Shown here: positions 1 to 64,000 of the stretch, in pieces | Layout: the number at the start of each line of letters is the position of its first letter | How positions within the stretch are numbered: position 1 is the first letter of the stretch | Notes under the pieces: generated by a model | The model's database searches: none | Told to the model about the DNA's origin: nothing | Seen by the model: only the letters and a program-made list of their open reading frames with translations | Position numbers and translations under genes: made by a program | Origin: an uncultured Kiritimatiellota bacterium | GTDB taxonomy: Bacteria > Verrucomicrobiota > Kiritimatiellia > RFP12 > DVOR01 | Assembly: GCA_944389545.1 (NCBI GenBank) | Contig: CALXMT010000001.1 | Coordinates: forward strand, 138,682 to 202,681 | Length of the DNA stretch: 64,000 nucleotides | Direction of reading: 5' to 3'

Positions 1-991
1 CGACACCCCGGACGCCCTCACCGCCTACGCTCTCGCCTTCGCGCCGCAGACCTACGCCCGCGTCTCCGCCGCCCTCGCCGGCATCCTCGCCCGCCTCCCC
101 GCCTGGCCCAAACGCACCCTCCGCGTCCTCGACCTCGGGTGCGGCCTCGCCTCCGCCTCGCTCGCCGCCAAAGACCTCCTCGGCCCCATCGAGCCCACCT
201 GCGTCGACTGGTCCGAGTCCGCCCTCGCCGCCGTCAAGGAGCTCCTTCCCGAGGCCAAGACCCTCCGCGCCGACCTCCGCCGTTACACCCCCGAAGGCCC
301 CTACGATCTCATCATCGCCTCCTTCGCCGTCAACGAATGTTGGCCCGACCCCCAAGCCGCCGCCGCGGCCCTCCGCCGCTGGGCCGACGCCCTCGCCACC
401 GACGCCCCCGCCTTCATCCTCCTCCTCGAACCCGCCAACCGCGCCAGCGTCCCCCGCCTCCACGCCCTCCGCGGACTCCTCCCCGACCTCCCGCTCTACG
501 CGCCCTGCCCCCACCGCGGCCCCTGCCCCCTCAACCCCGTGCAAGACGGCGTCTGCCATGATGTCCGCCGCTTCCGTCCCGGCCGCCCCCTCGTCCTGCT
601 CTGCCGCCGCCTTCGCCGCACCGTGAGCGACGTGAAATACGCCCTTCTCGCCTTTGGCCGCCCCGGCGGCCCCCAGGCCGAAGGCTTCGGCGACCCCGAC
701 TTCCTCCGCCTCATCGGCCCCGTCGACAAGGGCAAAGGCGTTCTCGCCTGCCGCGTCTGCATGGGCGACGGCGCCGTCCGCCGCCTGGAACTCCCGACCG
801 CCGCCCTTCCCACAGAACGTCGCCACGCCCTCCTCCAACGCCAGCGCGGCGACTGCGCCTGGCTCGACGGCCCGCTCGACGCCCGCCGCCAAGTCGCCCT
901 CGGCGCCATCCAGCGCGCCGCCGACCTCCGCTTCCCCGACGACCCGCCCCCCGCCCTCGACGACCTCGACGACTTCTCCTTCTCCATCTGA
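1..991 (+). CDS. Class I SAM-dependent methyltransferase, Rsm22-like (5'-partial; gene starts upstream of window)
   Basis: Uninterrupted frame from base 2 to TGA at 989-991. SAM motif I 'RVLDLGCGLASASLAA', motif II-like 'YDLIIASFAVNE', C-terminal Cys/His cluster 'CPHRGPCP...CHD'. Confidence 0.5.
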   Translation, partial: DTPDALTAYALAFAPQTYARVSAALAGILARLPAWPKRTLRVLDLGCGLASASLAAKDLLGPIEPTCVDWSESALAAVKELLPEAKTLRADLRRYTPEGPYDLIIASFAVNECWPDPQAAAAALRRWADALATDAPAFILLLEPANRASVPRLHALRGLLPDLPLYAPCPHRGPCPLNPVQDGVCHDVRRFRPGRPLVLLCRRLRRTVSDVKYALLAFGRPGGPQAEGFGDPDFLRLIGPVDKGKGVLACRVCMGDGAVRRLELPTAALPTERRHALLQRQRGDCAWLDGPLDARRQVALGAIQRAADLRFPDDPPPALDDLDDFSFSI

Positions 992-999
992 GCAGGGAG

Positions 1000-1095
1000 T
1001 TTCCACGAAGACACGAAGCAACGCAAGAGCCTGGGCACTTCACCGTTCGGCCCTCCGGGCCTCACTACCGTGCCCATCCCTTGCGTTTCTAGTGT
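1000..1095. repeat. Dispersed repeat family B (~100 bp; '...gaagacacgaag.aacgcaag.gcctgggcacttcaccgttcggccct.cgggcct..ctaccgtgcccatcccttgcgtttct')
   Basis: Near-identical copies at 31355-31480(rc), 54495-54605(rc), 58215-58320 and 62995-63100(rc). Confidence 0.8.
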
Positions 1096-1149
1096 TTTTC
1101 GGGAAGCATCATCCGTTGTACCTGGCTCGTCGCAGACGTGCCTGCGGGT

Positions 1150-1320
1150 GCAGGGGAAAGAGGAGTTTGGAAGCTTGGAGGCTTGCTTTTGTTGGTGGGG
1201 CTCTGCCCCACACCCTTGCTTTTTACTCGACAAGGCGCGAAACGGAGGGCGGCGGGCGCGATCAGCGGCGCAGCCGCAGAGCGCCCGATGGAGCCCGAAG
1301 CGGTTCGCGCCCATAGTTGC
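1150..1320. repeat. Dispersed composite repeat family A (~170-190 bp: 'gaagcttggaggcttg'-'ttggtggggc'-'gacaaggcgcgaaacggagggcggcgg...gcagagcg.ccgatggagcccgaagcggttcgcgccc...gcgtctttgcgg')
   Basis: Copies at 10600-10860(rc), 33095-33200(rc) and 45935-46110. ORF-track peptides from these copies are near-identical (RQGAKRRAAGAISGAAAERPMEPEAVRA...), which reflects the DNA repetition rather than genes. Confidence 0.8.
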
Positions 1321-1399
1321 GTCTTCGCGGTAAATGTGCCCCGGACAGGATTGATGAAGGGTGCGTGATGAGCGGTTTTTTGGTATCCTAAGGGGCATT

Positions 1400-3079
1400 A
1401 TGTTGGTGCGGCTGGCAGTAAAGAATCTGGCAGTGGTCGAGGCGGCGGAAGCGCTGTTCGGCCCGGGGTTGAACGTCATCACCGGTGAGACCGGCGCGGG
1501 TAAATCCGTGCTCATGGGGGCCTTGCATTTGATCTTGGGCGAGCGGGCCGACCGTTCGGCCATCCGCACGGGGGCCGAGGAGGCCGCGGTGAGCGCGGTC
1601 TACGAACTGGCCGACACGCGTGCGGTGGACGCCATCCTGCGCGAAGTGGACGTGCCGCCCTGCGAGGAGGGGACGCTCATCCTCAAGCGCGCCATCCTGG
1701 CGAACGGCAATGGCCGCATCCGCGTGAACGACGCCCCCGCGACCGCCGCGCTCCTGCGCAAGTTGGCGCCGTTGCTCACGGATATCCATGGCCCGACGGA
1801 CAACCTGTCGCTCCTCGACGCGGGCTTCCAGCTGCGTCTGCTCACGGCCTATGCCGGGGCGGATCGGGAGCTGGAGGCCTATCAACGCCGTTGGGAGGCC
1901 CTCTTGGCCCTCAAGGCGCGATTGCAGGAGGCCGAGGGTGAACCGGGCGAGCGCAAGGCCGAAATTGATCGTCTGGTCGAGGAACTCGAGGAGTTCCGCC
2001 AAGTGAACCCCACCGAGGACGACGGCGACCCGCTGACGGAACGCCACAAGGCCGCCGCGAACGCGGAGGAGATCCTCTCCATCGGCAATGCCCTCACAGA
2101 CCGTCTTTCCGACGGCGAGGGCGCGCTCACGGAGCAACTCATGGAGGTGCACCGCGCGTTGCGTTCCCTTGCCGGATTGCTGCCGGAAGCGGAAGGTTGG
2201 GGCGAGGAGCTGACCTCGGCGCAAGTGGCGTTGCAGGAGCTCTCGAAGTCCATCGCCATGCGACTCTCTCAGATTGAGGCCGACCCGGAGGGTCTGGAAC
2301 GTCTGGAGGCGCGGCTGGGACAGATTCAACGCCTGAAGCGCAAGTATGGTCCGACCCTGGAAGACGTGTTGGCCCATTGGGAGGCGGACAAGGAACGGCT
2401 GGACGCCATCAACGCCTCGGAAGGCGAGTTGCAACAATTGCGCAACCAAGTGACCGAGGCCGAAGGCGCGTTGCGCAGGGCCGGGGAGACCCTGCGGGCC
2501 AAACGCGCCGCGGCCGCCCCCAAGCTTGCCGCGGCCATCACGGCGGAACTGCGCGACCTGGGCTTCGCCCAAGCCTCCTTCCCCATCGCTTTGGCGCCCT
2601 GCGAACCGGGGCCGACCGGGATGGACAAGGTCATCTTCTCGTTCGAGCCGAACCCCGGCGAAGCGCCCAGGCCGCTCGCGGACATCGCGTCCTCGGGCGA
2701 AATCGCCCGCGTGATGTTGGCCGTGAAGGTGATTCTGGCGCGCCACGACGGCACGCCGACCTTGGTCTTTGATGAAATCGACGCGAACGTGGGCGGCGAG
2801 ACGGGCCGCCGCGTGGGCCAAAAGTTGCGCCGCCTGGCCGAAGACACGCAGGTGTTGTGCATCACCCACCAACCGCAGGCTGCGGTCTATGGGCAAACCC
2901 ACTTCCGCGTGAGCAAGTCGGTGGAGGGCGGACGCACCGTCACCCGCATCGAGCGGCTCGCGCCGGAGGCCCGCACCGCAGAGCTCGCGCGTATGCTCGG
3001 CGGCGGCGAGGCCGCGGCGCGCCACGCCCAGGCCTTGCTCGCCGAGACCCGCCCCGAACAGGAGGAACTCGCTTTATGA
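1400..3079 (+). CDS. recN: DNA repair protein RecN
   Basis: N-terminus 'MLVRLAVKNLAVV...ITGETGAGKSVLMGAL' (SMC-like Walker A) and C-terminal 'LVFDEIDANVGGETG' signature. ATG at 1400 preceded by 'aagggg'. Stop overlaps the next gene's start (ATGA). Confidence 0.85.
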   Translation: MLVRLAVKNLAVVEAAEALFGPGLNVITGETGAGKSVLMGALHLILGERADRSAIRTGAEEAAVSAVYELADTRAVDAILREVDVPPCEEGTLILKRAILANGNGRIRVNDAPATAALLRKLAPLLTDIHGPTDNLSLLDAGFQLRLLTAYAGADRELEAYQRRWEALLALKARLQEAEGEPGERKAEIDRLVEELEEFRQVNPTEDDGDPLTERHKAAANAEEILSIGNALTDRLSDGEGALTEQLMEVHRALRSLAGLLPEAEGWGEELTSAQVALQELSKSIAMRLSQIEADPEGLERLEARLGQIQRLKRKYGPTLEDVLAHWEADKERLDAINASEGELQQLRNQVTEAEGALRRAGETLRAKRAAAAPKLAAAITAELRDLGFAQASFPIALAPCEPGPTGMDKVIFSFEPNPGEAPRPLADIASSGEIARVMLAVKVILARHDGTPTLVFDEIDANVGGETGRRVGQKLRRLAEDTQVLCITHQPQAAVYGQTHFRVSKSVEGGRTVTRIERLAPEARTAELARMLGGGEAAARHAQALLAETRPEQEELAL

Positions 3080-4659
3080 TTCCGTTGGCATCCCCCACCC
3101 TCTTCCTTTACGGCCCGCCCGCGACGGGCAAGTCCACCTGCGCGCGCAACCTGGCCGTGGCGCTTGGCAAGACGGCCATCGACTTGGACACGTTGGTGGA
3201 GCAACGCGTGGGAATGACCATCCCGGAATACGTGGCGAAGGCGGGGGGCGAAGCCTTCCGGGACGCCGAGACCGAGACGCTCCGGGCTCTCTGCGACGAG
3301 CGCCCCGACGCGGTCGTCGCCTTGGGCGGCGGCACCCTGTTGCGGCCGCAAAACCGCGCGATGGCCGAGGCCTGCGGTCCCATCGTCTGCATCGTCACGC
3401 CGCCGGAGGTGCTCGCCAAGCGCGTGGAGCGCAAGGCCGGGAGCCGCCCCTTCTCGAAGGACGCCGCGGCCCTGCGCAAGACGTTGGAGGAGCGTCGGGA
3501 GCACTACGCCTCCTTCCCGTTGCGCGTGGAGCTGACGGGCGACCCCAGCCCGCAGGAGGTCTGGCCGCGTGTGCTCATGGCGTTCGGACGCTACCGCGTG
3601 GCGGGGATGGCCGCGCCCTACACGGTGACGGTCGCGCCGAACGCCTTCGCGGAGTTGCCGCGCACGCTTGCAAAGTTGGAGCCCACGCCCAAACAACTCC
3701 TTCTGGTGGGCGACTCCAACACGATGCCTTTATACAAAGAAAAGGTCTTCGCGGCCCTGGGCCGTGAGATTCCGGCCTTCGAGATTCCCGCCGGGGAAGA
3801 GCACAAGACCCTCGCCACCGTGGAGCGCATCTGGGGCGCGATGCTCGCGGCCGGGATGGAACGCGGCGCGTTGGTCATCGCCTTGGGCGGCGGCGTGGTG
3901 GGCGACCTCACCGGCTTCGCGGCCTCGGCCTGGCTCCGCGGCATCCGCTGGCTCAACCTGCCCACGACCCTCCTGGCGATGGTCGACGCAGGCGTCGGCG
4001 GCAAAACGGGGGCCGACCTGCCCGCGGGCAAAAACCTGATCGGCGCCTTCCATCCACCCTGCGCCGTCCTCTCCGACACCGAGACCCTCGCCACGCTTCC
4101 CGAACGCGAGTTGCGCTGCGGCCTGGCCGAGACGCTCAAACACGCCGTCATCGGCGACCCGGGGCTGATGGAGATGCTCGGGGCCTTCGCGGCCAAACGC
4201 GGGGACATCGACTTCCTCACGCGGCTGGTCATCCGTTCGGTGGGCGTGAAGGTGCGCACCATCCAGGAAGACCCCTTCGAGAAGACCGGCCGCCGCGCCG
4301 CGCTCAACCTGGGCCACACGGTGGGCCACGCGGTGGAGGCCGCGAGCCGGTTCACCGTGGCGCACGGCGAGGCCGTGGCCATCGGCACCGTCGCCGCCGC
4401 GCGCATCAGCGAACGTCTGGGCTTGGCCAAGCCCGGTCTGGCGGAGACCCTCGCGCAGGCGCTCGCCAACCTCGGCCTGCCCACCGAAATCCCCGCGGGG
4501 CTCGACCCGGCGGAACTGCGGCAATACCTTTCCCACGACAAAAAGAAGGCCGATGGCCGGGTGCGCTTCGCCCTGCCCAAGGCCATTGGTGACGTGCAAA
4601 CCGGCTGCATTGTGCCGGAGGAGGTGCTCAATGGGATTCTTGCAGGACAACGGCCTTGA
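3076..4659 (+). CDS. aroKB: Bifunctional shikimate kinase / 3-dehydroquinate synthase (AroK-AroB fusion)
   Basis: N-terminus 'LYGPPATGKSTCARNLA' (shikimate kinase P-loop) followed by a DHQ synthase region '...LVIALGGGVVGDLTGFAASAWLRGIRWLNLPTTLLAMVDAGVGGKTG...'. Confidence 0.8.
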   Translation: MIPLASPTLFLYGPPATGKSTCARNLAVALGKTAIDLDTLVEQRVGMTIPEYVAKAGGEAFRDAETETLRALCDERPDAVVALGGGTLLRPQNRAMAEACGPIVCIVTPPEVLAKRVERKAGSRPFSKDAAALRKTLEERREHYASFPLRVELTGDPSPQEVWPRVLMAFGRYRVAGMAAPYTVTVAPNAFAELPRTLAKLEPTPKQLLLVGDSNTMPLYKEKVFAALGREIPAFEIPAGEEHKTLATVERIWGAMLAAGMERGALVIALGGGVVGDLTGFAASAWLRGIRWLNLPTTLLAMVDAGVGGKTGADLPAGKNLIGAFHPPCAVLSDTETLATLPERELRCGLAETLKHAVIGDPGLMEMLGAFAAKRGDIDFLTRLVIRSVGVKVRTIQEDPFEKTGRRAALNLGHTVGHAVEAASRFTVAHGEAVAIGTVAAARISERLGLAKPGLAETLAQALANLGLPTEIPAGLDPAELRQYLSHDKKKADGRVRFALPKAIGDVQTGCIVPEEVLNGILAGQRP

Positions 4660-5881
4660 CCTCAAAGCCATCGACGCGCAGGCGTTGCTCGATGCCTTCT
4701 TGAAAGAGATGGAGAAGGGCTTGGGCGGCGAGGGATCGCTCCCGATGATCCCCTCGGATCTCCATTTGCCCGATGGCCCCATCCGCGACGTGGAGGTCCC
4801 GGCCTTCGACGTCGGCGGCACGAACATCCGCTCGGCGCGCGTGCGCTTCGGCTCCTCCGGCTCGCCCACCGTGGAAAATCTCCGGCGCGGCTTCATGCCG
4901 GGCTCCCGCGGCCACGTGACGCACGCGGAGTTCTACCAAATCCTCTGCAACGTGCTCACCGACAACGTCCGTCCCGGCGAGACCCTCGGCTACTGCTTCT
5001 CCTATCCCGTTGACGAAAACGGACGCCTGCTCTATTGGACCAAAGGCATCCAGGCCGACGACATCGTCGGTACCGACGTGCGCGATGACCTCGCCGAAGC
5101 CCTCGCCGCGAACGGTGTCGCCGATTGCCGCGTCCGCATCCTCAACGACACCGTCGCGGCCCTCCTCGCCGCCTATGCCCACGCCGGAGCCGAGGAGTGC
5201 GCGGGGGTCGTGGGCTTCATCCTCGGCACGGGCTCCAACACCGCCTATGCCGAGCGCGCCGACCGCATCACCAAGCGGCCGGACCTTCCCCAGGGCACGC
5301 TTGTCCCTATCAACTGCGAAAGCGGCAACTTCTCGGTCTTCCCCCGCTCCACCTTCGATGAGGCCTACGAGCGTGCCAACGGCACGGGCCACGGCTTTTG
5401 GGAACGGTGCATCTCTGGTGCGCACCTGGGCGAGCTGGGCACCTTTGTCCTCCGCGGCGCCGCCGATGCGGGGCTCCTCTCCCCCGGCCTGCGCGACTCT
5501 GTGCACTCCCGTTGCTTCTCCAACATCGAGCTGGACGACTTCTGCGCCGGCCGCCGCGACGACGTGCTCTTCTGCGCGCCCGGCGAGGCCCGCACCGTGC
5601 GTGCGTTGCTGATCCCAATCTACGAGCGCGCCGCCCTCTTCGCGGCCATCAACATCGCCGCCGCCGGCCTCGCCTCCGCCCGCGCCCGGGGCCTGACCTC
5701 TGGCGTCATCCGCGTCAACGCGGACGGTTCGACCTTCTGGAAGACCGCCTGCATCCCCTTCGTCGACCGCGTCAAGGAACACCTTGCGGCACTCCTCGGC
5801 CCCAAGGGTTTCACCGTCGACATCCTGCGTATCGACGACGCCCCGCTCCTCGGCGCGGCCCTGGCCGCGGCCGCCCGTTGA
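4631..5881 (+). CDS. Hexokinase-family sugar kinase (eukaryote-type hexokinase fold)
   Basis: Motifs 'AFDVGGTNIR' (phosphate-1) and 'GFILGTGSNTAY' typical of the hexokinase family. ATG at 4631 (MGFLQDNGLD) overlaps the aroKB 3' end by 29 bp. Confidence 0.7.
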   Translation: MGFLQDNGLDLKAIDAQALLDAFLKEMEKGLGGEGSLPMIPSDLHLPDGPIRDVEVPAFDVGGTNIRSARVRFGSSGSPTVENLRRGFMPGSRGHVTHAEFYQILCNVLTDNVRPGETLGYCFSYPVDENGRLLYWTKGIQADDIVGTDVRDDLAEALAANGVADCRVRILNDTVAALLAAYAHAGAEECAGVVGFILGTGSNTAYAERADRITKRPDLPQGTLVPINCESGNFSVFPRSTFDEAYERANGTGHGFWERCISGAHLGELGTFVLRGAADAGLLSPGLRDSVHSRCFSNIELDDFCAGRRDDVLFCAPGEARTVRALLIPIYERAALFAAINIAAAGLASARARGLTSGVIRVNADGSTFWKTACIPFVDRVKEHLAALLGPKGFTVDILRIDDAPLLGAALAAAAR

Positions 5882-5884
5882 CCC

Positions 5885-8614
5885 ATGGCCACGCGACACT
5901 TCATCGGATGGTCCGAGGCCGCACCCGCACGGGTGGTGCGATGGTGCCGTGGGCAATGGCCGGAGGCCTTGCCGCCGGGCCTCATCTTCTGCGTGCCCAC
6001 CTCGCTCGCCCTGCGCCGTTTGCGCGATGCGCTCATCGATGCTTACGGCTCCTTCCAGGGCGTCCGCTTCCTCACGCCCTCGGCGCTCCCCACCCTCTTT
6101 GCGCCGCCCGCCGAGACCCAGGCCGCCACCCCCTCCGAGATGTTCCGCGTCTGGGCGCGCGTCTTCGATTGGCTCCGCCAGGCGGACCCCTCCGACGCCG
6201 TGCTCGCCAGCCTCTTCCCCGGCCAACGCGCCTGGCTTGACCGCCCCGCCGCGCGCTACGCCCTCGCCCGCCGCCTCATGGCCCTGCGCGACACCCTTGC
6301 CGAGCAATGCCTCGACTTCGCCGCCGTCGCCGCCCACCCCCAGACGGCGCTCCTCGGCGACCGCGAGCGCAACCGTTGGGCCGCCCTGGACCTCCTAGAG
6401 ACCAAGTGCCGCGAGACCCTCGCCGCGCTCGGCCTGGAAGACCCCGCCGACCGCCAGCTCGCCATCCTGCGCAACCCCGTGCCGCAGCCCCAAGAGGCCG
6501 CCGCCGAATGGCGCCTGGTCGTGGCCTGCGTGCCCGACCTCATGCCCGCCCTCACGCGCCTCTTCGACGCCGCCCCCGCCTGCGACATCCTGGTCCTCGC
6601 CGAACCTGCCGATGCCGACCGCTTCTCCCCCCACGGCCTGCCGGCCCCGGCAGCCTGGGCCACCTGCGACATCCCGCTTCCGGAAGGCGCGTTCCGTCCC
6701 GCCGAGAACCCGCAGGGCGAGGCCGACGCCGTTGAGGCCTTCCTGGATGCCCACCGGCGCATCGACCCGGCTGACCTCTGCCTCTGCGCGCTCGACCGCG
6801 AGGCCCTGCCGCCCCTCACCGCGGCCTTTGCCGAACACGAGGTGACCGTCTTCGAGCCTGAGCCCATCGCCCTCGCCAAGCAGGCCCCCGCCCGCGCGTT
6901 GCTTGCCCTTGCCGGCCTCCTGCGCGACCCCACCCCTGCCGCGTTGCTCCCGCTCCTCGTCCTCCCCGAGACCGCCGCCACCGTGGGCGTCTCGGTCGCG
7001 CGCCTCCGCGCCGACTACGACTCGCTCATGGCCGAGCGCAACCCCTCCACCCGCCGCGATGCCCTCCGCTTCGCCCCGGAAGGCCCCCTCCGCGACTTCC
7101 TCTCGAAGTGCCAGGCTTGGGCCAACGCCTTCCGCGCCAATCCCGTTCCCGCCGCGCGCACCTTCTTGATTGACCTCTACGGCGCCGCCTCCATCGATCC
7201 CACCCGCGAACCCATCCGCTTCGCGACCTTCGATGCCCTCCGCGGCCTCCTCAACGAACTCGCCGGCCTCCGCACCGATGCGGACGTGCCCGATGCCGAC
7301 CTCCTCGCCGCGCGCCTCGCCGACGAAGCCATCCGCCCCGTCCGCAGGGACGCTGACTGCGCCTACGAGGGCCGTCTGGAGATTCTCTGGTCGCGTGCGC
7401 CCCTCCTCGCCCTCATCGGCTTGAATGAAGGCCTCTTCCCGGACACCACCTTCGAGGACGCCTTCCTCCCCAACGCCTTCCGCCGCGCCCTGGGCCTCCG
7501 CAACGACGCCACCCGCGCCGCCCGCGATGCCTACCTCCTCGTCGCGGCCACCGCCTGGCGCGACCCCGGCGACCTCCTCCTCACCTGCGCCCGCACCAAC
7601 CTCCGCGGCGACTGGCTCAAGCCCACGCGCCTCCTCTTCCGGTGCGACGCCGCCACCCGCGCCGCCCGCGCCCGTGCCCTCTTCCTCGACCCCGCGCCGC
7701 GTCCGCCGGCGCCGCCCCCGGGAACCGCGCTCGCCTTCACGCAAAACCCCGTCTGCTGGCGTGAGGTTCCCCCGCCCACCCGACTCTCCGCCTCGGCCAT
7801 CGCCCGCTTCCTCGCCTCGCCCCTCGTCTATTGGATCACCGACCGCCTCCGCCTCGCCGACGCCGAAGACCTCCCAGACGGCATGGACGCCGCCGCCTTC
7901 GGTGTCCTCATCCACACCGCGCTCGAAGCCCTCCGCACCACCGACGCCACCGACCCGGGCACCCTCTCGGACACCTTGACCACGGCCTACGACACGGCCT
8001 TCTACGAGCGTTACGGCAGCAATCCCGGCATCGAACTCCTTGCCGCCCAAGCCGCCGCCCACGGCCGGCTCCGTGCCGCCGCGCGCCTGGAATCGCAGTC
8101 CCGTCTGGAGGGTTGGGAGACCAAGTACACCGAACACGAGACGCGCGACCCCAAATGGGAACTGCCCTTCGACGTCGACGGCCACACGCTCACCCTCTAC
8201 GGACAAATTGACCGCATCGACCGCAACCGCCACACCGGCGCCTGGCGCATCGTCGATTACAAGACCGGCAAGAAGGGCGAACCGCCCAACAAGACCCACT
8301 ACACCAAACCCCGCGATGGCGACCTCCGGTGGATGAGCTTCCAGCTCCCCCTCTACCGTCTCCTCGCCCGCCACGCCCTCAATATCCCCGCCGACACCCC
8401 CATCGAGCTCGACTACTTCCTGCTCCCCGCCATGGGGCAGGCCGACTTCGCCCGCTACGACGACCCCGAAGACGAGGCCGCCACCCTCCGCGACTTCCAA
8501 GACACCCTCCGCGAACTCCTCGCCCTGGGCCAAGAGCCCCTCCCCGCGGATGTCGGCGACTACGGCGACCCGCTCCTCAAACTCCTCACGGAACCCACCG
8601 CCCCATGCGATTGA
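5885..8614 (+). CDS. PD-(D/E)XK nuclease family protein (RecB-like C-terminal nuclease domain, 909 aa)
   Basis: C-terminal 'GQIDRIDRNRHTGAWRIVDYKTGKKG' matches the RecB/AddB nuclease motif (D...D-Y-K). No Walker A helicase motif is visible in the N-terminal 600 aa. Confidence 0.6.
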   Translation: MATRHFIGWSEAAPARVVRWCRGQWPEALPPGLIFCVPTSLALRRLRDALIDAYGSFQGVRFLTPSALPTLFAPPAETQAATPSEMFRVWARVFDWLRQADPSDAVLASLFPGQRAWLDRPAARYALARRLMALRDTLAEQCLDFAAVAAHPQTALLGDRERNRWAALDLLETKCRETLAALGLEDPADRQLAILRNPVPQPQEAAAEWRLVVACVPDLMPALTRLFDAAPACDILVLAEPADADRFSPHGLPAPAAWATCDIPLPEGAFRPAENPQGEADAVEAFLDAHRRIDPADLCLCALDREALPPLTAAFAEHEVTVFEPEPIALAKQAPARALLALAGLLRDPTPAALLPLLVLPETAATVGVSVARLRADYDSLMAERNPSTRRDALRFAPEGPLRDFLSKCQAWANAFRANPVPAARTFLIDLYGAASIDPTREPIRFATFDALRGLLNELAGLRTDADVPDADLLAARLADEAIRPVRRDADCAYEGRLEILWSRAPLLALIGLNEGLFPDTTFEDAFLPNAFRRALGLRNDATRAARDAYLLVAATAWRDPGDLLLTCARTNLRGDWLKPTRLLFRCDAATRAARARALFLDPAPRPPAPPPGTALAFTQNPVCWREVPPPTRLSASAIARFLASPLVYWITDRLRLADAEDLPDGMDAAAFGVLIHTALEALRTTDATDPGTLSDTLTTAYDTAFYERYGSNPGIELLAAQAAAHGRLRAAARLESQSRLEGWETKYTEHETRDPKWELPFDVDGHTLTLYGQIDRIDRNRHTGAWRIVDYKTGKKGEPPNKTHYTKPRDGDLRWMSFQLPLYRLLARHALNIPADTPIELDYFLLPAMGQADFARYDDPEDEAATLRDFQDTLRELLALGQEPLPADVGDYGDPLLKLLTEPTAPCD

Positions 8615-9600
8615 CCCCCCAAGAAGCAGACTGGCTCTACGCCCTCCAGCGCCCCTGGCCCCTGGTCGAGCGCCCCCTCGTCGCTCTCGCCGAAACCCTC
8701 GGCGCCACCGAGGCCGACCTGCTCCGCTTCATCGCCGACCTCCGCGCCCAAGGCCTCGTCCGCCGCATCGGCGGTGTCTTCGACGCCCGCCGTCTGGGTT
8801 ACCGCAGTTGCCTCTTCGCCCTCCCGCCGCAGTCGCCCGACGAGGAGGAGGCCGCCGCCCGCCGTCTCGCCGCCCTGCCCGGCGTCACCCACGCCTATCT
8901 CCGCGGCTGGCCCGAGGATCTGACCCTCGATGGCGTCACCGCCGCCGACTACGCCGGCCTGCCCCGCCTCTGGTTCACCCTCTCCTCCCGCGGTGACCGC
9001 TTCGAGGCCGAGACCGCCCGCCTCGCCGACCTCCGCCCCATCCCCTTCCCCGCCCTCGTCCGCTACAAAATCGACGTCGTCTTCGACCCCCGCACCCAGA
9101 CCCGCGACGAGCGCACCGAATACGCCGCCCCCGCCGAGCCGCGCCCCGCCCCGATTCCGCCGGAGCCCCTCCGCGCCCTCGTCCGCCGCTACCAAGACGA
9201 CGTGCCCGACCCCGCCGCGCCCTTCCGCCCCGAGGATCTCCCCCAACTCCGCGCCTGGCAGGCCGATGGCACCCTCCGCCGCTTCGCCCTACTCCTCTTC
9301 CACCGCGCCAGCGGTTTCGCCGCCAACGGCATGTGCTGTTGGCGCGTCCCGGAGGCCGAGGCCGACACCTTCGGCCGCCGCCTCGCCGCCGACCCGGACG
9401 TGACCCACTGCTACGCCCGTCCCCTCTCCCCCATCTTCCCCTTCAACCTCTACGCCATGATCCACAAGACCTCCTGGCAAGAAGGGTTCGATGCCTTCCG
9501 GCGCCTCACCCGCGTCGCGGGCCTGCCCCCCGGCAAGGTCCTCTTCTCCACCCGCGAATACAAAAAGAGCTCCGTCCGCTTCTTCCTTGAGGAGGATTGA
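8605..9600 (+). CDS. ahbAB: Siroheme decarboxylase, fused AhbA/AhbB (NirD/L-like, two Lrp/AsnC-type repeats)
   Basis: Two tandem homologous halves ('...VTHAYLRGWPEDLT...WFTLSSRGDRFEAE...' and '...VTHCYARPLSPIFPFNLYAMIHKTSWQEG...') characteristic of NirDL/AhbAB. ATG at 8605 chosen; the longer track ORF from 8329 would overlap the upstream gene. Confidence 0.65.
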   Translation: MRLTPQEADWLYALQRPWPLVERPLVALAETLGATEADLLRFIADLRAQGLVRRIGGVFDARRLGYRSCLFALPPQSPDEEEAAARRLAALPGVTHAYLRGWPEDLTLDGVTAADYAGLPRLWFTLSSRGDRFEAETARLADLRPIPFPALVRYKIDVVFDPRTQTRDERTEYAAPAEPRPAPIPPEPLRALVRRYQDDVPDPAAPFRPEDLPQLRAWQADGTLRRFALLLFHRASGFAANGMCCWRVPEAEADTFGRRLAADPDVTHCYARPLSPIFPFNLYAMIHKTSWQEGFDAFRRLTRVAGLPPGKVLFSTREYKKSSVRFFLEED

Positions 9601-9602
9601 CC

Positions 9603-10592
9603 ATGCGCCTGCTTCCCTTCCTAGCCGCCCTCGTCGCCGCGCCCCTCTGCGCCCTCGACCTCTCCGGCCTCTCCGCCGACAACCACATCGCCGGCCCCGC
9701 AGTCTCCCCCGAGTCCCTCGACGGCAAGGTCGTCGCCATCTACGATTTCGGCCGCTTCTGCCCCCGTTGCAAGGCCGCCTTCCCCAAGGTCGCCAAGCTC
9801 GCCGACGACCTCGCCAAGGAAACCCGCGTCGTCTTCCTCGGCTCCCACCTCCAGGGTCGCGATGACGCCGCCGTCCGCGCCGTCCTCGAGTCCGCCGGGT
9901 GCCCCAATCTCCCCACCTACCAATTCCTCGGCGTCCCCGGCGCGCCCTCCGCCGGCAGCCTCCTCCCCACCGGCTACGTCGTCGGCCACGATGGCGAGGT
10001 CGTCTGGGCCGGCAACACCCTCGAGGACTTCGCCGCCTTCGAAAAGGCCGTCAAGGACGCCATCAAGGCCGCCCCCAAGCCCGTCCCCGGCTCCATCGCC
10101 GACGGCATGGCCCTCCGCTACAACCAGGACTTCGCCCGCCGCCTCATGATCGGCCAGAACATCGAGTCCGCCCTCCGCCAACTCCAATCCCACGCCCGCC
10201 GTTCCGGCCCCGCCGGCGAAGAGGCCCGCGCCCTCCTCACCCGCTGCCAAGACTGGGCGAAGGAGACCGAGGCCGCCATCCGTGCCAACATCGAGACCAA
10301 TCCCTCCCAAGCCCTCGCCGACGGCCAGACCCTCCTGCGCACCCTCCCCTCCAAGGCCGCCGACCTCAAACCGCTCCTCGACCCGCTGATCAAAGATCCC
10401 CGCATCAAGGCCCTCGCCACCTCTCGCCTGGCCCTCGCCAACCTCCGCAAGACCGCCGCGCAGAATCCCTCCCGCGTCAAGTCCTCCGCCACGCTCCAGC
10501 TCCGCCGCCTCTCCTCCATCGCCACGCCGGACGACCCCGACCTCCAGGCCCTCCGCGCCGAATGGCAAACCTTCATCGACTCCCTCCCCTAA
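9603..10592 (+). CDS. Secreted thioredoxin-fold protein (CxxC 'CPRC'), function unknown
   Basis: Signal-peptide-like N-terminus 'MRLLPFLAALVAAPLCA', 'FGRFCPRCKAAF' redox motif. RBS 'gaggagg' 8 nt upstream of ATG 9603 (the track start at 9597 is a TTG). Confidence 0.55.
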   Translation: MRLLPFLAALVAAPLCALDLSGLSADNHIAGPAVSPESLDGKVVAIYDFGRFCPRCKAAFPKVAKLADDLAKETRVVFLGSHLQGRDDAAVRAVLESAGCPNLPTYQFLGVPGAPSAGSLLPTGYVVGHDGEVVWAGNTLEDFAAFEKAVKDAIKAAPKPVPGSIADGMALRYNQDFARRLMIGQNIESALRQLQSHARRSGPAGEEARALLTRCQDWAKETEAAIRANIETNPSQALADGQTLLRTLPSKAADLKPLLDPLIKDPRIKALATSRLALANLRKTAAQNPSRVKSSATLQLRRLSSIATPDDPDLQALRAEWQTFIDSLP

Positions 10593-10594
10593 TT

Positions 10595-10860
10595 AGAAGC
10601 TTAGAAGTTTGGAGGCTTGGAAGCTTGGAGGAGCCCCAGAGGTGGGAGCCCGCCACCAAGTCTAGGACCGCAAAGACGCAAGGGGAGGCGCGAACCGCTT
10701 CGGGCTCCATCGGTCGCTCTGCGGCTTCGCCGCTGACCGCGACCGCCGCCCTCCGTTTCGCGCCTTGCCGCCTTTTATAAAGAGATAAATCGGGGCGTGG
10801 GGTAGAGCCCCACCAAGAAAGCCAAACTTCCAAGCCTCCAAGCTTCCAAACTTCTAATCA
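10595..10860. repeat. Repeat family A (reverse orientation) plus 'gaagcttggagg' units
   Basis: Reverse complement of the 1150-1320 element. Confidence 0.8.
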
Positions 10861-10903
10861 ATTTGCTATTCTATGGGCACGCCGCGGGAGAGCCGCGGCT
10901 TGA

Positions 10904-10918
10904 TTGCGCTTTGCGCAA
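10904..10918. promoter_or_regulatory. Perfect 15-bp palindrome 'ttgcgctttgcgcaa' in the lower-GC leader of the Type ISP RM gene (candidate operator)
   Basis: Read directly from sequence. Lies 185 bp upstream of ATG 11103, next to 'ccgcgggagagccgcgg'. Confidence 0.3.
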
Positions 10919-11102
10919 ACAGGTTGTCTTATCGGAAATTACGACCTTCTATGAGTTAGACAACGTGTTTGGCGAGGTGCGCCGGTATCGGCGCGCCTCC
11001 TTTTCACGTATTAACTCAGGGCCGTCGTAAGCCTCCGATAAATGCGTGAAAGGATGCGCGCCTTTTTTGTGGCCTCGGCCCTGGGCGCGAAGGAGACCGG
11101 CC

Positions 11103-14100
11103 ATGGGCATGACGTTGGATGAGGTATTGGCGCGCTTTCGCGAGGAGGCGCAGGGCAATCTTGCCGCCATGGGGTCGCGCTTCGAGGGGTTGATTCACAA
11201 TCTCCTGCTTTCCCATCCGCTTTATAAGGAAGAGGTGGCGCGCGTGTGGCGCTGGGCCGACTTCCCCGCACGCGGCCAGCTGACGCCGACCGGCACCGAC
11301 GCCGGCATCGACCTGGTGGCCCAAACCCACTTCGGCGACTACTGGGCCATCCAGTGCAAGTGCTACGACCCCGGCACCACCGTCTCCAAACCCGACGTCG
11401 ACTCCTTCCTCGCCCTCTCCTCCAAGACCTTCACGTGGGACACCCGCCCCGTCCGCTTCGCCCAGCGCCTCATCTTCGCCTCCACCGACCGTTGGAACGC
11501 CACGGCGGAAGAAACCCTGCGCAACCAGACCCCGCCCGTGACGAAGGTCGCCTACGCCCAGTTGGCCGCATTGGAGGTCGACTGGGAGGCACTGCTCAAG
11601 GGCCGCGAAGACTTCTGCGTCAAACACGACGCCCGTCCCCACCAACTCAAGGCGATGGCCGCCGCACATACCCACTTCGCCGCACACGACCGTGGCCTCT
11701 TGGTGATGGCGTGCGGTACGGGCAAGACGTTGACGGCCCTGCGTCTGATGGAACAAGAGTTGCCCCAGGGCGGCCTCGTCCTCTTCCTCGTCCCCTCCAT
11801 CGCCCTGCTCAATCAAACCCTCGTCTCGTGGAGCGAGGAGGCGCGTCTGCCGCTCACGCCCGTCTGCGTCTGTTCCGACGCCACGGCCTCCAAGAAGAAG
11901 GGCCGCGACGCCGACACCGCGCCGGAGAGCCTCGTTGACCTCGCCGCGCCGGCCTGCACCGACCCCCGCGTCGTGGCCGTCCATGTCCAGACCGCCCGCC
12001 GCAACAAACCAAACGCCCTCACCGTCGTCTTCTCCACCTATCAATCCATCGGCGTCGTTGAGCAGGTTCAGCGCGAACTGGGCCGCGACACCTTCCCCTT
12101 CGACTTCATCGTCTGCGACGAGGCCCACCGCACCACCGGCATCACCGGCCTGACCAATCCCGATGGGACCCCGGCCAAGGACTCCGCCTTCACCCTCGTC
12201 CACGACAACGCCCACGTCCTCGCCCACAAACGCCTCTACATGACCGCCACCCCGCGTCTCTACGGCGAGGGCGCCAAGAAGAAGGCCCAAGAGAACTCCA
12301 TCGAACTCTGCTCTATGGACGACGAGGCCCTCTACGGCGCGGAGTTTCATCGTCTCGGGTTCGGCGAGGCCGTGGACGAGGGCCTTCTCACCGACTATAA
12401 GGTCCTGGTGCTGACCATCCCCGAGGCCTCCTTCGACCCCGCGATGGTGCAGGAAATCCTCGGCGAGGGCACCGCCCTGGAACCGCAGGACGCCATCAAG
12501 ATGATCGGCTGCGTCAACGCCCTCTCCAAGCAACTCACCAACCCCGACCTCATCCCCCCGAACGACCGCGCCCCCGCCAAACGCGCCGTCGCCTTCTGCC
12601 AAAGAATCTCCTCTTCTCAAGAAACCGCCGAGACCTTCACCAAGACAGGCGAGGTGCTCCAGCGCGTCCTCCCCGAAGACCGCCGCGCCGGCCTGATTGT
12701 CCCCAAGGTCCAGCACGTAGACGGCACGATGGGCGCCTCCCTGCGCAATGAACGCCTGGCCTGGCTCAAGGCGCCGACGGAGGGCACGGAGTGCCGCATT
12801 CTCTCCAACGTCCGCTGTCTCTCCGAAGGCGTGGACGTGCCTTCCCTCGACGCCGTCCTCTTCCTCTCCGACCGCAACTCCGAGATTGACGTGGTGCAGA
12901 GCGTGGGGCGTGTGATGCGCCGCGCACCCGGCAAACTCTTCGGCTACATCATCGTGCCCGTGGTCATTCCCGAAGGCATCAAACCCGAGGAGGCCATGCG
13001 CGACAACAAGCGCTACGCCGTCGTCTGGTCCGTCCTCAACGCCCTCCGCGCCCATGACGACCGCTTCCAAGCGCGCATCGAGCGATTGCGTTTCACCAAG
13101 GCCCAACCCAAGACCCCTCCCGGCACAGACACCGCCGCAATCTCCGGCACCGAAACGATGGGCGGCGACGACGCCGGAATACTCATCGACACTGGTCTGG
13201 GCCAGATGGTGACGGAGAACGGGCAGGACATGATCCCCGGCCTCTTCCCCCTGCCCCCGAACTGGGACGTCGAGTCCCTCCAGCAGGTCGTCTACGCCCA
13301 AATCGTCAAGAAGGTCGGTGAGCGCGACTACTTCGACCAGCTTGCCGCGCAGGTCGCCCAAATCGTCCGCCGCCACGTGGAAGTCATGCGCGAACGTGTC
13401 GCCTCGGATCCCACCGCCGAGACCCACTTCAAGTGGTATTACGAGTTTCTCACACAGGCCATCTACGCCACCGTCTCCTCCGACGACGCCCTCATCATGC
13501 TGGCCCAGCACGGCGTCTCCACGCAGCTCTTCGACATCCTTTTTGGCTCCGACGACTTCTCCCGCCACAACCCCATCTCCAAGGCGATGGACTCCGCCCT
13601 AGGCCTGTTGCAGGACTTGACGACGAAGGAAGAACAAGAGACCCTCGACAAGCTCTACGACAACATCTCCCGCAAGGTCAAGGCCATTTCCGGCGAGCGT
13701 GATGGTGGCCGCTGCCGTCAGGCTCTCATCAAGTCGCTCTACGACACCTTCTTCGCCGCCGCCTTCCCAGACACCGCCGCCAAGCTCGGCATCGTCTTCA
13801 CCCCGCTCGAGGTGGTCGACTTTATCCTTCGTTCCGCAGACGATGCCCTGCGCAAGCACTTCGGCCAAAAGCTCACCGATGAAGGCGTCAACATCCTCGA
13901 CCCCTTCACCGGCACGGGCACCTTCATCACGCGCCTCCTCCAGTCCGGCCTTATCGCTCCCAAGGACCTTCGCCGCAAGTATCGCGAGGAACTCTTCGCC
14001 AACGAGATTGTCCTCCTCTCCTACTATATCGCCGCCCTCAATATTGAGACGGTCTACCACGCACTCGTCGGGCGGTCCACCTATCAGGAATTTCCCGGCA

Positions 14101-15941
14101 TCGTCTTGGGCGACACCTTCCGGATGCGCCAAGTCACCGAGCAGGACACGCTTGATGATGATGCCTTCTCCGCGAACTCCCAGCGCCTCCTGCGCGAAAA
14201 CCGAACCCCTATCTCCGTCATTGTCGGCAACCCGCCCTACTCCGTCGCCAAGGGCGAGGATTATCCGGAGCTGGACGCGGACATCAAGGCCACCTACGTT
14301 CTCGGCTCCTCCGCCATCAACAAGAACTCTCTCTACGATTCCTACATCAAGGCCTTCCGCTGGGCCTCCAACGTCATCGAGAACCCACGCGGCGGCGTCC
14401 TCGGCTTCGTCTCCAATGGCGGGTGGCTCGACTCCAACGCCTGCGATGCCTTCCGCAAGGCCCTTGTCCGTGAGTTCGACGAAATCTACTGCTACAACCT
14501 CCGCGGGAACTGCAACACCTCCGGCGAAGTCCGAAAGCGCGAGTGCGAAGGGATTTTCGGCGAAGGGTGCCGTACACCCATCACCATTCTCCTCCTGGTC
14601 CGCCTTCCCGCCGGCAAACACACCGGCAACGCCACCATCCGCTACCGCGACATCGGCGACTACAAGAACCGCAAGACGAAGCTCGCCGACCTTGCCGCCC
14701 AGCAATCCTTCTTCTCTGCCGCCTGGCTCGATGGCGCCACCATCCTCAAACCCAACGAACACGGCGACTGGATCAACCAGCGTAACGATGCCTTCGGAGC
14801 CTATATCCCAATTGAGCCCGAAAAGAAATTTGACACCAAGAGTCCGTCCTTCTTCGTAACCTTCAGCCGTGGTCTTGCCACCGCCCGCGACCCCTGGTGT
14901 TACGCCTTCTCCGCCAAAGAGGTCCAAGCCAAAATGCAGGCTTCCATCGACCTTTATAATCGTTCCCTAGACGAAGGAACGCCTATCGAAGACCCACACG
15001 TCATCAGCTGGAACCGCTCCTTACTTGGGCATTTTCAGCGTGGCAGGAGGGAGCCGCTCCTACTCCCACGCGTCAGTGTCTATCGCCCCTTCTGCAAGAT
15101 GTTCCAATACTTTTCAGCCTTCTGGAACGACATGATTTACCAAATCCCCAAGCTCTTTCCGACGGGGAAACGCGGAGAGAATCTGGTGATTTGCGTAAAC
15201 GGGATTGGCATGAACAAGCCGTTCGCTTGCCTCATTACGGACATCACCCCAGACATTCAGCTTATGCCCAATGGCCAGTGTTTCCCGCTCTATTGGTATA
15301 CGGAGGGGGAAAGCGACTTCTTCAATAAGAACATGGTGCGACATGATGGGGTGAGCGACTGGGTGTTAGGCCAGGCGCGGAGCCGCTATGGGACGGACGT
15401 GACGAAGGAAGAGATTTTCTACTACGTCTACGGTTTCCTCCATCAGCCGGCCTATCGGGAAACCTTCGCGGCCGACTTGAAGAAGTCCTTGCCGCGTCTC
15501 CCGCTGGTGGAGCGCTACGAGGATTTCAAGAAAACCTCCGACATCGGGCGGCAGTTGGCCACGCTCCACCTCAACTACGAGACGTTGGAGCCCTATCCGT
15601 TGGAAGAGAGGGGCGACTTCTCCGACACACGGGTGATCAAGATGAAGTTCGGCGGGAAGGGCGGAAAAGACCGTTCCATCCTTATCGTGAACAACACGCT
15701 GACCCTGCGCGGCATCCCCGAAGAGGCCTATCGCTACCAGGTGAATGGCCGCAGCCCCATCGAGTGGGCGGTGGACCGCTACCAAGTGCGCCAAGACACC
15801 AAAAGCGGCATCATCAACGACCCCAACCTCTGGGCCCCGGACAACCCGCGCTACATCCCCGACCTCATCAAGCGCCTCGTCACCCTCTCCATCGACTCCC
15901 TCAACCTCATCAACGCCCTCCCACCCTTCACCGCCGAGTGA
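11103..15941 (+). CDS. Type ISP restriction-modification enzyme (single polypeptide: Mrr-like nuclease - SF2 helicase - N6-adenine MTase - TRD; LlaGI/LlaBIII class)
   Basis: N-terminal 'GIDLVAQTHFGDYWAIQCKCY' (Mrr-type D...QxK). Helicase Walker A 'MACGTGKTLTAL' and DEAH box 'FIVCDEAHRTTG'. MTase motif I 'ILDPFTGTGTFI' and motif IV 'VIVGNPPYSVAKGED'. About 450-aa C-terminal TRD-like region. Confidence 0.85.
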   Translation: MGMTLDEVLARFREEAQGNLAAMGSRFEGLIHNLLLSHPLYKEEVARVWRWADFPARGQLTPTGTDAGIDLVAQTHFGDYWAIQCKCYDPGTTVSKPDVDSFLALSSKTFTWDTRPVRFAQRLIFASTDRWNATAEETLRNQTPPVTKVAYAQLAALEVDWEALLKGREDFCVKHDARPHQLKAMAAAHTHFAAHDRGLLVMACGTGKTLTALRLMEQELPQGGLVLFLVPSIALLNQTLVSWSEEARLPLTPVCVCSDATASKKKGRDADTAPESLVDLAAPACTDPRVVAVHVQTARRNKPNALTVVFSTYQSIGVVEQVQRELGRDTFPFDFIVCDEAHRTTGITGLTNPDGTPAKDSAFTLVHDNAHVLAHKRLYMTATPRLYGEGAKKKAQENSIELCSMDDEALYGAEFHRLGFGEAVDEGLLTDYKVLVLTIPEASFDPAMVQEILGEGTALEPQDAIKMIGCVNALSKQLTNPDLIPPNDRAPAKRAVAFCQRISSSQETAETFTKTGEVLQRVLPEDRRAGLIVPKVQHVDGTMGASLRNERLAWLKAPTEGTECRILSNVRCLSEGVDVPSLDAVLFLSDRNSEIDVVQSVGRVMRRAPGKLFGYIIVPVVIPEGIKPEEAMRDNKRYAVVWSVLNALRAHDDRFQARIERLRFTKAQPKTPPGTDTAAISGTETMGGDDAGILIDTGLGQMVTENGQDMIPGLFPLPPNWDVESLQQVVYAQIVKKVGERDYFDQLAAQVAQIVRRHVEVMRERVASDPTAETHFKWYYEFLTQAIYATVSSDDALIMLAQHGVSTQLFDILFGSDDFSRHNPISKAMDSALGLLQDLTTKEEQETLDKLYDNISRKVKAISGERDGGRCRQALIKSLYDTFFAAAFPDTAAKLGIVFTPLEVVDFILRSADDALRKHFGQKLTDEGVNILDPFTGTGTFITRLLQSGLIAPKDLRRKYREELFANEIVLLSYYIAALNIETVYHALVGRSTYQEFPGIVLGDTFRMRQVTEQDTLDDDAFSANSQRLLRENRTPISVIVGNPPYSVAKGEDYPELDADIKATYVLGSSAINKNSLYDSYIKAFRWASNVIENPRGGVLGFVSNGGWLDSNACDAFRKALVREFDEIYCYNLRGNCNTSGEVRKRECEGIFGEGCRTPITILLLVRLPAGKHTGNATIRYRDIGDYKNRKTKLADLAAQQSFFSAAWLDGATILKPNEHGDWINQRNDAFGAYIPIEPEKKFDTKSPSFFVTFSRGLATARDPWCYAFSAKEVQAKMQASIDLYNRSLDEGTPIEDPHVISWNRSLLGHFQRGRREPLLLPRVSVYRPFCKMFQYFSAFWNDMIYQIPKLFPTGKRGENLVICVNGIGMNKPFACLITDITPDIQLMPNGQCFPLYWYTEGESDFFNKNMVRHDGVSDWVLGQARSRYGTDVTKEEIFYYVYGFLHQPAYRETFAADLKKSLPRLPLVERYEDFKKTSDIGRQLATLHLNYETLEPYPLEERGDFSDTRVIKMKFGGKGGKDRSILIVNNTLTLRGIPEEAYRYQVNGRSPIEWAVDRYQVRQDTKSGIINDPNLWAPDNPRYIPDLIKRLVTLSIDSLNLINALPPFTAE

Positions 15942-15962
15942 ACCTCAAAGTGCCTCCGCCGG

Positions 15963-16140
15963 GTCCCGTAAAGGGCCCTTTTCGGACCCCTATAAGGGTC
16001 GGCCTTGGACCACTATAAGGGTTGTCCCTCGACCCTTATAGGGTCTCACCACCGACCCCTATAGTGGTCGACCTCGGACCCTTATAGGGTCTCAGAAAGG
16101 CCCCTTAAGCGTGTCTCCAAAGACCCTTTTTGGGCCTCCA
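15963..16140. repeat. Periodic array of imperfect 15-16-bp palindromes ('gaccc(c)ttata/tataa gggtc') at ~23-bp spacing between convergent gene ends
   Basis: Units at 15985-16000, 16008-16023 (degenerate), 16031-16045, 16055-16070 and 16077-16091 (identical to 16031-16045). Degenerate relatives at 15963-15978 and 16099-16136. AT-rich 'tactatataataagg' at 16147-16161. Confidence 0.75.
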
Positions 16141-16208
16141 GAAGGTACTATATAATAAGGTAAGGGGAAAGGGTCGGTGAGTTTTCCACGAAAACACGAA
16201 GGAGCGCA

Positions 16209-17783
16209 TTAGGCAAGCGGTTCAGCGGCGGTGCCGGTGAGGCGGCGGGTGGCGCCATCGAAGGAGAGGCCGATGAGGTGGACTTCCTTGCCGCTGTGGC
16301 GATAGGGCTCGGCGTAGCCCTTCTCTTTGATTTGGGCGAGAGCCTCTTGGGGCGTGCCATCAACCTTGAGTTCGAAGACGAAGACGCGTTCGGGCGTCTC
16401 GGCGACCAAGTCGGCGCGGCCATGGGACTGCCGATCCTCGGCGGTGACACGGAAGAAGCCGCTGGCGGTCAGCAGAACGTAGAGGATGCGCTGGAAGGAG
16501 AACTCCTGCACGCGCTCCTCTTTGGAGCCGTAGATGAGATGGGCGTAGAGGTCGGAGAGATTGCCGAAGAAGATGTCGAAGTCGGCCTGCTTCAAGGCCC
16601 GGCTGACCATGCTGAGATAGTGGTTGTCTTCCTTCTGTGCAAATTTTTTGACGAGCTGGGCGTTGAAGGCACGGCGGACCTCTTCGTCCGGGATGCCAAG
16701 CGTGAAGACTCCGTCTTGGAAATCTTTGATGGTGAGGTAGCCGCCTTGGTAGAGCATGGCGATGGGGCGGATGTTTTCCAAACCGCAGACGTCCAGGTCT
16801 TCCTCAAAGACATCCTCGACGTTCTCGTAGTCCTTCTCGACGAGTTGGTTGTTTGTGAAGTAGTTGATGACGGTGGAAGTCTGGCCGGTGGAAATCCAGG
16901 TGCCGATGAAGCGACGCTTCAATGCGCCGAGGGTTTGCCCAATGGCAAAGGGATTGTAGACTTTCTCCTCGCAATCCGGAGAGAAACGGTAACCGTTGTA
17001 CCACCAGCGAAGCTTTTCGCGGTAATCCTCGTAGGAAAGGCCCATAACTTCGGCATGGCGGTGCAACGTCTTGCTGAAGTTGGCGCCCAGCTCCTCATCG
17101 GTGTAACCAAGGAGCGTGGCGTAGCGCTCATCCATCGTCAGGTCGGTGAGGTTGTTGAGCGCCGAGAAGACAGAAAGCTGCGTGAACCGCGTCACGCCGG
17201 TCATCATCATGAAGCGGATGTTGCCAACGTTGTTCTTGATTTCGCCATAGAAGGCGGAGAGCTCGGCGCGGATGGCTTTGGCCTTGGCAATGTCGTTCAG
17301 CGCGTGGCCCACGGGCGCGTCGTACTCATCAATGAGGATAACCACGGGTTTGCCACGGTCTTTGGCGAGAAAACGGATTGCGTTGGCGAAGTTGTCATTC
17401 GGAGCCAATGCAGGGTCATAGACGACCCCGGCCTCCTCGAAGGCCTGTTTCACACGTACCACCAACCCTGCGCAGAAACCCTCAAGGGTCTCCACTTTCA
17501 TCGTGCCAAAGTTGAAGTGGAGGACGGGATACTCAGTCCAGTCGTAGTCCATCTGGTCGATGGCAAGGCCTTTGAAGAGCTCGCGTTGGCCGCGGAAAAG
17601 GCACTCCAACGTGGAGAGCATCAGCGACTTGCCGAAGCGCCGCGGACGCGAGATGAAGAAGAAGGAGTCCATCCCACGCGTGACGAGCGGATAGAGCAAT
17701 GCGGTTTTGTCCACATAACGATAGCCATCCTTCCGCATATTGCGGAAGTCATAGGTCCCTTGCGCAATCTTCTCTTCTTCCAT
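16209..17783 (-). CDS. AAA-ATPase-like / PD-(D/E)XK nuclease fusion protein (DUF1703-type), paralog 1
   Basis: P-loop 'ISRPRRFGKSLMLSTLE'. C-terminal 'GRADLVAETPERVFVFELKVDG' (D...ExK nuclease motif). RBS 'aaggag' 6 nt before ATG. Confidence 0.75.
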   Translation of the reverse strand: MEEEKIAQGTYDFRNMRKDGYRYVDKTALLYPLVTRGMDSFFFISRPRRFGKSLMLSTLECLFRGQRELFKGLAIDQMDYDWTEYPVLHFNFGTMKVETLEGFCAGLVVRVKQAFEEAGVVYDPALAPNDNFANAIRFLAKDRGKPVVILIDEYDAPVGHALNDIAKAKAIRAELSAFYGEIKNNVGNIRFMMMTGVTRFTQLSVFSALNNLTDLTMDERYATLLGYTDEELGANFSKTLHRHAEVMGLSYEDYREKLRWWYNGYRFSPDCEEKVYNPFAIGQTLGALKRRFIGTWISTGQTSTVINYFTNNQLVEKDYENVEDVFEEDLDVCGLENIRPIAMLYQGGYLTIKDFQDGVFTLGIPDEEVRRAFNAQLVKKFAQKEDNHYLSMVSRALKQADFDIFFGNLSDLYAHLIYGSKEERVQEFSFQRILYVLLTASGFFRVTAEDRQSHGRADLVAETPERVFVFELKVDGTPQEALAQIKEKGYAEPYRHSGKEVHLIGLSFDGATRRLTGTAAEPLA

Positions 17784-17802
17784 GACCGAACTCCTTGCCT
17801 AT

Positions 17803-17811
17803 AGTATAGCA
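17803..17811 (-). promoter_or_regulatory. Extended -10 element 'TGcTATAcT' upstream of paralog 1
   Basis: Minus-strand sequence '...cgctccttatgctatactataggcaaggagttcggtcATG' read directly. The same element precedes paralog 2. Confidence 0.4.
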
Positions 17812-17819
17812 TAAGGAGC

Positions 17820-17990
17820 GACATCGCCGCCTCGGCACTACCAGCACCAATACTGTCCGTGGAAGTTTACCGCGAAGACGGTCTTGCGTGGAAACCCTAC
17901 GGGCTCCATCGTTCCCGTTGGTGCGCCGCCCTTGGGATTTCCACGCTATCGCACTTTTAATGGAAGTTTGGAAGCTTGGAGGCGCATTTC
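17820..17990. repeat. Dispersed repeat family I ('caatactgtc.gg.gaagtttt.ccgcgaagacgg.cttgcgtggaaaccc..cgggctccatcg.tccc...cgccgcccttgggatttccacgctatcgc') plus 'gaagcttggagg' unit
   Basis: Copies at 19650-19800, 30990-31110, 45785-45930, 48380-48490, 53790-53900 and 55660-55800. Confidence 0.8.
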
Positions 17991-18012
17991 CACGAAAACA
18001 CGAAGGAGCGCA

Positions 18013-19593
18013 TTAGGCAAGCGGCTCAGCGGCGGTGCCGGTGAGGCGGCGGGTTTGGCCGTCGAAGGAGAGGCCGATGAGGTGCACCTCTTTGCCGGAG
18101 TGGCGGTAAGGCTCGGCGTAACCCTTTTCCTTGATTTGGGCAAGGGCCTCTTGGGGCGTGCCGTCGACCTTGAGTTCGAAGACGAAGACGCGTTCGGGGG
18201 TCTCGGCAACGAGGTCTGCACGCCCCTGAGATTGGCGATCCTCGGCGGTGACGCGGAAGGAACCGTCGGAGGTCAGCAGGACGTAGAGGATGCGCTGGAA
18301 GGAGAACTCCTGCACGCGCGCTTCTTTGGAGCCGTAGGTGAGATGGGCGTAGAGATCGGAGAGGTTGCCGAAGAAGGTGGCGAAGTCGGCCTCTTCCAAC
18401 GCTTGGCAGGTAAGATTGCGGTAACGATCACTTGGAGTCTCGGCGAACTTTTGGACGAGCAGGGAGTTGAGCGCGCGGCGGACCTCCTCGTCCGGGATGC
18501 CGAGGGTGAAGCGTGACCGGCGGTATTTCTTAATGGTCAGATAGCCGCCTTGGTAAAGCATGGAGATGGGCTGAATGTTCTCCAGACCACAAACGTCCAA
18601 ATCTTCCTCTGAAACCCCCTCAATGTGCTCATAGTCCAGCTCGACGAGTTGGTTTTTCGTGAAGTAGTTGATGACAGCGGAGGTCTGGCCGGTGGAAATC
18701 CATGTGCCGGTGAAGCGACGCTTCAATGCGCCGAGGGTTTGCCCAATGGCAAAGGGATTGTAGACTTTCTCCTCGCAATCCGGAGAGAAACGGTAACCGT
18801 TGTACCACCAGCGAAGCTTTTCGCGGTAATCCTCGTAGGAAAGGCCCATAACTTCGGCATGGCGGTGCAACGTCTTGCTGAAGTTGGCGCCCAGCTCCTC
18901 ATCGGTGTAACCAAGGAGCGTGGCGTAGCGCTCATCCATCGTCAGGTCGGTGAGGTTGTTGAGCGCCGAGAAGACGGAGAGTTGCGTGAAGCGCGTCACA
19001 CCGGTCATCATCATGAAGCGGATGTTGCCGACGTTGTTTTTAATCTCGCCGTAAAAGGCGGAGAGTTTGGCGCGGATAGCCTTGGCCTTGGCGATGTCGT
19101 TCAGCGCATGGCCCACGGGTGCGTCATACTCGTCGATGAGAATGACCACGGGTTTGCCACGGTCTTTGGCGAGGGCCTTGATTGCACGTGAGAAGTTGTC
19201 GTTCGGGGCAAGGGTCGGATTATAAGTGGCCTTGGCATCCTCAATCACTTCTTGCACACGCGCCACAAAACCGGCCTGAAAGGTCTCAAGGGTCGTCACA
19301 TCCATCGTGCCGAAGTTGAAGTGGAGGATGGGGTAAGATTCCCAATCGTAGTCCATCTTGTCGATGGCCAGGCCCTTGAAGAGTTCGCGCTCACCGCGGA
19401 AGAGACACTCCAGTGTTGAGATCATCAGCGACTTGCCGAAGCGCCGTGGCCGGGAGATGAAGAAGAAGGAGTCCCTTCCGCGCGTGACGAGCGGATAGAG
19501 CAATGCCGTCTTGTCCACATAACGGAATCCATCCTCCCGCATAACGCGGAAGTCATAGGTCCCTTGCGCAATCTTCTCTTCGTCTTCTACCAT
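18013..19593 (-). CDS. AAA-ATPase-like / PD-(D/E)XK nuclease fusion protein (DUF1703-type), paralog 2
   Basis: Same architecture as paralog 1. Contains a stretch identical to paralog 1 (the alt-frame ORFs 16919-17131 and 18723-18935 encode identical 70-aa peptides, so at least 213 bp is identical). Start set at the ATG with 'aaggag' RBS (MVEDEEK). An upstream in-frame ATG (MSKEF) is overlapped by the -10 box. Confidence 0.75.
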   Translation of the reverse strand: MVEDEEKIAQGTYDFRVMREDGFRYVDKTALLYPLVTRGRDSFFFISRPRRFGKSLMISTLECLFRGERELFKGLAIDKMDYDWESYPILHFNFGTMDVTTLETFQAGFVARVQEVIEDAKATYNPTLAPNDNFSRAIKALAKDRGKPVVILIDEYDAPVGHALNDIAKAKAIRAKLSAFYGEIKNNVGNIRFMMMTGVTRFTQLSVFSALNNLTDLTMDERYATLLGYTDEELGANFSKTLHRHAEVMGLSYEDYREKLRWWYNGYRFSPDCEEKVYNPFAIGQTLGALKRRFTGTWISTGQTSAVINYFTKNQLVELDYEHIEGVSEEDLDVCGLENIQPISMLYQGGYLTIKKYRRSRFTLGIPDEEVRRALNSLLVQKFAETPSDRYRNLTCQALEEADFATFFGNLSDLYAHLTYGSKEARVQEFSFQRILYVLLTSDGSFRVTAEDRQSQGRADLVAETPERVFVFELKVDGTPQEALAQIKEKGYAEPYRHSGKEVHLIGLSFDGQTRRLTGTAAEPLA

Positions 19594-19612
19594 GCCGAAC
19601 TCCTTGCTCATA

Positions 19613-19621
19613 GTATAGCAT
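19613..19621 (-). promoter_or_regulatory. Extended -10 element 'TGcTATAcT' upstream of paralog 2
   Basis: '...cgccccttatgctatactATGAGCAAGGAGTTCGGCATGG'. Confidence 0.4.
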
Positions 19622-19807
19622 AAGGGGCGACATCGCCGCCTCGGCACTACCAGTACCAATACTGTCCGTGGAAGTTTACCGCGAAGACGGTCTTGCGTGG
19701 AAACCCTACGGGCTCCATCGTTCCCGTTGGTGCGCCGCCCTTGGGATTTCCACGCTATCGCACTTTTAATGGAAGTTTGGAAGCTTGGAGGCGCATTTCC
19801 ACGAAAA

Positions 19808-19850
19808 CACGAAGGAGCGCATTAGGCAAGCGGCTCACCGGCACCGTTGC
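19808..19850 (-). pseudogene. 3'-terminal remnant of a third DUF1703-type paralog (last ~12 codons '...GNGAGEPLA*' after an in-frame stop) with conserved 3' flank
   Basis: 19770-19826 matches the 3' UTR and last codons of paralogs 1 and 2 ('ttccacgaaaacacgaaggagcgcattaggcaagcgg'), then diverges. Confidence 0.45.
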
Positions 19851-20313
19851 CGAGCCACTTGCCTAAGGTTGCACGACTTTACAAAGACATGAAGGGAGCT
19901 CCATTCTCCGGGGCGCCCCTTGTCTTGCGTGCGCTAGCACGCCTTTAATCTGCTCCAAATCTGTGCAATCTGCGGTTCTCCATCCCACGTCGCTCTTCAG
20001 GAGATGTAGGAGAAGCCGGAGCGCCCTTGCGGGGCGACGGAGGAAGTGCTGTGCAAAAGCGGCGTAAGCCGCGAAAAGCCAAGCCTCCAAGCTCTCAAAC
20101 TTCCTCATCCCCTTTTGACGCAGGAAAGTGGGGCGCGGGAGGGCGCACGACCGTGCGTCCGGCGTTAGCGCCCCACCTTTCCTGTAAGCGTTGCGTCTTT
20201 GCGGTTTCCTTTTTCCCGGGACTCCTACAGTGGCGAAGCAATAAAAAAGCCCCGAGACCGGTGGGTCTCGGGGCGTGGTTTGAGGTGGATTGAGAGAAGG
20301 GGGTGGAAGTGCC

Positions 20314-22065
20314 TCAGAGGGGGAGGCGGAGGGTGAAGACAGTGCCTTCGCCCAGGGTGGAGTGGACCTCGACGGAGCCGTGGTGGAGGAGGGCGATGTG
20401 CTTGACGATGGCGAGGCCGAGGCCGGTGCCGCCTTTCTCGCGGGAGCGATCCTGGTGGACGCGGTAGAAGCGCTCAAAGAGGCGGGAGAGGTGCTCGGTG
20501 GCGATGCCGCAGCCCTGGTCGGCGACGGTGATGACGGCGTGGCCGTCCTCAACCTGGAGGCCGAGGGTGACGGTGGGGGAACCGGAGTGGCGCAGGGCGT
20601 TGGAGAGGAGGTTGACGAGGGACTGCTCGAGGAGGTGGGCGTCACCGCGGACGGTCACGGCCGGGAGGGCGGCGGGCTCGGTGAGGAGCTTGACGCCGGC
20701 GCGGTCGGCATCGTCCTGAACGAGGGCGATGGCATCGGTGGCGAGGGAGTCGAGGCGGATCTCGGTGAAGTCCTTGGTGCCGGAGGTCTGGCGGCGCTCG
20801 ATGGCGGCTAGGGAGAGGATGTCCTGGACGAGGTCGTTCAAACGGCGGGCCTGACGGGAGAGGATGTCGAGGCAGTGCTTGCGGCCATTGTCATCGAGGG
20901 GAATCTCGGAGAGGGTCTCGACGGTGGAGAGGATGGCGGCGAGAGGGGTCTTGATCTCGTGGGAGACGTTGGCGACGAAGTCGGAACGGAAGGACTCGAG
21001 GCGGCGGAGGTCGGTGAGATCGGTGAGGAGGACGAGGATGCAGAGGGTGCCTTCGCGCTCCATGCGGACGGCGTGGGCGAGGAGGGCGCGGGGGGTGCCG
21101 CCGTCATCGAAGGGAATCTCGCGGCCATGGAGGGTGGGCTCGGTGAAGGCGCCGCGGACGTAGGCGATGAGCTCGGGGCAGGCGGTGCGCTCGATGCGGA
21201 AGCCGGGGGTGGCGACGGCCTCGCCGAAGAGGTCGGCGGCGGCGCGGTTGGAGCGGAGGATGTTACCGTTGGGGGCGACGAGGAGGAGGGGCTCGCGGAG
21301 GGTGTTGAAGAGGGTGTCGAAGTCGTCGCGCTCACGGCGGAGCTCGTCAATGCGGTTGCGGAGCTGGCGGCCCATGACGGCGATGGCCTTGGCGAGCTCG
21401 CGGAGGGGCCCGTTGCGGGGGACGTCGATGGGGGTGTCGAGGTGGCCGCGGGCGATGGCGACGGCGGAGGACTGGAGGGCGTTGAAGTGCGGGCGGACGC
21501 GGAAGAAGAGGTAGAGGAAGAGGGCGACGGCGACGATGAGGCCGGCGCAGAGGGCGAGGATGACGGTCATGCGGACCTGGTCGATGGCGGCATCAACGGC
21601 GGCGGTGGGGAGGGAGGCGCGCAGAATCCAGCCATCATGATCCTCAAGAGGCATGGCGTAGTAAAGAAACCACGCGTTCATGGTGGTGGAGTAGCGAGTC
21701 TCGAAGTCGCCATCGGCATCGATGGCCTGAACCTCGGGGCGGTCGCCGTGGTTGGCGAGGTTGGCGAGGGGCACATCGGATTCGGCCACGACCTTGCCAT
21801 CAGGAGCGATGAGGGTGAAACGGAGGGGCTTGCCGGTGAAGAAAGAGAAGTGTTCCTGGATGGCCTTTTGGTCGCCGGAGCGGAGGTCATCGTCGATGAC
21901 GCGGGCAACGAAGTGGGCGTCCTGGCGGAGGGTCTCCTGGGCGTCCTGGATATAGGCGTTCTCGAAGGCGCGGAACTGGTGGAAGAGGAGGCCGACGGCG
22001 ACAATGACAAGAACCAACACGCTAAGCGGGAAGGCAAGGAAGATTAAGTCGCGATGCTTCATCAT
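20314..22065 (-). CDS. Sensor histidine kinase (PhoR-like, two TM segments, HAMP, HisKA, HATPase)
   Basis: 'FVANVSHEIKTPLAAI' H-box and 'GGTGLGLAIVK' G2 box. Last gene of the pst-phoU-RR-HK string. Confidence 0.8.
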   Translation of the reverse strand: MMKHRDLIFLAFPLSVLVLVIVAVGLLFHQFRAFENAYIQDAQETLRQDAHFVARVIDDDLRSGDQKAIQEHFSFFTGKPLRFTLIAPDGKVVAESDVPLANLANHGDRPEVQAIDADGDFETRYSTTMNAWFLYYAMPLEDHDGWILRASLPTAAVDAAIDQVRMTVILALCAGLIVAVALFLYLFFRVRPHFNALQSSAVAIARGHLDTPIDVPRNGPLRELAKAIAVMGRQLRNRIDELRRERDDFDTLFNTLREPLLLVAPNGNILRSNRAAADLFGEAVATPGFRIERTACPELIAYVRGAFTEPTLHGREIPFDDGGTPRALLAHAVRMEREGTLCILVLLTDLTDLRRLESFRSDFVANVSHEIKTPLAAILSTVETLSEIPLDDNGRKHCLDILSRQARRLNDLVQDILSLAAIERRQTSGTKDFTEIRLDSLATDAIALVQDDADRAGVKLLTEPAALPAVTVRGDAHLLEQSLVNLLSNALRHSGSPTVTLGLQVEDGHAVITVADQGCGIATEHLSRLFERFYRVHQDRSREKGGTGLGLAIVKHIALLHHGSVEVHSTLGEGTVFTLRLPL

Positions 22066-22111
22066 GGCAGGAACGAGGGTTGGGAGTTTGGATAGTGTGA
22101 CCTAAGGGGAC

Positions 22112-22789
22112 TCAGCCGCGCATACGGTAGCCGACGCCGCGGACGGTCTCGAGGCGCTCGCCGAAGGGGCCGAGCTTGCGGCGCAGGTTGACGACCTGGA
22201 CATCGACGGCGCGGTCGGTGACGGGGTAGTCCTCGCCTTTGGTGCGAGCGACGATTTGGCTGCGGGTGTAGACGTGGCCGGGACGGGAGCTGAGGAGGGC
22301 GAGGAGGTCGAACTCGCCGCAGGTGAGGGAGAGCTCCTGGCCGGCGAGGACGGCGCGACGCTGGCCGGGGATGAGAGTGAGGGAGGCGTAGCGGATGATC
22401 TCCTCGGGCGGGTCTTCCTCGCCGCGGCGGAGGAGGGCGCGGATGCGGGCGATGAGGACCTTGTTGGAGAAGGGCTTGGTGACGTAGTCGGAGGCGCCCA
22501 TCTCGAGGCCGAGGACGACGTCGTTTTCCTCGCTCTTGGCGGTGACCATGAGGACGGGGACGGTGGAGAGGGCGGGGTCGGCCTTGAGCTTGCGAAGGAC
22601 GCCGAGGCCGTCGAGGCCGGGGAGCATCCAGTCCAGGAGGATGAGGTCGGGGCGGGCGGCCTTGGCCTTGGCGAGGGCCTGCAGGCCGTCCTCGGCCTCC
22701 TCGCAGGAGAAGCCGGCGGCGGTGAGGTTGATGCGGATGAGGTCGCGGATGGCTTCCTCGTCTTCGACGATCAGAATCATGTTTGCCAT
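22112..22789 (-). CDS. OmpR/PhoB-family response regulator
   Basis: 'MANMILIVEDEEAIRDLI...LILLDWMLPGLDG' receiver domain and C-terminal winged helix '...VETVRGVGYRM'. Start at ATG 22789, the first M of MANM. Confidence 0.85.
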   Translation of the reverse strand: MANMILIVEDEEAIRDLIRINLTAAGFSCEEAEDGLQALAKAKAARPDLILLDWMLPGLDGLGVLRKLKADPALSTVPVLMVTAKSEENDVVLGLEMGASDYVTKPFSNKVLIARIRALLRRGEEDPPEEIIRYASLTLIPGQRRAVLAGQELSLTCGEFDLLALLSSRPGHVYTRSQIVARTKGEDYPVTDRAVDVQVVNLRRKLGPFGERLETVRGVGYRMRG

Positions 22790-22814
22790 GACGGCTTCTC
22801 CTGGGAGGGGGTGG

Positions 22815-23480
22815 TTAGGCCTCGATGCGCTTCTGGTGGCGGACGATCTGGCCCTCTTCGAGGTAGACGACATCCTCACAGATGTTGGTGGCGATGTCGG
22901 CGATGCGCTCGATGCAGTGCGAGACGGTGACGCAGTCGAGGATGTAGGAGGCCTGGGCGGGGCTCTTAAGGAGCTTGTCGCGGGCGTTGGCGTAGTGCGC
23001 GGCATTGAGGGCGTCGACGGCGTCGTCTTCCAGGATGATCTTGCGGGCAAGATCGGAGCGGTGGCAGACGAAGGCGTCGAGGGAGCCGCGGAGCATCTTG
23101 TGGGCGCGCTCGAGCATGGGGGCGAAGTCGAAGCGGTTTTCGGGCTCGACGTGGGCCTCGGCCATGTCGATGGCGCGGGCGGCGATGTTGGAGGCCATGT
23201 CGGCCACGCGCTCGATCTCGCCATTGACCTTGAGGACGGTGACGAGGAGGCGGAGGTCGCCGGCGACGGGCTGATAGAGGGCCATGAGCTTGAGGCACTC
23301 TTCCTCGATGCTGACTTCCTCGGCGTCGATGGAGGCGTCGTTGGCGATGATGGCGCGGGCGTCCTCAGCGGTGCCGTCAACGGCGCGGATGGCGCGCACG
23401 AGGGCGCGGTCGGCGGAGGTGGCGAGGTCGAGCAGGCGCTGCTTGAGGGATTCGATCTCGAAGTTGAAACGGTCTCTCAT
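22815..23480 (-). CDS. phoU: Phosphate signalling complex protein PhoU
   Basis: 221 aa. Duplicated 'E..ERIADxAxNIAE' PhoU repeats ('IERVADMASNIAARA', 'IERIADIATNICEDV'). Confidence 0.85.
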   Translation of the reverse strand: MRDRFNFEIESLKQRLLDLATSADRALVRAIRAVDGTAEDARAIIANDASIDAEEVSIEEECLKLMALYQPVAGDLRLLVTVLKVNGEIERVADMASNIAARAIDMAEAHVEPENRFDFAPMLERAHKMLRGSLDAFVCHRSDLARKIILEDDAVDALNAAHYANARDKLLKSPAQASYILDCVTVSHCIERIADIATNICEDVVYLEEGQIVRHQKRIEA

Positions 23481-23523
23481 GATGGTGAATCCTCTGGTGT
23501 TGCGTTACGGTGACTATTATAAC

Positions 23524-24300
23524 TCAACCGAAGCGGCCGGTGATGTATTCCTCGGTCTTCTTTTCCTTGGGGGCGGTGAAGATCTGCTGGGTGGGGCCGA
23601 CCTCGATGATGCGGCCTTTGTAGAAGAAGGCGGTGCGGTCGCTGATACGGGCGGCCTGCTGCATGTTGTGCGTCACGATGACGATGGTGAAGCGCTCGCG
23701 CAGGCGGAGGACGAGGTCCTCGATCTTCAGCGTGGCCACGGGGTCGATGGCGGAGGTGGGCTCGTCCATGAGGAGCACCTCGGGCTCGGCGGCGATGGCG
23801 CGGGCGATGCAGAGGCGCTGCTGCTGGCCGCCGGAGAGGGCGAGGCCGGACTTGCGGAGCTGGTCCTTCACTTCGTCCCAGAGGGAGGCGCCCTGGAGGG
23901 CGGCCTCGACGCGCTCCTCGATCTCCTTGCGGCTGAGCTTGAAGTGCAGGCGCAGGGGATAGGCGACGTTGTCGAAGACGCTCATCGGGAAGGGGGTGGG
24001 CTTCTGGAAGATCATGCCCACGCGGCGGCGGAGGGTGAGGAGGTCGGTCTTGGGGTCGAGGATGTTCTCGCCGTCGAGGAGGACCTCGCCCTCGGCGCGC
24101 TGGCCGCGGTGGAGGGAGTAGATGCGGTTGTAGGTGCGCAGGTGAGTGGATTTGCCGCAGCCGGAGGGGCCGATGACGGCGGTGATCTGGCGCTCGGGGA
24201 TGTCCAGGTCGTTGTCAAAGAGGGCCTGGTGGCCGCCTTCATAGAAGAAGGAGAGCTTGCGGGCGCGGATTTTGATCTTGGGTTCCTGTTGGGTGTCCAT
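23524..24300 (-). CDS. pstB: Phosphate ABC transporter ATP-binding protein PstB
   Basis: Walker A 'GPSGCGKST', signature '[14 protein letters not shown]', Walker B 'LLMDEPTSA'. Confidence 0.9.
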
Positions 24301-24312
24301 AAGAGGGAATCC

Positions 24313-25233
24313 TTAGTGCTTCTTGTCGCGGAAAGCGACACGCGCGATGATGTTGATGGAAAGGACGAGGACGGCGATGACGAGCGAGGCGCCCCAACCG
24401 GCGGTCTGAAGGTCCTCGAAGTTGGACATGCCGTAGTTGTTGATCAGGACGGGGATGCTCGCGGTGGGGCCGTTGAAGAAGGCGTTGGGCCAGGTCTGGG
24501 CGAACTGCGCGGTGAAGAGCAGCGGGGCCGTCTCACCGGAGACGCGGGCCACGGAGAGGAGCACGCCGGTGACCATGCCGTTGCGGGCGGCCTTGCAGAT
24601 GATCTGCAGGGTCACGCGGCAGCGGGTGAGGCCCAGGGCCAGACCGGACTCGCGGAGCGTGTCGGGCACCATCATGAGCATGTCCTCGGTGGTGCGCATG
24701 ACCACGGGGAACATCAGGATGGCCAAGGAGACGGAGCCGGCAAGACCGGAGCTCGCGCCCATCGGCGCCACCAGGATCATGTAGACGAAGAGGCCGACGA
24801 CGATCGAAGGCATGCCCATCATCACGTTGGCGCTGAAGCGCAAGGCGTCGGCCAGGCGCGACTGCTTGCCGAACTCGGCCAGCCAGATGCCCGCGCAGAT
24901 GGCGGGGGGCACGGCGATGAGCGCGGCGAAGAGGGTGATGTAGAGCGTGCCGAGGAGGGCGTTGCCGATGCCGCCCTTGAAGCCGTGCGGCGCGGTGGTG
25001 GTGGTCAGGAAGTCCCAGCTCAGCGCCTCGGAGCCGCGCACCAGGATGGTGCAGAGGATCCAGAGCATGACGCCGACGGCGAGGGCGAGGGCGGCCACGG
25101 AGAAGGCCTGGACCAGGTTGTCCTGCAGCTTGCGCCAGAAGAGGGTCTTGTAGGGCGGGCGGCCCAGATTGATGAGCGCGGGGCCGGTGGGGGCGGTACG
25201 CTCGCCGACGGTGGGTTTGGAGATCGGTTCCAT
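24313..25233 (-). CDS. pstA: Phosphate ABC transporter permease PstA
   Basis: Polytopic membrane protein with EAA-like loop, positioned between pstC and pstB. Confidence 0.8.
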   Translation of the reverse strand: MEPISKPTVGERTAPTGPALINLGRPPYKTLFWRKLQDNLVQAFSVAALALAVGVMLWILCTILVRGSEALSWDFLTTTTAPHGFKGGIGNALLGTLYITLFAALIAVPPAICAGIWLAEFGKQSRLADALRFSANVMMGMPSIVVGLFVYMILVAPMGASSGLAGSVSLAILMFPVVMRTTEDMLMMVPDTLRESGLALGLTRCRVTLQIICKAARNGMVTGVLLSVARVSGETAPLLFTAQFAQTWPNAFFNGPTASIPVLINNYGMSNFEDLQTAGWGASLVIAVLVLSINIIARVAFRDKKH

Positions 25234-25234
25234 A

Positions 25235-26122
25235 TCACTTCTCCCCGCGTTTGGCGCTGGTCATGCGCAGGTAGTATTGCGCCAGGACCTGGATGGCGAA
25301 GGCCATAACCAAGAGGATGAGGCCCAGGGCGAAGAGGGCGCTACGCTGGATGCCGTCGGCCTCGGCGAAGTTGTTGGCCAGGGTGGCGGCGATGGTGGTG
25401 CAGCCATCGAGGAAGCCCACGGGCACCTGCATGATGTTGCCGGCCACGAAGAGGACGGCCATCGTCTCGCCGAGCGCGCGGCCCAGACCGATGAAGATGC
25501 CGCCGAGCAGACCGCGGATGCCGTAGCGCATCAGGATGTCGCGGGCGGTCTCCCACCGCGTGCAACCGATGCCGAAGGCGGATTCGCGCAACATGGGCGG
25601 GGTCATGCGGAAGACATCGCGCATCACGGCGCAGATGTAGGGCAGGATCATAAGGGAGAGGATGAGGCCGGAGGTCAGCAGGCCCAAGCCGCCATACTCG
25701 TGGTCCACGCCCAGGGCGATCCACAGCTTGTCCATCAGCGGCACGAGCACGAAGAGGCCCCACATACCGTAGATGATGGAGGGAATGGCGGCGAGCAGGT
25801 CAACGGCCTGCCCCAACAGACGCGAGAGCCACGGCGGGGCGTCAACGATGAAAAGAGCGGAGACGAAGGCCAGCGGCAGGGCGATGACCAACGCGATGAT
25901 GGTGGTGAAAACGGTGCCGGCGATGGAGGGCAGCGCGCCGTAAAGGTCACGCACGGGATCCCACTCGGTGGAGACGAAGAAGCCCAAGCCAAACTCGGAC
26001 CACGCCTCGCCCGACGCGAACGCCAGCTGGACAAAAAAGGCGACCATCAACAATCCGCACAGCATCGCGCAAATCTTGCACAGCCAGCGGAAGACCGGGT
26101 CGCTCCAGGCGGAAGCTCTCAT
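25235..26122 (-). CDS. pstC: Phosphate ABC transporter permease PstC
   Basis: Membrane permease. ATG at 26122 (MRASAWSD...). Confidence 0.8.
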   Translation of the reverse strand: MRASAWSDPVFRWLCKICAMLCGLLMVAFFVQLAFASGEAWSEFGLGFFVSTEWDPVRDLYGALPSIAGTVFTTIIALVIALPLAFVSALFIVDAPPWLSRLLGQAVDLLAAIPSIIYGMWGLFVLVPLMDKLWIALGVDHEYGGLGLLTSGLILSLMILPYICAVMRDVFRMTPPMLRESAFGIGCTRWETARDILMRYGIRGLLGGIFIGLGRALGETMAVLFVAGNIMQVPVGFLDGCTTIAATLANNFAEADGIQRSALFALGLILLVMAFAIQVLAQYYLRMTSAKRGEK

Positions 26123-26198
26123 AGGACTGTCTTTTAGGGGTTCAGAAGAGGGAAAAGGGGGAAGGGGCGGGGGCCGAGGCCCCCACCCCAAGGGCGGC

Positions 26199-27146
26199 TT
26201 ACTTGACGAACTCGTCCTTCAGCGTGCCGAGGAAGAAGCGGTTGTGCTTGGCGTCTTCCATCGTGAGGGGGGTGTAGTGGAGCTCCGTGGCCTTGGAGGC
26301 GCCGTCGGCGGAGAAGCACCACGCCACATAGGCCTTCAGGGCCTCCTTCTTGTCGGCGGGGATGTCATCGCGCACCAGGAGGTAGGTGGTGCCCACGAGC
26401 GGCCAGGTCTTGGCGTCGGGGTTCACCCAGGACTGATCGGCGGCCTGCAGCTGCACGGTGGTCAGCTTGGTCTCGATGGCGTAGGTGTACTCGGTGTAGC
26501 CGATGGAGCCCGCGGTCTGCTGCACGTTGTTGCAGACGCCGGGGTTCTTCTGGCCGCCGATGCCGGTGGGCCACTTCACGCTCTTGCCCGCGCCGATGGA
26601 GGTCGCCCAGTCAGGGGACTTGTCGGTGAGGTACTCGGTGAAGATGTTGGTGGTGCCCGAACTGTCGGAGCGGTAGACCACGGTGATCTTCTGGTCAGGC
26701 AGGGCGAGGCCGGGGTTCAGCGCCGTGATCTTGGCGTCGTTCCACTTGGTGATCTTGCCCATGAAGATCTCGGCGAGGACATCGTTGGAGAGCTTCAGCT
26801 GGCCGGAACCGATGCCCGCGACGTTGATGATCGGGGTGACCGCGCCGGTGACCATCGGGAACTGGGTCAGCTTGGCTTCCTTGATCTCCTCAGCCTTCAA
26901 GGGAGCGTCCGTGCCGGCGAAGTCGACGGTGCCTTCCTTGATCTGGTTGATGCCGGCGCCGGAACCGATGGACTGGTAGTTCACCGTGGCCTTGCCGGTC
27001 TGAGTGTAGATGTAGGTCCAAGCCTGGTAGACGGGGTCCGGGAAGGACGCGCCGGCGCCGTTCAGGGTGACCTTGCTGGCGTTGTCGCCGCAACCGGCCA
27101 CGAGGAGGGCCGCAGCGGCCGCGCAAGAGAGGATGCTCATCTTCAT
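26199..27146 (-). CDS. pstS: Phosphate-binding lipoprotein PstS
   Basis: Lipoprotein signal 'MKMSILSCAAAAALLVAGCG' and '...SGAGINQI...GSIGYTEYTYA' PBP motifs. Confidence 0.85.
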   Translation of the reverse strand: MKMSILSCAAAAALLVAGCGDNASKVTLNGAGASFPDPVYQAWTYIYTQTGKATVNYQSIGSGAGINQIKEGTVDFAGTDAPLKAEEIKEAKLTQFPMVTGAVTPIINVAGIGSGQLKLSNDVLAEIFMGKITKWNDAKITALNPGLALPDQKITVVYRSDSSGTTNIFTEYLTDKSPDWATSIGAGKSVKWPTGIGGQKNPGVCNNVQQTAGSIGYTEYTYAIETKLTTVQLQAADQSWVNPDAKTWPLVGTTYLLVRDDIPADKKEALKAYVAWCFSADGASKATELHYTPLTMEDAKHNRFFLGTLKDEFVK

Positions 27147-27231
27147 TGTCGTTACTCCTTGGTTAAAAGAACGCCCACAGTATCGCATGTTTGCGTACGT
27201 GGAATGTTTATGAATTGTGAGGATTTGGTTA

Positions 27232-27270
27232 AAGGCCCCGGTCGGGCTTGCACCCGACCCGGGGAACCAA
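27232..27270 (-). terminator. Imperfect GC hairpin 'ccccggtcgggcttgcacccgacccgggg' between the porin gene and pstS (possible attenuator or terminator)
   Basis: Inverted repeat read from sequence. A weak T-tract follows on the minus strand. Confidence 0.25.
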
Positions 27271-27274
27271 CCGA

Positions 27275-28663
27275 TCAGAACTTGTAGGTGAGCTCCATGC
27301 GGCCGAAGAGGGCGTCGTCGTCCTCGCCGTCGTTGAAGTAGTCACCCTTGGACATATACTCACCCTGGAAGGCCATGCCCAGGCCCTTCAGCCACGGGGA
27401 GTCGATCATCTTGCCGATGGCGATGGAGTACTTCACCTGCGCGTAATAGCCGCGGAAGGTGCCATAATCCTCGGTGGCGCTGGCCTTCTCAGTCGTGGGC
27501 GCGAACATGGGGCCGGTCTGGAAGGAGAGCTTCTGGTTCTCCGCAGGCACCAGGTCGAGCTTGATGTGCGGATAGAGGAAGTTGTTGTAGGCGTACTTCG
27601 GGAACATGGGGGCAACGGTCTCGCCCACGCCGGTCTCACGGTTGAAGACGGGGTGCCACGCGTTGTCGCCGGCCCAGCCATCCTCATCGCCGCTCATGTA
27701 CTGCACGGCGGCGGTGAACTTCGGCTGCCAAGCCCAGTCCTTGCGGGAGTAGGTCAGGCCGCCGTAGGCCATCATCGCCAGGTGGCTGTCATCGCCGAAC
27801 TGGACGGCCAGCTCAGCCTCACCGCTCAGGTTCTTGGTGAACTTGGGCAGCAGGCGGACGCCGAAGGTGTGCGTCGTGAAGCTGTCGTCGTTGTTGCCCT
27901 GGAGCGCGTTCCAGTCACTGATGAAGGAGCCGTGGTCGTAGTCATACGCGGCCTCTTCGACCTTGAAGACGTAGTAGGCGTCCCAGCCGAAGTCACCGTT
28001 GGAGCGATCCTGGTAGTACAAGCCCGCGCCGTACTCATCCTGGTCGTAGCCGGAGGTCTCGTAGTCGTAGGACTTGTTGTGCTTGCTCTTCGCGTCGTGC
28101 GTGTGGCCGAGGGTCGGCAGCCAATCCTCGTGATCCATGTAGATCGCGAAGGCGTCCAACGTACGCTTGTTGCCGAAGTCGAAGGTCAAGCGGACCGCAT
28201 CGAAGTAGTTGGAGCGAGAGCCGTCACCGCCGGTGCCATCGCTGATGATGCGCTTGCCACCGAAGGCCATCTCCTGACGACCGATCTTCACATCGACGAA
28301 GTCGAAGAGATCGGAGTACTTCAGGTACAAGTTGTCGATGAAGGTGACGTCAGGGAAGCGCTGCTTGCCTTTGTCGCTCTCACGAGAGTTGTAGTAGCGG
28401 AACTCGTTGGCCACGCGGGCGAAGAGTTCCAACTTCTGCACCGTCATCTTGCCCCAGAGGCGGGTGCGGACACGGGCGTAGTCCGTGTGGTTCTTCTCGC
28501 CGTGCTTTTCATCGGGCAGGTTGTTGGTGAAGTCGTAACGGAGGCGCAAGTCGCCACCGAAATCGAACTCCGCGGAGGATTTGTCTTCCAGCGCGACATT
28601 CTCGGCCGCCATCACCGGCAGCCCGAGCATCAGCGCGAAAGCCATCATCATGCAACGTTTCAT
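27275..28663 (-). CDS. Outer-membrane beta-barrel porin (probably phosphate-starvation-associated; C-terminal 'YKF')
   Basis: Signal peptide 'MKRCMMMAFALMLGLPVMAAE', alternating amphipathic strands, terminal aromatic residue. Sits directly upstream of pstS in the same orientation. Confidence 0.6.
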   Translation of the reverse strand: MKRCMMMAFALMLGLPVMAAENVALEDKSSAEFDFGGDLRLRYDFTNNLPDEKHGEKNHTDYARVRTRLWGKMTVQKLELFARVANEFRYYNSRESDKGKQRFPDVTFIDNLYLKYSDLFDFVDVKIGRQEMAFGGKRIISDGTGGDGSRSNYFDAVRLTFDFGNKRTLDAFAIYMDHEDWLPTLGHTHDAKSKHNKSYDYETSGYDQDEYGAGLYYQDRSNGDFGWDAYYVFKVEEAAYDYDHGSFISDWNALQGNNDDSFTTHTFGVRLLPKFTKNLSGEAELAVQFGDDSHLAMMAYGGLTYSRKDWAWQPKFTAAVQYMSGDEDGWAGDNAWHPVFNRETGVGETVAPMFPKYAYNNFLYPHIKLDLVPAENQKLSFQTGPMFAPTTEKASATEDYGTFRGYYAQVKYSIAIGKMIDSPWLKGLGMAFQGEYMSKGDYFNDGEDDDALFGRMELTYKF

Positions 28664-28790
28664 TCGTTTCTCCCTATTGGGGTTCCTTGAAAACGCCGCA
28701 TAGTATCCCATCACAACGTTAGTCAACTATCGCCGCGATGTTAGAATCTCGTTTGGGCGACCTTCTTAAATGAAGCCCAAGAAACGGACG

Positions 28791-29780
28791 TCAGCGGTTG
28801 CGCAAGGCGGGGTCGAAGACGTCGCGCAAATCATCGGCCAAACGGTTGAAGATGAGGACGAGCAGGAAAATGGCCAGCGAGACAAAGGTGAGTTCCCACC
28901 AGATGCCCTGCCACAGACGGGCGCGGGCGTTGTTGATCATGATTCCCCACGACGGCTCGCCCTGGACGCCGATGCCAAGGAAGGAGATGAAGACCTCGGT
29001 GGCGACACTGGCGGGGAAACGGATGGAGAAGGAAATCAGCACGATGTGCATCACGTTGGGCAGAATGTGCCGGAAGAGGATGCGGCCGTGGGAGTAGCCC
29101 AACACGCGCGCGGCCTGGACGTAGGCGCGGTCGCGGTGTTTGATGACCTCGGCGCGGATGTTGCGGCAGACGCTCACCCAGGTGGTGAGGCCGATGCCCA
29201 GATAGATGCCGAAGAGGCCCTTGCCGGCGATGAGGGCGATGGCCAGGATGAAAAGCAGACCCGGCATGGCCGAGACCGTGGCGCAGAGCCACACCACCAG
29301 ACTGTCGATCTTGCCACCGAAGTAACCGCCCAGACATCCCAGCAGGACGCCCAACGGAATGGCGATGAGGGAGGTCATGATGCCGACGTGGAAGGCAATG
29401 CGCGCGCCCTGGATGAGGCGTTGCAGGACGTCGCGCCCCAGATTGTCCGACCCCAGCCAATAGCGGTGCGTCGTCTCGGGCACCGCGGTGCCGTCGGCGA
29501 GGGTGTGGGCGGGCCAGGTGGAGACGCTGAGAGGCGGAAGGTAGCGGCTCTCCATGTGGACCTGATTGTAGGGCGGGACACGTTCGGGGGCCCAGGTGAG
29601 ACAGGCGGGGGCGCCTTCCCACAGCGAGCCTTTATAATAACGGTAGACGCCTTCGCCATAGAGGGCCAACAGCGTGTAGAGGCCGATGGCGATGATGCAG
29701 AGGCGGGTGACGCGGTTGCCCCACAGGCGGGCCCACGCGCCAGGGCCGCGGCGGGCGGAGGTTTCGGCGGCGGCGTTCAT
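28791..29780 (-). CDS. ABC transporter permease, DppC/OppC family
   Basis: Six TM segments with permease loop '...AARVLGYSHGRILFRHILPN...'. Confidence 0.75.
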   Translation of the reverse strand: MNAAAETSARRGPGAWARLWGNRVTRLCIIAIGLYTLLALYGEGVYRYYKGSLWEGAPACLTWAPERVPPYNQVHMESRYLPPLSVSTWPAHTLADGTAVPETTHRYWLGSDNLGRDVLQRLIQGARIAFHVGIMTSLIAIPLGVLLGCLGGYFGGKIDSLVVWLCATVSAMPGLLFILAIALIAGKGLFGIYLGIGLTTWVSVCRNIRAEVIKHRDRAYVQAARVLGYSHGRILFRHILPNVMHIVLISFSIRFPASVATEVFISFLGIGVQGEPSWGIMINNARARLWQGIWWELTFVSLAIFLLVLIFNRLADDLRDVFDPALRNR

Positions 29781-30952
29781 TGCGCAACCCTCACGCGGGG
29801 GTCAAGCCAGCCATAGGCGATGTCCGTGAGCAGGTTGACCAATTGATAGATGAGCGCGCCAAAGATGACCACGGCGCGGACGACGGACATATCGGCGGAG
29901 TTGATGGCGTTGATAGAGACGCTCCCCAGGCCGGGGATGCCGAAGAAACTTTCCAGAAGAAGACTTCCCGTGAAGAGATAGGGAATGGAGAGCGAGACGT
30001 AGGTGACGATGGGGATGAGCGAGTTGCGCAACACGTGGACGAAGAGCGTGCGGCCGCGGCCAAGCCCTTTGGAGACGGCCGTGCGGACGTAGGGGCGGTA
30101 GATTTCGTCGAGGATGGCGGCACGGTAGAACCGCACGTCGCTGCCCAGCGCGCTGATGACGCCGATGAAGACGGGAAGCACCAGATAGTAGGCGCTCTCG
30201 TAACCCCAGATGGGGAAGAGCGGCCACTTGAAGCCCAGGAAGAATTGTCCGAGCAAAATCCAGACCACGTAGTTGATGCTCATGAGGGCCGTGGAGAGCG
30301 CCAGAATGCCGCGGTCGAGCACCCCACCCTGCGACGCCGCGCAGAGCAATCCCAGGATGACGCCGATGACGGAGCCAAAGATGAGGATGGGCACGGAGAG
30401 CGAAAGCGTCGGCCCCAGCCCCTGCAAGAGCACCTCCGTGACGGGCTGTTTGGTCTCGGTGGACATGCCAAGATTGAGGTGGACGAGGTTGTTCAGGTAG
30501 AGGACGAACTGGGAATCAAAGAAGTGGCGCGTGGCGCGGCGAACCTCGGTGACGCCGTCCGCGGAGACCGCGCGCCATCCCTCCGGCACCGTGAGCGCAC
30601 CGTCCGCCCCGACCGCACGCGTCTCCTCGCGGCCCGTGGCCGTCTCGCGGAGCGTGGCCTGCGCCGCGCCGGGCAGTTCGTAGTCGCCCGGGCCAAGGGT
30701 ACAGGCCAGACGCGTGCCGCCGTCCGGCGCCTTCTGCACCGCGTCCATATCGCACCAATTGCCGAAGAAGAGCGGCAAATCATAGCCGTTCTCGGCATTG
30801 AAATTGACAATCGCCTCCTGCGTGGCATGCTGACCCAGCACGGACTGCGCGGGCGAGCCGCCCACCACGTAAAACAACACGAAGGAGAGCAACAACACGC
30901 CGAAGGTGGTCGGAACCATCTCCGCCAATCGTCTAAGCACGTAACGCCACAT
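29777..30952 (-). CDS. ABC transporter permease, DppB/OppB family
   Basis: '...RTAVSKGLGRGRTLFVHVLRNSLIPIVT...' permease signature. Overlaps the dppC-like gene by 4 bp. Confidence 0.75.
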   Translation of the reverse strand: MWRYVLRRLAEMVPTTFGVLLLSFVLFYVVGGSPAQSVLGQHATQEAIVNFNAENGYDLPLFFGNWCDMDAVQKAPDGGTRLACTLGPGDYELPGAAQATLRETATGREETRAVGADGALTVPEGWRAVSADGVTEVRRATRHFFDSQFVLYLNNLVHLNLGMSTETKQPVTEVLLQGLGPTLSLSVPILIFGSVIGVILGLLCAASQGGVLDRGILALSTALMSINYVVWILLGQFFLGFKWPLFPIWGYESAYYLVLPVFIGVISALGSDVRFYRAAILDEIYRPYVRTAVSKGLGRGRTLFVHVLRNSLIPIVTYVSLSIPYLFTGSLLLESFFGIPGLGSVSINAINSADMSVVRAVVIFGALIYQLVNLLTDIAYGWLDPRVRVAQ

Positions 30953-30964
30953 AACCCACACATT

Positions 30965-31500
30965 CTACCACAACCCAGCCCCTCCCGTTAGGCGATACTG
31001 CCTGGGGCAATACTGTCCGGGGGAAAATGGGACCGCAAAGACGCAACTCTTGCAGGAAAGATGGGGCGCTAACGCCGGGCGCACATTCGTGCGCCCTCCC
31101 GCGCCCCACCTTCCTGCGCCAAAAGGACTTCTTAAGACGGCCCAAGCGCGAAGACGATGGGCGGGAGGGAGCAATCAGCGGGCGTTTAGCCCGCAAAACA
31201 ACCGGCGTTAGCCCATCTGGCTTCGCGCGTATTGGCGTCTTTGCGGGAAAATTTGGAGACCAGAGAACCGCAGATTTCTCACATTTTGGACAGATTAAGG
31301 GCGTGCTGGCGCACGCCAATTGATTGTACAGCCGCCCTGCAGGGGGCACTCTTGAATCTCCTGTGATGCCTTTGAGGTCTTCCAAGAAACGACAGAAACG
31401 CAAGGGATGGGGATAGGGAGTGAGGCGCAACGCGCCGAACGGCGAAGTGCCCAGGCCCTTGCGTTCCCTTCGTGTCTTCGTGGAGGACTCAACGGGCACG
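30965..31500. repeat. Composite intergenic repeat array (families I-variant, H, B) in the divergent region between the dppB-like gene and the nitrite/sulfite reductase gene
   Basis: 31050-31110 is the reverse complement of 20110-20190. 31290-31330 is family H ('cagattaagggcgtgctggcgcacgcc'). 31355-31480 is family B. Confidence 0.75.
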
Positions 31501-31560
31501 GCAAAGCGGGGCGGGCGCTTTTGGTATACTATGGGGTGAATTCTTTTTGAGGAGACCTCC

Positions 31561-33066
31561 ATGGGATACCACGACGAATTGATCGGCGCTTGGGCCGACT
31601 TCAACGACAAGAAAATCACGCCGCTCCAACTGAAGGCCGTCTCTTCCAACTTTGGCATCTATCAGCAAAAGGATGACGCAGTGATGATGCGTATCCGCCG
31701 GACGGGCGGCATCATCACCCTGGCCGACCTGGAGACCATCGCCGGACTCCTCGCGAAATATCACGTGCCCTACGCGCACATCACCACGCGCCAGGCCATC
31801 CAACTGCACGGTGTGGCCCCCACCGACGTCGAACCCTGCCTGGCGGACTGCGAGGCGGCGGGCTTGCGTTTCCGGGGCGGCGGCGGCAACACCTTCCGCA
31901 ACGTCTTGGTGAACCCCAACAGCGGTCTGCACGCGGACACGGCCTTTGACGTGCTCCCCTACGCCCGCGCCTTGGCGGACGCCTTTTATACCTTTGACAC
32001 GGCCTACGCCCTGCCGCGCAAGATCAAGATCGCCTTCGCCGACCGCGCGGACGACCGGATGCTCTGCGCCATCCAGGACCTCGGCTTCGTCGCAGTGATG
32101 AAGGACGGCAAGCGTTGCTTCGAGACCTGGCTGGCCGGCGGCATCGGCAACAAGCCCCGCGTGGCTTTCAAGCTCTTCGATGCGCTCCCGGCGGAGGAGT
32201 GCATCCGCGTGGCGATGGCCGTCACCGACCTCTTCCACGACCACGGCGACCGCGCCTGCCGCGCCACCGCACGCCTCCGTTTCCTCCGCGCCAAACTCGG
32301 CGAGGAGGGGCTGACCAATCTCTTCAAGGAATACTACGCCAAGGCGGACGAGCGCGGTTATCCCAAGTGCGCCGAGGCCGACCTGAAGCCCGAGACCTAC
32401 CCGCTGACCACCCTGCCCGAGGGTGTGCCCGCCGCGGAAGGGTTCGAGAACTGGAAGGCCGTTGCCTGCGAGCCGCTCGCCGACGGCACCTTCGCCGTGC
32501 GCCTCTTTGTGCCCTTCGGCAACTTCACCCAGCCGATGCTCGTGCGCTTCTGCGACTTCCTCCGCCGCTTCGGCCTCACCCGCCTGCAACTGCTCGTCTC
32601 GCAGGACTTCGTTGTCCCGCGCATCCACAAGCAGTGCCTCACCGCGCTCTACGACGCGCTCCTGCGGGAGTTCCCCGACTTCGACCTCACGTTGCGTTCC
32701 TACGTCGGCCATATCCCCACCTGCATCGGCAACACCGTCTGCAAGATCGGCGCGGCCGACTCCCCGCGCATCGGCGAGCGTCTGGCCCGCGCCCTCGACG
32801 CTTGGCTCCCCGCCGACACCCCGGAGCGCCAGGCCCTCGCCCGCATCGTCACCTCCGAGGTCCGCATCAGCGGTTGCCCCAACAGCTGTACCGCCCACCC
32901 CGCCGCGAAGTTCGGCTTCCAGTGCCGCAAGCTCGGCGGGCAGGACGTCCTGGTCCCCTTCTCCCCCGCCAAACATGAACCGCCGACCCTCGGTGAGCCT
33001 CTGGCCACCCCCATCGCCATCGAGGACCTCCCCCACTGTCTGCTCGCCAATCTGGGCCTCCTCTGA
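31561..33066 (+). CDS. Ferredoxin-dependent nitrite/sulfite reductase hemoprotein (siroheme-[4Fe-4S])
   Basis: Cys motifs 'PTCIGNTVCK' and 'SGCPNSCTAH' typical of the siroheme-FeS cluster-binding NiR/SiR family. RBS 'ggagacctcc' before the ATG. Confidence 0.7.
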   Translation: MGYHDELIGAWADFNDKKITPLQLKAVSSNFGIYQQKDDAVMMRIRRTGGIITLADLETIAGLLAKYHVPYAHITTRQAIQLHGVAPTDVEPCLADCEAAGLRFRGGGGNTFRNVLVNPNSGLHADTAFDVLPYARALADAFYTFDTAYALPRKIKIAFADRADDRMLCAIQDLGFVAVMKDGKRCFETWLAGGIGNKPRVAFKLFDALPAEECIRVAMAVTDLFHDHGDRACRATARLRFLRAKLGEEGLTNLFKEYYAKADERGYPKCAEADLKPETYPLTTLPEGVPAAEGFENWKAVACEPLADGTFAVRLFVPFGNFTQPMLVRFCDFLRRFGLTRLQLLVSQDFVVPRIHKQCLTALYDALLREFPDFDLTLRSYVGHIPTCIGNTVCKIGAADSPRIGERLARALDAWLPADTPERQALARIVTSEVRISGCPNSCTAHPAAKFGFQCRKLGGQDVLVPFSPAKHEPPTLGEPLATPIAIEDLPHCLLANLGLL

Positions 33067-33094
33067 GGCCCCAATGATGTTCGAGGAAACAGCG

Positions 33095-33300
33095 ATGGAC
33101 CGCAAAGACGCAAGGGGCAGCGCGAAACGCCTCGGGCTCCATCGGTCGCTTTGCGGCTCCGCCGCTGACCGCGACCGCCGCCCTCCGTTTCGCGCCTGGT
33201 CGTTTCCTCGGGAACTCCTCCCGTCGCCCCGTAGGGGCGCTCTGTTTTCCGTGGCCGTGGAAGGTTTGGCCCTCCGGGCCTGCACGCTCCGTTTTCCGTT
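33095..33300. repeat. Repeat family A (rc) plus F-like segment
   Basis: 33098-33200 matches family A. 33228-33300 resembles 'ccgtggaaggtttg.c..tc.cgcctgcacg'. Confidence 0.7.
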
Positions 33301-33385
33301 CTCCGGGGCGGTGCAAGCCGCCCCTTGTGCAGACATCGGCGAAATGTGTTATCCTTAAAGAAAAGGTAACGAAGGGAACCCTATC

Positions 33386-34321
33386 ATGGCCGAAGCGAAT
33401 GCGATTTACCTCAGCTCCTTCTTCTCCGAGGGCGACATCCTCATCGAGCAGACGGTGCCGTCCTTTTACAACATGATCCACGCGCTCACCGGGCGGATCG
33501 TGACCAACCACCTGCCCGGTGTCAAAGCCGAGCCCATCATTGACGCCGTCCTCCGCCGCGAGCGCGTCTCCCCGACCGTCGTCGGCGATGGCGTCGCCAT
33601 GCCGCACGCCCGCATCGAGGGCATCGATCGCCCCTACCTCGCCCTGGGCGTCTACCCCGCCGGCATCCCCTCCGCAGAAACCGACAAGCCTGTCCGCCTC
33701 GTCTTCCTCCTGCTCGTCCCCGAGCACCAGCCCGCGCGTTACCTGCAGATTCTCCGCGCCCTCGCCAATCTCCTGCGCGAGCCCGGCGCCGCGGACCGTC
33801 TGGCCGCCATGACCGACCCGGAAGAGATCATCCGCTTCCTCCGCCGCAGCGAGATGAAGCTCCCCGAATACATCTGCGCCGGCGACCTCATGACGCCCAA
33901 CCCGGACTCCCTCTCCGCCAACGCCCCTCTCGGCGGCGCCCTCGACAGCATCATGACCGGCGACAAGGTGGAGATCCCCATTGTGGACGACGAGGGCCGC
34001 CTGGTCGGCGCCGTTGACACGCACGCCCTCCTCGGGTGCTTCATCCCCAAGGGCCTGCGCAAGCTCTTCCCCGGCGCCAAGAGCGACTTGGACTCCAACA
34101 TGGAGGCCCTGGCCAACCGCATGCGCGAGGCTCACCGCATCCGCGTCCGCGATGCCATGAACACCGACGTCTCCACCTGCCGCATCGACACCCCTGCCCG
34201 CGAGATCGCCGCTGACCTGGCCGAGCGCAACGCCGTCAAGACCTACGTCCTGGACAAGGATGGGCACCTCATCGGCGTCATCCCCCTCGCCCAATTCTTC
34301 CGCCGCATCCTCCGCGACTGA
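33386..34321 (+). CDS. PTS EIIA(Ntr/fructose-type) domain protein fused to tandem CBS domains
   Basis: 'GDGVAMPHARIEGI' phospho-His region of a type-2 EIIA. The C-terminal half has two CBS-like repeats ('DLMTPNPDSLSANAPL...IPIVDDEGRLVGAV', 'VRDAMNTDVSTCRID...YVLDKDGHLIGVI'). Confidence 0.7.
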   Translation: MAEANAIYLSSFFSEGDILIEQTVPSFYNMIHALTGRIVTNHLPGVKAEPIIDAVLRRERVSPTVVGDGVAMPHARIEGIDRPYLALGVYPAGIPSAETDKPVRLVFLLLVPEHQPARYLQILRALANLLREPGAADRLAAMTDPEEIIRFLRRSEMKLPEYICAGDLMTPNPDSLSANAPLGGALDSIMTGDKVEIPIVDDEGRLVGAVDTHALLGCFIPKGLRKLFPGAKSDLDSNMEALANRMREAHRIRVRDAMNTDVSTCRIDTPAREIAADLAERNAVKTYVLDKDGHLIGVIPLAQFFRRILRD

Positions 34322-34333
34322 TCCAGGGCAGCC

Positions 34334-35857
34334 ATGCGCCGCCTGCCACGTTCCATTCCCACTGCCGACCTTCTCCGCGGAGGTCGGCAGTCGTGGCGTT
34401 GGTTGCGTTTTTGGGTTCCCGCCGAGGGCGAGACCCTGCGCATGGGGCGGATTGTCGGCATCGCCGCCGCCGTCGGCCTCCTCGCCGGACTCCTGGCCAT
34501 CTGCTTCTTCTCCGCCATCGAATACGTCCGCGTCTTCGCGCTCGAAACCCTCATTCAGACGAACCTTCCCCTCGCAGACGGCGAAGTCCCCCTCGCACAC
34601 CCGGTCAAACTGCCCATCCCGCCCTTTCTCTCCGCCCTCGCCACCCTGCTCCTCCCGGCCGTGGGCGCCCTCCTCGCCTGCCTCATCGCGCGGCGCTTCG
34701 CGCCCTCCGCAGGCGGCCACGGCACCGACGCCGTCATCGCGGCCTACCATCGCTCCGATGTCGATATCCCCGTGGCCGTCGCCCCCGTCAAGATTGTCGC
34801 CTCCTCCCTCGTCATCGGCACAGGCGGCTCCGCCGGCGCCGAGGGCCCCATCACGCAGATCGGCGCCACCTGCGGCGCCTTGGTCGGTCGCGTCCTCCAC
34901 CTCTCGGTCTACGAACGCCGCGTGCTCCTGGCCGCCGGCATGGCCGCGGGCATCGGCGCCATCTTCCGCGCCCCCATGGCCGGCGCACTCTTCGCCGCAG
35001 AGATTCTCTATCGTGGCTTCGACCTGGAAGGCGATGTCCTCATCCCCTCCATGGTCGCCTCCACCATCGCCTACATGACCTACGCCTGCGTCTTCGGCTG
35101 GGACCCCGTCTTCTTGACCCCCGGCGAGACCTTCGCCTCCCCCACCAAATTCCTGCTCTACGCGCTTCTGGCCTTCCTCGTCGCCGCCGCCGTCCGCTTC
35201 AACATCCTCTTCTTCCGCCAGACCGAGATTGTCTTCCGCCGCCTCCGTCTGCCCCCCTGGGCCAAACCGGCCATCGGCGGCCTCCTCGTCGGCGCCATTG
35301 CCCTTGCCTTCCCCCAAATCCTCTCCACCGGCTACGGCACCATCCAGCAGACCCTCCACACCAACGACCGCGTGCTCGCCGACTTCGGCACCCACGCCGC
35401 CGGCCTGCTCTTGGCCCTTGGCGCCGTCAAGGCCATCGCCACCAGCTTCACCGTCGGCAGCGGCGGCGCCGGCGGCATGCTCGGCCCCGCGCTCTTCAGC
35501 GGCGCCGCCTACGGTGCGGGCGCGGGCGCCCTCTTCGCCACCCTCTTCCCCGGACTCGGCGTCTCCCTGGCCAACTGCGCCATGCTCGGCATGGCGGCCT
35601 ATCTCACCGCCGCCGTCCGCACCCCCCTCGCCGCCATCCTCATGGTCAGCGAGTTCACCGGCAACCACAACCTTCTCCTCCCCTCCATGTGGGTCTGCGG
35701 CCTCGCCTTCCTCCTCACCCCAGGTTGGACCCTCTACAAATCCCAGCTCCGCGACCGCGACTCCTCCCCCGCGCACCTCCGCCGCCACGTCGGCCTCCGC
35801 CACGACGTCTCCGTCCGCGTCAAACGCAAGCCCCGCAACAAAAAGAAGCGCCGCTGA
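34334..35857 (+). CDS. ClC-family chloride channel / H+-Cl- exchanger
   Basis: 'GSGGSAGAEGPITQIGA' and 'GSGGAGGMLGPALFSGAA' ClC selectivity motifs. A start at 34442 (MGRIVG) is an alternative. Confidence 0.8.
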   Translation: MRRLPRSIPTADLLRGGRQSWRWLRFWVPAEGETLRMGRIVGIAAAVGLLAGLLAICFFSAIEYVRVFALETLIQTNLPLADGEVPLAHPVKLPIPPFLSALATLLLPAVGALLACLIARRFAPSAGGHGTDAVIAAYHRSDVDIPVAVAPVKIVASSLVIGTGGSAGAEGPITQIGATCGALVGRVLHLSVYERRVLLAAGMAAGIGAIFRAPMAGALFAAEILYRGFDLEGDVLIPSMVASTIAYMTYACVFGWDPVFLTPGETFASPTKFLLYALLAFLVAAAVRFNILFFRQTEIVFRRLRLPPWAKPAIGGLLVGAIALAFPQILSTGYGTIQQTLHTNDRVLADFGTHAAGLLLALGAVKAIATSFTVGSGGAGGMLGPALFSGAAYGAGAGALFATLFPGLGVSLANCAMLGMAAYLTAAVRTPLAAILMVSEFTGNHNLLLPSMWVCGLAFLLTPGWTLYKSQLRDRDSSPAHLRRHVGLRHDVSVRVKRKPRNKKKRR

Positions 35858-35879
35858 CCGCGCGAGGGGCGGGCACAGT

Positions 35880-36190
35880 TAAATTCCAAGTTGGGCGTTT
35901 GGGAGAGGGGCGGCTTGAAGGTTTGCCCCCTGGTTTCACCCGTCGCCCCGCAGGGGCGTTCTGTTCTCCGTTCTCTGTTCTCCGTTCTCTGGGGGTGCGT
36001 CAGCACCCCTTGTTCTGCGTGCGCTAGTACGCCCTTAATCTGTTCCCAATCTGCGCAATCTGCTGTTCCCACCCGGGCAGTCTTTGCGGGTGCCGCGCAG
36101 CGTCCGGCCTCATCGCCGCCAAAGGCGGCGGCCCGGGCTCCAACCTCCGTGGCTCCTCCAAGCCTCCAAACTTCCAATCTTCCAAGATAA
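35880..36190. repeat. Composite repeats (families D, H, 'ccaagcctccaaacttcc')
   Basis: 35930-35990 contains the (gttctccgt)n microsatellite. 36015-36065 is family H. Confidence 0.7.
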
Positions 36191-36272
36191 AACGCGCAGG
36201 GGCTTTTTTGGTATCATTGTTTGGTTTTCGGCGCAGTGGCGTTTGCCTGCGCCCTTGAAAGAGAGGATAAGA

Positions 36273-37445
36273 ATGAAAGCGTTGAACTCCATCGTCACGG
36301 CTATTCCCCCGTCTGCCACCTTGGCCATCTCGAGCAAGGCTGCGGAGCTGAAGGCCAAGGGCGAAAAGATTTGCGCCTTTGCGGCCGGTGAGCCTGACTT
36401 CGACACGCCCGACTGCATCAAGCGCGCCTGCGCCGCGGCGTTGGAGGCGAACAAGACGCGTTATGTGGCAGCGGCCGGTTTGCCCGCCCTCCGCGAGGCC
36501 CTCTGCGAGAAGCTTGCGACGGCGAACAAAATCTCCTACGAGCCGAGCCAGGTGATCGTGGCGAACGGCGGCAAGCACGCCCTCTCGCAGGTCTTCCTGA
36601 CGATGTTGCAGCCCGGCGACGAGGTCATCATCCCCGCGCCCTACTGGCTCTCCTATCCCGAAATGGTGCGCGTGGCCGGCGGCACGCCGGTCTTCGTGGA
36701 GACGCACGTGGAGGACCACTTCCTGATGACGCCCGAGCAGTTCGAGGCCGCCATCACGCCGCGCACCAAGGCCGTCGTCATCTGCTCGCCCTCGAACCCC
36801 ACGGGCATGATGTACACCCCTGACCAGCTCCGCGCCATCGGCGAAGTCGCCATCAAGCATGACCTCTGGGTGGTCTCCGACGAAATCTACGAGCGCATGG
36901 CTTACGGCGAGGTGGAGCAGGCCTCGATGGCCTCCTTCGGACCGGAATTCTACGACCACACCGTCACCGTCAACGGCTTCTCCAAGACCTACGCGATGAC
37001 CGGCTGGCGCCTGGGCTACGCCGCCGCGCCCAAACCCTTCGCCAAGGCCCTCAGCTCCCTGCAGAGCCACATGGCCAGCGCCCCGAATACCTTCGCCCAG
37101 TGGGGCGCCCTCGCCGCCCTCAAGGAAGGCGAGCCCGAGGTGCAGAAGATGGTCGCCGCCTTCAAGACGCGCCGTGACCGCATCCACGCGCTCATCTCGG
37201 CCATCCCGGGCGTCAAGTGCCCCAAGCCGCAGGGTGCCTTCTACGTCTTCCCGAACATCGCGGAATACGGCATGGGCTCGCTGGAGTTCGCCCAGCGCCT
37301 GCTCGAGGCCAAGCACGTGGCCGTCGTCCCCGGCATCGCCTTCGGCAACGACCGTTGCGTCCGCCTGAGCTACGCCTGCTCGATGGAGAACATCGAGGAA
37401 GGCGTCGGTCGCATGGCCGAGTTCTGCGCCGAACTTCGCAAGTAA
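36273..37445 (+). CDS. aspC: Aspartate/aromatic aminotransferase (class I PLP)
   Basis: '...NGFSKTYAMTGWRLGY...' PLP-lysine region. RBS 'gagagg' before ATG 36273. Confidence 0.8.
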   Translation: MKALNSIVTAIPPSATLAISSKAAELKAKGEKICAFAAGEPDFDTPDCIKRACAAALEANKTRYVAAAGLPALREALCEKLATANKISYEPSQVIVANGGKHALSQVFLTMLQPGDEVIIPAPYWLSYPEMVRVAGGTPVFVETHVEDHFLMTPEQFEAAITPRTKAVVICSPSNPTGMMYTPDQLRAIGEVAIKHDLWVVSDEIYERMAYGEVEQASMASFGPEFYDHTVTVNGFSKTYAMTGWRLGYAAAPKPFAKALSSLQSHMASAPNTFAQWGALAALKEGEPEVQKMVAAFKTRRDRIHALISAIPGVKCPKPQGAFYVFPNIAEYGMGSLEFAQRLLEAKHVAVVPGIAFGNDRCVRLSYACSMENIEEGVGRMAEFCAELRK

Positions 37446-37478
37446 GCCGCCGCCCACGCGGCCCATCCCTAGGAAACG

Positions 37479-39416
37479 ATGCACCGCCACGCCTTCTTCC
37501 GCACCGCCCGCACCACGCAGGCCGCCCTCACCTGCGGTGCGGACATCGAACACCTTGCCGACCTCGACCGCACCTACTGGGCCATCCTCTCCCGCCCCGA
37601 ATTTATCTATGGGCGTAACGAACCGCTGACTGGTTATCTCGACACGAACGAGGACGGCCGCATCCGAATGCCCGAGGTGCTCGCGGCCATCGAGTGGCTC
37701 AAGCCGCGTATCGCTTCCTTCGACCGCCTCTTCCTCCCTTACGAGGGCCTCGTCAAGGAAGACTTCCGCGACGACACCCCCGAGGGCAAGGCCCTCTCCG
37801 ACCTCCTCGCCCAAATCGCCCCCGACGGGAAGCCCGTCACGGACAAAGCGATTCGGGAATACCACACCAAGTTCTATTTTATTGACGTTGATAGAGATGG
37901 TGATGCATCCATCGAGGTTGAAGCGCTCGACAGCAAACTGAAACCCTACGCCGAGCTGGTTTGGAAGGTCGTCGGTCCCGCCAATCAGACACTTGCCGAA
38001 GAACATCTGCCGCTCTTTTACGACCTCTTCAAGCAATGGAGGCAGTGGCAGGCCGACAAGCCAAAGGGACGTTTCACGCTTGAGGACGTCCAGTCTCGCT
38101 GGCCGTTGCGCAAGAAGATAGACGACTACTTCAGGCTCTGCGATGAGCGAGCCTATGACGCCGCAACGCCCTTGGCCCACGACCCCTCAAAGCCCCTCAA
38201 GGACGCGCCGATTTCCCTCGCCGGGGACGCGACGCAACTCTCCTTGACAGAAGGCGTCAACCCGGAGTGGGCAGATCAGACCGCCGAGTTGGCCAAGATC
38301 CTTGGCACCACAACACTCACGCGCGACCTGTGGGAATCCCTCAAGCGCGAGTGGGATCCCTACGACGTCTGGTGGAAAAAGGTCCCCAAAGAGCTCTACT
38401 ACTTCCTTCCTTTCACGGAAGCGGACTTTGCCCTCATCGATGACCCTGCACAGCGTGCAGCACTAGAAGCCGTATTCCAGAAGGCGAAGACCGATGCTCC
38501 ATTGCTGGCTGTCATCGACGATCTGGAGCGCTTCGCCGCCCTACGTGGTGGACTCCTGCGTTTCCTGCGGAACTTCGTCAACGTGTCCGACCTCTATCCG
38601 CCGGTCGCAGACCCGCTCTTCCTCTGCGGGAAGCTCTTCATGGATGGTCGCATCGCCTCCCTCTGCTTCCCAGTTGAGAACGGCGGCGAAAAGGCCCATG
38701 CGGCGCTTGCCGCGCCCGCGCGGTGTTGTTTGGTCTATTGCACGCTTGAACGCAAGCACGAGCCCTCGCGCACCATCCTGGCTGTCTTCACCGCCGGTAC
38801 GGTCGGCGCACTCACGGTGGGCAAACGCGGACTCTTCGTGGATTTGAACGGGCAGGACTGGGAAGCGACTGTCTCCCATGTGGCCATCACCACCATCAGT
38901 CTGTGGGAAGCCTTCTTTGCGCCATGGCGGAAGATTGGCGAGGTCTGTTCCGAGACCTTCCAAAAACTCATCGGTGGTCGTGGGGACAACGCCGTCACCC
39001 AAGTGGCCACAGCCGCCACGAAAGCGCAGGCCTCCGCCGTCGGGACAACACCGGCCAAGCCCGCGGTCCCGGCCTCGAACGCCTCGCAGATGGCCTCTGT
39101 GGCGACGCTGGGCATCTCGCTCTCCTTCTTGGCCTCGGCAGCCGCGGCCATCGCCTCGGCCGTGACGCACGCGCCGCTCTGGAAGACCGGCTCCGTGGTG
39201 CTGGGCATCATCCTGGTGGTCTCCATCCCCAGCGTCATCCTGGCGTGGTTCCGTCTGCGCAACCGCGACCTCGCCCCCATCCTCAACGCCTCCGGCTGGG
39301 CCGTGAACCGCTCCATCGGACTCACGCCGCGCCTGGGCCGCTTCTTCACCCAACGTGCGAACTACTTGGGCCGCCGCTTCGTGCGCCGCCCGAACGCCCG
39401 CAAACAGGGAGTCTGA
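37479..39416 (+). CDS. Hypothetical protein with EF-hand-like loops and C-terminal transmembrane anchor
   Basis: 'DTNEDGRIRMPE' fits the EF-hand loop D-x-N-x-D-G-x-I-x-x-x-E. A second degenerate loop is 'DVDRDGDASIEVE'. Two C-terminal hydrophobic helices. Confidence 0.45.
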   Translation: MHRHAFFRTARTTQAALTCGADIEHLADLDRTYWAILSRPEFIYGRNEPLTGYLDTNEDGRIRMPEVLAAIEWLKPRIASFDRLFLPYEGLVKEDFRDDTPEGKALSDLLAQIAPDGKPVTDKAIREYHTKFYFIDVDRDGDASIEVEALDSKLKPYAELVWKVVGPANQTLAEEHLPLFYDLFKQWRQWQADKPKGRFTLEDVQSRWPLRKKIDDYFRLCDERAYDAATPLAHDPSKPLKDAPISLAGDATQLSLTEGVNPEWADQTAELAKILGTTTLTRDLWESLKREWDPYDVWWKKVPKELYYFLPFTEADFALIDDPAQRAALEAVFQKAKTDAPLLAVIDDLERFAALRGGLLRFLRNFVNVSDLYPPVADPLFLCGKLFMDGRIASLCFPVENGGEKAHAALAAPARCCLVYCTLERKHEPSRTILAVFTAGTVGALTVGKRGLFVDLNGQDWEATVSHVAITTISLWEAFFAPWRKIGEVCSETFQKLIGGRGDNAVTQVATAATKAQASAVGTTPAKPAVPASNASQMASVATLGISLSFLASAAAAIASAVTHAPLWKTGSVVLGIILVVSIPSVILAWFRLRNRDLAPILNASGWAVNRSIGLTPRLGRFFTQRANYLGRRFVRRPNARKQGV

Positions 39417-39417
39417 C

Positions 39418-40290
39418 ATGGCCACGAAATATCCGCCCTTCCTCGGTTCCGAGCACGCCCCCGTGGCGAAAGAGGAGGCCTTCTTCCACGTCATCCCCGT
39501 GCCGATGGAGCTCTCCGTCTCCTACGGTTCCGGCGCGGCCAACGGCCCCGCCGCCATCTTGGCCGCCTCCGACCAACTCGAGGCCTACGAGGGCGGCGAG
39601 TTCCCCTGCGAGGGCGGCATCTACACCGCCAAGCCGGTCCGCCCCACGGCCGCAAAGGCAAAAGACCCCGAGGCTTGGCTCCACGCCATCGAGAAGGCCG
39701 TCGGCGAGGCGTTGGACTGCGGCGCCAAGCCCGTGATGCTCGGCGGCGAACACACCGTCACCCTCGGCGCGGCCCTGGCCTACAAGGTGCGCGGCGAGAA
39801 GATCGGCATCGTCCACTTCGACGCCCACGCCGACTTGCGCGACAGCTATGAGGGCTCGCCCCTCTCGCACGCCTGCGTCCTGCGTCGTTGCCACGAACTC
39901 GGCTTCCCCGTGGCCCAATTCGCCACCCGCGCCTACTGCCAAGACGAGGCAGACTACCGTGCGGCCAACCCCAAAACCCTCTTCGCGAGCGACGCCGAGA
40001 CCCTCGCCCTCAAGGGTCCGCCCACGCCCATCCTGCCCAAGGGCTTCCCCAAGAAGGTCTACGTCACCTTCGATGTCGACGGACTGGACCCCGCCATCAT
40101 GCCCGCGACCGGCACGCCCGTGCCCGGCGGCCTGCTCTGGTGGTCGACCCTCTTCATCCTCCGCGAAATCGCCTCCGACCGCGAGATCGTCGGCTGCGAC
40201 GTGGTGGAACTGGCCCCCATCCCCGGCCTGCACCACGCCGACTTCACCGCCGCCAAGCTCACCCAGTCCCTCATGGGCCTCATGCGCTGA
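39418..40290 (+). CDS. speB: Agmatinase / arginase-family ureohydrolase
   Basis: 'GGEHTVTLG', 'VHFDAHADL', 'VTFDVDGLDP' Mn-binding motifs. Confidence 0.8.
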   Translation: MATKYPPFLGSEHAPVAKEEAFFHVIPVPMELSVSYGSGAANGPAAILAASDQLEAYEGGEFPCEGGIYTAKPVRPTAAKAKDPEAWLHAIEKAVGEALDCGAKPVMLGGEHTVTLGAALAYKVRGEKIGIVHFDAHADLRDSYEGSPLSHACVLRRCHELGFPVAQFATRAYCQDEADYRAANPKTLFASDAETLALKGPPTPILPKGFPKKVYVTFDVDGLDPAIMPATGTPVPGGLLWWSTLFILREIASDREIVGCDVVELAPIPGLHHADFTAAKLTQSLMGLMR

Positions 40291-41267
40291 TGGACCTCCC
40301 GCACGTCACCTCCGCCTTGGACGAGGCGCTCGCCCGCTTCGAGGGCGCCAAGCTTGCCTTTGTCGATGGCGTCTGGGTGAACGAATCCGTGCGGGGGCGC
40401 GACCTGAAGTATTACATCTTCGACTGGGACGACAACGTCCTCTGCATGCCCACGCGCATCCACATGGAGCGCCTCAACAGCAAGGGCCAGTGGGTGCCGC
40501 ACGTCTGCTCCACGGCCACCTACAGCGTCATCCGCGCAGACACCGAACACTACCGCTTTCCCCACGGGCGGCGCGAACTCGCCTTCGTTGAGTTCCAAGA
40601 CACGCGCACGCCGCTCGGCGGGGGCACCTTCCTGGACGACCTCGACCGCGCCCTCGATGCCATCGCCGCCGGCCGCCGCACCCCGCCGCCGAGTTTCGCC
40701 ACCTTCCGCAAGACCCTCATCGAGGGCCGCCTCTTCGCCATCGTCACGGCCCGCGGCCACGCCTCCGAGACCCTCTGCCAGGGCGTGGAGCGCTTCATCG
40801 AGCGCGTCCTCTCCCCCGTTGAGCGCGAGATTATGCTCATCAATCTGCGCGGATACTCCTACTGCTTCGACCACGTGCAGACCTTCCCCTCGCAGACCGC
40901 CGTCCTCCGCCGCTACCTCTCCCTCAACCGCTACCACGCCATCACCTCCCCCGACTTCGACCGCCGCCTGGCCGAGGAAGCCCCCGAACTCACCTCTCAA
41001 GAGGGCCGCAAGCGTTTCGCCATCCGCGACTTTATCGACCACTTGGTCCACATCCTCGACTCCACCGGCATGGCCGCCCTCCGTCTGCCCATCTCCATCG
41101 GCTTCTCCGACGACGACCCCCGCAACGTCAAGGCCGTGCAGGAATACATCGAGCGCGTCCTCTCCCGCCGCTTCCCCACCGTCAAGTTCTGCGTCTACGA
41201 CACCTCCGACGGCGCCGGCGCCCACAAGATGATGATCTCCGGCCAACTGGAGTTGCCCCTCGAATGA
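40290..41267 (+). CDS. Hypothetical protein (HAD-like 'YIFDWDDNVL' N-terminal motif)
   Basis: The ATG overlaps the speB stop (TGATG). Motif 'FDWDDN' resembles HAD motif I (DxDx[TV]). Confidence 0.4.
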   Translation: MDLPHVTSALDEALARFEGAKLAFVDGVWVNESVRGRDLKYYIFDWDDNVLCMPTRIHMERLNSKGQWVPHVCSTATYSVIRADTEHYRFPHGRRELAFVEFQDTRTPLGGGTFLDDLDRALDAIAAGRRTPPPSFATFRKTLIEGRLFAIVTARGHASETLCQGVERFIERVLSPVEREIMLINLRGYSYCFDHVQTFPSQTAVLRRYLSLNRYHAITSPDFDRRLAEEAPELTSQEGRKRFAIRDFIDHLVHILDSTGMAALRLPISIGFSDDDPRNVKAVQEYIERVLSRRFPTVKFCVYDTSDGAGAHKMMISGQLELPLE

Positions 41268-42286
41268 AAATCGCCGTCGCCTTCTCCGGCGGCGTCGACT
41301 CCGCCGTCTGCGTCCGCCTCCTTCAAGAACAGGGCCACGACGTTGAGGCCTGGCACATGCTCACCCTCGCCGCCGAGCCCGCGCCGGCCGTCGTCGCCCT
41401 CGCCGAGGCCCTCGGCGTTCCCCTGCGCACGGTCGACCTCCGTGCCGACTTCGAGCGCGAGGTCGTTGCGCCCTTCTTCGCGGACTACGCCGCCGGCCTC
41501 ACGCCCAATCCCTGTTGCCGCTGCAACCCCCGCCTCAAGTTCGGCCTCCTTCGCCAAGCCATCAACGGCCCCATGGCCACCGGCCACTACGTCGCCAAAG
41601 CCCACGAACCCGAGACCGGCGCCTTGACCCTCCGCGCCGCCTCCGACGCCGCCAAGGACCAGTCCTACTTCCTCTACGCCCTCACCCGAGACGACCTCGC
41701 CGACGTCGTCTTCCCCCTCGCCGACCGTACCCGCGCGGAGGTCGTCTCCCTCGCGCGAGCCTGGGCCCTGCCCATCCCGGAGGCGCGCCTGGCCTCCGGC
41801 AGCCAAGACATCTGCTTCCTCCCCGACGGCGACTATCGCCCCGAGCTCCGCCGCCGCCACCCCGAGACCGACCGTCCCGGCGACATCCTCTCCCCCGAGG
41901 GCCGTATCTTGGGCCGCCACCAAGGCCTCGCCAACTACACCCGCGGCCAACGCCGCGGACTCGGTGTCGCCACCGGCGGCCGCGCCTTCGTCGTCGCCTT
42001 CGACCGCGCTCGCAACACCCTCACCCTCGGCCCGCGCGAAGCCCTCCTCACGCGAACCTTCCGCGTCGGCCCCGTCAATTGGCTCGTGCCCCCCACCTTC
42101 CCGCTTGCCTGCCAGGCCGTCACGCGTTACCACCATCCTCCCTTTGACTGCCTGGTCCACGCCGATGGCCGCGTCGAGGCCGCCGAGCCGCAGACCCTCG
42201 TCACTCCCGGCCAGGCCTGCGTCTTCTACCGCGGCCCCTACCTCCTCGGCGGCGGTCCCATCCTTCCGGAGCAATCCCATGACTGA
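41264..42286 (+). CDS. mnmA: tRNA-specific 2-thiouridylase MnmA
   Basis: PP-loop 'VAFSGGVDSAV', catalytic Cys region 'NPCCRCN'. Confidence 0.85.
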   Translation: MKIAVAFSGGVDSAVCVRLLQEQGHDVEAWHMLTLAAEPAPAVVALAEALGVPLRTVDLRADFEREVVAPFFADYAAGLTPNPCCRCNPRLKFGLLRQAINGPMATGHYVAKAHEPETGALTLRAASDAAKDQSYFLYALTRDDLADVVFPLADRTRAEVVSLARAWALPIPEARLASGSQDICFLPDGDYRPELRRRHPETDRPGDILSPEGRILGRHQGLANYTRGQRRGLGVATGGRAFVVAFDRARNTLTLGPREALLTRTFRVGPVNWLVPPTFPLACQAVTRYHHPPFDCLVHADGRVEAAEPQTLVTPGQACVFYRGPYLLGGGPILPEQSHD

Positions 42287-43961
42287 CCTTGCCTTTGTCC
42301 TCTGCGCGGGCCTCGGCGAACGCCTCCGCCCCATGACCCTCGCCACCCCCAAGCCGCTCGTCCCCATCTGGAACCGCCCCCTCTTGGACCACACCCTCGA
42401 CACCCTCGCCGGCTGGGGCGTCCGCGAGGTCTTCCTCAACACCCACTGGCTCCCCGAGGCCCTCCGCGCCTTCATCGCCGCCTACCGCGGGCCCCTGACC
42501 CTCCACGAACTCCACGAGCCCGACCTCCTCGGCACCGGCGGCGCCCTCCGCAACCTCGCCCCCCATCTCAAGGGCCGTCCCTTCTGGCTCGTCAATGGCG
42601 ACGTCGTCTTCCACGCCGACCCCGCCCCCCTTGCCGAGGCCTTCGAGGCCTCCGGCCGCTTCGCCGCCGCCTGGCTCGAGCCCAAGCGCGGCCCCCGCAC
42701 CGTCGAGCTCGACTACGCCAACCGCGTCACCTGCTGGCGCTCCCCCACCCCGGGCGTCGAGCGCACCTACACCTTCACCGGCGTCAGCCTCCTCTCCCCC
42801 GACGTCCTCTCCTTCCTTCCCGACCGCCCCGTCTGCTCCCTCGTCGACGCCTTCGAGAACGCCGCCTTCTCCAACCGCTTTGTCCGCGGCGTCCTCCTCC
42901 CCGAGTCCTACTGGAACGACGCCGGCACCCCCGCCGCCTACATCGAGGCCCACCGCGATGCCAAGCGTCTGCCCACCCTCGCCCACTACGCCTCCGGCGC
43001 CGCCGACACCCAGCCCGCCCCCGTCGCCCAAGCCCTCGCCGCCCTCAAGTGGCCGGTGGACGAGACCATCGTCGCGCCGCTCGGCGCCCGCGGCAGCAAG
43101 CGCACCTTCTGGCGCCTCTCCGCGCCCCGCCGCAGCGCCATTGCCATTGCCTACGAGACCGAGGGCCGCGCCGAGAACGCCCGCTACGCCGCCTGTGCCA
43201 AAGCCCTCGCCAAAGCCCATGTCGCAGTCCCGAAAGTCCTGCTCGACCTCCCCAACCTCCTGGTGATGGAAGACCTCGGCGATGACACCTTCGACCGTCA
43301 CGTCGCCGCCGTCCGCGAAGATTGCCTCCGCGGGAGCGAGGCGCCCGGCCATGAGGGCCATCGCCACGGTTCACCCCGGCTCCGTCAAGTCATGGAACTG
43401 CTCGCGACCTTCCATCGCGCCGACATCGGCGATCTTCCCCTCGAGCCGCCCTTCGATGCCGCGCTCTACGCCTGGGAAGTCTCCCTCCACGAGCAATTCG
43501 CCAAGCCCTTCCCGCCCGAGGCCAAAGCCGAACTCGCGCGCATCCAAGACACCCTCCTCGCCGAACCCGCCGTCCTCGTCCACCGCGACTTCCAGAGCTC
43601 CAACATCCTCTGGAACGCCAAGCGCCCTTGGCTCATCGACTTCCAAGGCATGCGCCGCGGCCCCGCCCTCTACGACCTCGCCTCCTTCCTCTACGACCCC
43701 TACGTCGACTGGGGCGAGGCCGCGCAGGAGGCCGCCATCGGCGCCTATGCCGAGGCCGCCAACCGCGATGCCGAAGAACTCCGTGCAAAACTTCCCTTCG
43801 CCGGTATCCAACGCCTCACCCAAGCCATCGGTGCCTACCACCGCCTGGCCTCCGTGGGCCAACCTCGTTTCCTGACCTACGTGCCGATTGCCCGCGCCCG
43901 CGCCGCCGCCCTCGCGGAGAAAGCTCAACTCCCCGCCCTCGCAACCTTCTTCAAAGATTGA
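42279..43961 (+). CDS. Fused sugar-1-phosphate nucleotidyltransferase / anomeric sugar kinase (MurU-AmgK-like MurNAc/GlcNAc salvage enzyme)
   Basis: N-terminus 'LCAGLGERLRP...KPLVP' (NTP-transferase G-loop). C-terminal half has the APH/kinase catalytic 'LVHRDFQSSNILWN' and 'LIDFQG'. Confidence 0.6.
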   Translation: MTDLAFVLCAGLGERLRPMTLATPKPLVPIWNRPLLDHTLDTLAGWGVREVFLNTHWLPEALRAFIAAYRGPLTLHELHEPDLLGTGGALRNLAPHLKGRPFWLVNGDVVFHADPAPLAEAFEASGRFAAAWLEPKRGPRTVELDYANRVTCWRSPTPGVERTYTFTGVSLLSPDVLSFLPDRPVCSLVDAFENAAFSNRFVRGVLLPESYWNDAGTPAAYIEAHRDAKRLPTLAHYASGAADTQPAPVAQALAALKWPVDETIVAPLGARGSKRTFWRLSAPRRSAIAIAYETEGRAENARYAACAKALAKAHVAVPKVLLDLPNLLVMEDLGDDTFDRHVAAVREDCLRGSEAPGHEGHRHGSPRLRQVMELLATFHRADIGDLPLEPPFDAALYAWEVSLHEQFAKPFPPEAKAELARIQDTLLAEPAVLVHRDFQSSNILWNAKRPWLIDFQGMRRGPALYDLASFLYDPYVDWGEAAQEAAIGAYAEAANRDAEELRAKLPFAGIQRLTQAIGAYHRLASVGQPRFLTYVPIARARAAALAEKAQLPALATFFKD

Positions 43962-43964
43962 GGC

Positions 43965-44330
43965 CCGTTAGGTTTAGATCACAGAGGAGCACAGAGGGTT
44001 GCACAGAGCAACACAGAGATTCACACAACGCCAGAGAACCGCAGATTTTGGCAGATTTAGGGCGTGCTACCGTACGCAAGATTTCCAGGTTTGAGACTTG
44101 GCGGCTTGGCCTTCTCAATGGCCTCACCGTCGCCCCACAGGGGCGCTCCTGTATCTCCTGAATCTCCTGTATCTCCTGTTCAGCCTTTACACGCCTTCAG
44201 CGCCTTTTCAGCGATTCCAAAGTCCGGGCAAACACCCCCACCCGTCGCGCGCTTGCCGCGCGTTCCGTTCTCTGTTCTCCGTTCTCTGTTCTCCGGGGCA
44301 CGCAAGCGCCCCTTGTGTATTCGTGGAGAG
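43965..44330. repeat. Composite repeats (families H-rc, C with (aatctcctg)x3, D with (gttctccgt)n)
   Basis: 44120-44180 'cgtcgccccacaggggcgctcctgtatctcctgaatctcctgtatctcctg'. 44215-44325 is family D. Confidence 0.75.
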
Positions 44331-44333
44331 GGG

Positions 44334-44858
44334 TTAGCCCAAGAACAGCCGGCGGATCCAGGAATCCTCCGCCACCACGCCGGCATCGATCAGCAAGCAG
44401 ACCGCCGTCACCGCGATGCCGGCCATCACGACGCCCGCCACGTTGGCCACGTAGAAACGGCGGCGTTCGAAGCCCAGCAGGAAGGCCCCCACCGCACCCG
44501 TCAGCGCGCCCGTCCCCGGCAGCGGGACGCCGATGAAGATGGCCAGACCCCACTCGCCGTAACGATCGACCACGGGCTTCAGTTTCTGCTGACGTTTCTC
44601 CACGTGCGGCCACAGCCGTTCACGGAACCACGTCCACCGCTTACGGAAAAAGGCCAGGATGGGCAAGAGAATCTCGAACGCCACAATGCCGAGCGCCACG
44701 TTCGCCACAATGCAAATCGGCACCACCCACCACCAGTCGATGTGCACCCCCCACATCGCGTGCAACGCAAAGAACCCGACCGGGATCGAGGCGCGCAACT
44801 CCAGCAGAGGCAGGAAGGAAAAGAAGATGAGCGTGGCGATTGCCAGGAAATACTCCAT
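44334..44858 (-). CDS. Small integral membrane protein (COG2426-like, putative small exporter)
   Basis: 174 aa with four predicted TM helices. Confidence 0.45.
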   Translation of the reverse strand: MEYFLAIATLIFFSFLPLLELRASIPVGFFALHAMWGVHIDWWWVVPICIVANVALGIVAFEILLPILAFFRKRWTWFRERLWPHVEKRQQKLKPVVDRYGEWGLAIFIGVPLPGTGALTGAVGAFLLGFERRRFYVANVAGVVMAGIAVTAVCLLIDAGVVAEDSWIRRLFLG

Positions 44859-44870
44859 GTCAGGCTCCGT

Positions 44871-45749
44871 TCACGGGGTTTCAGGTTTGGCGAAGAGGCC
44901 CGTGCGCCACTCGCCGATGAGAAGGGAATCCGTTTCGCGCAGGCCCTGTGCCTCAAAGGCCGCACGAACCTCCGGATAAAGCGTCTCCAGAATGCCCGAG
45001 GCCACCAAGACCCCGCCCGGCAACACCGCGCAAGCCACCTCCGCCGCGTGCTCAATGAGCACCGGCCCCAAGATGTTCGCCAGCACCACCGCGCCCTGGT
45101 CCAGGTTCGAGGCCAAGTCCCGCGCCTCAAAGGGAATCGTCTCCCCGTTGAGCGCCGCATTCTCCTGCGCCACCGTCACCGCATCGGGGTCATAATCGAA
45201 TCCGCGCACATGGGTGAAACCCAGCTTCCGCGCCGCGATGGCCAGAATGCCGCTCCCGCACCCCATGTCCAGCACCGGTCGCGACAGGTCGCCCGTCGCC
45301 AGACCATCCAAGAAACGCAAACAGCCCTGCGTCGTCGGGTGCTTCCCCGTACCGAAGCTCATCCCCGGGTCAAGCGTAATCACCGCCTCCCCGGGCTTCG
45401 CCTCATAAGCCTCCCACGAAGGCCGAATCGTCACCCGCGGCGACACATGCTCCACATGAAAGAATCGCTTCCAGGCCTCCGACCAATCCGCGGCCGGGAG
45501 CGTCTCGATGGTCGGCTCCACCGTGAACCCGGCCAACGCCGCCGCGTCGCGCACCGCTTGCGCCACACCAAGCGCCGCCGAGGCGTCTTCCAAAAAGACT
45601 TCCAGCCGCGCCGCGTGCGTCTCCATGTCCTCACACACCGTTGGCGTGAAAGCGTCCGCGTCGATCAACTCCAACAACGTGTCCGCCGCCTCCGCCGAGG
45701 GAAGCGCCGCCGACACCACCGTTACATCCTGTGCTTGCATAGACCCCAT
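44871..45749 (-). CDS. prmA: Ribosomal protein L11 methyltransferase
   Basis: 'VLDMGCGSGILAIAA' SAM motif and 'PSWEAYEAKPGEAVITLDPGMSFGTGKHPTT' PrmA signature. The start could be 45770, 45749 or 45740. Confidence 0.8.
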   Translation of the reverse strand: MGSMQAQDVTVVSAALPSAEAADTLLELIDADAFTPTVCEDMETHAARLEVFLEDASAALGVAQAVRDAAALAGFTVEPTIETLPAADWSEAWKRFFHVEHVSPRVTIRPSWEAYEAKPGEAVITLDPGMSFGTGKHPTTQGCLRFLDGLATGDLSRPVLDMGCGSGILAIAARKLGFTHVRGFDYDPDAVTVAQENAALNGETIPFEARDLASNLDQGAVVLANILGPVLIEHAAEVACAVLPGGVLVASGILETLYPEVRAAFEAQGLRETDSLLIGEWRTGLFAKPETP

Positions 45750-45774
45750 AGTGTACCAAAAGTGCCCCAATTCA

Positions 45775-46110
45775 GTTTATCTACGCCCCCGCACAATACT
45801 GTCTGGGGAAGTTTTTCCGCGAAGACGGCCTTGCGTGGAAACCCGGCGGGCTCCATCGCTCCCTTCGGTCACGCCGCCCTTGGGATTTCCACGCTATCGC
45901 GCCCCTGAAGGGGCGCTCAATGGGGAGTTGGGAAGGTTAGAAGCTTGGAGGCTTAGAAGCTTGGTTTTGTTGGTGGGGCACTGCCTCACTTCTTTATTAT
46001 TCTCTTACCTGACAAGGCGCGAAACGGAGGGCGGCGGTCGCGGTCAGCGGCGAAGCCGCAGAGCGACCGATGGAGCCCGAAGCGGTTCGCGCCCCTCCTT
46101 GCGTCTTTGC
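45775..46110. repeat. Repeat family I (long form) followed by family A composite
   Basis: 45790-45930 is near-identical to 55660-55800. 45935-46110 is family A. Confidence 0.8.
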
Positions 46111-46192
46111 GGTCCCAATTTTCCCCGAGCACACCATTGGTCACTGAGGTAACCTGCCGCGAAAGCTGCCGCGATGTGCTATACTGTCGCGC

Positions 46193-46990
46193 ATGAAACA
46201 GACGAAAGTCATCGCAGTGGCCAACCAGAAAGGCGGGGTCGGCAAGACGACCACCGTGGTGAACCTGGCAGCGGCCTTGGCAAGAATGCGCAAAACCGTC
46301 CTGGTCATCGACCTCGACCCCCAGGCCAACGCCACCAGCGGCTTGGGTCTGCGCCCCACCCCCGGCACCAGCCTTTACGCGGCCCTCACCGGCCAAACCT
46401 TCATCGGCGACGTCATCCAGGGCACGCCCCTCGAAAACGTCAATATCATCCCTTCCGAACTCGACCTCTCCGGCGCGGAACTCGAAATCGCCCGGCAGGA
46501 CGACCACCTGCGCGTGGTGCGCGACCTGCTTGAGCCCGTCCTCACCGCGGGGGTCTACGACTTCATCCTCATCGACTGCCCCCCTTCGCTCGGCATCCTC
46601 ATGACCGCCTCGCTCGCCGCGGCCAACGGCGTCGTCGTCGCCATGCAGTGCGAATACTACGCAATGGAGGGCCTCCAGGTCATCACCGACGTCATCCGCC
46701 GCCTGCGCGAGAACGGCGCCAACCCCGCCATCCACGTCGAGGGTATCCTCATGACGATGTACGATGCCCGCACCAACCTCTCCGAGGATGTCGTCCAAGA
46801 GGTGCGCAAGCACTTCGGCAAACTCGTCTACAAGACCGTCATCCCGCGCAACATCCGCATCTCCGAGGCCCCCTCTTTCGGCCAGCCGGTCGTGGAATAC
46901 GATCCTTCCTCCAAGGGCGCCCAGGCCTACATCGCTCTGGCCAAGGAGTTCGCCGCCCGCGCCTCCCGCAATCAACAAACCCAAGATTGA
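46193..46990 (+). CDS. parA: ParA/Soj-family partition ATPase (no parB adjacent)
   Basis: Deviant Walker A '[12 protein letters not shown]'. Confidence 0.85.
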
Positions 46991-47006
46991 CACCACAGGA
47001 TTGAAG

Positions 47007-48209
47007 ATGAGCACCTATCTCAAAGACTATCCCGACGAAAACGGTTTCTTCGGCCCCTACGGCGGCATGTACGTTCCCGACCGCCTCAAGGACGAGATGA
47101 AGAAGATCGCCGAGGCCTATTACACCATCGGCCGCTCCTTCGACTTCGTTTCCGAGCTTCGTCGCATCCGCCGTCACTTCCAGGGCCGCCCAACCCCCGT
47201 CTACTACTGCCGCAACCTCAGCAAGCAGCTCGGCGGAAACATCTTCCTCAAGCGTGAAGACCTCAACCACTCCGGCGCCCACAAGATCAACCACTGCATG
47301 GGTGAGGTCATGCTCGCGAAGTACATGGGCAAGAAGCGTGTCATCGCCGAGACCGGCGCCGGTCAGCACGGCGTCGCCATGGCCACCGCCGCGGCCTACT
47401 TCGGCCTCCCCTGCGACATCTACATGGGTGCGGTCGACATCGCCAAGCAGCACCCCAACGTCGTGCGCATGAAGATCCTCGGCGCCAACGTCATCCCTGT
47501 CACCGCCGGCCAGCAGACCCTTAAAGAAGCCGTCGACGCCGCCTTCGAGGCCTATCTCAAAGACCCTGAGAACACCCTCTACTGCATCGGCACCGTCGTC
47601 GGCCCCCACCCCTTCCCCATGATGGTGCGCGACTTCCAAAAGGTCGTCGGCGAGGAGGCCCGCGAGCAGTACCTCGACATGATGGGCGAACTCCCCGATG
47701 CCGTCTGCGCCTGCGTCGGCGGCGGTTCCAACGCCATTGGCATCTTCTGCGGCTTCCTTGACGACCCCGTCAAACTCTACGGCGTCGAGCCCCTCGGCCA
47801 TGGCCCCAAGCCCGGCGACAACGCGGCCTCCCTCACCCTCGGCAAGCCCGGCATCCTCCACGGCTTCAAGAGCTACACCCTCGAGAACCCCGATGGCTCC
47901 GCCATGCCCGTCTACTCCGTCGCTTCCGGCCTCGACTACCAGTCCGTCGGCCCCGAGCACGCCTGGCTCAAGGACCAGGGCCGCGTGGAATACGTCACCG
48001 CCGATGACACCGAGGCGCTCAAGGCCTTCTTCGCGCTCTCCCGCTCCGAAGGCATCATCCCCGCCCTCGAATCCTCCCACGCCGTCGCCTACGCCATCCG
48101 TTACGCCAAGGAGCACCCCCACTCCTCCATCCTCGTCAACCTCTCCGGCCGCGGCGACAAGGACATCGACTACGTCGTCGAGCGCTATGGCCTCGGCGAG
48201 AACCTCTGA
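47007..48209 (+). CDS. trpB: Tryptophan synthase beta chain (long TrpB2-type)
   Basis: '[11 protein letters not shown]' PLP-lysine motif, 'GGGSNAIG'. Confidence 0.85.
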
Positions 48210-48227
48210 CCGCCCACGCGGCAAACA

Positions 48228-48262
48228 AAAAGGACCCGCCTTCGCAGGTGGGTCCTTTTTTT
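48228..48262 (+). terminator. Rho-independent terminator after trpB
   Basis: 'aaaaggacccgccttcgcaggtgggtcc' hairpin followed by 'ttttttt'. Confidence 0.7.
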
Positions 48263-48264
48263 AT

Positions 48265-48341
48265 TGGTCGGAGCGGGGGGATTTGAACCCCCGACCATCT
48301 GCTCCCAAAGCAGATGCGCTACCAGGCTGCGCTACACTCCG
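48265..48341 (-). tRNA. tRNA-Pro (anticodon TGG)
   Basis: Minus strand: CGGAGTG-TA-GCGC-AGCCTGGTA-GCGC-A-TCTGC-TTTGGGA-GCAGA-TGGTC-GGGGG-TTCAAAT-CCCCC-CGCTCCG-A-CCA. Cloverleaf with one G-U pair in the acceptor stem; encoded CCA. Confidence 0.9.
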
Positions 48342-48344
48342 TGA

Positions 48345-49050
48345 GAAATCGCCGCATAGTGTACCACATTTCCTGCCACCGCGTCTCTCACCGCCCGCGG
48401 GATTTTCCGCAAAGACGATCTTGCGTGGTAACTCGGCTGGCTATCGCACCCCTTGCCCACGCTACCCTTGGGATTTCCACGCTAGCGTGCCCCTGATGGG
48501 GCGCTCTGTTCTCCGTTCTCTGGGGTGGCAAGGCCACCCCTCCCCCCAACGCATGGCGTGCGAAGCCCGCCATGCTCCCTCAGGCCCCCGGGCCGGACGT
48601 GCGCCTTGCGCGCACGCACGGCCCGCCTCCGCGTCGTGCCGTCCCCTTTGTGATCCTTTGTGGTCCTTCGTGTTCTTTGTGATAGCCGCGCAGCGTGAGG
48701 CCTGTCCAAACTTCCAAGCCTCCAAGCTTCCAAACTTCCCCTTCTGCGTCCTGCGTGCGGTAGCACTTCGCCCGACTCTGTGACCCTCTGTCTTCTCCGT
48801 GATCCTCTGTGTTCTCCAAAATCTGCGGTTCCCCTGCGTCGTGCTTTGTGTATCTTTGTGGTTCTTCGTGTTCTTTGTGATAGCCGCGCAGCGTTGAGTC
48901 TGTCCAAGTTTGGAGGCTTGTCCATTTTCTCTACGCCCCACCCGTCGCGCGCTTGCCGCGCGTTCTGTTCTCCGTTTTCCGTTCTCCGTTCTCCGGGGCG
49001 CGCCAGCGCCCCTCCCGTTCTCCGTTCTCCGGGGCGGCAGTGTCTGCCGC
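48345..49050. repeat. Composite repeat array (families I, D, E, G x2, H-variant)
   Basis: 48380-48490 I. 48540-48640 E. 48640-48740 and 48830-48920 G. 48950-49040 D. Confidence 0.8.
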
Positions 49051-49068
49051 CCTATAACATCTTTACGT

Positions 49069-49097
49069 TTGCCGATTGGCGCGGCAAGTGCTATACT
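49069..49097 (+). promoter_or_regulatory. Candidate sigma70-type promoter for fba (-35 'ttgccg', 17-bp spacer, -10 'tatact')
   Basis: Read from sequence. 'caggag' RBS precedes ATG 49135. Confidence 0.4.
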
Positions 49098-49134
49098 AAG
49101 CACCATCAATCAACCTGAACCAGGAGTCAGAACG

Positions 49135-50091
49135 ATGATCGTTACGACGAAGGAACTCTTCAAGCACGCTTATGGCAAGTACGCCGTCGGTGCTTACAAC
49201 ATCAACAACATGGAGCAGTGCATGGGACTGTTCCGCGGGTGCATTGAGAGCAAGGCCCCGTTCATCATCCAGATTTCCAAGGGTGCGCGCAGCTACACCG
49301 ACAAGCTGATGCTTGAGAACGTCATCCGCGCCGCCGACAAGATCTTCCCCGAGGCCGTCTTCGCGGTGCACCTGGACCACGGCGATGAGGCTTCCTGCAT
49401 CGACTGCATCAACTCCGGCTTCTACAGCTCCGTGATGATCGATGCCTCCTCCAAGCCCTTCGACGAGAACGTCGCCATCACCAAGAAGATCGTGGACATG
49501 GCTCACGCCAAGGGTCTCGTCGTCGAGGCCGAGCTCGGCAAGCTGGGCGGCGTCGAAGAGCACGTCGCGGTCGATGAGAAGGACGCTTGCCTCACCAACC
49601 CCGATGACGTCAAGCGCTTCGTCGAGGCCACCGGCTGCGACTCTCTCGCCTGCGCCATCGGCACCTCTCACGGCGCCTTCAAGTTCACCGGCACCCAAGG
49701 CCTCCGCTTCGACGTCCTCGCCGACATCCAGAAGAAGGTCCCCGGCTTCCCGCTGGTCATGCACGGCTCTTCCTCCGTCCCGCAGGACGAGGTCGCCCGC
49801 ATCAACGCCGCCGGCGGCAAGCTCGACGGCGCCAAGGGCGTCGATGACAACCAGTTCCGCCGCGCCGCCGAGCTGGGCGTCACCAAGATCAACATCGACA
49901 CCGATGGCCGCCTGGTGTGGTGCCGCGTCCACCGCGAGTACTTCCGCGACCACCCCGAAAACTTCGACCTCCGCCCGATCGGCAAGATCTTCATGGAGGA
50001 GTACGCCAAGTTCATCGCCGCCAAGAACGTCAAGCTCGGCTCCGCCGGCCAGCTGGACGACGTGCGCGCGTTCTGCAAGGCGAATGCCTAA
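49135..50091 (+). CDS. fba: Fructose-bisphosphate aldolase, class II
   Basis: 'AVHLDHGDE' and 'AIGTSHGAFKF' zinc-ligand motifs. Confidence 0.85.
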   Translation: MIVTTKELFKHAYGKYAVGAYNINNMEQCMGLFRGCIESKAPFIIQISKGARSYTDKLMLENVIRAADKIFPEAVFAVHLDHGDEASCIDCINSGFYSSVMIDASSKPFDENVAITKKIVDMAHAKGLVVEAELGKLGGVEEHVAVDEKDACLTNPDDVKRFVEATGCDSLACAIGTSHGAFKFTGTQGLRFDVLADIQKKVPGFPLVMHGSSSVPQDEVARINAAGGKLDGAKGVDDNQFRRAAELGVTKINIDTDGRLVWCRVHREYFRDHPENFDLRPIGKIFMEEYAKFIAAKNVKLGSAGQLDDVRAFCKANA

Positions 50092-50157
50092 GACCCTCGG
50101 GGGCGCCTGGAGAGACGGGCGCCCCCGAACCGTTTTCACACCAAGGAGAGAATCCCA

Positions 50158-53721
<3,564 letters not shown>

Positions 53722-53744
53722 GACGTCCCGGCGCGACAAGCCCA

Positions 53745-53775
53745 AAAAGCCCCGGCCCCGCCGGGGCTTTTTTAT
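53745..53775 (+). terminator. Rho-independent terminator after nifJ
   Basis: 'aaaagccccggccccgccggggctttttt'. Confidence 0.7.
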
Positions 53776-53779
53776 ACCC

Positions 53780-54640
53780 TGCGGCATCGCAGCAATCCTG
53801 TCCGGGGAAATCCTGCAGGTCTTTTCCCCGCGAAGACGCGAGTGCGCGCGAAGTCAGATGGGCTAACGCCGATCACGCTGCGGGCTAAACGCCCGCTGAT
53901 CGCTCCCTCCCGCCCATCGGCTTCGCGCCTTGCCGTCTCCACCCGTCGCCCCACAGGGGCGCTCCTGAATCTCCTGAATCTCCTGAATCTCCTGAATCTC
54001 CTGACGAGCGACGCTGTAGGACCACTGGACGGTGAAGCCGCTCACGCACAGCGGCTTCACCGTCGCGCGCTTGCCGCGCGCTCTCTGTTCTCCGTTTTCC
54101 GTTCTCTGTTCTCCGGGGCGCGTCAGCGCCCCTTCCCCCAAAGCATGGCGTGCGAAGCCCGCCATGCCCCCCAGGTCCCCGGGCCGGACGTGCGCCTTGC
54201 GCGCACGCACGGCCCGCCCTCTGCGCCGTGCTATCCCCTTTGTGCCCCTTAGCCGTGGAAGGTTTGTCGCTTCGCGCCTGCACGGTGGTCCTTCGTGTTC
54301 TTTGTGATAAAACCCGGCAGACCTTCTCTGTGAGCCTCTGTGTAACCCTCTGTGTGCCTCTGTGCTCTAAAATCCAGCGTGCGGTAGCACGCCCTTAATC
54401 TGCTCAAAATCTGTGAGATACCGAAGGTCTTCCTAGCGAAGCGACGAAACATCTGCGGTTCCCCTGCGTCGTGCTAGCCTTGTCATACGCTGTGATTTCC
54501 CGAGAAACGACAGAGACGCAAGGGATGGGCACGGTAGTGAGGCCCCCAGGGCCGAACGGTGAAGTGCCCAGGCCCTTGCGTTCCTTTTGTGTCTTCGTGG
54601 AGAAACGAAGCGCCCCCCGAATATGCTAGAATACGCCACA
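53780..54640. repeat. Composite repeat array (families I-variant, C with (aatctcctg)x5, D, E, F, H, B-rc)
   Basis: 53958-54003 'ctcctgaatctcctgaatctcctgaatctcctgaatctcctg'. 54130-54230 E. 54235-54310 F. 54360-54480 H. 54495-54605 B. Confidence 0.8.
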
Positions 54641-54649
54641 AAGGAGTTC

Positions 54650-55651
54650 ATGATGGCTTTGCAGATTCCGCAGATTGTAGACTTGGCGAGCGCCTTTTAT
54701 GGCTCAGCGGTCCTCTTCGCCGCCCTGGAGTTGGATGCCTTCACGGCCATCCAAGAGACGGCAGACCCGACCATCGAAGCATTGTCAGCGAAACTGGGTG
54801 TGGACACCCGCGGCCTACGTCTGCTCCTGGATGGTGCCGTTGCGGTCGGCCTCTTGGAAAAGCACGAGGGCCGCTACGCCCTGACACCCGCCACGGCCGC
54901 AACCCTGGTGCGCGGTGCCCCGCACGATCTGACCAAGGCCATCGCCTACAACCGGGACGTCTATCCCGCATGGGGCCGCTTGACGCAACTGGTCCGCACG
55001 GGCCATCCTGTCGAGGCGCCTGCCCTGCACCTGGGGTCGGATGCCGAGCGCACGCGTCGCTTCGCGCTGGCCATGCACGGACGCGCCTTGGGCATCGGCC
55101 GCGCCATCGTCCCCCAACTGCACCTCCCCAAGGGCGCACGCGTCCTTGACCTGGCCGGCGGCCCCGGCACCTACGCCCTGCTCATGGCGCAGCAAGACCC
55201 CACCCTCACCTGCGACACCGTGGACCTCCCCGCCATCGCCGAGGTCGCCAAGGAAATCACCGCCCCCTGCGCCGACCGGGTCCACTGCCACGCCGGCGAC
55301 TACCATCGTGACACCTGGGCCCCCGCCGCCTACGATGCCGTCACCCTCTTCGGCTGCCTCCACCAGGAGTCCCCGGAAAGCATCGTCGACATCCTGCGCC
55401 GCGCCACGGACGCCCTCCGCCCCGGCGGCACGCTCTACGTCCTCGACCTCATGACAGGCCCCGACCACACCACGCCCCCCTTCTCCGCCCTCTTCGCCCT
55501 CAACATGGCCCTCACCACCGAGAACGGCTGGGTCTTCTCCGACGAGGAACTGCGCGGCTGGATGACCCAAGCCGGCCTCACCGACTTCTCCTGCGCCCCC
55601 GTCCCGCCCCCCATGCCCCACTGCCTCGCCCGCGCCGTGAAACCCATGTGA
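54650..55651 (+). CDS. Class I SAM-dependent O-methyltransferase (Methyltransf_2 / plant-OMT-like with N-terminal dimerisation helix)
   Basis: 'VLDLAGGPGTYALLMA' SAM motif. RBS 'aaggag' before ATG 54650. Confidence 0.65.
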   Translation: MMALQIPQIVDLASAFYGSAVLFAALELDAFTAIQETADPTIEALSAKLGVDTRGLRLLLDGAVAVGLLEKHEGRYALTPATAATLVRGAPHDLTKAIAYNRDVYPAWGRLTQLVRTGHPVEAPALHLGSDAERTRRFALAMHGRALGIGRAIVPQLHLPKGARVLDLAGGPGTYALLMAQQDPTLTCDTVDLPAIAEVAKEITAPCADRVHCHAGDYHRDTWAPAAYDAVTLFGCLHQESPESIVDILRRATDALRPGGTLYVLDLMTGPDHTTPPFSALFALNMALTTENGWVFSDEELRGWMTQAGLTDFSCAPVPPPMPHCLARAVKPM

Positions 55652-55654
55652 AGG

Positions 55655-56690
55655 GTAGTCTCCTGGGAAGTTTTTCCGCGAAGACGCTTTGGCGTGGAAA
55701 CCCTGCGGGCTCCGCCGCTCCCTTTGGTCACGCCGCCCTTGGGATTTCCACGCTATCGCGCCCCTGAAGGGGCGCTCAATGGGGAGTTGGGAAGTTTAGA
55801 GGCTTGGAGGTTTGGCCTTCTCAATGGCCTCACCGTCGCGCGTTTGACGCGCGCTCTCTGTTCTCTGTTTTCTGTTCTCCGTTCTCTGGGGTGGCAAGGC
55901 CACCCCTTCCCCCAAAGCATGGCGTGCGAAGCCCGCCATGCCCCCTCAGGCCCCCGGGCCGGACGTGCGCCTTGCGCACACGCACGGCCCGCCCCCTGCG
56001 CCGTGCCGTCCCCTTTGTGCCCCTTAGCCGTGGAAGGTTTGTCGCTTCGCGCCTGCACGGTGGTCCTTCGTGTTCTTTGTGATAGCCACGCAGCATGAAG
56101 CCTGTCCAAACTTCCAAGCCTTCAAACTTCTAAACTTCCAATTGCGCGTCCTGCGTGCGCTAGCACGCCCTTAATCTGCTCAAATCTGTGAGATACCGAA
56201 GGTCTTCCTAGCGAAGCGACGGAACATCTGCGGTTCCCTGCGTCGTTTGCCTTTTGTGGTTTTCCCAAACCCAAAGCATGGCGTGCGAAGCCCGCCATGC
56301 CCCTTCAGGCCCCCGGGCCGGACGTGCACCTTGCGCGCACGCACGGCCCGCCCCAGCGTCGCCTTCCTTCGTGTCCTTTGTGTCCTTTGTGATTTAAAAA
56401 CAAACTGGCAGTCCATCCCTGTGTTCCTCTGTGTAACCCTCTGTGTGCCTCTGTGCTCTAAACTGCGTCGTGCTTTGTGTTTCTTTGTGGTCCTTTGTGT
56501 CCTTCGTGTTTCTCGAAAAACACTCCACCTCTGTCCAGCGGCTCCATCCGTCGCGCGCTTGCCGCGCGCTCCGTTCTCCGTTCTCTGTTCTCCGTTCTCA
56601 GGGCGGCAAAGCCGCCCCATTTGACGTAGCGGTCTGAAGTTCGGTATAATTGACGGCGTGACGGCAAGGACTAGTCCGAGCCCTATTTTT
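55655..56690. repeat. Composite repeat array (I long form, D, E x2, F, G, H, D)
   Basis: 55660-55800 I. 55835-55890 D. 55905-56005 E. 56015-56090 F. 56150-56250 H. 56270-56360 E. 56455-56520 G. 56545-56615 D. Confidence 0.8.
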
Positions 56691-56699
56691 GGAGCATCC

Positions 56700-57533
56700 A
56701 TGAAAAGCATCGTGAATCAGCTTTGCCAGCTCCAGGACCTCATCCTGGTGCGCGATGAACATCGGGCCACGGGCGACGGCGCCCATCTTGCCCGTCTCAA
56801 CGAATCCATCGATTCCATGATTGAGGCGTTGCCCTCAAACGTCAAATCCTTCTTCCAGCGCCTCTACAATCGCGACCACGTGATGATGGCGCCCGTGCAC
56901 AACGGCTGTTGCGCCGTCTGCGGCATGCGCTTGCCCATCAGCCAAATCCAGGCCGTACGCCAGTGCAAGACCCTGCAGATGTGCCCCGGGTGCGCGCGCA
57001 TCCTCTTCGAAGAACTCGACGCCCCGCAGTGGGTCGGCGCCTCCCCCACCCGTGCCGAGCCCCGCAAGAGCGGCATCTCGCGCTTCTCCGCCGAGACCCT
57101 CATGGTGCCGGACCTGGTCGCGGGCTCCGCGGCCGACGCCATCGAGGTCCTCGCCGGCAAGATGGAGTCCGGCGGCTTCATCTCCCACGCCGATAAACTC
57201 ATCACCTCGGCGCTCGAGCGCGAATCCATCCTCAGCACCGCCATGGAACACGGCCTGGCCTTCCCGCACGTCCGCGGCGTGGAGGGCGGCTCGCTCACCA
57301 TGTCCTGCGGCGTCAGCAAGGAACCCTTCAAGTGGGACGCCGCCGGCACCCCGGTCAACATCGTTTTCCTCATCACCATCCCGGCCGCCGTCAGCGCCTT
57401 CTACATGCGCCTTATCGCCGGTCTCACCGAAGCCTTCCTCAAGGAGCCCAATCGCGAGGCTCTCCTCGCCGCCGAGACCCCGAACGCCCTCTGGAAGGCC
57501 CTCACCAAGGCCACCCGCTACACCATCAAGTGA
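56700..57533 (+). CDS. Fusion of C4 zinc-ribbon module and PTS EIIA(Ntr)-type domain
   Basis: 'CCAVCGMRLPISQIQAVRQCKTLQMCPGCARILF' (Cx2C...Cx2C) followed by an EIIA-2 fold with 'LAFPHVRGVEG' phospho-His region. Confidence 0.6.
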   Translation: MKSIVNQLCQLQDLILVRDEHRATGDGAHLARLNESIDSMIEALPSNVKSFFQRLYNRDHVMMAPVHNGCCAVCGMRLPISQIQAVRQCKTLQMCPGCARILFEELDAPQWVGASPTRAEPRKSGISRFSAETLMVPDLVAGSAADAIEVLAGKMESGGFISHADKLITSALERESILSTAMEHGLAFPHVRGVEGGSLTMSCGVSKEPFKWDAAGTPVNIVFLITIPAAVSAFYMRLIAGLTEAFLKEPNREALLAAETPNALWKALTKATRYTIK

Positions 57534-57536
57534 CCC

Positions 57537-58202
57537 ATGCCCACCCTGACCACCTCGCTCAACCGTGAGTACGCGGCCCGCTTCCTTGGCGTGGCCGCGC
57601 TCTTGCTGGCCTTCGCCGGCTGGTTCCTCTACGATGGCCTGATCGGCTACCCTGCCGAGAACGACCGCGTGGCCCCCGTCGCGGAACGCCTGGCCGCCGA
57701 AGAACGCACCGCCGCCGAGTGGATGAACACCCAGCAGACCGGTGTCGCCCCCCTCGTCGAGGCCTTCCAACAGGCCGGCGTGAAGCCCCCCGCAAAAATC
57801 ACCGACACCTTCAACTCGTGGATCTCCATCAACGACCCCGAGAAGGACAGCGTCGAAGCCGCGCAGCGGGTGCTCCGCACCCCACCCCACAGCGCGGACA
57901 GCATCACCACCCAGTTCATCAGCGCCGCCATCTCCGCCCTCGCCGGCCTGGCGCTGATTTTCCTCGTCCTCCTGCGCTGGAAGACCCGCATCACCTTGGA
58001 TGACGACACCCTCACCGTCACCACCTTTGGTTACACCGCCCGCCACGCCCTCGCCGACCTCAAGTCCGTTGATGATGCACAGTGGGAAAAGCGTGGCATT
58101 CTCCGCCTTACCTTCCCCTCCGGCACCGTCACCCTCGATGCCTGGCACCACACCGGCGTCCGCCCCCTCGCCGAACGCCTCCTCCCCAAGAAGCCCAATT
58201 AG
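57537..58202 (+). CDS. Hypothetical membrane protein (two TM helices)
   Basis: The ORF starts 4 bp after the upstream stop. Hydrophobic segments 'FLGVAALLLAFAGWFL' and 'ISALAGLALIFLVLL'. Confidence 0.4.
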   Translation: MPTLTTSLNREYAARFLGVAALLLAFAGWFLYDGLIGYPAENDRVAPVAERLAAEERTAAEWMNTQQTGVAPLVEAFQQAGVKPPAKITDTFNSWISINDPEKDSVEAAQRVLRTPPHSADSITTQFISAAISALAGLALIFLVLLRWKTRITLDDDTLTVTTFGYTARHALADLKSVDDAQWEKRGILRLTFPSGTVTLDAWHHTGVRPLAERLLPKKPN

Positions 58203-58204
58203 GC

Positions 58205-58900
58205 CTAACGAGCGGGTTCCACAAAGACACCAAGGAACGCAAGGGCCTGGGCACTTCACCGTTCGGCCCTTCGGGCCTCTCTACCGTGCCCATCCCTTGC
58301 GTTTCTGCGATTTCTTGAAAAGCACCCTCTGACAACGCTATAGGGCCACTAGGCTCTATAGGACGGGCTAACGCCGCTCACGCACAGTGCCTTCGCCCAT
58401 CGCGCGCTTGCCGCGCGCTCCTGTATCTCCTGAATCTCCTGCATCTCCTGAAACGCCCCCCGGGGCGCGCCAGCGCCCCTTCCCCCCAAGCATGGCGTGC
58501 GAAGCCCGCCATGCCCCCTCAGGCCCCCGGGCCGGACGTGCGCCTTGCGCGCACGCACGGCCCGCCCCAGCGTCGTGCTATCCCCTTTGTGCCCCTTAGC
58601 CGTGGAAGGTTTGTCGCTTCGCGCCTGCACGGTGGTCCTTCGTGGCCTTTGTGATAAAACCCGGCAGACCTTCTCTGTGAACCTCTGTGGATTCCTCTGT
58701 GAGCCTCTGTGATCTAAACTGCGTCGTGCTTTGTGTATCTTTGTGGTCCTTCGTGGCCTTTGTGATAGCCGCGCAACGTTGAGTCTGTCCAAGTTTGGAG
58801 GCTTGTCCATTTTCTCTACGCCCCACCCGTCGCCCCGCAGGGGCGTTCCGTTCTCCGTTCTCTGTTCTCCGTTCTCCGGGGCGCGCTAGCGCCCCATCAG
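58205..58900. repeat. Composite repeat array (B, C with (aatctcctg)x3, E, F, G, D)
   Basis: 58215-58320 B. 58395-58460 C. 58480-58580 E. 58585-58665 F. 58720-58800 G. 58840-58900 D. Confidence 0.8.
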
Positions 58901-60096
58901 AGTCGATGGCCGCGGAGGGCATTGAAGCGGGCGGTGACGGGCAGAGGCCCGACGAGCGGGCGGGCATAGTCCAGGAAGAGCCCGGTCACATTGTTGCCCT
59001 CAGCGTTGATATAGCTGTCCGGGAGGGCGCGGGTGTTGCGCGCCACGGCGGAGAGCGGCGCAATGGCATAATCGACCTGATAGGTGACACCGGGCAGACG
59101 CGTGAGCGTGACGGTGCCATTGGTGTACTTGCCGCCGACCGCCGCGGTGACGGCGTACGACCCGGCCAGACGCGCCTCGTTGGCGTCGGTCTCCGAGACA
59201 CACCCCACGAAACACCGCTGAATGAAGCCGAAGGTATCGGCCCGCACGCGGGAGACGCTGAGACGCTGCCGAATGACGGCGGCCAACTGCTCGCCGAGCG
59301 CACCGGAGGTGAGCTGACGGTTGCCATGGGCGTCGACCTCCGTGGAAAAGGCCTCCGCGATGGGACGCCCATCCTCGCCGCAGATACCCTCGGAGACCGC
59401 GACCACGCATCGCCCATAACGCGTCATGCACTCGGAGACGTCAGCGACAAAGCGGTCGATGGTGAAGGGGCGCTCCGGGAAATAGAGCAGGTGCGGACCG
59501 TCATCGGGGTCCTGACGGGCAAGCGCCGCGGCAGCGGTGAGGAAGCCCGCGTTGCGCCCCATGATGACGTCAATCTTCACGCCGCCAAGAGCCCGGTTGT
59601 CCAGGTCATCGCCGCGCACGGCGCAGGCGACGAAGCGCGCCGCGGAGCCGTAGCCCGGGGTGTGGTCGTTGCAGAGCAAATCGTTGTCGATGGTCTTGGG
59701 GATGTGGAAACACCGCAGGTCATAACCCTGGCGCCCGGCCTCCTCCGCGATGATGTTGGCGGTCTCGGCGGAGTCGTTGCCGCCGATATAGAAGAAGTAG
59801 CGCACGTTGCGCCGCGCGAGCACCTCAAAGATGGCCTTGCAGTCGTCCGGCGTCGGCTTGCGGCGCACAGACCCCAGCGCGGAGCTGGGCGTCTGCGCCA
59901 CGCGCAACAGCACCTCCTCGGGCTCCGCGCGCAGGTCGATGAAGGCCTCGTCCAAAATCCCCTGAATGCCATGGAGGGCCCCATAAATCTCGACAATCTT
60001 CGTGGAAGCCTTGGCGGCCAGCACGGCGCCGACCAAGCTCTGATTGATGACCATCGAAGGACCGCCGCTCTGGGCGATAAGCATGTTGCCGGTCAT
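58897..60096 (-). CDS. pfp: Pyrophosphate-dependent 6-phosphofructokinase (PfkA-family, PPi-PFK type)
   Basis: 'GGPSMVINQSLVG' and 'IPKTIDNDL' PFK motifs with Asp in the Gly/Asp position typical of PPi enzymes ('YIGGNDS'). RBS 'ggagg' before ATG. The 5' part of the longer track ORF is antisense to repeats and was discarded. Confidence 0.75.
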   Translation of the reverse strand: MTGNMLIAQSGGPSMVINQSLVGAVLAAKASTKIVEIYGALHGIQGILDEAFIDLRAEPEEVLLRVAQTPSSALGSVRRKPTPDDCKAIFEVLARRNVRYFFYIGGNDSAETANIIAEEAGRQGYDLRCFHIPKTIDNDLLCNDHTPGYGSAARFVACAVRGDDLDNRALGGVKIDVIMGRNAGFLTAAAALARQDPDDGPHLLYFPERPFTIDRFVADVSECMTRYGRCVVAVSEGICGEDGRPIAEAFSTEVDAHGNRQLTSGALGEQLAAVIRQRLSVSRVRADTFGFIQRCFVGCVSETDANEARLAGSYAVTAAVGGKYTNGTVTLTRLPGVTYQVDYAIAPLSAVARNTRALPDSYINAEGNNVTGLFLDYARPLVGPLPVTARFNALRGHRL

Positions 60097-60151
60097 GGGA
60101 AACCTCCAAAAGCAAAGGCCCGCCGGGACACGGCGGGCCCGGTGGACACAG

Positions 60152-61381
60152 TTAGCGAATGGCCTTGGCGATGCGGGCCATGGCCTCCTCGACCTTGGCG
60201 CGGTCGTTGAAGGCGGAGATGCGGATGTAACCCTCGCCGCACTTGCCAAAGCCGGCCCCCGGCGTGGTGACGACCTGCGCCTCGTGCAAGAGACGGTCGA
60301 AGAAGGCCCAGGAGTCACCCTTGACGTTGACCCAAACGTACGGCGAGTTGTCGCCGCCCACGCAGTCAAGCCCGAGGGCCTGGATGCCGGCGCGGATGAG
60401 CTTGGCGTTGCCGAGGTAGTAATCGACCTGCTGGGTCGTCTCGCAAACGCCGTCCTGCGAGTAGACCGCCTCGGCGGCGCGTTGCACGGGATAGGAGACG
60501 CCGTTGAACTTCGTGGTGTGGCGGCGGTTCCACATCTGGTGGAGCGGCACGGCCGTGCCGTCCTTGGCGTAGGCCACCAGCCCCTGCGGGACGACCGTGA
60601 AGGCGCAACGCACACCGGTGAAGCCGGCCTTCTTGGAGAAGGAGCGGAACTCGATGGCGCAGTCACGCGCACCGGGAATCTCGTAGATGGAGTGCGGGAT
60701 CGCGGGGTCGCGGATGAAGGCCTCGTAGGCGGCGTCAAAGAGGATGAGCGCCTTGTTGGCACGGGCGTAGTCGACCCAGGCCTGGAGCTGCTCGCGGGTG
60801 GCGACGGCGCCGGTGGGGTTGTTCGGGAAGCAGAGATAAATCAAGTCGAGCGGCTCACCGGCGGGCGGCGCGGGGACGAACCCGTTGGCGGCGGAACCCT
60901 CCAGATAGACCAGCCCCTGATAGCGGCCCTCGACGGCGGCGCCCGTGCGCCCGGCCATCACGTTGGTGTCCACATAGACGGGATAGACGGGGTCAGGGAT
61001 ACCGATGCGCATCCCCTCGTTGGCGAAGAGTTCCTGGATGTTCGCGCAGTCGCACTTGGAGCCGTCGCTGACGAAGATTTCAGAGGCCTGGATGTCGCAC
61101 CCGCGGGCCTGATAGTCGTTCTTGGCGATGGCCTCGCGCAGGAAGTCATAGCCCTGCTCCGGGCCGTAGCCGCGGAAGGTCGCCTCGTGCCCAAGTTCAT
61201 CGACGGCGCGGTGCATGGCCTCCAGGCAGGCCGGCGCGAGCGGGAGCGTCACGTCGCCGATGCCCAGGCGGATGACGGCGGCCTGCGGGTTCGCCTCTTG
61301 ATAGGCGCGCACGCGCTTGGCGATTTCAGAAAAAAGGTAAGAAGCCTGAAGCTTCCCGAAGTTCTCGTTGACAAGAATCAT
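60152..61381 (-). CDS. dapL: LL-diaminopimelate aminotransferase
   Basis: 409 aa. '[15 protein letters not shown]' PLP-lysine region and N-terminal '[13 protein letters not shown]' characteristic of DapL. Confidence 0.8.
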
Positions 61382-61384
61382 GAA

Positions 61385-62323
61385 TCAACTTCCGTGTTTA
61401 TGTCTGGTTTGCGTGTAAAGGGGGGTCAGAATCCAGCGGCGATTGAACCAGAACCACTGCTCCGGTTGCTCGCGGATCTTCGCTTCAAAGAGGTCCCACA
61501 CCTGCTGCGTGATACGCACGGCATCGGCGTCCGCATCGGCCTCCAAGTCCGGAAAGATGGGCTCGCCCAGATGCAGACGGTGGTGGTCCGCGTCCAACCG
61601 CTCCATAAAGAAAGGCACAATCGGCACGTTCGCCATGCGCGCGAACTTCGACACGCCCTTGCCCAACTGCACGTCCGGCTTGCCGAAGACAGTCACCGGG
61701 ACGGCGGGCTTGTTGTGGCGGACGTCCGGCAGGATGGCGAAGGCGCCCCCACCCTTCAGGTGGTGGACGATGCGCACAAAGGCCGACGTGTGCCGCCGGT
61801 CCAGCGCCTCAAAGTTCTCCAACCGGTTCCGCTGCATCCACGCTTCGACGTACGGGTTGTTCTGCGCCCGCGCCAACGCCATGAGCGGGATGCCGAAGCG
61901 TGAGCACGCCACACCGGCTAGGTCCCAGTTGCCCATGTGCGGCAGGGCGATGACCGCGCCGCCGTATTTGTCGATGATGGCCCGCAACTTTGCCCGGGCC
62001 TTGTCCGTCCCTTCCAGGTGCGTCCGCAGATAGTCCAAGTCCATCCGCCCCGCATGGAAGAGCTCCACGAAGTTCATCATCAGGTTCCACACGGACCGCC
62101 GCGCAATGAAGCGGATCCGGCCGATGGGCGTCTCCTGCCCAAAGACCTCCCGCACACGACTGACCGTCTCTGACTTCAACGGCCAGAAGAGCCCGAAGAC
62201 AACGTAAAGCACGCCACGCAACGCGCCCCCCACCCAACGGATGGGGAACGCGGTCACGAGCGCTTGGACACTGCGAAGGGTGGCATACTCCACCCAATTG
62301 CGGAAGGTATTTCGGGACTTCAT
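61385..62323 (-). CDS. lpxL: Lipid A (Kdo2-lipid IVA) lauroyl/myristoyl acyltransferase family protein
   Basis: 'ALPHMGNWDLAG' HX4D-like acyltransferase motif (H-M-G-N-W-D). Confidence 0.7.
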   Translation of the reverse strand: MKSRNTFRNWVEYATLRSVQALVTAFPIRWVGGALRGVLYVVFGLFWPLKSETVSRVREVFGQETPIGRIRFIARRSVWNLMMNFVELFHAGRMDLDYLRTHLEGTDKARAKLRAIIDKYGGAVIALPHMGNWDLAGVACSRFGIPLMALARAQNNPYVEAWMQRNRLENFEALDRRHTSAFVRIVHHLKGGGAFAILPDVRHNKPAVPVTVFGKPDVQLGKGVSKFARMANVPIVPFFMERLDADHHRLHLGEPIFPDLEADADADAVRITQQVWDLFEAKIREQPEQWFWFNRRWILTPLYTQTRHKHGS

Positions 62324-62328
62324 GAGCC

Positions 62329-62805
62329 TCACTTGACGCCGACCGTCGAGGCGATCATCTCCATCACGTCCTTGCGTGTGGCGGTCGCCAGATCCGCGGC
62401 TTCCTGCAATGTCTCGATACGGGCGCGCACCGCCAGCAACGTCTTGCGATACTCCGCCAACTGCTCCGTCAGCTCTGCGACCTTCTCGCCGGCGGTCTGC
62501 GCCGCGGCCTCGGCCTTCACGAGCATTCGGCGCGTCTGCAACAGCTGCTGCAGCATCTCACCGGGGTCGGAGTCCAGGTCATCCAAGTGCATGCTGTCCG
62601 GAATCGGCACCTGAATGATGGCACCGCAAACCGAGCACGGCACCTGCAGGCCCGCCGCACGGTAATCCACCGCCAACTGATGCCCGCACTCCGGGCAATC
62701 AAAGACAATGTCGGTGGGCATGATCTCGGCATCGTCCTCTTCCGGCACATCCACGGCGGAAGCGGTGGGATCGATGTTCGGGTTCTCGTCGTCGTTGAGT
62801 TCCAT
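62329..62805 (-). CDS. Hypothetical zinc-ribbon (CPECG...CSVCG) / coiled-coil protein
   Basis: RBS 'aggagg' before ATG (MELNDDEN). Cx2C-x16-Cx2C followed by a heptad-rich C-terminus. Confidence 0.45.
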   Translation of the reverse strand: MELNDDENPNIDPTASAVDVPEEDDAEIMPTDIVFDCPECGHQLAVDYRAAGLQVPCSVCGAIIQVPIPDSMHLDDLDSDPGEMLQQLLQTRRMLVKAEAAAQTAGEKVAELTEQLAEYRKTLLAVRARIETLQEAADLATATRKDVMEMIASTVGVK

Positions 62806-62839
62806 GAGACCTCCTTGGCTATGCTTACAGTCTACCAAA

Positions 62840-63130
62840 GCCCACCCGCTTCACGCAAGTACCTTGTGGGGCGGCTGTGCCGCCCCGGAGAACAGAGAAC
62901 GGAGAACGGAGAACAGAACGCGCGGCAAGCGCGCGACCGGCGAAGCCGCCGTCCTGAATCTCCTGCATCTCCTGAATCTCCTGCGCGGCCTTTCCAGGAA
63001 AACGAGAGAAACGCAAGGGATGGGCACGGTAGTGAGGCCCGCAGGGCCGAACGGTGAAGTGCCCAGGCCCTTGCGTTCCTTTTGCGTCTTCGTGGAAAAA
63101 TGCACGTCCGTTCTCCGGGGTGGCAAGGCC
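62840..63130. repeat. Composite repeats (D-rc, C with (aatctcctg)x3, B-rc)
   Basis: 62870-62945, 62950-62990, 62995-63100. Confidence 0.8.
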
Positions 63131-63135
63131 GCCCC

Positions 63136-64000
63136 TCAATGGACAGCGAGCAGGTCACGGTACTTCGGGAGCGGCCAACGCGCGTCATCCACACGCGTCT
63201 CCAGCCCATCGACCACCGTGCGCAGGTCCGCCATCGCGGATTGGATAGCCCGCGAGTCCGTCCCCGCAAGCGTGGTCTCCAGCGTGGCGCAACGCTCATG
63301 GAGCGCCTCCAGACCGGCCCCGAGCGCCTCAGCCGTCTCGCGCATGCACCGCGAACCCGCGGTCAGGCCCACGCGCTCCATCGTGCTCAACGCCTGCGCC
63401 AAGCCCGCGACCTCATGCGCCACCACGGGCACAATCATCCCGCGCGCGATTTCCAGCGCCACCTTGCCTTCCAGGCGCACCTTCCGCTCGAAGTCCGCCA
63501 CAAAGACGTCATGCCGCGAGTGCATCTCCGTCGGCATCAACACGCCCTGCGACTCAAAGAGCGCCAGGTTCTGCTCCGCAATCTGCGGCTCCAGCGCCTC
63601 CGGCACCGTCCGCAGATTCGGCAACCCGCGCCGTGCGGCCTCGCGCACCCACTCCTCCGAGTAACCGTCGCCGTTGAAGATCACCCGCTTGTGGTCCTTC
63701 AGGACCGCCCGCAGGACCTTCCCCAGCCCCTCATGGAAACGCCGCTTCGGCACCTTTCCGATAGCCTCCGCCAACACCTCCATGCTCTCGGCCACGATGG
63801 TGTTCAGCACCATGCACACGCCCGAGCAGTTCTGGCTCGCGCCCGGTGCACGGAACTCAAACTTGTTCCCCGTGAAGGCGAAAGGCGACGTCCGGTTCCG
63901 GTCCGTCGCGTCCCGCGGCAAGGGCGGCAACGTGTCCACCCCGATGCGCAGCTTCCGCGCCTTCCCGTCACCCGCCGTCGAGACCGTCCCCTCCTCGATG
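63136..64000 (-). CDS. glnN: Glutamine synthetase, probably type III (C-terminal portion; gene continues beyond window end)
   Basis: 'DRNRTSPFAFTGNKFEFRAPG' parallels the GS 'NRSASIRIP...EVRFPD' active-site region. The reading frame is open to position 64000. Confidence 0.55.
   Translation of the reverse strand, partial: IEEGTVSTAGDGKARKLRIGVDTLPPLPRDATDRNRTSPFAFTGNKFEFRAPGASQNCSGVCMVLNTIVAESMEVLAEAIGKVPKRRFHEGLGKVLRAVLKDHKRVIFNGDGYSEEWVREAARRGLPNLRTVPEALEPQIAEQNLALFESQGVLMPTEMHSRHDVFVADFERKVRLEGKVALEIARGMIVPVVAHEVAGLAQALSTMERVGLTAGSRCMRETAEALGAGLEALHERCATLETTLAGTDSRAIQSAMADLRTVVDGLETRVDDARWPLPKYRDLLAVH

Follow-up and report, generated by a model that had tools for sequence, protein, structure and literature searches.

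A tandem pair of long-diverged DUF1703 genes with a probable history of gene conversion in an uncultured gut Kiritimatiellota bacterium

The window, by which we mean the whole 64,000-nt stretch of DNA that was analysed, carries two neighbouring genes, g1 and g2, that are arranged in a direct repeat (Table 1). Pairwise nucleotide alignment of 16183–18033 against 17987–19842 gives 86.99% identity over 1868 alignment columns, bearing out the tandem array of two units described by a first-pass annotation of this DNA. That annotation suggested such an alignment and a unit of about 1.8 kb; the copies are offset by 1804 nt in the genes and by 1809 nt in the spacer. The open reading frames of g1 and g2 are 84.3% identical and their products share 85% amino-acid identity. 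Two perfect runs between the units are prominent, one of 265 nt within the genes (16907–17171 = 18711–18975) and one of 183 nt in the spacer (17846–18028 = 19655–19837). The identical alternative-frame reading frames reported at 16919–17131 and 18723–18935 do exist, as shadows of the longer 265-nt run, and the leaders, described as near-identical, differ by five substitutions and one indel over ∼249 nt. The Type ISP gene next to the array is convergent with g1.

Table 1. Coordinates of the features at the g1/g2 locus, numbered from the first nucleotide of the window.
Feature	Position	Strand	Remarks
Type ISP restriction-modification enzyme	11046–15941	plus	Mrr_cat_2, helicase, coupler, N6 methylase and Type_ISP_C domains
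Array of 16-nt palindromes (GACCnnTATAnnGGTC)	15962–16106	none	23-nt period; between Type ISP gene and g1; link to gene pair unproven
26-nt motif TGCGCTCCTTCGTGTTTTCGTGGAAA	16183–16208	minus	immediately past g1 stop; part of 47-nt piece that occurs three times
g1	16209–17783	minus	524 aa; DUF1703: AAA-ATPase_like + PDDEXK_9; intact
Recipient tract in g1	16907–17171	minus	265 nt, identical to g2 18711–18975; minimum tract by strain differences 16907–17130
Spacer S1, between g2 and g1	17784–18012	minus	composite of dispersed repeat modules, then promoter and Shine-Dalgarno
S1 Shine-Dalgarno AAGGAG	17796–17791	minus	
S1 family promoter TGcTATACT	17811–17803	minus	
S1 family-I repeat	17952–17841	minus	
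S1 22-nt GGAAG-type motif	17983–17962	minus	
S1 26-nt post-stop motif	18012–17987	minus	
g2	18013–19593	minus	526 aa, counted from the ATG behind the Shine-Dalgarno; architecture as g1
Donor tract in g2	18711–18975	minus	265 nt; unchanged in strains with unconverted g1
Spacer S2, upstream of g2	19594–19821	minus	composite structure as in S1
S2 Shine-Dalgarno	19605–19600	minus	
S2 upstream ATG	19611–19609	minus	non-conserved
S2 promoter TGcTATACT	19620–19612	minus	
Palindromic scar of a putatively lost gene end	19822–19866	none	

Both products have the DUF1703 architecture, for which an atypical Walker A (RPRRFGKS) and a Walker B (DEYD) have been described (PMC1913061). The N-terminal PF09820 profile is covered whole, with scores of 180.9 and 183.8 bits against a Pfam cut-off of 26.1, and the C-terminal PF08011 profile scores 61.4 and 60.1 bits against a gathering cut-off of 25.5. 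Each copy carries the atypical Walker A (SRPRRFGKS) and the Walker B (LIDEYD), whose residues are invariant in 49 homologues, and the nuclease motif GRADL...FELK, in which D458, E471 and K473 are invariant in the same set; all three motifs are intact in g1. A fold model (AlphaFold2, shallow alignment) reached a pLDDT of 62 with a disordered middle, and weak Foldseek matches to AAA+ proteins and to the nucleases Hjc, HincII and CinB re-confirm the AAA+ and PD-(D/E)XK assignments only. From these domains and motifs, we infer that g1 and g2 probably encode ATP-dependent nucleases. PADLOC gave no match for either protein at E<0.01, the neighbouring Type ISP/IIG enzyme alone being matched; neither protein matched NCBIfam, PHROGs or PDB sequences, and a literature search found no characterised member of DUF1703.

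Upstream of the genes, the first-pass annotation had pointed to a codon that reads 'ataggc' in copy 1 (17802–17797) and 'atgagc' in copy 2 (19611–19606), and to an extended −10 element, TGcTATACT, shared by both; each reads as described. It had also proposed that the downstream, RBS-associated ATG is the functional start in both copies. The extended −10 and AAGGAG are kept upstream of 14/14 paralogues examined, whereas the upstream ATG, which abuts the −10, occurs in only some of the 14. This conservation supports the ATG behind the Shine-Dalgarno as the probable functional start of g1 and g2, and each gene has its own conserved extended −10 promoter and Shine-Dalgarno. The element TGnTATACT also stands upstream of two further genes in the window (31519 and 46174). 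A sigma-70 scan found no two-hexamer promoter, the extended −10 being supported instead by its conservation, and a terminator scan found none between g1 and g2. An Rfam search of the whole window at the gathering threshold returned tRNA-Pro only, and a permissive search of 15900–20320 returned no match; thus the spacer fits no described RNA family. The idea that the family-I repeat is a structured RNA was rejected: its consensus forms a hairpin, but compensatory change is seen in 2/25 pairs and several copies break the stem.

A third, truncated copy had been proposed at 19770–19850. A remnant of a gene 3' end does lie upstream of copy 2, but it is smaller than that, spanning 19796–19842 (47 nt) and consisting of the final 21 nt of a gene and 26 nt past its stop, a piece that occurs three times. 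Those 21 nt (19842–19822, minus strand) are the direct part of a palindromic scar, the inverted part of which, missed by the first-pass annotation, is a 36-nt copy of the gene 3' end at 19831–19866 on the plus strand, reading RLTGTVAEPLA-stop. The two parts fold as a hairpin of −34.5 kcal/mol (z = −4.95). The 47-nt piece and the scar may mark the former edge of the array or the loss of a third gene, and the scar would have formed by fold-back at a small inverted repeat within the gene's own 3' end. Palindrome arrays of the kind listed in Table 1 are found less than 200 nt from several family genes. Two metagenome pattern scans for such an array near DUF1703 genes returned none from this lineage, and only three unrelated low-GC contigs.

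The first-pass annotation regarded the duplication as very recent, a claim that fails at the level of the genes. Rather than synonymous divergence close to zero throughout the unit, we find dS = 0.51 (dN = 0.094) between g1 and g2, with pS at 0.4–0.7 outside codons 201–320, the converted centre, and dS = 0 in codons 241–280. Each copy is as close to paralogues from a different MAG as to its neighbour: L007, from a related Kiritimatiellota MAG, is 85.0% identical to g1 and 85.1% to g2, as against 84.3% between the two. Nor are g1 and g2 each other's closest relatives, as the nearest neighbours of both shift segment by segment. A positional orthologue of g1, L015, stands beside the Type ISP gene in that MAG with no g2 adjacent, and a search of the related MAG for a PhoR-adjacent paralogue, as a possible ancestral home of g2, found none. 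The two-gene layout is present on ∼20 independent metagenome contigs. All data are metagenome assemblies, in which contigs break at repeats; the one hint of a change in copy number is a contig, L004, with an exact 1809-nt period over 2.03 units, for which a loop made in assembly at the 183-nt repeat is an equally good explanation. Judged by their divergence, g1 and g2 appear to be long-diverged paralogues, not fresh duplicates.

For the further claim of recent gene conversion, the support is strong. Between g1 and g2, concordant polymorphic sites form an unbroken run of up to 100, whereas 100,000 permutations never gave more than 44 (P<1e-5); at third-codon sites alone, the figures are 68 and 37. 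The strains L084, L086 and L087 are near-identical to the window across the locus, save for ∼60 clustered differences in g1 at 16560–17130. In this tract of the three strains, and in the orthologue L015, the g1 centre reads ARWNTT...ACEPAFFG, whereas the g1 centre of the window is that of g2; the g2 centre is alike in the window, L085 and L086, and differs in L084. Given that sister strains and orthologue keep a different g1 centre, the polarity is from g2 to g1, and these strain comparisons strongly support the recent copying of a 224–265-nt tract in that direction. Further replaced tracts are found in g2 of L085 (18982–19450), in g2 of L084 (18715–18872, plus a ∼40-nt deletion) and in the spacer of L084 (17917–17963). 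Counting against our best explanation, the window-specific part of g1 at 16560–16906 is not g2-like and resembles L008 at 96–100%, so that a second, L008-like donor or a hybrid donor is required.

A conserved core held under strong purifying selection, without recombination, could also be invoked for the identical blocks, given that, by the entropy profile, no part of the family is more conserved than the centre. We give this explanation next to no credence: synonymous divergence is 0 in the block and 0.4–0.7 elsewhere, other paralogues are only 83–96% identical to the window copies over the 265 nt, the g1 centre of sister strains differs at ∼45 sites, and the non-coding spacer is identical as well. 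Alternatively, the blocks may be an artefact of metagenome assembly, with reads of the two copies or of co-existing strains threaded through shared k-mers. Contigs L003 and L005 stop exactly 77 nt into identical blocks, and this and the perfect periodicity of L004 are in keeping with such an artefact. However, an identical g1 protein with the g2-type centre is found on nine contigs, the long contigs L001 and L002, from different samples, show 4 and 0 differences over 6 kb when aligned, and other samples give clean assemblies of the strain type that has the unconverted centre. Furthermore, the flank common to both centre types is 41 nt on one side, which is shorter than the implied k-mer sizes, and the difference between the window and the other strain type extends to 16560–16906, where g1 does not look like g2. 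An assembly artefact is therefore very improbable.

Beyond the window, the related MAG has at least 14 paralogues, among them four complete genes arranged in tandem (L006) with a partial gene ∼3.5 kb upstream of this array; in the array the spacers are near-identical and the genes 85–98% identical. A dispersed paralogue at another locus, L089, shares identical runs of 113 nt and 83 nt with g1 and of 92 nt with g2. The 49 close homologues represent 49 distinct segment combinations, and four-gamete violations occur in 27/28 segment pairs. From these patterns, the exchange of short stretches between g1, g2 and a dozen or more sister genes appears to be continuing. P0017 and P0002 were considered as unequal-crossover products of the array and rejected as such; both lie at loci unrelated to it.

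Only the array-unique part of the spacer is identical between the units, which could mean that homogenisation is ongoing or that the unit was duplicated more recently. Its 183 nt without any difference are also compatible with a far more recent duplication, after which the coding parts were overwritten. In that scenario a gene and its spacer were duplicated in tandem recently, ectopic conversion from dispersed paralogues then rapidly overwrote most of the coding sequence in one copy or both, and the spacer, for which there were no donors at other loci, stayed identical. The contrast between a spacer that is 100% identical and genes that are 84% identical is what it would produce; the L006 array has a like pattern, ectopic tracts do separate strains that barely differ elsewhere, and a neighbouring pair in L006 that is 97.8% identical suggests that recent duplication occurs in the family. 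Nevertheless, we consider the scenario unlikely, if the most serious of the alternatives. With pS at or above 0.4 in about three quarters of the gene, many overwritings would have to have taken place while 183 nt of spacer gained no substitution; moreover, the 3' half of g1 is 91–100% identical to L015, a single-copy positional orthologue in another species, and the two-gene layout is common to all strains sampled.

Our preferred reading, to which we assign a probability of roughly three in four, is that g1 and g2 form a fixed tandem array of two genes within a large and actively recombining DUF1703 multigene family, the two being long-diverged paralogues made mosaic by gene conversion. The patchwork of identity would then reflect segmental, non-reciprocal homologous recombination: the recent tract would have passed from g2 into g1, the array-unique spacer would have been kept identical between its two copies, and further tracts would have been exchanged with paralogues dispersed across the genome. 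As such, g1 and g2 are a clear yet unexceptional instance of gene conversion among the members of an expanded family. Shuffling of the variable segments (residues 83–146 and 375–408) may diversify recognition specificity, possibly in genome conflict. A bolder proposal, that the paralogues are a self-diversifying repertoire of ATP-dependent nucleases in which frequent conversion recombines these two modules into strain-specific specificities, strikes us as quite doubtful; if true, it would make the family a bacterial counterpart of combinatorial innate-immune receptor families. Under the same proposal, the nucleases themselves might even stimulate conversion by cutting the nearby palindrome arrays.

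What the locus offers is a view, at the level of single tracts and with polarity, of how ectopic and intra-array conversion may rapidly remodel an expanded family of nuclease genes in an uncultured bacterium of the gut, such that strains near-identical elsewhere differ by entire replaced segments. It also urges caution in dating duplications by identical blocks, given that here the blocks appear young and the genes old. DUF1703 is widespread and often multi-copy, and the mapped variable segments and conserved stand-alone promoter are concrete starting points for experiment.

Several known systems bear comparison. In Salmonella, the duplicated genes tufA and tufB evolve in concert through RecA-dependent gene conversion. 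As there, we see non-reciprocal transfer of a few hundred nucleotides and blocks of perfect identity in otherwise diverged copies; unlike there, the copies are homogenised in part, and imports from more than 12 other paralogues work against this, so that mosaics result, not identity. The opa and pil genes of Neisseria and the vls locus of Borrelia are segmental gene-conversion repertoires, and they too show discrete variable segments in many combinations across members. However, the DUF1703 copies each have a conserved promoter and an intact reading frame, rather than a single expression site with silent cassettes, and they encode predicted cytoplasmic ATPase-nucleases, not surface antigens, with no programmed mechanism evident. 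Rpn/YhgA-like proteins are a multi-copy family of PD-(D/E)XK nuclease paralogues within one genome. That family, named in PMC1913061, is separate in Pfam (PDDEXK_2) and has no AAA+ domain, and we claim no homology to it. The closest parallel is in Cardinium hertigii cCpun, in which 25 DUF1703 paralogues have arisen by expansion (Siozios et al. 2019, PMC6387759). Both cases combine PF09820 with PF08011, many paralogues per genome and intragenic recombination among them. The Cardinium paralogues are dispersed and have a mean amino-acid identity of 39% (PMC6387759), whereas those described here are 74–96% identical and some stand in tandem arrays. The host here is a free-living gut Kiritimatiellota bacterium, whereas Cardinium is an insect endosymbiont, and in the present case near-identical strains allow single conversion tracts to be told apart, with a donor and a recipient identified.

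Self-comparison of the locus returns one direct repeat, 16183-18033 against 17987-19842 (86.99% identity over 1868 columns), comprising two long ORFs, gene 1 and gene 2, arranged head to tail, together with a 47-nt piece that occurs three times (16183-16229, 17987-18033 and 19796-19842). Identity along the repeat is very patchy (56-100% per 50-nt window), and there are two perfect runs, one of 265 nt (16907-17171 = 18711-18975) and one of 183 nt (17846-18028 = 19655-19837). The repeat noticed in the first-pass annotation is confirmed, and the identical 70-aa alternative-frame ORFs described there are shadows of the 265-nt run.

The same annotation took the genes to be very recent duplicates, a view we do not retain. 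Between gene 1 and gene 2, dS is 0.51 and dN 0.094; pS is 0.4-0.7 along most of the gene and falls to 0 in codons 241-280, flanked on both sides by values of 0.14. Their ORFs are 84.3% identical, while each reaches 85% against a paralogue of another metagenome-assembled genome (MAG), and the nearest relative differs by segment (gene 1 16642-16892, for example, is 94-98% identical to the gene at L008, a locus of that MAG). Furthermore, about 20 contigs from different samples have the order kinase, gene 2, gene 1, Type ISP in common. Given this synonymous divergence, equal closeness to paralogues elsewhere and shared order, we conclude that the genes are not recent duplicates. The MAG concerned, BRZ_KQ__bin80 (labelled uncultured Kiritimatiellaeota), is the nearest genome and holds at least 14 paralogues (74-89% amino-acid identity), including four complete genes in a tandem array (period about 1836 nt), with a partial gene about 3.5 kb upstream. 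Beside its Type ISP gene it has one family gene only, the positional orthologue L015, whose 3' half, like the DNA downstream of it, shares 91-100% identity with gene 1. An ENA gut-metagenome contig (L002) matches the window at 100% over 15900-20300.

Gene conversion, also proposed from the sequence at first reading, is borne out. In a Sawyer-type permutation run on sites variable within the family, the longest concordant run is 100 sites (17166-16907), against a maximum of 44 in 100,000 permutations; third-codon positions alone give a run of 68 against a permutation maximum of 37. The polarity comes from L015 and from strains of the same locus, three of which (L084, L086 and L087) nearly match the window across the locus, with about 60 differences clustered in gene 1 at 16560-17130. 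There the strains, and likewise L015, read "ARWNTT...ACEPAFFG", while the window's gene 1 centre reads "SPDCEE...ALKRRF", the gene 2 version; the gene 2 centre is unchanged among the window, L085 and L086. Since the alternative centre is found in both the strains and L015, and that of the window's gene 1 is the gene 2 version, 224-265 nt were evidently copied from gene 2 into gene 1 in the window lineage. A second donor is needed at 16695-16860, where gene 1 is unlike gene 2 but 96-100% like the L008 paralogue.

Strain comparison reveals further replaced tracts, listed in the table. In L084 (ENA ERZ16268055 scaffold_13186), gene 2 is truncated by a central deletion of roughly 40 nt, equivalent to window 18885-18926 (the called product is just 291 aa), which suggests that an array member can drop out as a pseudogene. 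The dispersed paralogue L089, which sits at another locus, has identical runs of 113 nt and 83 nt with gene 1 and of 92 nt with gene 2. Across 49 homologues, eight segments each fall into 6-26 types, no two proteins have the same combination, and four-gamete violations occur in 27 of the 28 segment pairs; variability is highest in residues 83-146 and 375-408.

The two spacers, by comparison, are five substitutions and one indel apart. Four of the substitutions and the indel sit in the 62 nt adjoining the start codon, homologous in all paralogues, and the fifth (18029/19838) is in the 3' end of the gene, where the identical run stops on its far side; the array-unique part of the spacer has no differences between copies. 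The spacer strings together three dispersed repeat modules, namely a 26-nt motif, a 22-nt GGAAG-type motif and a "family-I" element, and each of them recurs elsewhere in the window. Identical spacers might be left by a younger duplication of the whole array unit, the coding parts being overwritten afterwards by ectopic conversion. We consider this unlikely. The array at L006, in the related MAG, presents the same contrast, with near-identical spacers and genes 85-98% identical. We read uniform spacers beside mosaic genes as a steady state, in which the spacers, their recombination partners limited to each other, would remain uniform, while the genes would also acquire tracts from numerous dispersed donors and so turn mosaic.

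All 14 paralogues share ccTTATGCTATACT, 6 nt, AAGGAG, 6-7 nt and ATG, and paralogue homology does not extend beyond about 37 nt ahead of the start codon. Half of the paralogues lack the upstream ATG of copy 2, and this ATG abuts the -10; both facts support the earlier placement of the start at the ATG behind the Shine-Dalgarno sequence. TGnTATACT is found ahead of two further window genes as well and is thus probably the usual -10 of the organism.

The 3' remnant described upstream of copy 2 holds: in 19796-19842, the final 21 nt of a family gene run directly into the 26-nt post-stop motif. Adjoining it, 19831-19866 on the plus strand repeats the 3' end of the gene in inverted orientation (86% identity over 36 nt) and reads RLTGTVAEPLA*; the direct and inverted pieces overlap in a small inverted repeat native to that 3' end. 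Together they are predicted to fold into a hairpin (-34.5 kcal/mol, z = -4.95); intact gene ends do not form such a fold. We infer that this palindromic piece is the scar of a lost upstream gene, which would have arisen by a fold-back event at the gene-end inverted repeat.

The contigs compared give no clear evidence of copy-number variation at the locus. Contigs L003 and L005 stop exactly 77 nt inside identical blocks, and contig L004 (ENA ERZ28613587 scaffold_50256, 3673 nt) consists of 2.03 gene 2 units with a period of 1809 nt and 100% self-identity, ending 55 nt past two full units. Such ends and periodicity are the signature of an assembly graph at repeats longer than the k-mer. For L004 the choice is between a loop of the assembly through the 183-nt spacer repeat and a true gene 2-gene 2 amplification; because the contig pattern matches that signature, L004 hints only weakly, at best, at a gene 2-gene 2 variant. 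At the level of the family, arrays do differ in size: the related MAG has one gene at the orthologous site and four in its array elsewhere, and the present locus has two.

The side of the pair away from the Type ISP gene is occupied by a PhoR-like kinase and the pst/phoU operon. G+C is 0.56-0.59 across 14-20 kb of the window against 0.64-0.70 in the flanks, and GC3 is 0.75-0.78 in the two genes against 0.84-0.95 in flanking housekeeping genes; judged by composition, the restriction-modification gene and the DUF1703 pair look foreign. The Type ISP protein is only 59% identical to its counterpart in the related MAG (L015 7849-12663), beside intergenic DNA and a gene 1 3' half with 91-100% nucleotide identity to L015. 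One of two events is implied: replacement of the restriction-modification allele or a recent exchange at its border.

Several dispersed repeats occur in the window and at comparison loci. An array of 16-nt palindromes, GACCnnTATAnnGGTC, with a 23-nt period has a core of roughly 95 nt, almost invariant across nine copies. It is present in eight of the ten related-MAG loci (which are centred on DUF1703 genes), in four or five of them less than 200 nt from a gene end, a possible association with these genes. The perfect palindrome GACCACTATAGTGGTC occurs in pairs at the same 23-nt spacing in L091, L092 and L093 (1430-1468; JGI contig Ga0209755_10236026), unrelated, short, low-GC (43-45%) metagenome contigs without a DUF1703 gene, which hints that palindrome and spacing are recognised by something widespread. 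An element of about 86 nt, CGCAAGGGATGGGCACGGTAGTGAGGCCCGAAGGGCCGAACGGTGAAGTGCCCAGGCCCT then TGCGCTCCTTCGTGTyTTCGTGGAAA, has nested hairpin potential and no match in Rfam; gene 1, gene 2 and the remnant each have just its last 26 nt after the stop codon. In five of its six copies, the intergenic 'family-I' repeat (110-165 nt, conserved 3' end TCTTCGCGGnAAAnCTTCCnnGGACAGTATTG) lies no more than about 60 nt ahead of tRNA-Pro or of a gene start on the same strand, a placement suggesting a promoter-bearing or 5'-leader element; covariation support for its structure is weak. The short motif GGAAGTTTGGAAGCTTGGAGGC, made of 8-nt GGAAGyTT units, is intergenic in both orientations, in places in overlapping tandem registers. 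Two more short repeats upstream of the array are also found 100-450 nt upstream, and in some cases downstream as well, of DUF1703 paralogues elsewhere.

Coordinates of genes, replaced tracts and repeats (window positions unless a locus handle stands directly before the coordinates; L006-L015 belong to the related MAG)
Feature	Location	Strand	Remarks
Gene 1 ORF	16209-17783	minus	524 aa
Gene 2 ORF	18013-19593	minus	526 aa, counted from the ATG behind the Shine-Dalgarno sequence
Type ISP restriction-modification enzyme	11046-15941	plus	convergent with gene 1
Replaced tract, L085 gene 2	18982-19450		strain comparison
Replaced tract, L084 gene 2	18715-18872		strain comparison
Replaced tract, L084 spacer	17917-17963		strain comparison
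Replaced tract, L086 gene 2	18279-18540		strain comparison
Palindrome array, window	15962-16106		single occurrence in 64 kb, adjoining gene 1
Palindrome array, L006-L012	L006 11402-11494; L008 1653-1773; L010 4782-4878; L011 12170-12293; L012 7592-7697
Palindrome array, L013-L015	L013 3330-3386 and 10829-10913; L014 9051-9161; L015 7719-7801
86-nt element	1000-1085; L006 680-765; L009; L010 1273-1358; L011	minus (window)	three copies in L009, two in L011
'Family-I' repeat	17841-17983; 19650-19792; 45788-45952; 55666-55810; 48403-48484; 1286-1353
GGAAGyTT-unit motif	10596-10631; 10829-10854; 48705-48739; 36152-36184; 56098-56140; 1164-1182; 20083-20104; 45931-45952; 55790-55810
Repeats upstream of array	19922-19986; 20019-20104		recur in L009, L012, L014, L015, L089, L090; both gene sides in L089

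Both products match PF09820 (AAA-ATPase_like, about 181-184 bits) and PF08011 (PDDEXK_9, about 60 bits), the architecture that Knizewski et al. 2007 (PMC1913061) predicted for DUF1703. The atypical Walker A SRPRRFGKS, Walker B LIDEYD and nuclease motif GRADL...FELK are kept in both genes, and the motif residues are invariant across 49 close homologues. The AlphaFold2 model of the DUF1703 protein was poor (pLDDT 62), and Foldseek with this model did no more than re-confirm an AAA+ domain (Vps4, ORC/Cdc6) and a PD-(D/E)XK nuclease domain (Hjc, HincII, CinB). PADLOC, NCBIfam, PHROGs and PDB sequences returned zero matches for the two proteins. Relatives in the protein database number more than 7000 at E<1e-50, with more than 100 clusters at ≥73% identity to gene 1. 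Recombination among DUF1703 paralogues has already been reported in Cardinium (PMC6387759); the present locus belongs to another expanded, recombining DUF1703 family, for which the tract-level evidence is unusually clear.

Follow-up and report, generated by a model that had tools for sequence, protein, structure and literature searches.

We have analyzed a stretch of 64,000 nucleotides (hereafter the window) from an uncultured Kiritimatiellota bacterium of gut type, whose G+C content is about 65%. The gap between the tRNA-Pro gene and the promoter-like site of fba holds a mosaic array (Table 1), which begins only after a piece of single-copy sequence adjoining the tRNA gene (48345-48399). Canonical terminators precede this array and the one downstream of PFOR (48227-48260 and 53744-53772, respectively), and the promoters directly after the arrays are intact.

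Table 1. Arrays, modules and neighboring features in the window (spans of self-matches come from the self-BLAST and repeat search).
Feature	Position	Strand	Self-match span	Remarks
tRNA-Pro(TGG)	48265-48341	-		Left neighbor of the array at 48400
Mosaic array	48400-49052	+	48403-49025	Non-coding; GC-rich hairpins, 7-9-nt tandem blocks, two-hairpin E module
D19-like module	48400-48486	+		Module 1; degenerate head
Hairpin	48487-48504	+		Module 2
Short GTTCTCC block	48505-48521	+		Module 3
Hairpin	48522-48540	+		Module 4
Recombination junction	48541-48551	+		Fusion of two ancestral arrays; RibD_C gene deleted in this lineage
E module, hairpin 1	48552-48574	+
E module, hairpin 2	48589-48625	+
First TCCTTTGTG block	48643-48684	+
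CCAAGCTT block	48706-48739	+
GCGTGCGGTAGCAC hairpin remnant	48753-48766	+
CCTCTGTG-like block	48776-48817	+
AATCTGCGG remnant	48818-48832	+
Second TCCTTTGTG block	48843-48882	+
Reverse CCAAGCTT remnant	48904-48920
Hairpin A	48943-48962	+		Complete T1 module
(GTTCTCC)n	48963-48994	+		Complete T1 module
Hairpin B	48995-49012	+		Complete T1 module
Short block	49013-49030	+		Right end
Terminal hairpin	49031-49052	+		Right end
fba promoter-like site	49069-49097	+		TTGCCG-17-TATACT with TG; single-copy; begins 17 nt past the array end
Array	1000-1356	+	1000-1356	M1 long hairpin (1000-1105), reverse CCAAGCTT block, inverted M2 with head at right edge
Array	10591-10858	+	10591-10858	M2 between inverted CCAAGCTT tandem blocks
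Separate family	15971-16106	.	15971-16106	Tandem GACCCTTATAGGGTC palindromes; fold z = -6.3
Array	19913-20240	+	19913-20222	Head at right edge
Compact MITE A copy	31008-31260	+	31015-31485 (with next row)	Two inverted head-bearing halves
Remaining array of divergent gap	31261-31485	+
Array	33081-33329	+	33071-33329	Head-bearing M2 module and T1 module containing el1
Array	35937-36186	+	35937-36186	T1 module, AATCTG block, CCAAGCTT block
Array	43972-44317	+	43972-44317	Reverse CCTCTGTG and AATCTG blocks, T2 module, T1 module
Array	45794-46140	+	45794-46140	Bounded by inverted heads; upstream of ParA
Mosaic array	53790-54612	+	53823-54605	PFOR terminator to O-methyltransferase gene; head-bearing module left, inverted long-hairpin M1 at right edge
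Mosaic array, ~970 nt	55652-56619	+	55665-56619	Wholly absent from three related contigs (L018, L020, L021)
Mosaic array	58217-58898	+	58217-58898	Between 221-aa gene and convergent PFK gene
Array in opposite orientation	62867-63137	-	62867-63137	T1 module, T2 block, M1; flanking genes on minus strand
el1	54251-54284	+		34-nt hairpin mini-element in place of a single T; orthologous site empty in L006, L018, L020, L021
Other el1 copies	33253-33286, 56026-56059, 58598-58631
el2	54417-54450	+		34-nt mini-element in place of a single A inside AATCTG tandem; site empty in L017, L019
Second el2 copy	56192-56225

The original prediction was of an exceptionally dense set of dispersed repeats filling the intergenic gaps, with long arrays at four places, and a self-BLAST together with a repeat search recovered all four with small corrections of their coordinates, as well as ten smaller arrays. 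Over the 15 intergenic gaps longer than 100 nt, 78% of the 7,773 bases were repeated elsewhere in the window (83% once 13 loci of a related MAG were added); among coding bases the figure was ca. 1% of 53,005. The matches (50-200 nt, 75-100% identity, E-values from 1e-10 to 1e-60) are far beyond chance. Nine families had been proposed, and multiple families do exist, but the count was an underestimate: more than 20 types of module, small hairpin-forming and tandem repeats, can be separated. Family E, described as palindromic, indeed forms a pair of strong hairpins when folded (-30.3 kcal/mol, z = -4.9). Hairpins with a perfect stem of at least 6 bp were called 70 times (ca. 45 distinct) in the 7.8 kb of gaps and 88 times in the other 56 kb, and the gaps contain, like REP sequences, imperfect extragenic palindromes of 20-40 nt in high copy number. 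The dispersal of the families over the genome also held, as the exact 23-mer of family E has 14 occurrences in the MAG CALXOF01, spread over 13 stretches of six contigs and over both strands, and every other family matches those same loci. Since this related Kiritimatiellaeota MAG has the families on several contigs and both strands, a local segmental duplication was ruled out. Arrays of this organism were found in assemblies under several ENA submissions and in two NCBI MAGs.

The ORFs called within the arrays had GC3 values between 0.55 and 0.75, vs. 0.84-0.94 in real genes; they are spurious, as had been suspected, and mirror the repetition of the DNA, so that a protein-coding nature was rejected. 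A CRISPR-like or integron-like nature was also discarded, there being neither regular repeat-spacer units nor cassette ORFs. In a search with the Rfam 15 covariance models only the tRNA-Pro exceeded the gathering threshold, and nothing inside the arrays matched at E <= 1. The reverse strand of every tandem block in the arrays is GGA-rich, and a CsrA-type sponge was considered; it was rejected because the arrays occur in either orientation, strains can do without them and Rfam gave no match.

The comparison with related genomes that had been proposed revealed an intense turnover. Strains with flanking genes 98-100% identical differed by whole arrays, by cassettes swapped between flanks common to the strains, by one inversion and by the number of tandem units. 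Besides the array at 55652-56619, three related contigs lack the one at 33081-33329 and have a gap of 68 nt instead of 320 nt, with GCCCC as junction repeat. The gap containing the array at 58217-58898 has 765 nt in the window and 355 nt in the other lineage, while in the divergent gap holding 31261-31485 we found five unrelated array haplotypes among 11 contigs. The array at 45794-46140 was inverted in L018, and a single M1 element takes its place in L015. The CTCCTGAAT-type tandem of the array at 19913-20240 has two units in the window vs. nine in L151. Contigs encoding the NIR_SIR protein came only from near-identical strains, and the identical fba protein is listed in 208 blocks of public contigs. 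In the larger gaps, approximately four-fifths of the DNA is a patchwork that is reshuffled, gained and lost between strains, and one gene has been deleted once.

This deletion concerns the array next to the tRNA-Pro gene. Upstream of the junction at 48541-48551 its sequence is of one type ("array 1"), and the E module with everything downstream is of another ("array 2"). In the related contigs L014, L017 and L019 a RibD_C gene is located between two direct copies of E; it is missing in the window, L016 and L015, the junction shared by the window and L016 being at another point than that of L015. The array is a recombinant, in which a crossover at the E copies deleted the RibD_C gene kept by other strains, in agreement with the earlier suggestion that the arrays affect recombination. 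All the sequences compared are short-read metagenome assemblies (metagenome or MAG contigs), and an assembler jumping between near-identical modules of 50-130 nt, near read or k-mer length, could create false deletions, swaps and chimeric arrays; the RibD_C "deletion" falls exactly between two repeats. We find such an artefact extremely improbable. Array haplotypes identical to the last base were found in assemblies made independently, from separate samples and in separate studies (the window and L016; L018, L020 and L021 in three gaps; L152 and L156). Each of the two deletion junctions either turns up again or belongs to a contig that is consistent elsewhere, and filled and empty 34-nt sites with single-base precision cannot come from repeat collapse.

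Some of the long modules have a common terminus or head, CAATACTGTCCGGGGAA, and every half of ca. 120-140 nt starts with it (CAAT-ACTGTCCGGGG-AAAAT...CCGCAAAGACGCAAGG). The head CAATACTGTCCGGGG sits at the outer edges of the arrays, toward unique DNA, at about 14 such edges. Inverted heads bound three elements, L018:6489-6887, L010:7334-7735 and the window array at 45794-46140. The first has a 9-bp target duplication that is perfect (9/9, TCGCTGAAG), and the second, a MITE A copy with an extra 145 nt of nested modules compared with the compact one at 31008-31260, has one of 8/9, (C/T)ATATATTC. An 8/9 duplication was also found at 55652-56619, flanked by CCCATGTGA and CCCATTTGA (CCCAT(G/T)TGA), an array that extends over the stop codon of the gene before it and stops on the right at the -35 box belonging to the following promoter (56621-56650). 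Three of the five head-bounded elements are without target duplication, and only 5 nt are common at 33081-33329. Like MITEs, the head-bearing elements are short (250-400 nt), have many copies and contain ORFs without a coding GC3 signal; terminal inverted repeats were found in these modules only. The MITE-like nature that had been proposed, with a search for inverted repeats and target duplications as its check, applies to a subset, with the shared inverted repeat and 9-bp duplications (in two elements), but not to most modules. Neither an inverted repeat nor a target duplication of their own was seen in the E module, the 34-nt mini-elements or the hairpin-(7-9-mer)n-hairpin units, which seem to have nested in repeats already present or to have recombined between them.

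We found no transposase or RAYT gene in the ca. 250 kb of sequence of this species that were read, and no pair of inverted heads 1.6-6 kb apart around a transposase-like gene was accepted in the available sequence. One candidate, an AAA-ATPase_like/PDDEXK_9 gene bracketed by inverted heads in L151, was rejected as a transposase on present evidence, because its flanks are inconsistent across nine copies and the conserved part is the promoter of the gene itself. A scan of metagenome contigs with the head 16-mer TGTCCGGGGAAAATGG gave 120 stretches, all lacking the remainder of the head and due to chance or to an unrelated conserved gene. Both gains or losses of whole arrays end on the right in the hairpin of a T1 module rather than in a head, one of them with only the 5-nt junction repeat; insertion or deletion mediated by microhomology fits both equally well.

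At three filled/empty sites, independent of one another, el1 stands in place of a T, and it is doubled at a fourth; it occurs in at least five different sequence contexts, inserted at a T next to S and without duplication. To our knowledge, no known transposition chemistry matches the replacement of a single base at the el1 and el2 junctions, nor do we know of it as a HUH footprint. In the inner stem of el1 three of the five pairs were changed on both sides (the covariation score was reached by none of 500 shuffles), and of 33 distinct (GTTCTCC)n blocks, 32 are accompanied by a perfect hairpin on the 5' side and 29 by a hairpin on the 3' side, with stems that vary. These compensatory changes suggest that the hairpin itself may be recognized, in the form of RNA or, while the elements spread, of single-stranded DNA. 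Hairpin A, which reads CCGTC-GCCCC-RCA-GGGGC-G or CCGTC-GCGCGC-TTGC-CGCGCG, has a 5' CGTC tag and a stem of 6 bp, all G/C, with a loop of 3-5 nt; the stems of these hairpins taken together measure 5-8 bp. Hairpin A, hairpin B and E have one orientation each within the arrays, i.e., the neighbors do not alternate or form the inverted doublets of BIMEs and REPINs.

An IS200/IS605-type HUH tyrosine transposase that cuts and pastes small hairpin modules (hairpin A, the two-hairpin T1 and T2 units, el1) as single-stranded DNA, in the way of REP/RAYT systems, would explain the conservation of the hairpins and the missing target duplications. The CGTC tag is known from one REP superfamily (PMC3733652), el1 inserts without duplication, stems covary and modules are strand-biased. 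However, the published CGTC REPs have stems of 8-9 bp starting with A/T pairs, loops of 4-5 nt and a CCA tail, and are themselves reported without a dedicated transposase (PMC3733652), REPs alternate in BIMEs whereas neighboring hairpins here are mostly co-oriented, and the absence of a RAYT from the sequence read also counts against this mechanism, which we regard as unlikely. Quite doubtful too, in our opinion, is an undescribed mobilization as the source of el1, el2 and the hairpin-(7-9-mer)n-hairpin units, one that would write small hairpin cassettes into T-rich tandems, through an enzyme dedicated to hairpins, generating a NIME-like recombination substrate that evolved independently in the PVC group. 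Such a process would replace a single base, and the same end hairpins would carry interchangeable tandem "payloads," GTTCTCC or CTCCTGAAT. If true, the arrays would be an engineered recombination substrate, functionally similar to NIMEs.

The orientation of the modules raises a different question. T1 (7:0), two hairpin A variants (5:0 each), E (8:1) and el1 (6:0) were co-oriented with flanking tandem genes, counts that are not mutually independent, and this could mean function and not neutrality. Hairpin A followed by T-rich heptamers scores like a terminator, with 23 sites vs. 12.9 expected. Together with the hairpins conserved by compensatory change, this might point to transcribed 3' or 5' UTR elements (terminators, insulators, RNA stabilizers or protein sponges). 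Yet close strains dispense with whole arrays, wholly different arrays occupy the same gap, T2 and T3 blocks have no orientation bias (5:5 and 3:5), Rfam gave no match, canonical terminators are already present before the arrays, and arrays are also located between divergent promoters, where nothing needs termination. A functional RNA or regulatory DNA is in consequence very unlikely.

We consider it probable, with some reserve, that the arrays are selfish or neutral non-coding mosaics accumulated in the "safe" DNA that separates a terminator from the promoter after it, with a turnover much faster than that of the surrounding genes. Seeding, partly documented, would be due to elements of ca. 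250-400 nt, made of two inverted halves of ca. 120-140 nt, transposing into intergenic DNA with a 9-bp duplication by a transposase that may act in trans. Accretion follows, documented by el1 and el2 having landed inside 7-9-nt tandem blocks with one base replaced each, and by tandem repeat and hairpin blocks sitting within a MITE copy. Slippage, documented as well, changes the number of 7-9-nt units. Homologous or ectopic recombination between dispersed copies, also documented, swaps cassettes, inverts arrays, adds or removes whole ones and deletes the DNA between two copies, the array beside the tRNA-Pro gene being the product of one such deletion. Selection, finally, may exclude the arrays from coding sequence and from the cores of promoters and terminators.

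Maintenance of the arrays because they raise local recombination, as in a NIME-type system, is by comparison quite unlikely. The architecture fits the published description, with many families of 50-150 bp, short inverted repeats and syntenic arrays differing between strains (PMC1797815), cassette swaps are bounded by modules common to the strains, hairpin stems covary, and nucleotide identity between lineages steps from ca. 94.5% to 99% and then to ca. 90% across the arrays. However, these steps are equally explained by a stronger constraint on fba and PFOR (GC3 0.91-0.94), the two crossover points, one within E and the other next to it, resemble ordinary homologous recombination, no recombinase was identified, and instead of a single punctuating repeat there are at least eight hairpin types. 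The repeat dRS3 (ATTCCCN8GGGAAT), which in NIMEs flanks each repeat unit, had no matches with up to one mismatch.

Most work on mosaic intergenic arrays has been done in Neisseria and enterobacteria, and a comparable, locally denser architecture is present in an uncultured species of Kiritimatiellota, a phylum for which we found no published description of such arrays. The strain-resolved contigs document gain and loss, cassette replacement, inversion, nested insertions of 34 nt and a repeat-mediated gene deletion, and provide a natural population data set on the origin and spread of these arrays. There are also practical problems: gene callers predict "proteins" of 100-230 aa across the arrays, and the arrays will cause breaks or false joins in the assembly and binning of this lineage.

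Among known systems, Correia elements (CREE) are MITEs that duplicate TA. The head-bearing elements are likewise short, non-coding, intergenic, multi-copy and provided with terminal inverted repeats, some of them also with target duplications, but the duplication, where present, is of 9 bp, and a search for the Correia terminal inverted repeat gave no matches with up to three mismatches. Differently from such MITEs they are also modular, with one common terminus and at least five bodies, they serve as landing pads for other repeats and their parent IS is not known. The Correia-like reading was not supported, and the arrays are more than independent MITE or Correia copies strung end to end. The pneumococcal BOX is organized as boxA-(boxB)n-boxC, i.e., conserved ends around a variable number of 45-nt units. 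The modular units found here share this design, but their ends are two independent small hairpins, the unit is of 7-9 nt and several unit sequences have the same end hairpins. Cyanobacterial small dispersed repeats (SDRs), reportedly of 21-27 nt, are likewise tiny elements of some tens of nucleotides with precise insertion into other repeats, and STRR heptamers are similarly tandem repeats dispersed in intergenic DNA; el1 and el2, in contrast, have 34 nt and unrelated sequences, replace one base and have as host an anaerobic heterotroph from the PVC group. In the case of SDR5 the insertion point lies between fixed bases of HIP1 (PMC4390886); a review (PMC3184786) makes no mention of SDRs.

The REP and BIME sequences of Proteobacteria (PMC3733652) are, as here, short GC-rich extragenic palindromes in mosaics with other motifs and with compensated variation in the stems, and one hairpin family shares the 5' CGTC tag. 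The geometry is nonetheless unlike that of CGTC-1 to CGTC-4, neighbors do not alternate, no RAYT was seen, and the load, ca. 80% of the bases in the larger gaps, is far higher. NIMEs (PMC1797815) are long intergenic arrays of many 50-150-bp families with short inverted repeats between them, associated with recombination, broadly syntenic in position and strain-variable in content and length; the arrays described here are equally syntenic and yet strain-variable, and likewise associated with recombination. NIME arrays had not been seen outside Neisseria by the authors of the 2007 FAM18 paper (PMC1797815). The present ones differ in their 7-9-nt tandem blocks and nested 34-nt mini-elements, in having no single punctuation element and no known link to a recombinase or phage, and in their setting, an unrelated phylum (Kiritimatiellota, ca. 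65% G+C) in which housekeeping metabolic genes, not surface-antigen genes, are flanked. The picture of concatenated MITE or Correia elements can be refined to one closer to NIME/BIME mosaics, the NIMEs of Neisseria and the BIMEs of E. coli being the architectures to which these arrays are closest.

Self-comparison of the window (G+C ca. 65%) returned 14 intergenic stretches filled with repeats and a single tandem duplication of a gene (16183-19866). Fifteen gaps exceed 100 nt; of their combined 7,773 nt, 78% matched elsewhere in the window, against ca. 1% of the 53,005 coding bases, and the gap figure rose to 83% once 13 loci of a related MAG were included. The original prediction of intergenic gaps filled by repeats is thus borne out; it was also right that these form families, but its count of nine is too low. 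The ORFs called across the arrays have a GC3 of 0.55-0.75, against 0.84-0.94 for real genes, and Rfam gave zero family matches within the arrays, E <= 1 included. GC skew across the whole window tracks gene orientation, with C-rich coding strands (skew ca. -0.2 to -0.35 over plus-strand genes, +0.1 to +0.34 over minus-strand genes), and in most arrays the T- and C-rich strand agrees with this pattern.

The exact 23-mer core of one module, E, was scanned against one genome per species (185,579 species). Its 14 occurrences (13 stretches, six contigs, both strands) were all within a single MAG, uncultured Kiritimatiellaeota BRZ_KQ bin80 (CALXOF01); E itself is lineage-specific. BLAST of the window against these E loci, one of which (L006) is syntenic with the window at 94-97% identity, found all other window families there as well. 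Since E and all the others recur across CALXOF01 contigs, the families are not confined to the window locus, and the repeats are dispersed, as had been proposed, and not a local duplication.

Features of the repeat arrays and their neighbourhood (window positions unless a locus is named)
Feature	Position	Size	Remarks
AAA-ATPase_like (PF09820) + PDDEXK_9 (PF08011) tandem paralogues	16209-17783; 18013-19659		minus strand
Type ISP restriction-modification gene	11046-15941		
trpB	46764-48209		housekeeping gene near the tRNA-Pro/fba array
tRNA-Pro	48265-48341		minus strand
tRNA-Pro/fba array	48400-49052		
fba	49135-50091		class II fructose-bisphosphate aldolase
PFOR	50158-53721		pyruvate:ferredoxin oxidoreductase
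OMT	54587-55651		O-methyltransferase
OMT-to-EIIA array	55652-56619	~970 nt	bordered by CCCATGTGA and CCCATTTGA
PTS-EIIA-like gene	56658-57533		
RibD_C gene	L014:8328-9008; L017 and L019:8319-8999; L018:9153-9833	226 aa	dihydrofolate-reductase-like
Two-hairpin units		~80 nt	hairpin A, tandem block, hairpin B
E module			two strong hairpins; fold z = -4.9
Further tandem blocks			CCAAGCTT (8-mer); TCCTTTGTG, CCTCTGTG, AATCTGCGG (9-10-mers)
Long-hairpin modules M1, M2, M3, D19, '20111' type		~105-160 nt	M1 fold z = -4.6
Mini-elements el1, el2		34 nt each	
GACCCTTATAGGGTC palindromes	15971-16106; L013:171-286		separate tandem family, unmixed with other module types

The arrays are composed of recurring module types in six groups (the last six rows of the table). 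In the two-hairpin units, hairpin A (CCGTC-GCCCC-RCA-GGGGC-G or CCGTC-GCGCGC-TTGC-CGCGCG) leads into a tandem of 3-5 units, either GTTCTCC (T1) or CTCCTGAAT (T2), after which comes hairpin B in one of the forms GGGGCGC-loop-GCGCCCC, GGGGTGGC-loop-GCCACCCC and GGGGCGGC-loop-GCCGCCCC. Over all the sequence examined, a perfect hairpin flanks 32 of the 33 distinct GTTCTCC blocks on the 5' side and 29 of them on the 3' side, and the stems beside these blocks vary by paired changes.

Orthologous loci (L-numbers, from related strains or MAGs) were taken from contigs encoding the fba or PstB protein residue for residue; many public contigs encode each of them identically, and 8 and 10 were obtained. 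The arrays differ greatly between strains despite near-identical flanking genes (98-100% within the window lineage, 88-100% against a second lineage, L018, L020 and L021). The OMT-to-EIIA gap measures ca. 1,060 nt in L014, L016, L017 and the window itself, is shorter in L015 (894 nt) and comes to only 87 nt in the second lineage. The array inserted here overlaps the last OMT codons, its junction (55640-55660) supplying a new stop codon (..CCC ATT TGA in the empty allele, ..CCC ATG TGA in the filled one), so that the final residue changes from Ile to Met; its right end is exactly at the -35 box of a TTGACG-18-TATAAT promoter. The array 33081-33329 is missing from L152, L153 and L156 (gap of 68 nt vs. 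320 nt), with a 5-nt GCCCC repeat at the junction, and across 11 contigs the divergent gap 30962-31560 shows five array haplotypes that are unrelated to each other. Between PFOR and OMT, strains carry one or two CTCCTGAAT units, with or without el1 and el2, a CCTCTGTG cassette is exchanged for a CCAAGCTT cassette between identical flanks, and in some strains T1 takes the place of the terminal M1. Upstream of the ParA-like gene the array is inverted in L018, and L015 has a single M1 element instead. That such differences are assembly artefacts is argued against by the recurrence of identical haplotypes in independent assemblies (window = L016; L018 = L020 = L021; L152 = L156). An RNA function of the arrays is suggested by the co-orientation of T1, E and el1 with the flanking genes and by the terminator-like hairpin A with its T-rich tail; against it, whole arrays are dispensable and replaceable.

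The tRNA-Pro/fba array, singled out in the original prediction, is itself a recombinant. Ordinary housekeeping genes surround it (trpB through the PTS-EIIA-like gene). Single-copy DNA lies on both sides (48345-48399, and from 49053 to the fba start), the latter stretch including a TTGCCG-17-TATACT promoter-like site for fba (49069-49097). In L014, L017 and L019 a RibD_C-domain gene is located between tRNA-Pro and fba with an array on either side, both containing E in direct orientation, and in L018 the gene is present with almost no array. The gene is missing from the window, L015 and L016, which have one fused array instead; the junction in the window is at 48541-48551. Diagnostic bases in these three are of the first-array type upstream of E and of the second-array type downstream. 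This is direct evidence of a repeat-mediated deletion that fused the arrays and removed the gene. Because the window and L016 switch type immediately 5' of E, and L015 inside E hairpin 2, either two separate crossovers or a single one followed by conversion are indicated.

Nucleotide identity to L018 and L020 also changes stepwise at arrays over 46200-60000: ca. 94.5% from ParA to trpB, ca. 99% from fba to PFOR, ca. 88-95% in OMT, 85-97% in EIIA and the next gene, and 95-100% (L018) or 92-99% (L020) in PFK. These steps could be recombination boundaries or merely reflect stronger constraint on fba and PFOR. A synteny break coincides with an array in L149 (GCA_949285125.1): the NIR_SIR gene, in the window a neighbour of the 31-kb array, is replaced there by nine consecutive small ORFs (52-224 aa; positions 1-2800) that resemble part of a prophage or island.

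A common head, CAAT-ACTGTCCGGGG-AAAAT(GG)-ACCGCAAAGACGCAAGG, marks the long modules; it is always at the outer array edge toward unique DNA and often at both edges, inverted. Two head-bounded elements have clean target duplications: L018:6489-6887, TCGCTGAAG on either side (9/9), and L010:7334-7735, (C/T)ATATATTC (8/9); the OMT-to-EIIA array has a nine-base flanking repeat (8/9). Both halves of window 31008-31260 make up the L010 element too, which is longer by 145 nt of nested CCAAGCTT/hairpin modules. No duplication was seen at three further head-bounded elements, as expected if recombination exchanges flanks, and these weaken the case for transposition. No transposase was found in the species sequence examined.

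The mini-element el1, R-GCCGTGGAAGGTTTG-[5-bp stem, 3-nt loop]-CTGCACG, occurs in at least five contexts (within GTTCTCC, TCCTTTGTG, GCTGATTG and AATCTGCGG tandems, and abutting E). Its footprint is the same at three orthologous filled/empty pairs, the 34-mer standing in place of one T, e.g., cccctt-T-gtggtcc vs. cccctt-[A+33 nt]-gtggtcc and ccgt-T-ctccg vs. ccgt-[G+33 nt]-ctccg; L017 carries the 33-nt core twice. The inner stem has both-side changes at 3/5 pairs (GGCGC/GCGCC, GGCCC/GGGCC, GGTGC/GCACC, GCGGC/GCCGC), a covariation score reached by 0/500 shuffles in a small sample of 13 distinct sequences. The other mini-element, el2, takes the place of a single A, and fold prediction gave no structure for it. 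A single-base-replacement footprint matches no transposition chemistry known to us; alternatively, individual el1 and el2 events may be gene conversions from pre-existing filled copies.

The AAA-ATPase_like/PDDEXK_9 region varies as well. Its two window paralogues (86% aa identity) belong to a family with 0 to 4 copies across strains (window, L147, L150, L151, L149, L152), each with its own conserved promoter and leader (..TATGCTATACT..AGGAGTTCGG-ATG); distant copies (60-63% aa identity) are beside arrays on MAG contigs L009 and L013, and L149, L152 and L153 have a 1040-aa protein of unassigned function instead. The GACCCTTATAGGGTC palindromes are downstream of one copy in the window and upstream of another in L013. 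From its lower G+C (0.56-0.59) and the adjoining Type ISP gene, the region looks like a variable defence island.

The best-supported account of the arrays has five steps: MITE-like head-bearing elements would seed them, nested insertion into existing repeats makes them grow, slippage alters the number of units in the short tandems (2 to 9), homologous recombination between dispersed copies frequently reshuffles them, and selection would keep them within the stretches that run from a terminator to the next promoter. The main rival is a recombinase-driven system of the Neisseria NIME type, whose published description (PMC1797815) fits the architecture and strain variability; however, its dRS3 repeat is not present here, nor is any single punctuating repeat. 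The small hairpins could have spread by a REP/RAYT-type single-strand mechanism, as hairpin A has the CGTC tag that marks one REP superfamily, but its geometry is unlike the four described CGTC families (PMC3733652) and the hairpin orientation pattern is not BIME-like. A full-text literature search found no description of such repeats for Kiritimatiellota. The known kind here is the intergenic mosaic repeat array; what is unusual are its constituents, i.e., tandem-oligomer units bounded by hairpins, whose payloads are interchangeable, and mini-elements of 34 nt replacing a single base, together with how well the population dynamic of the arrays is documented.
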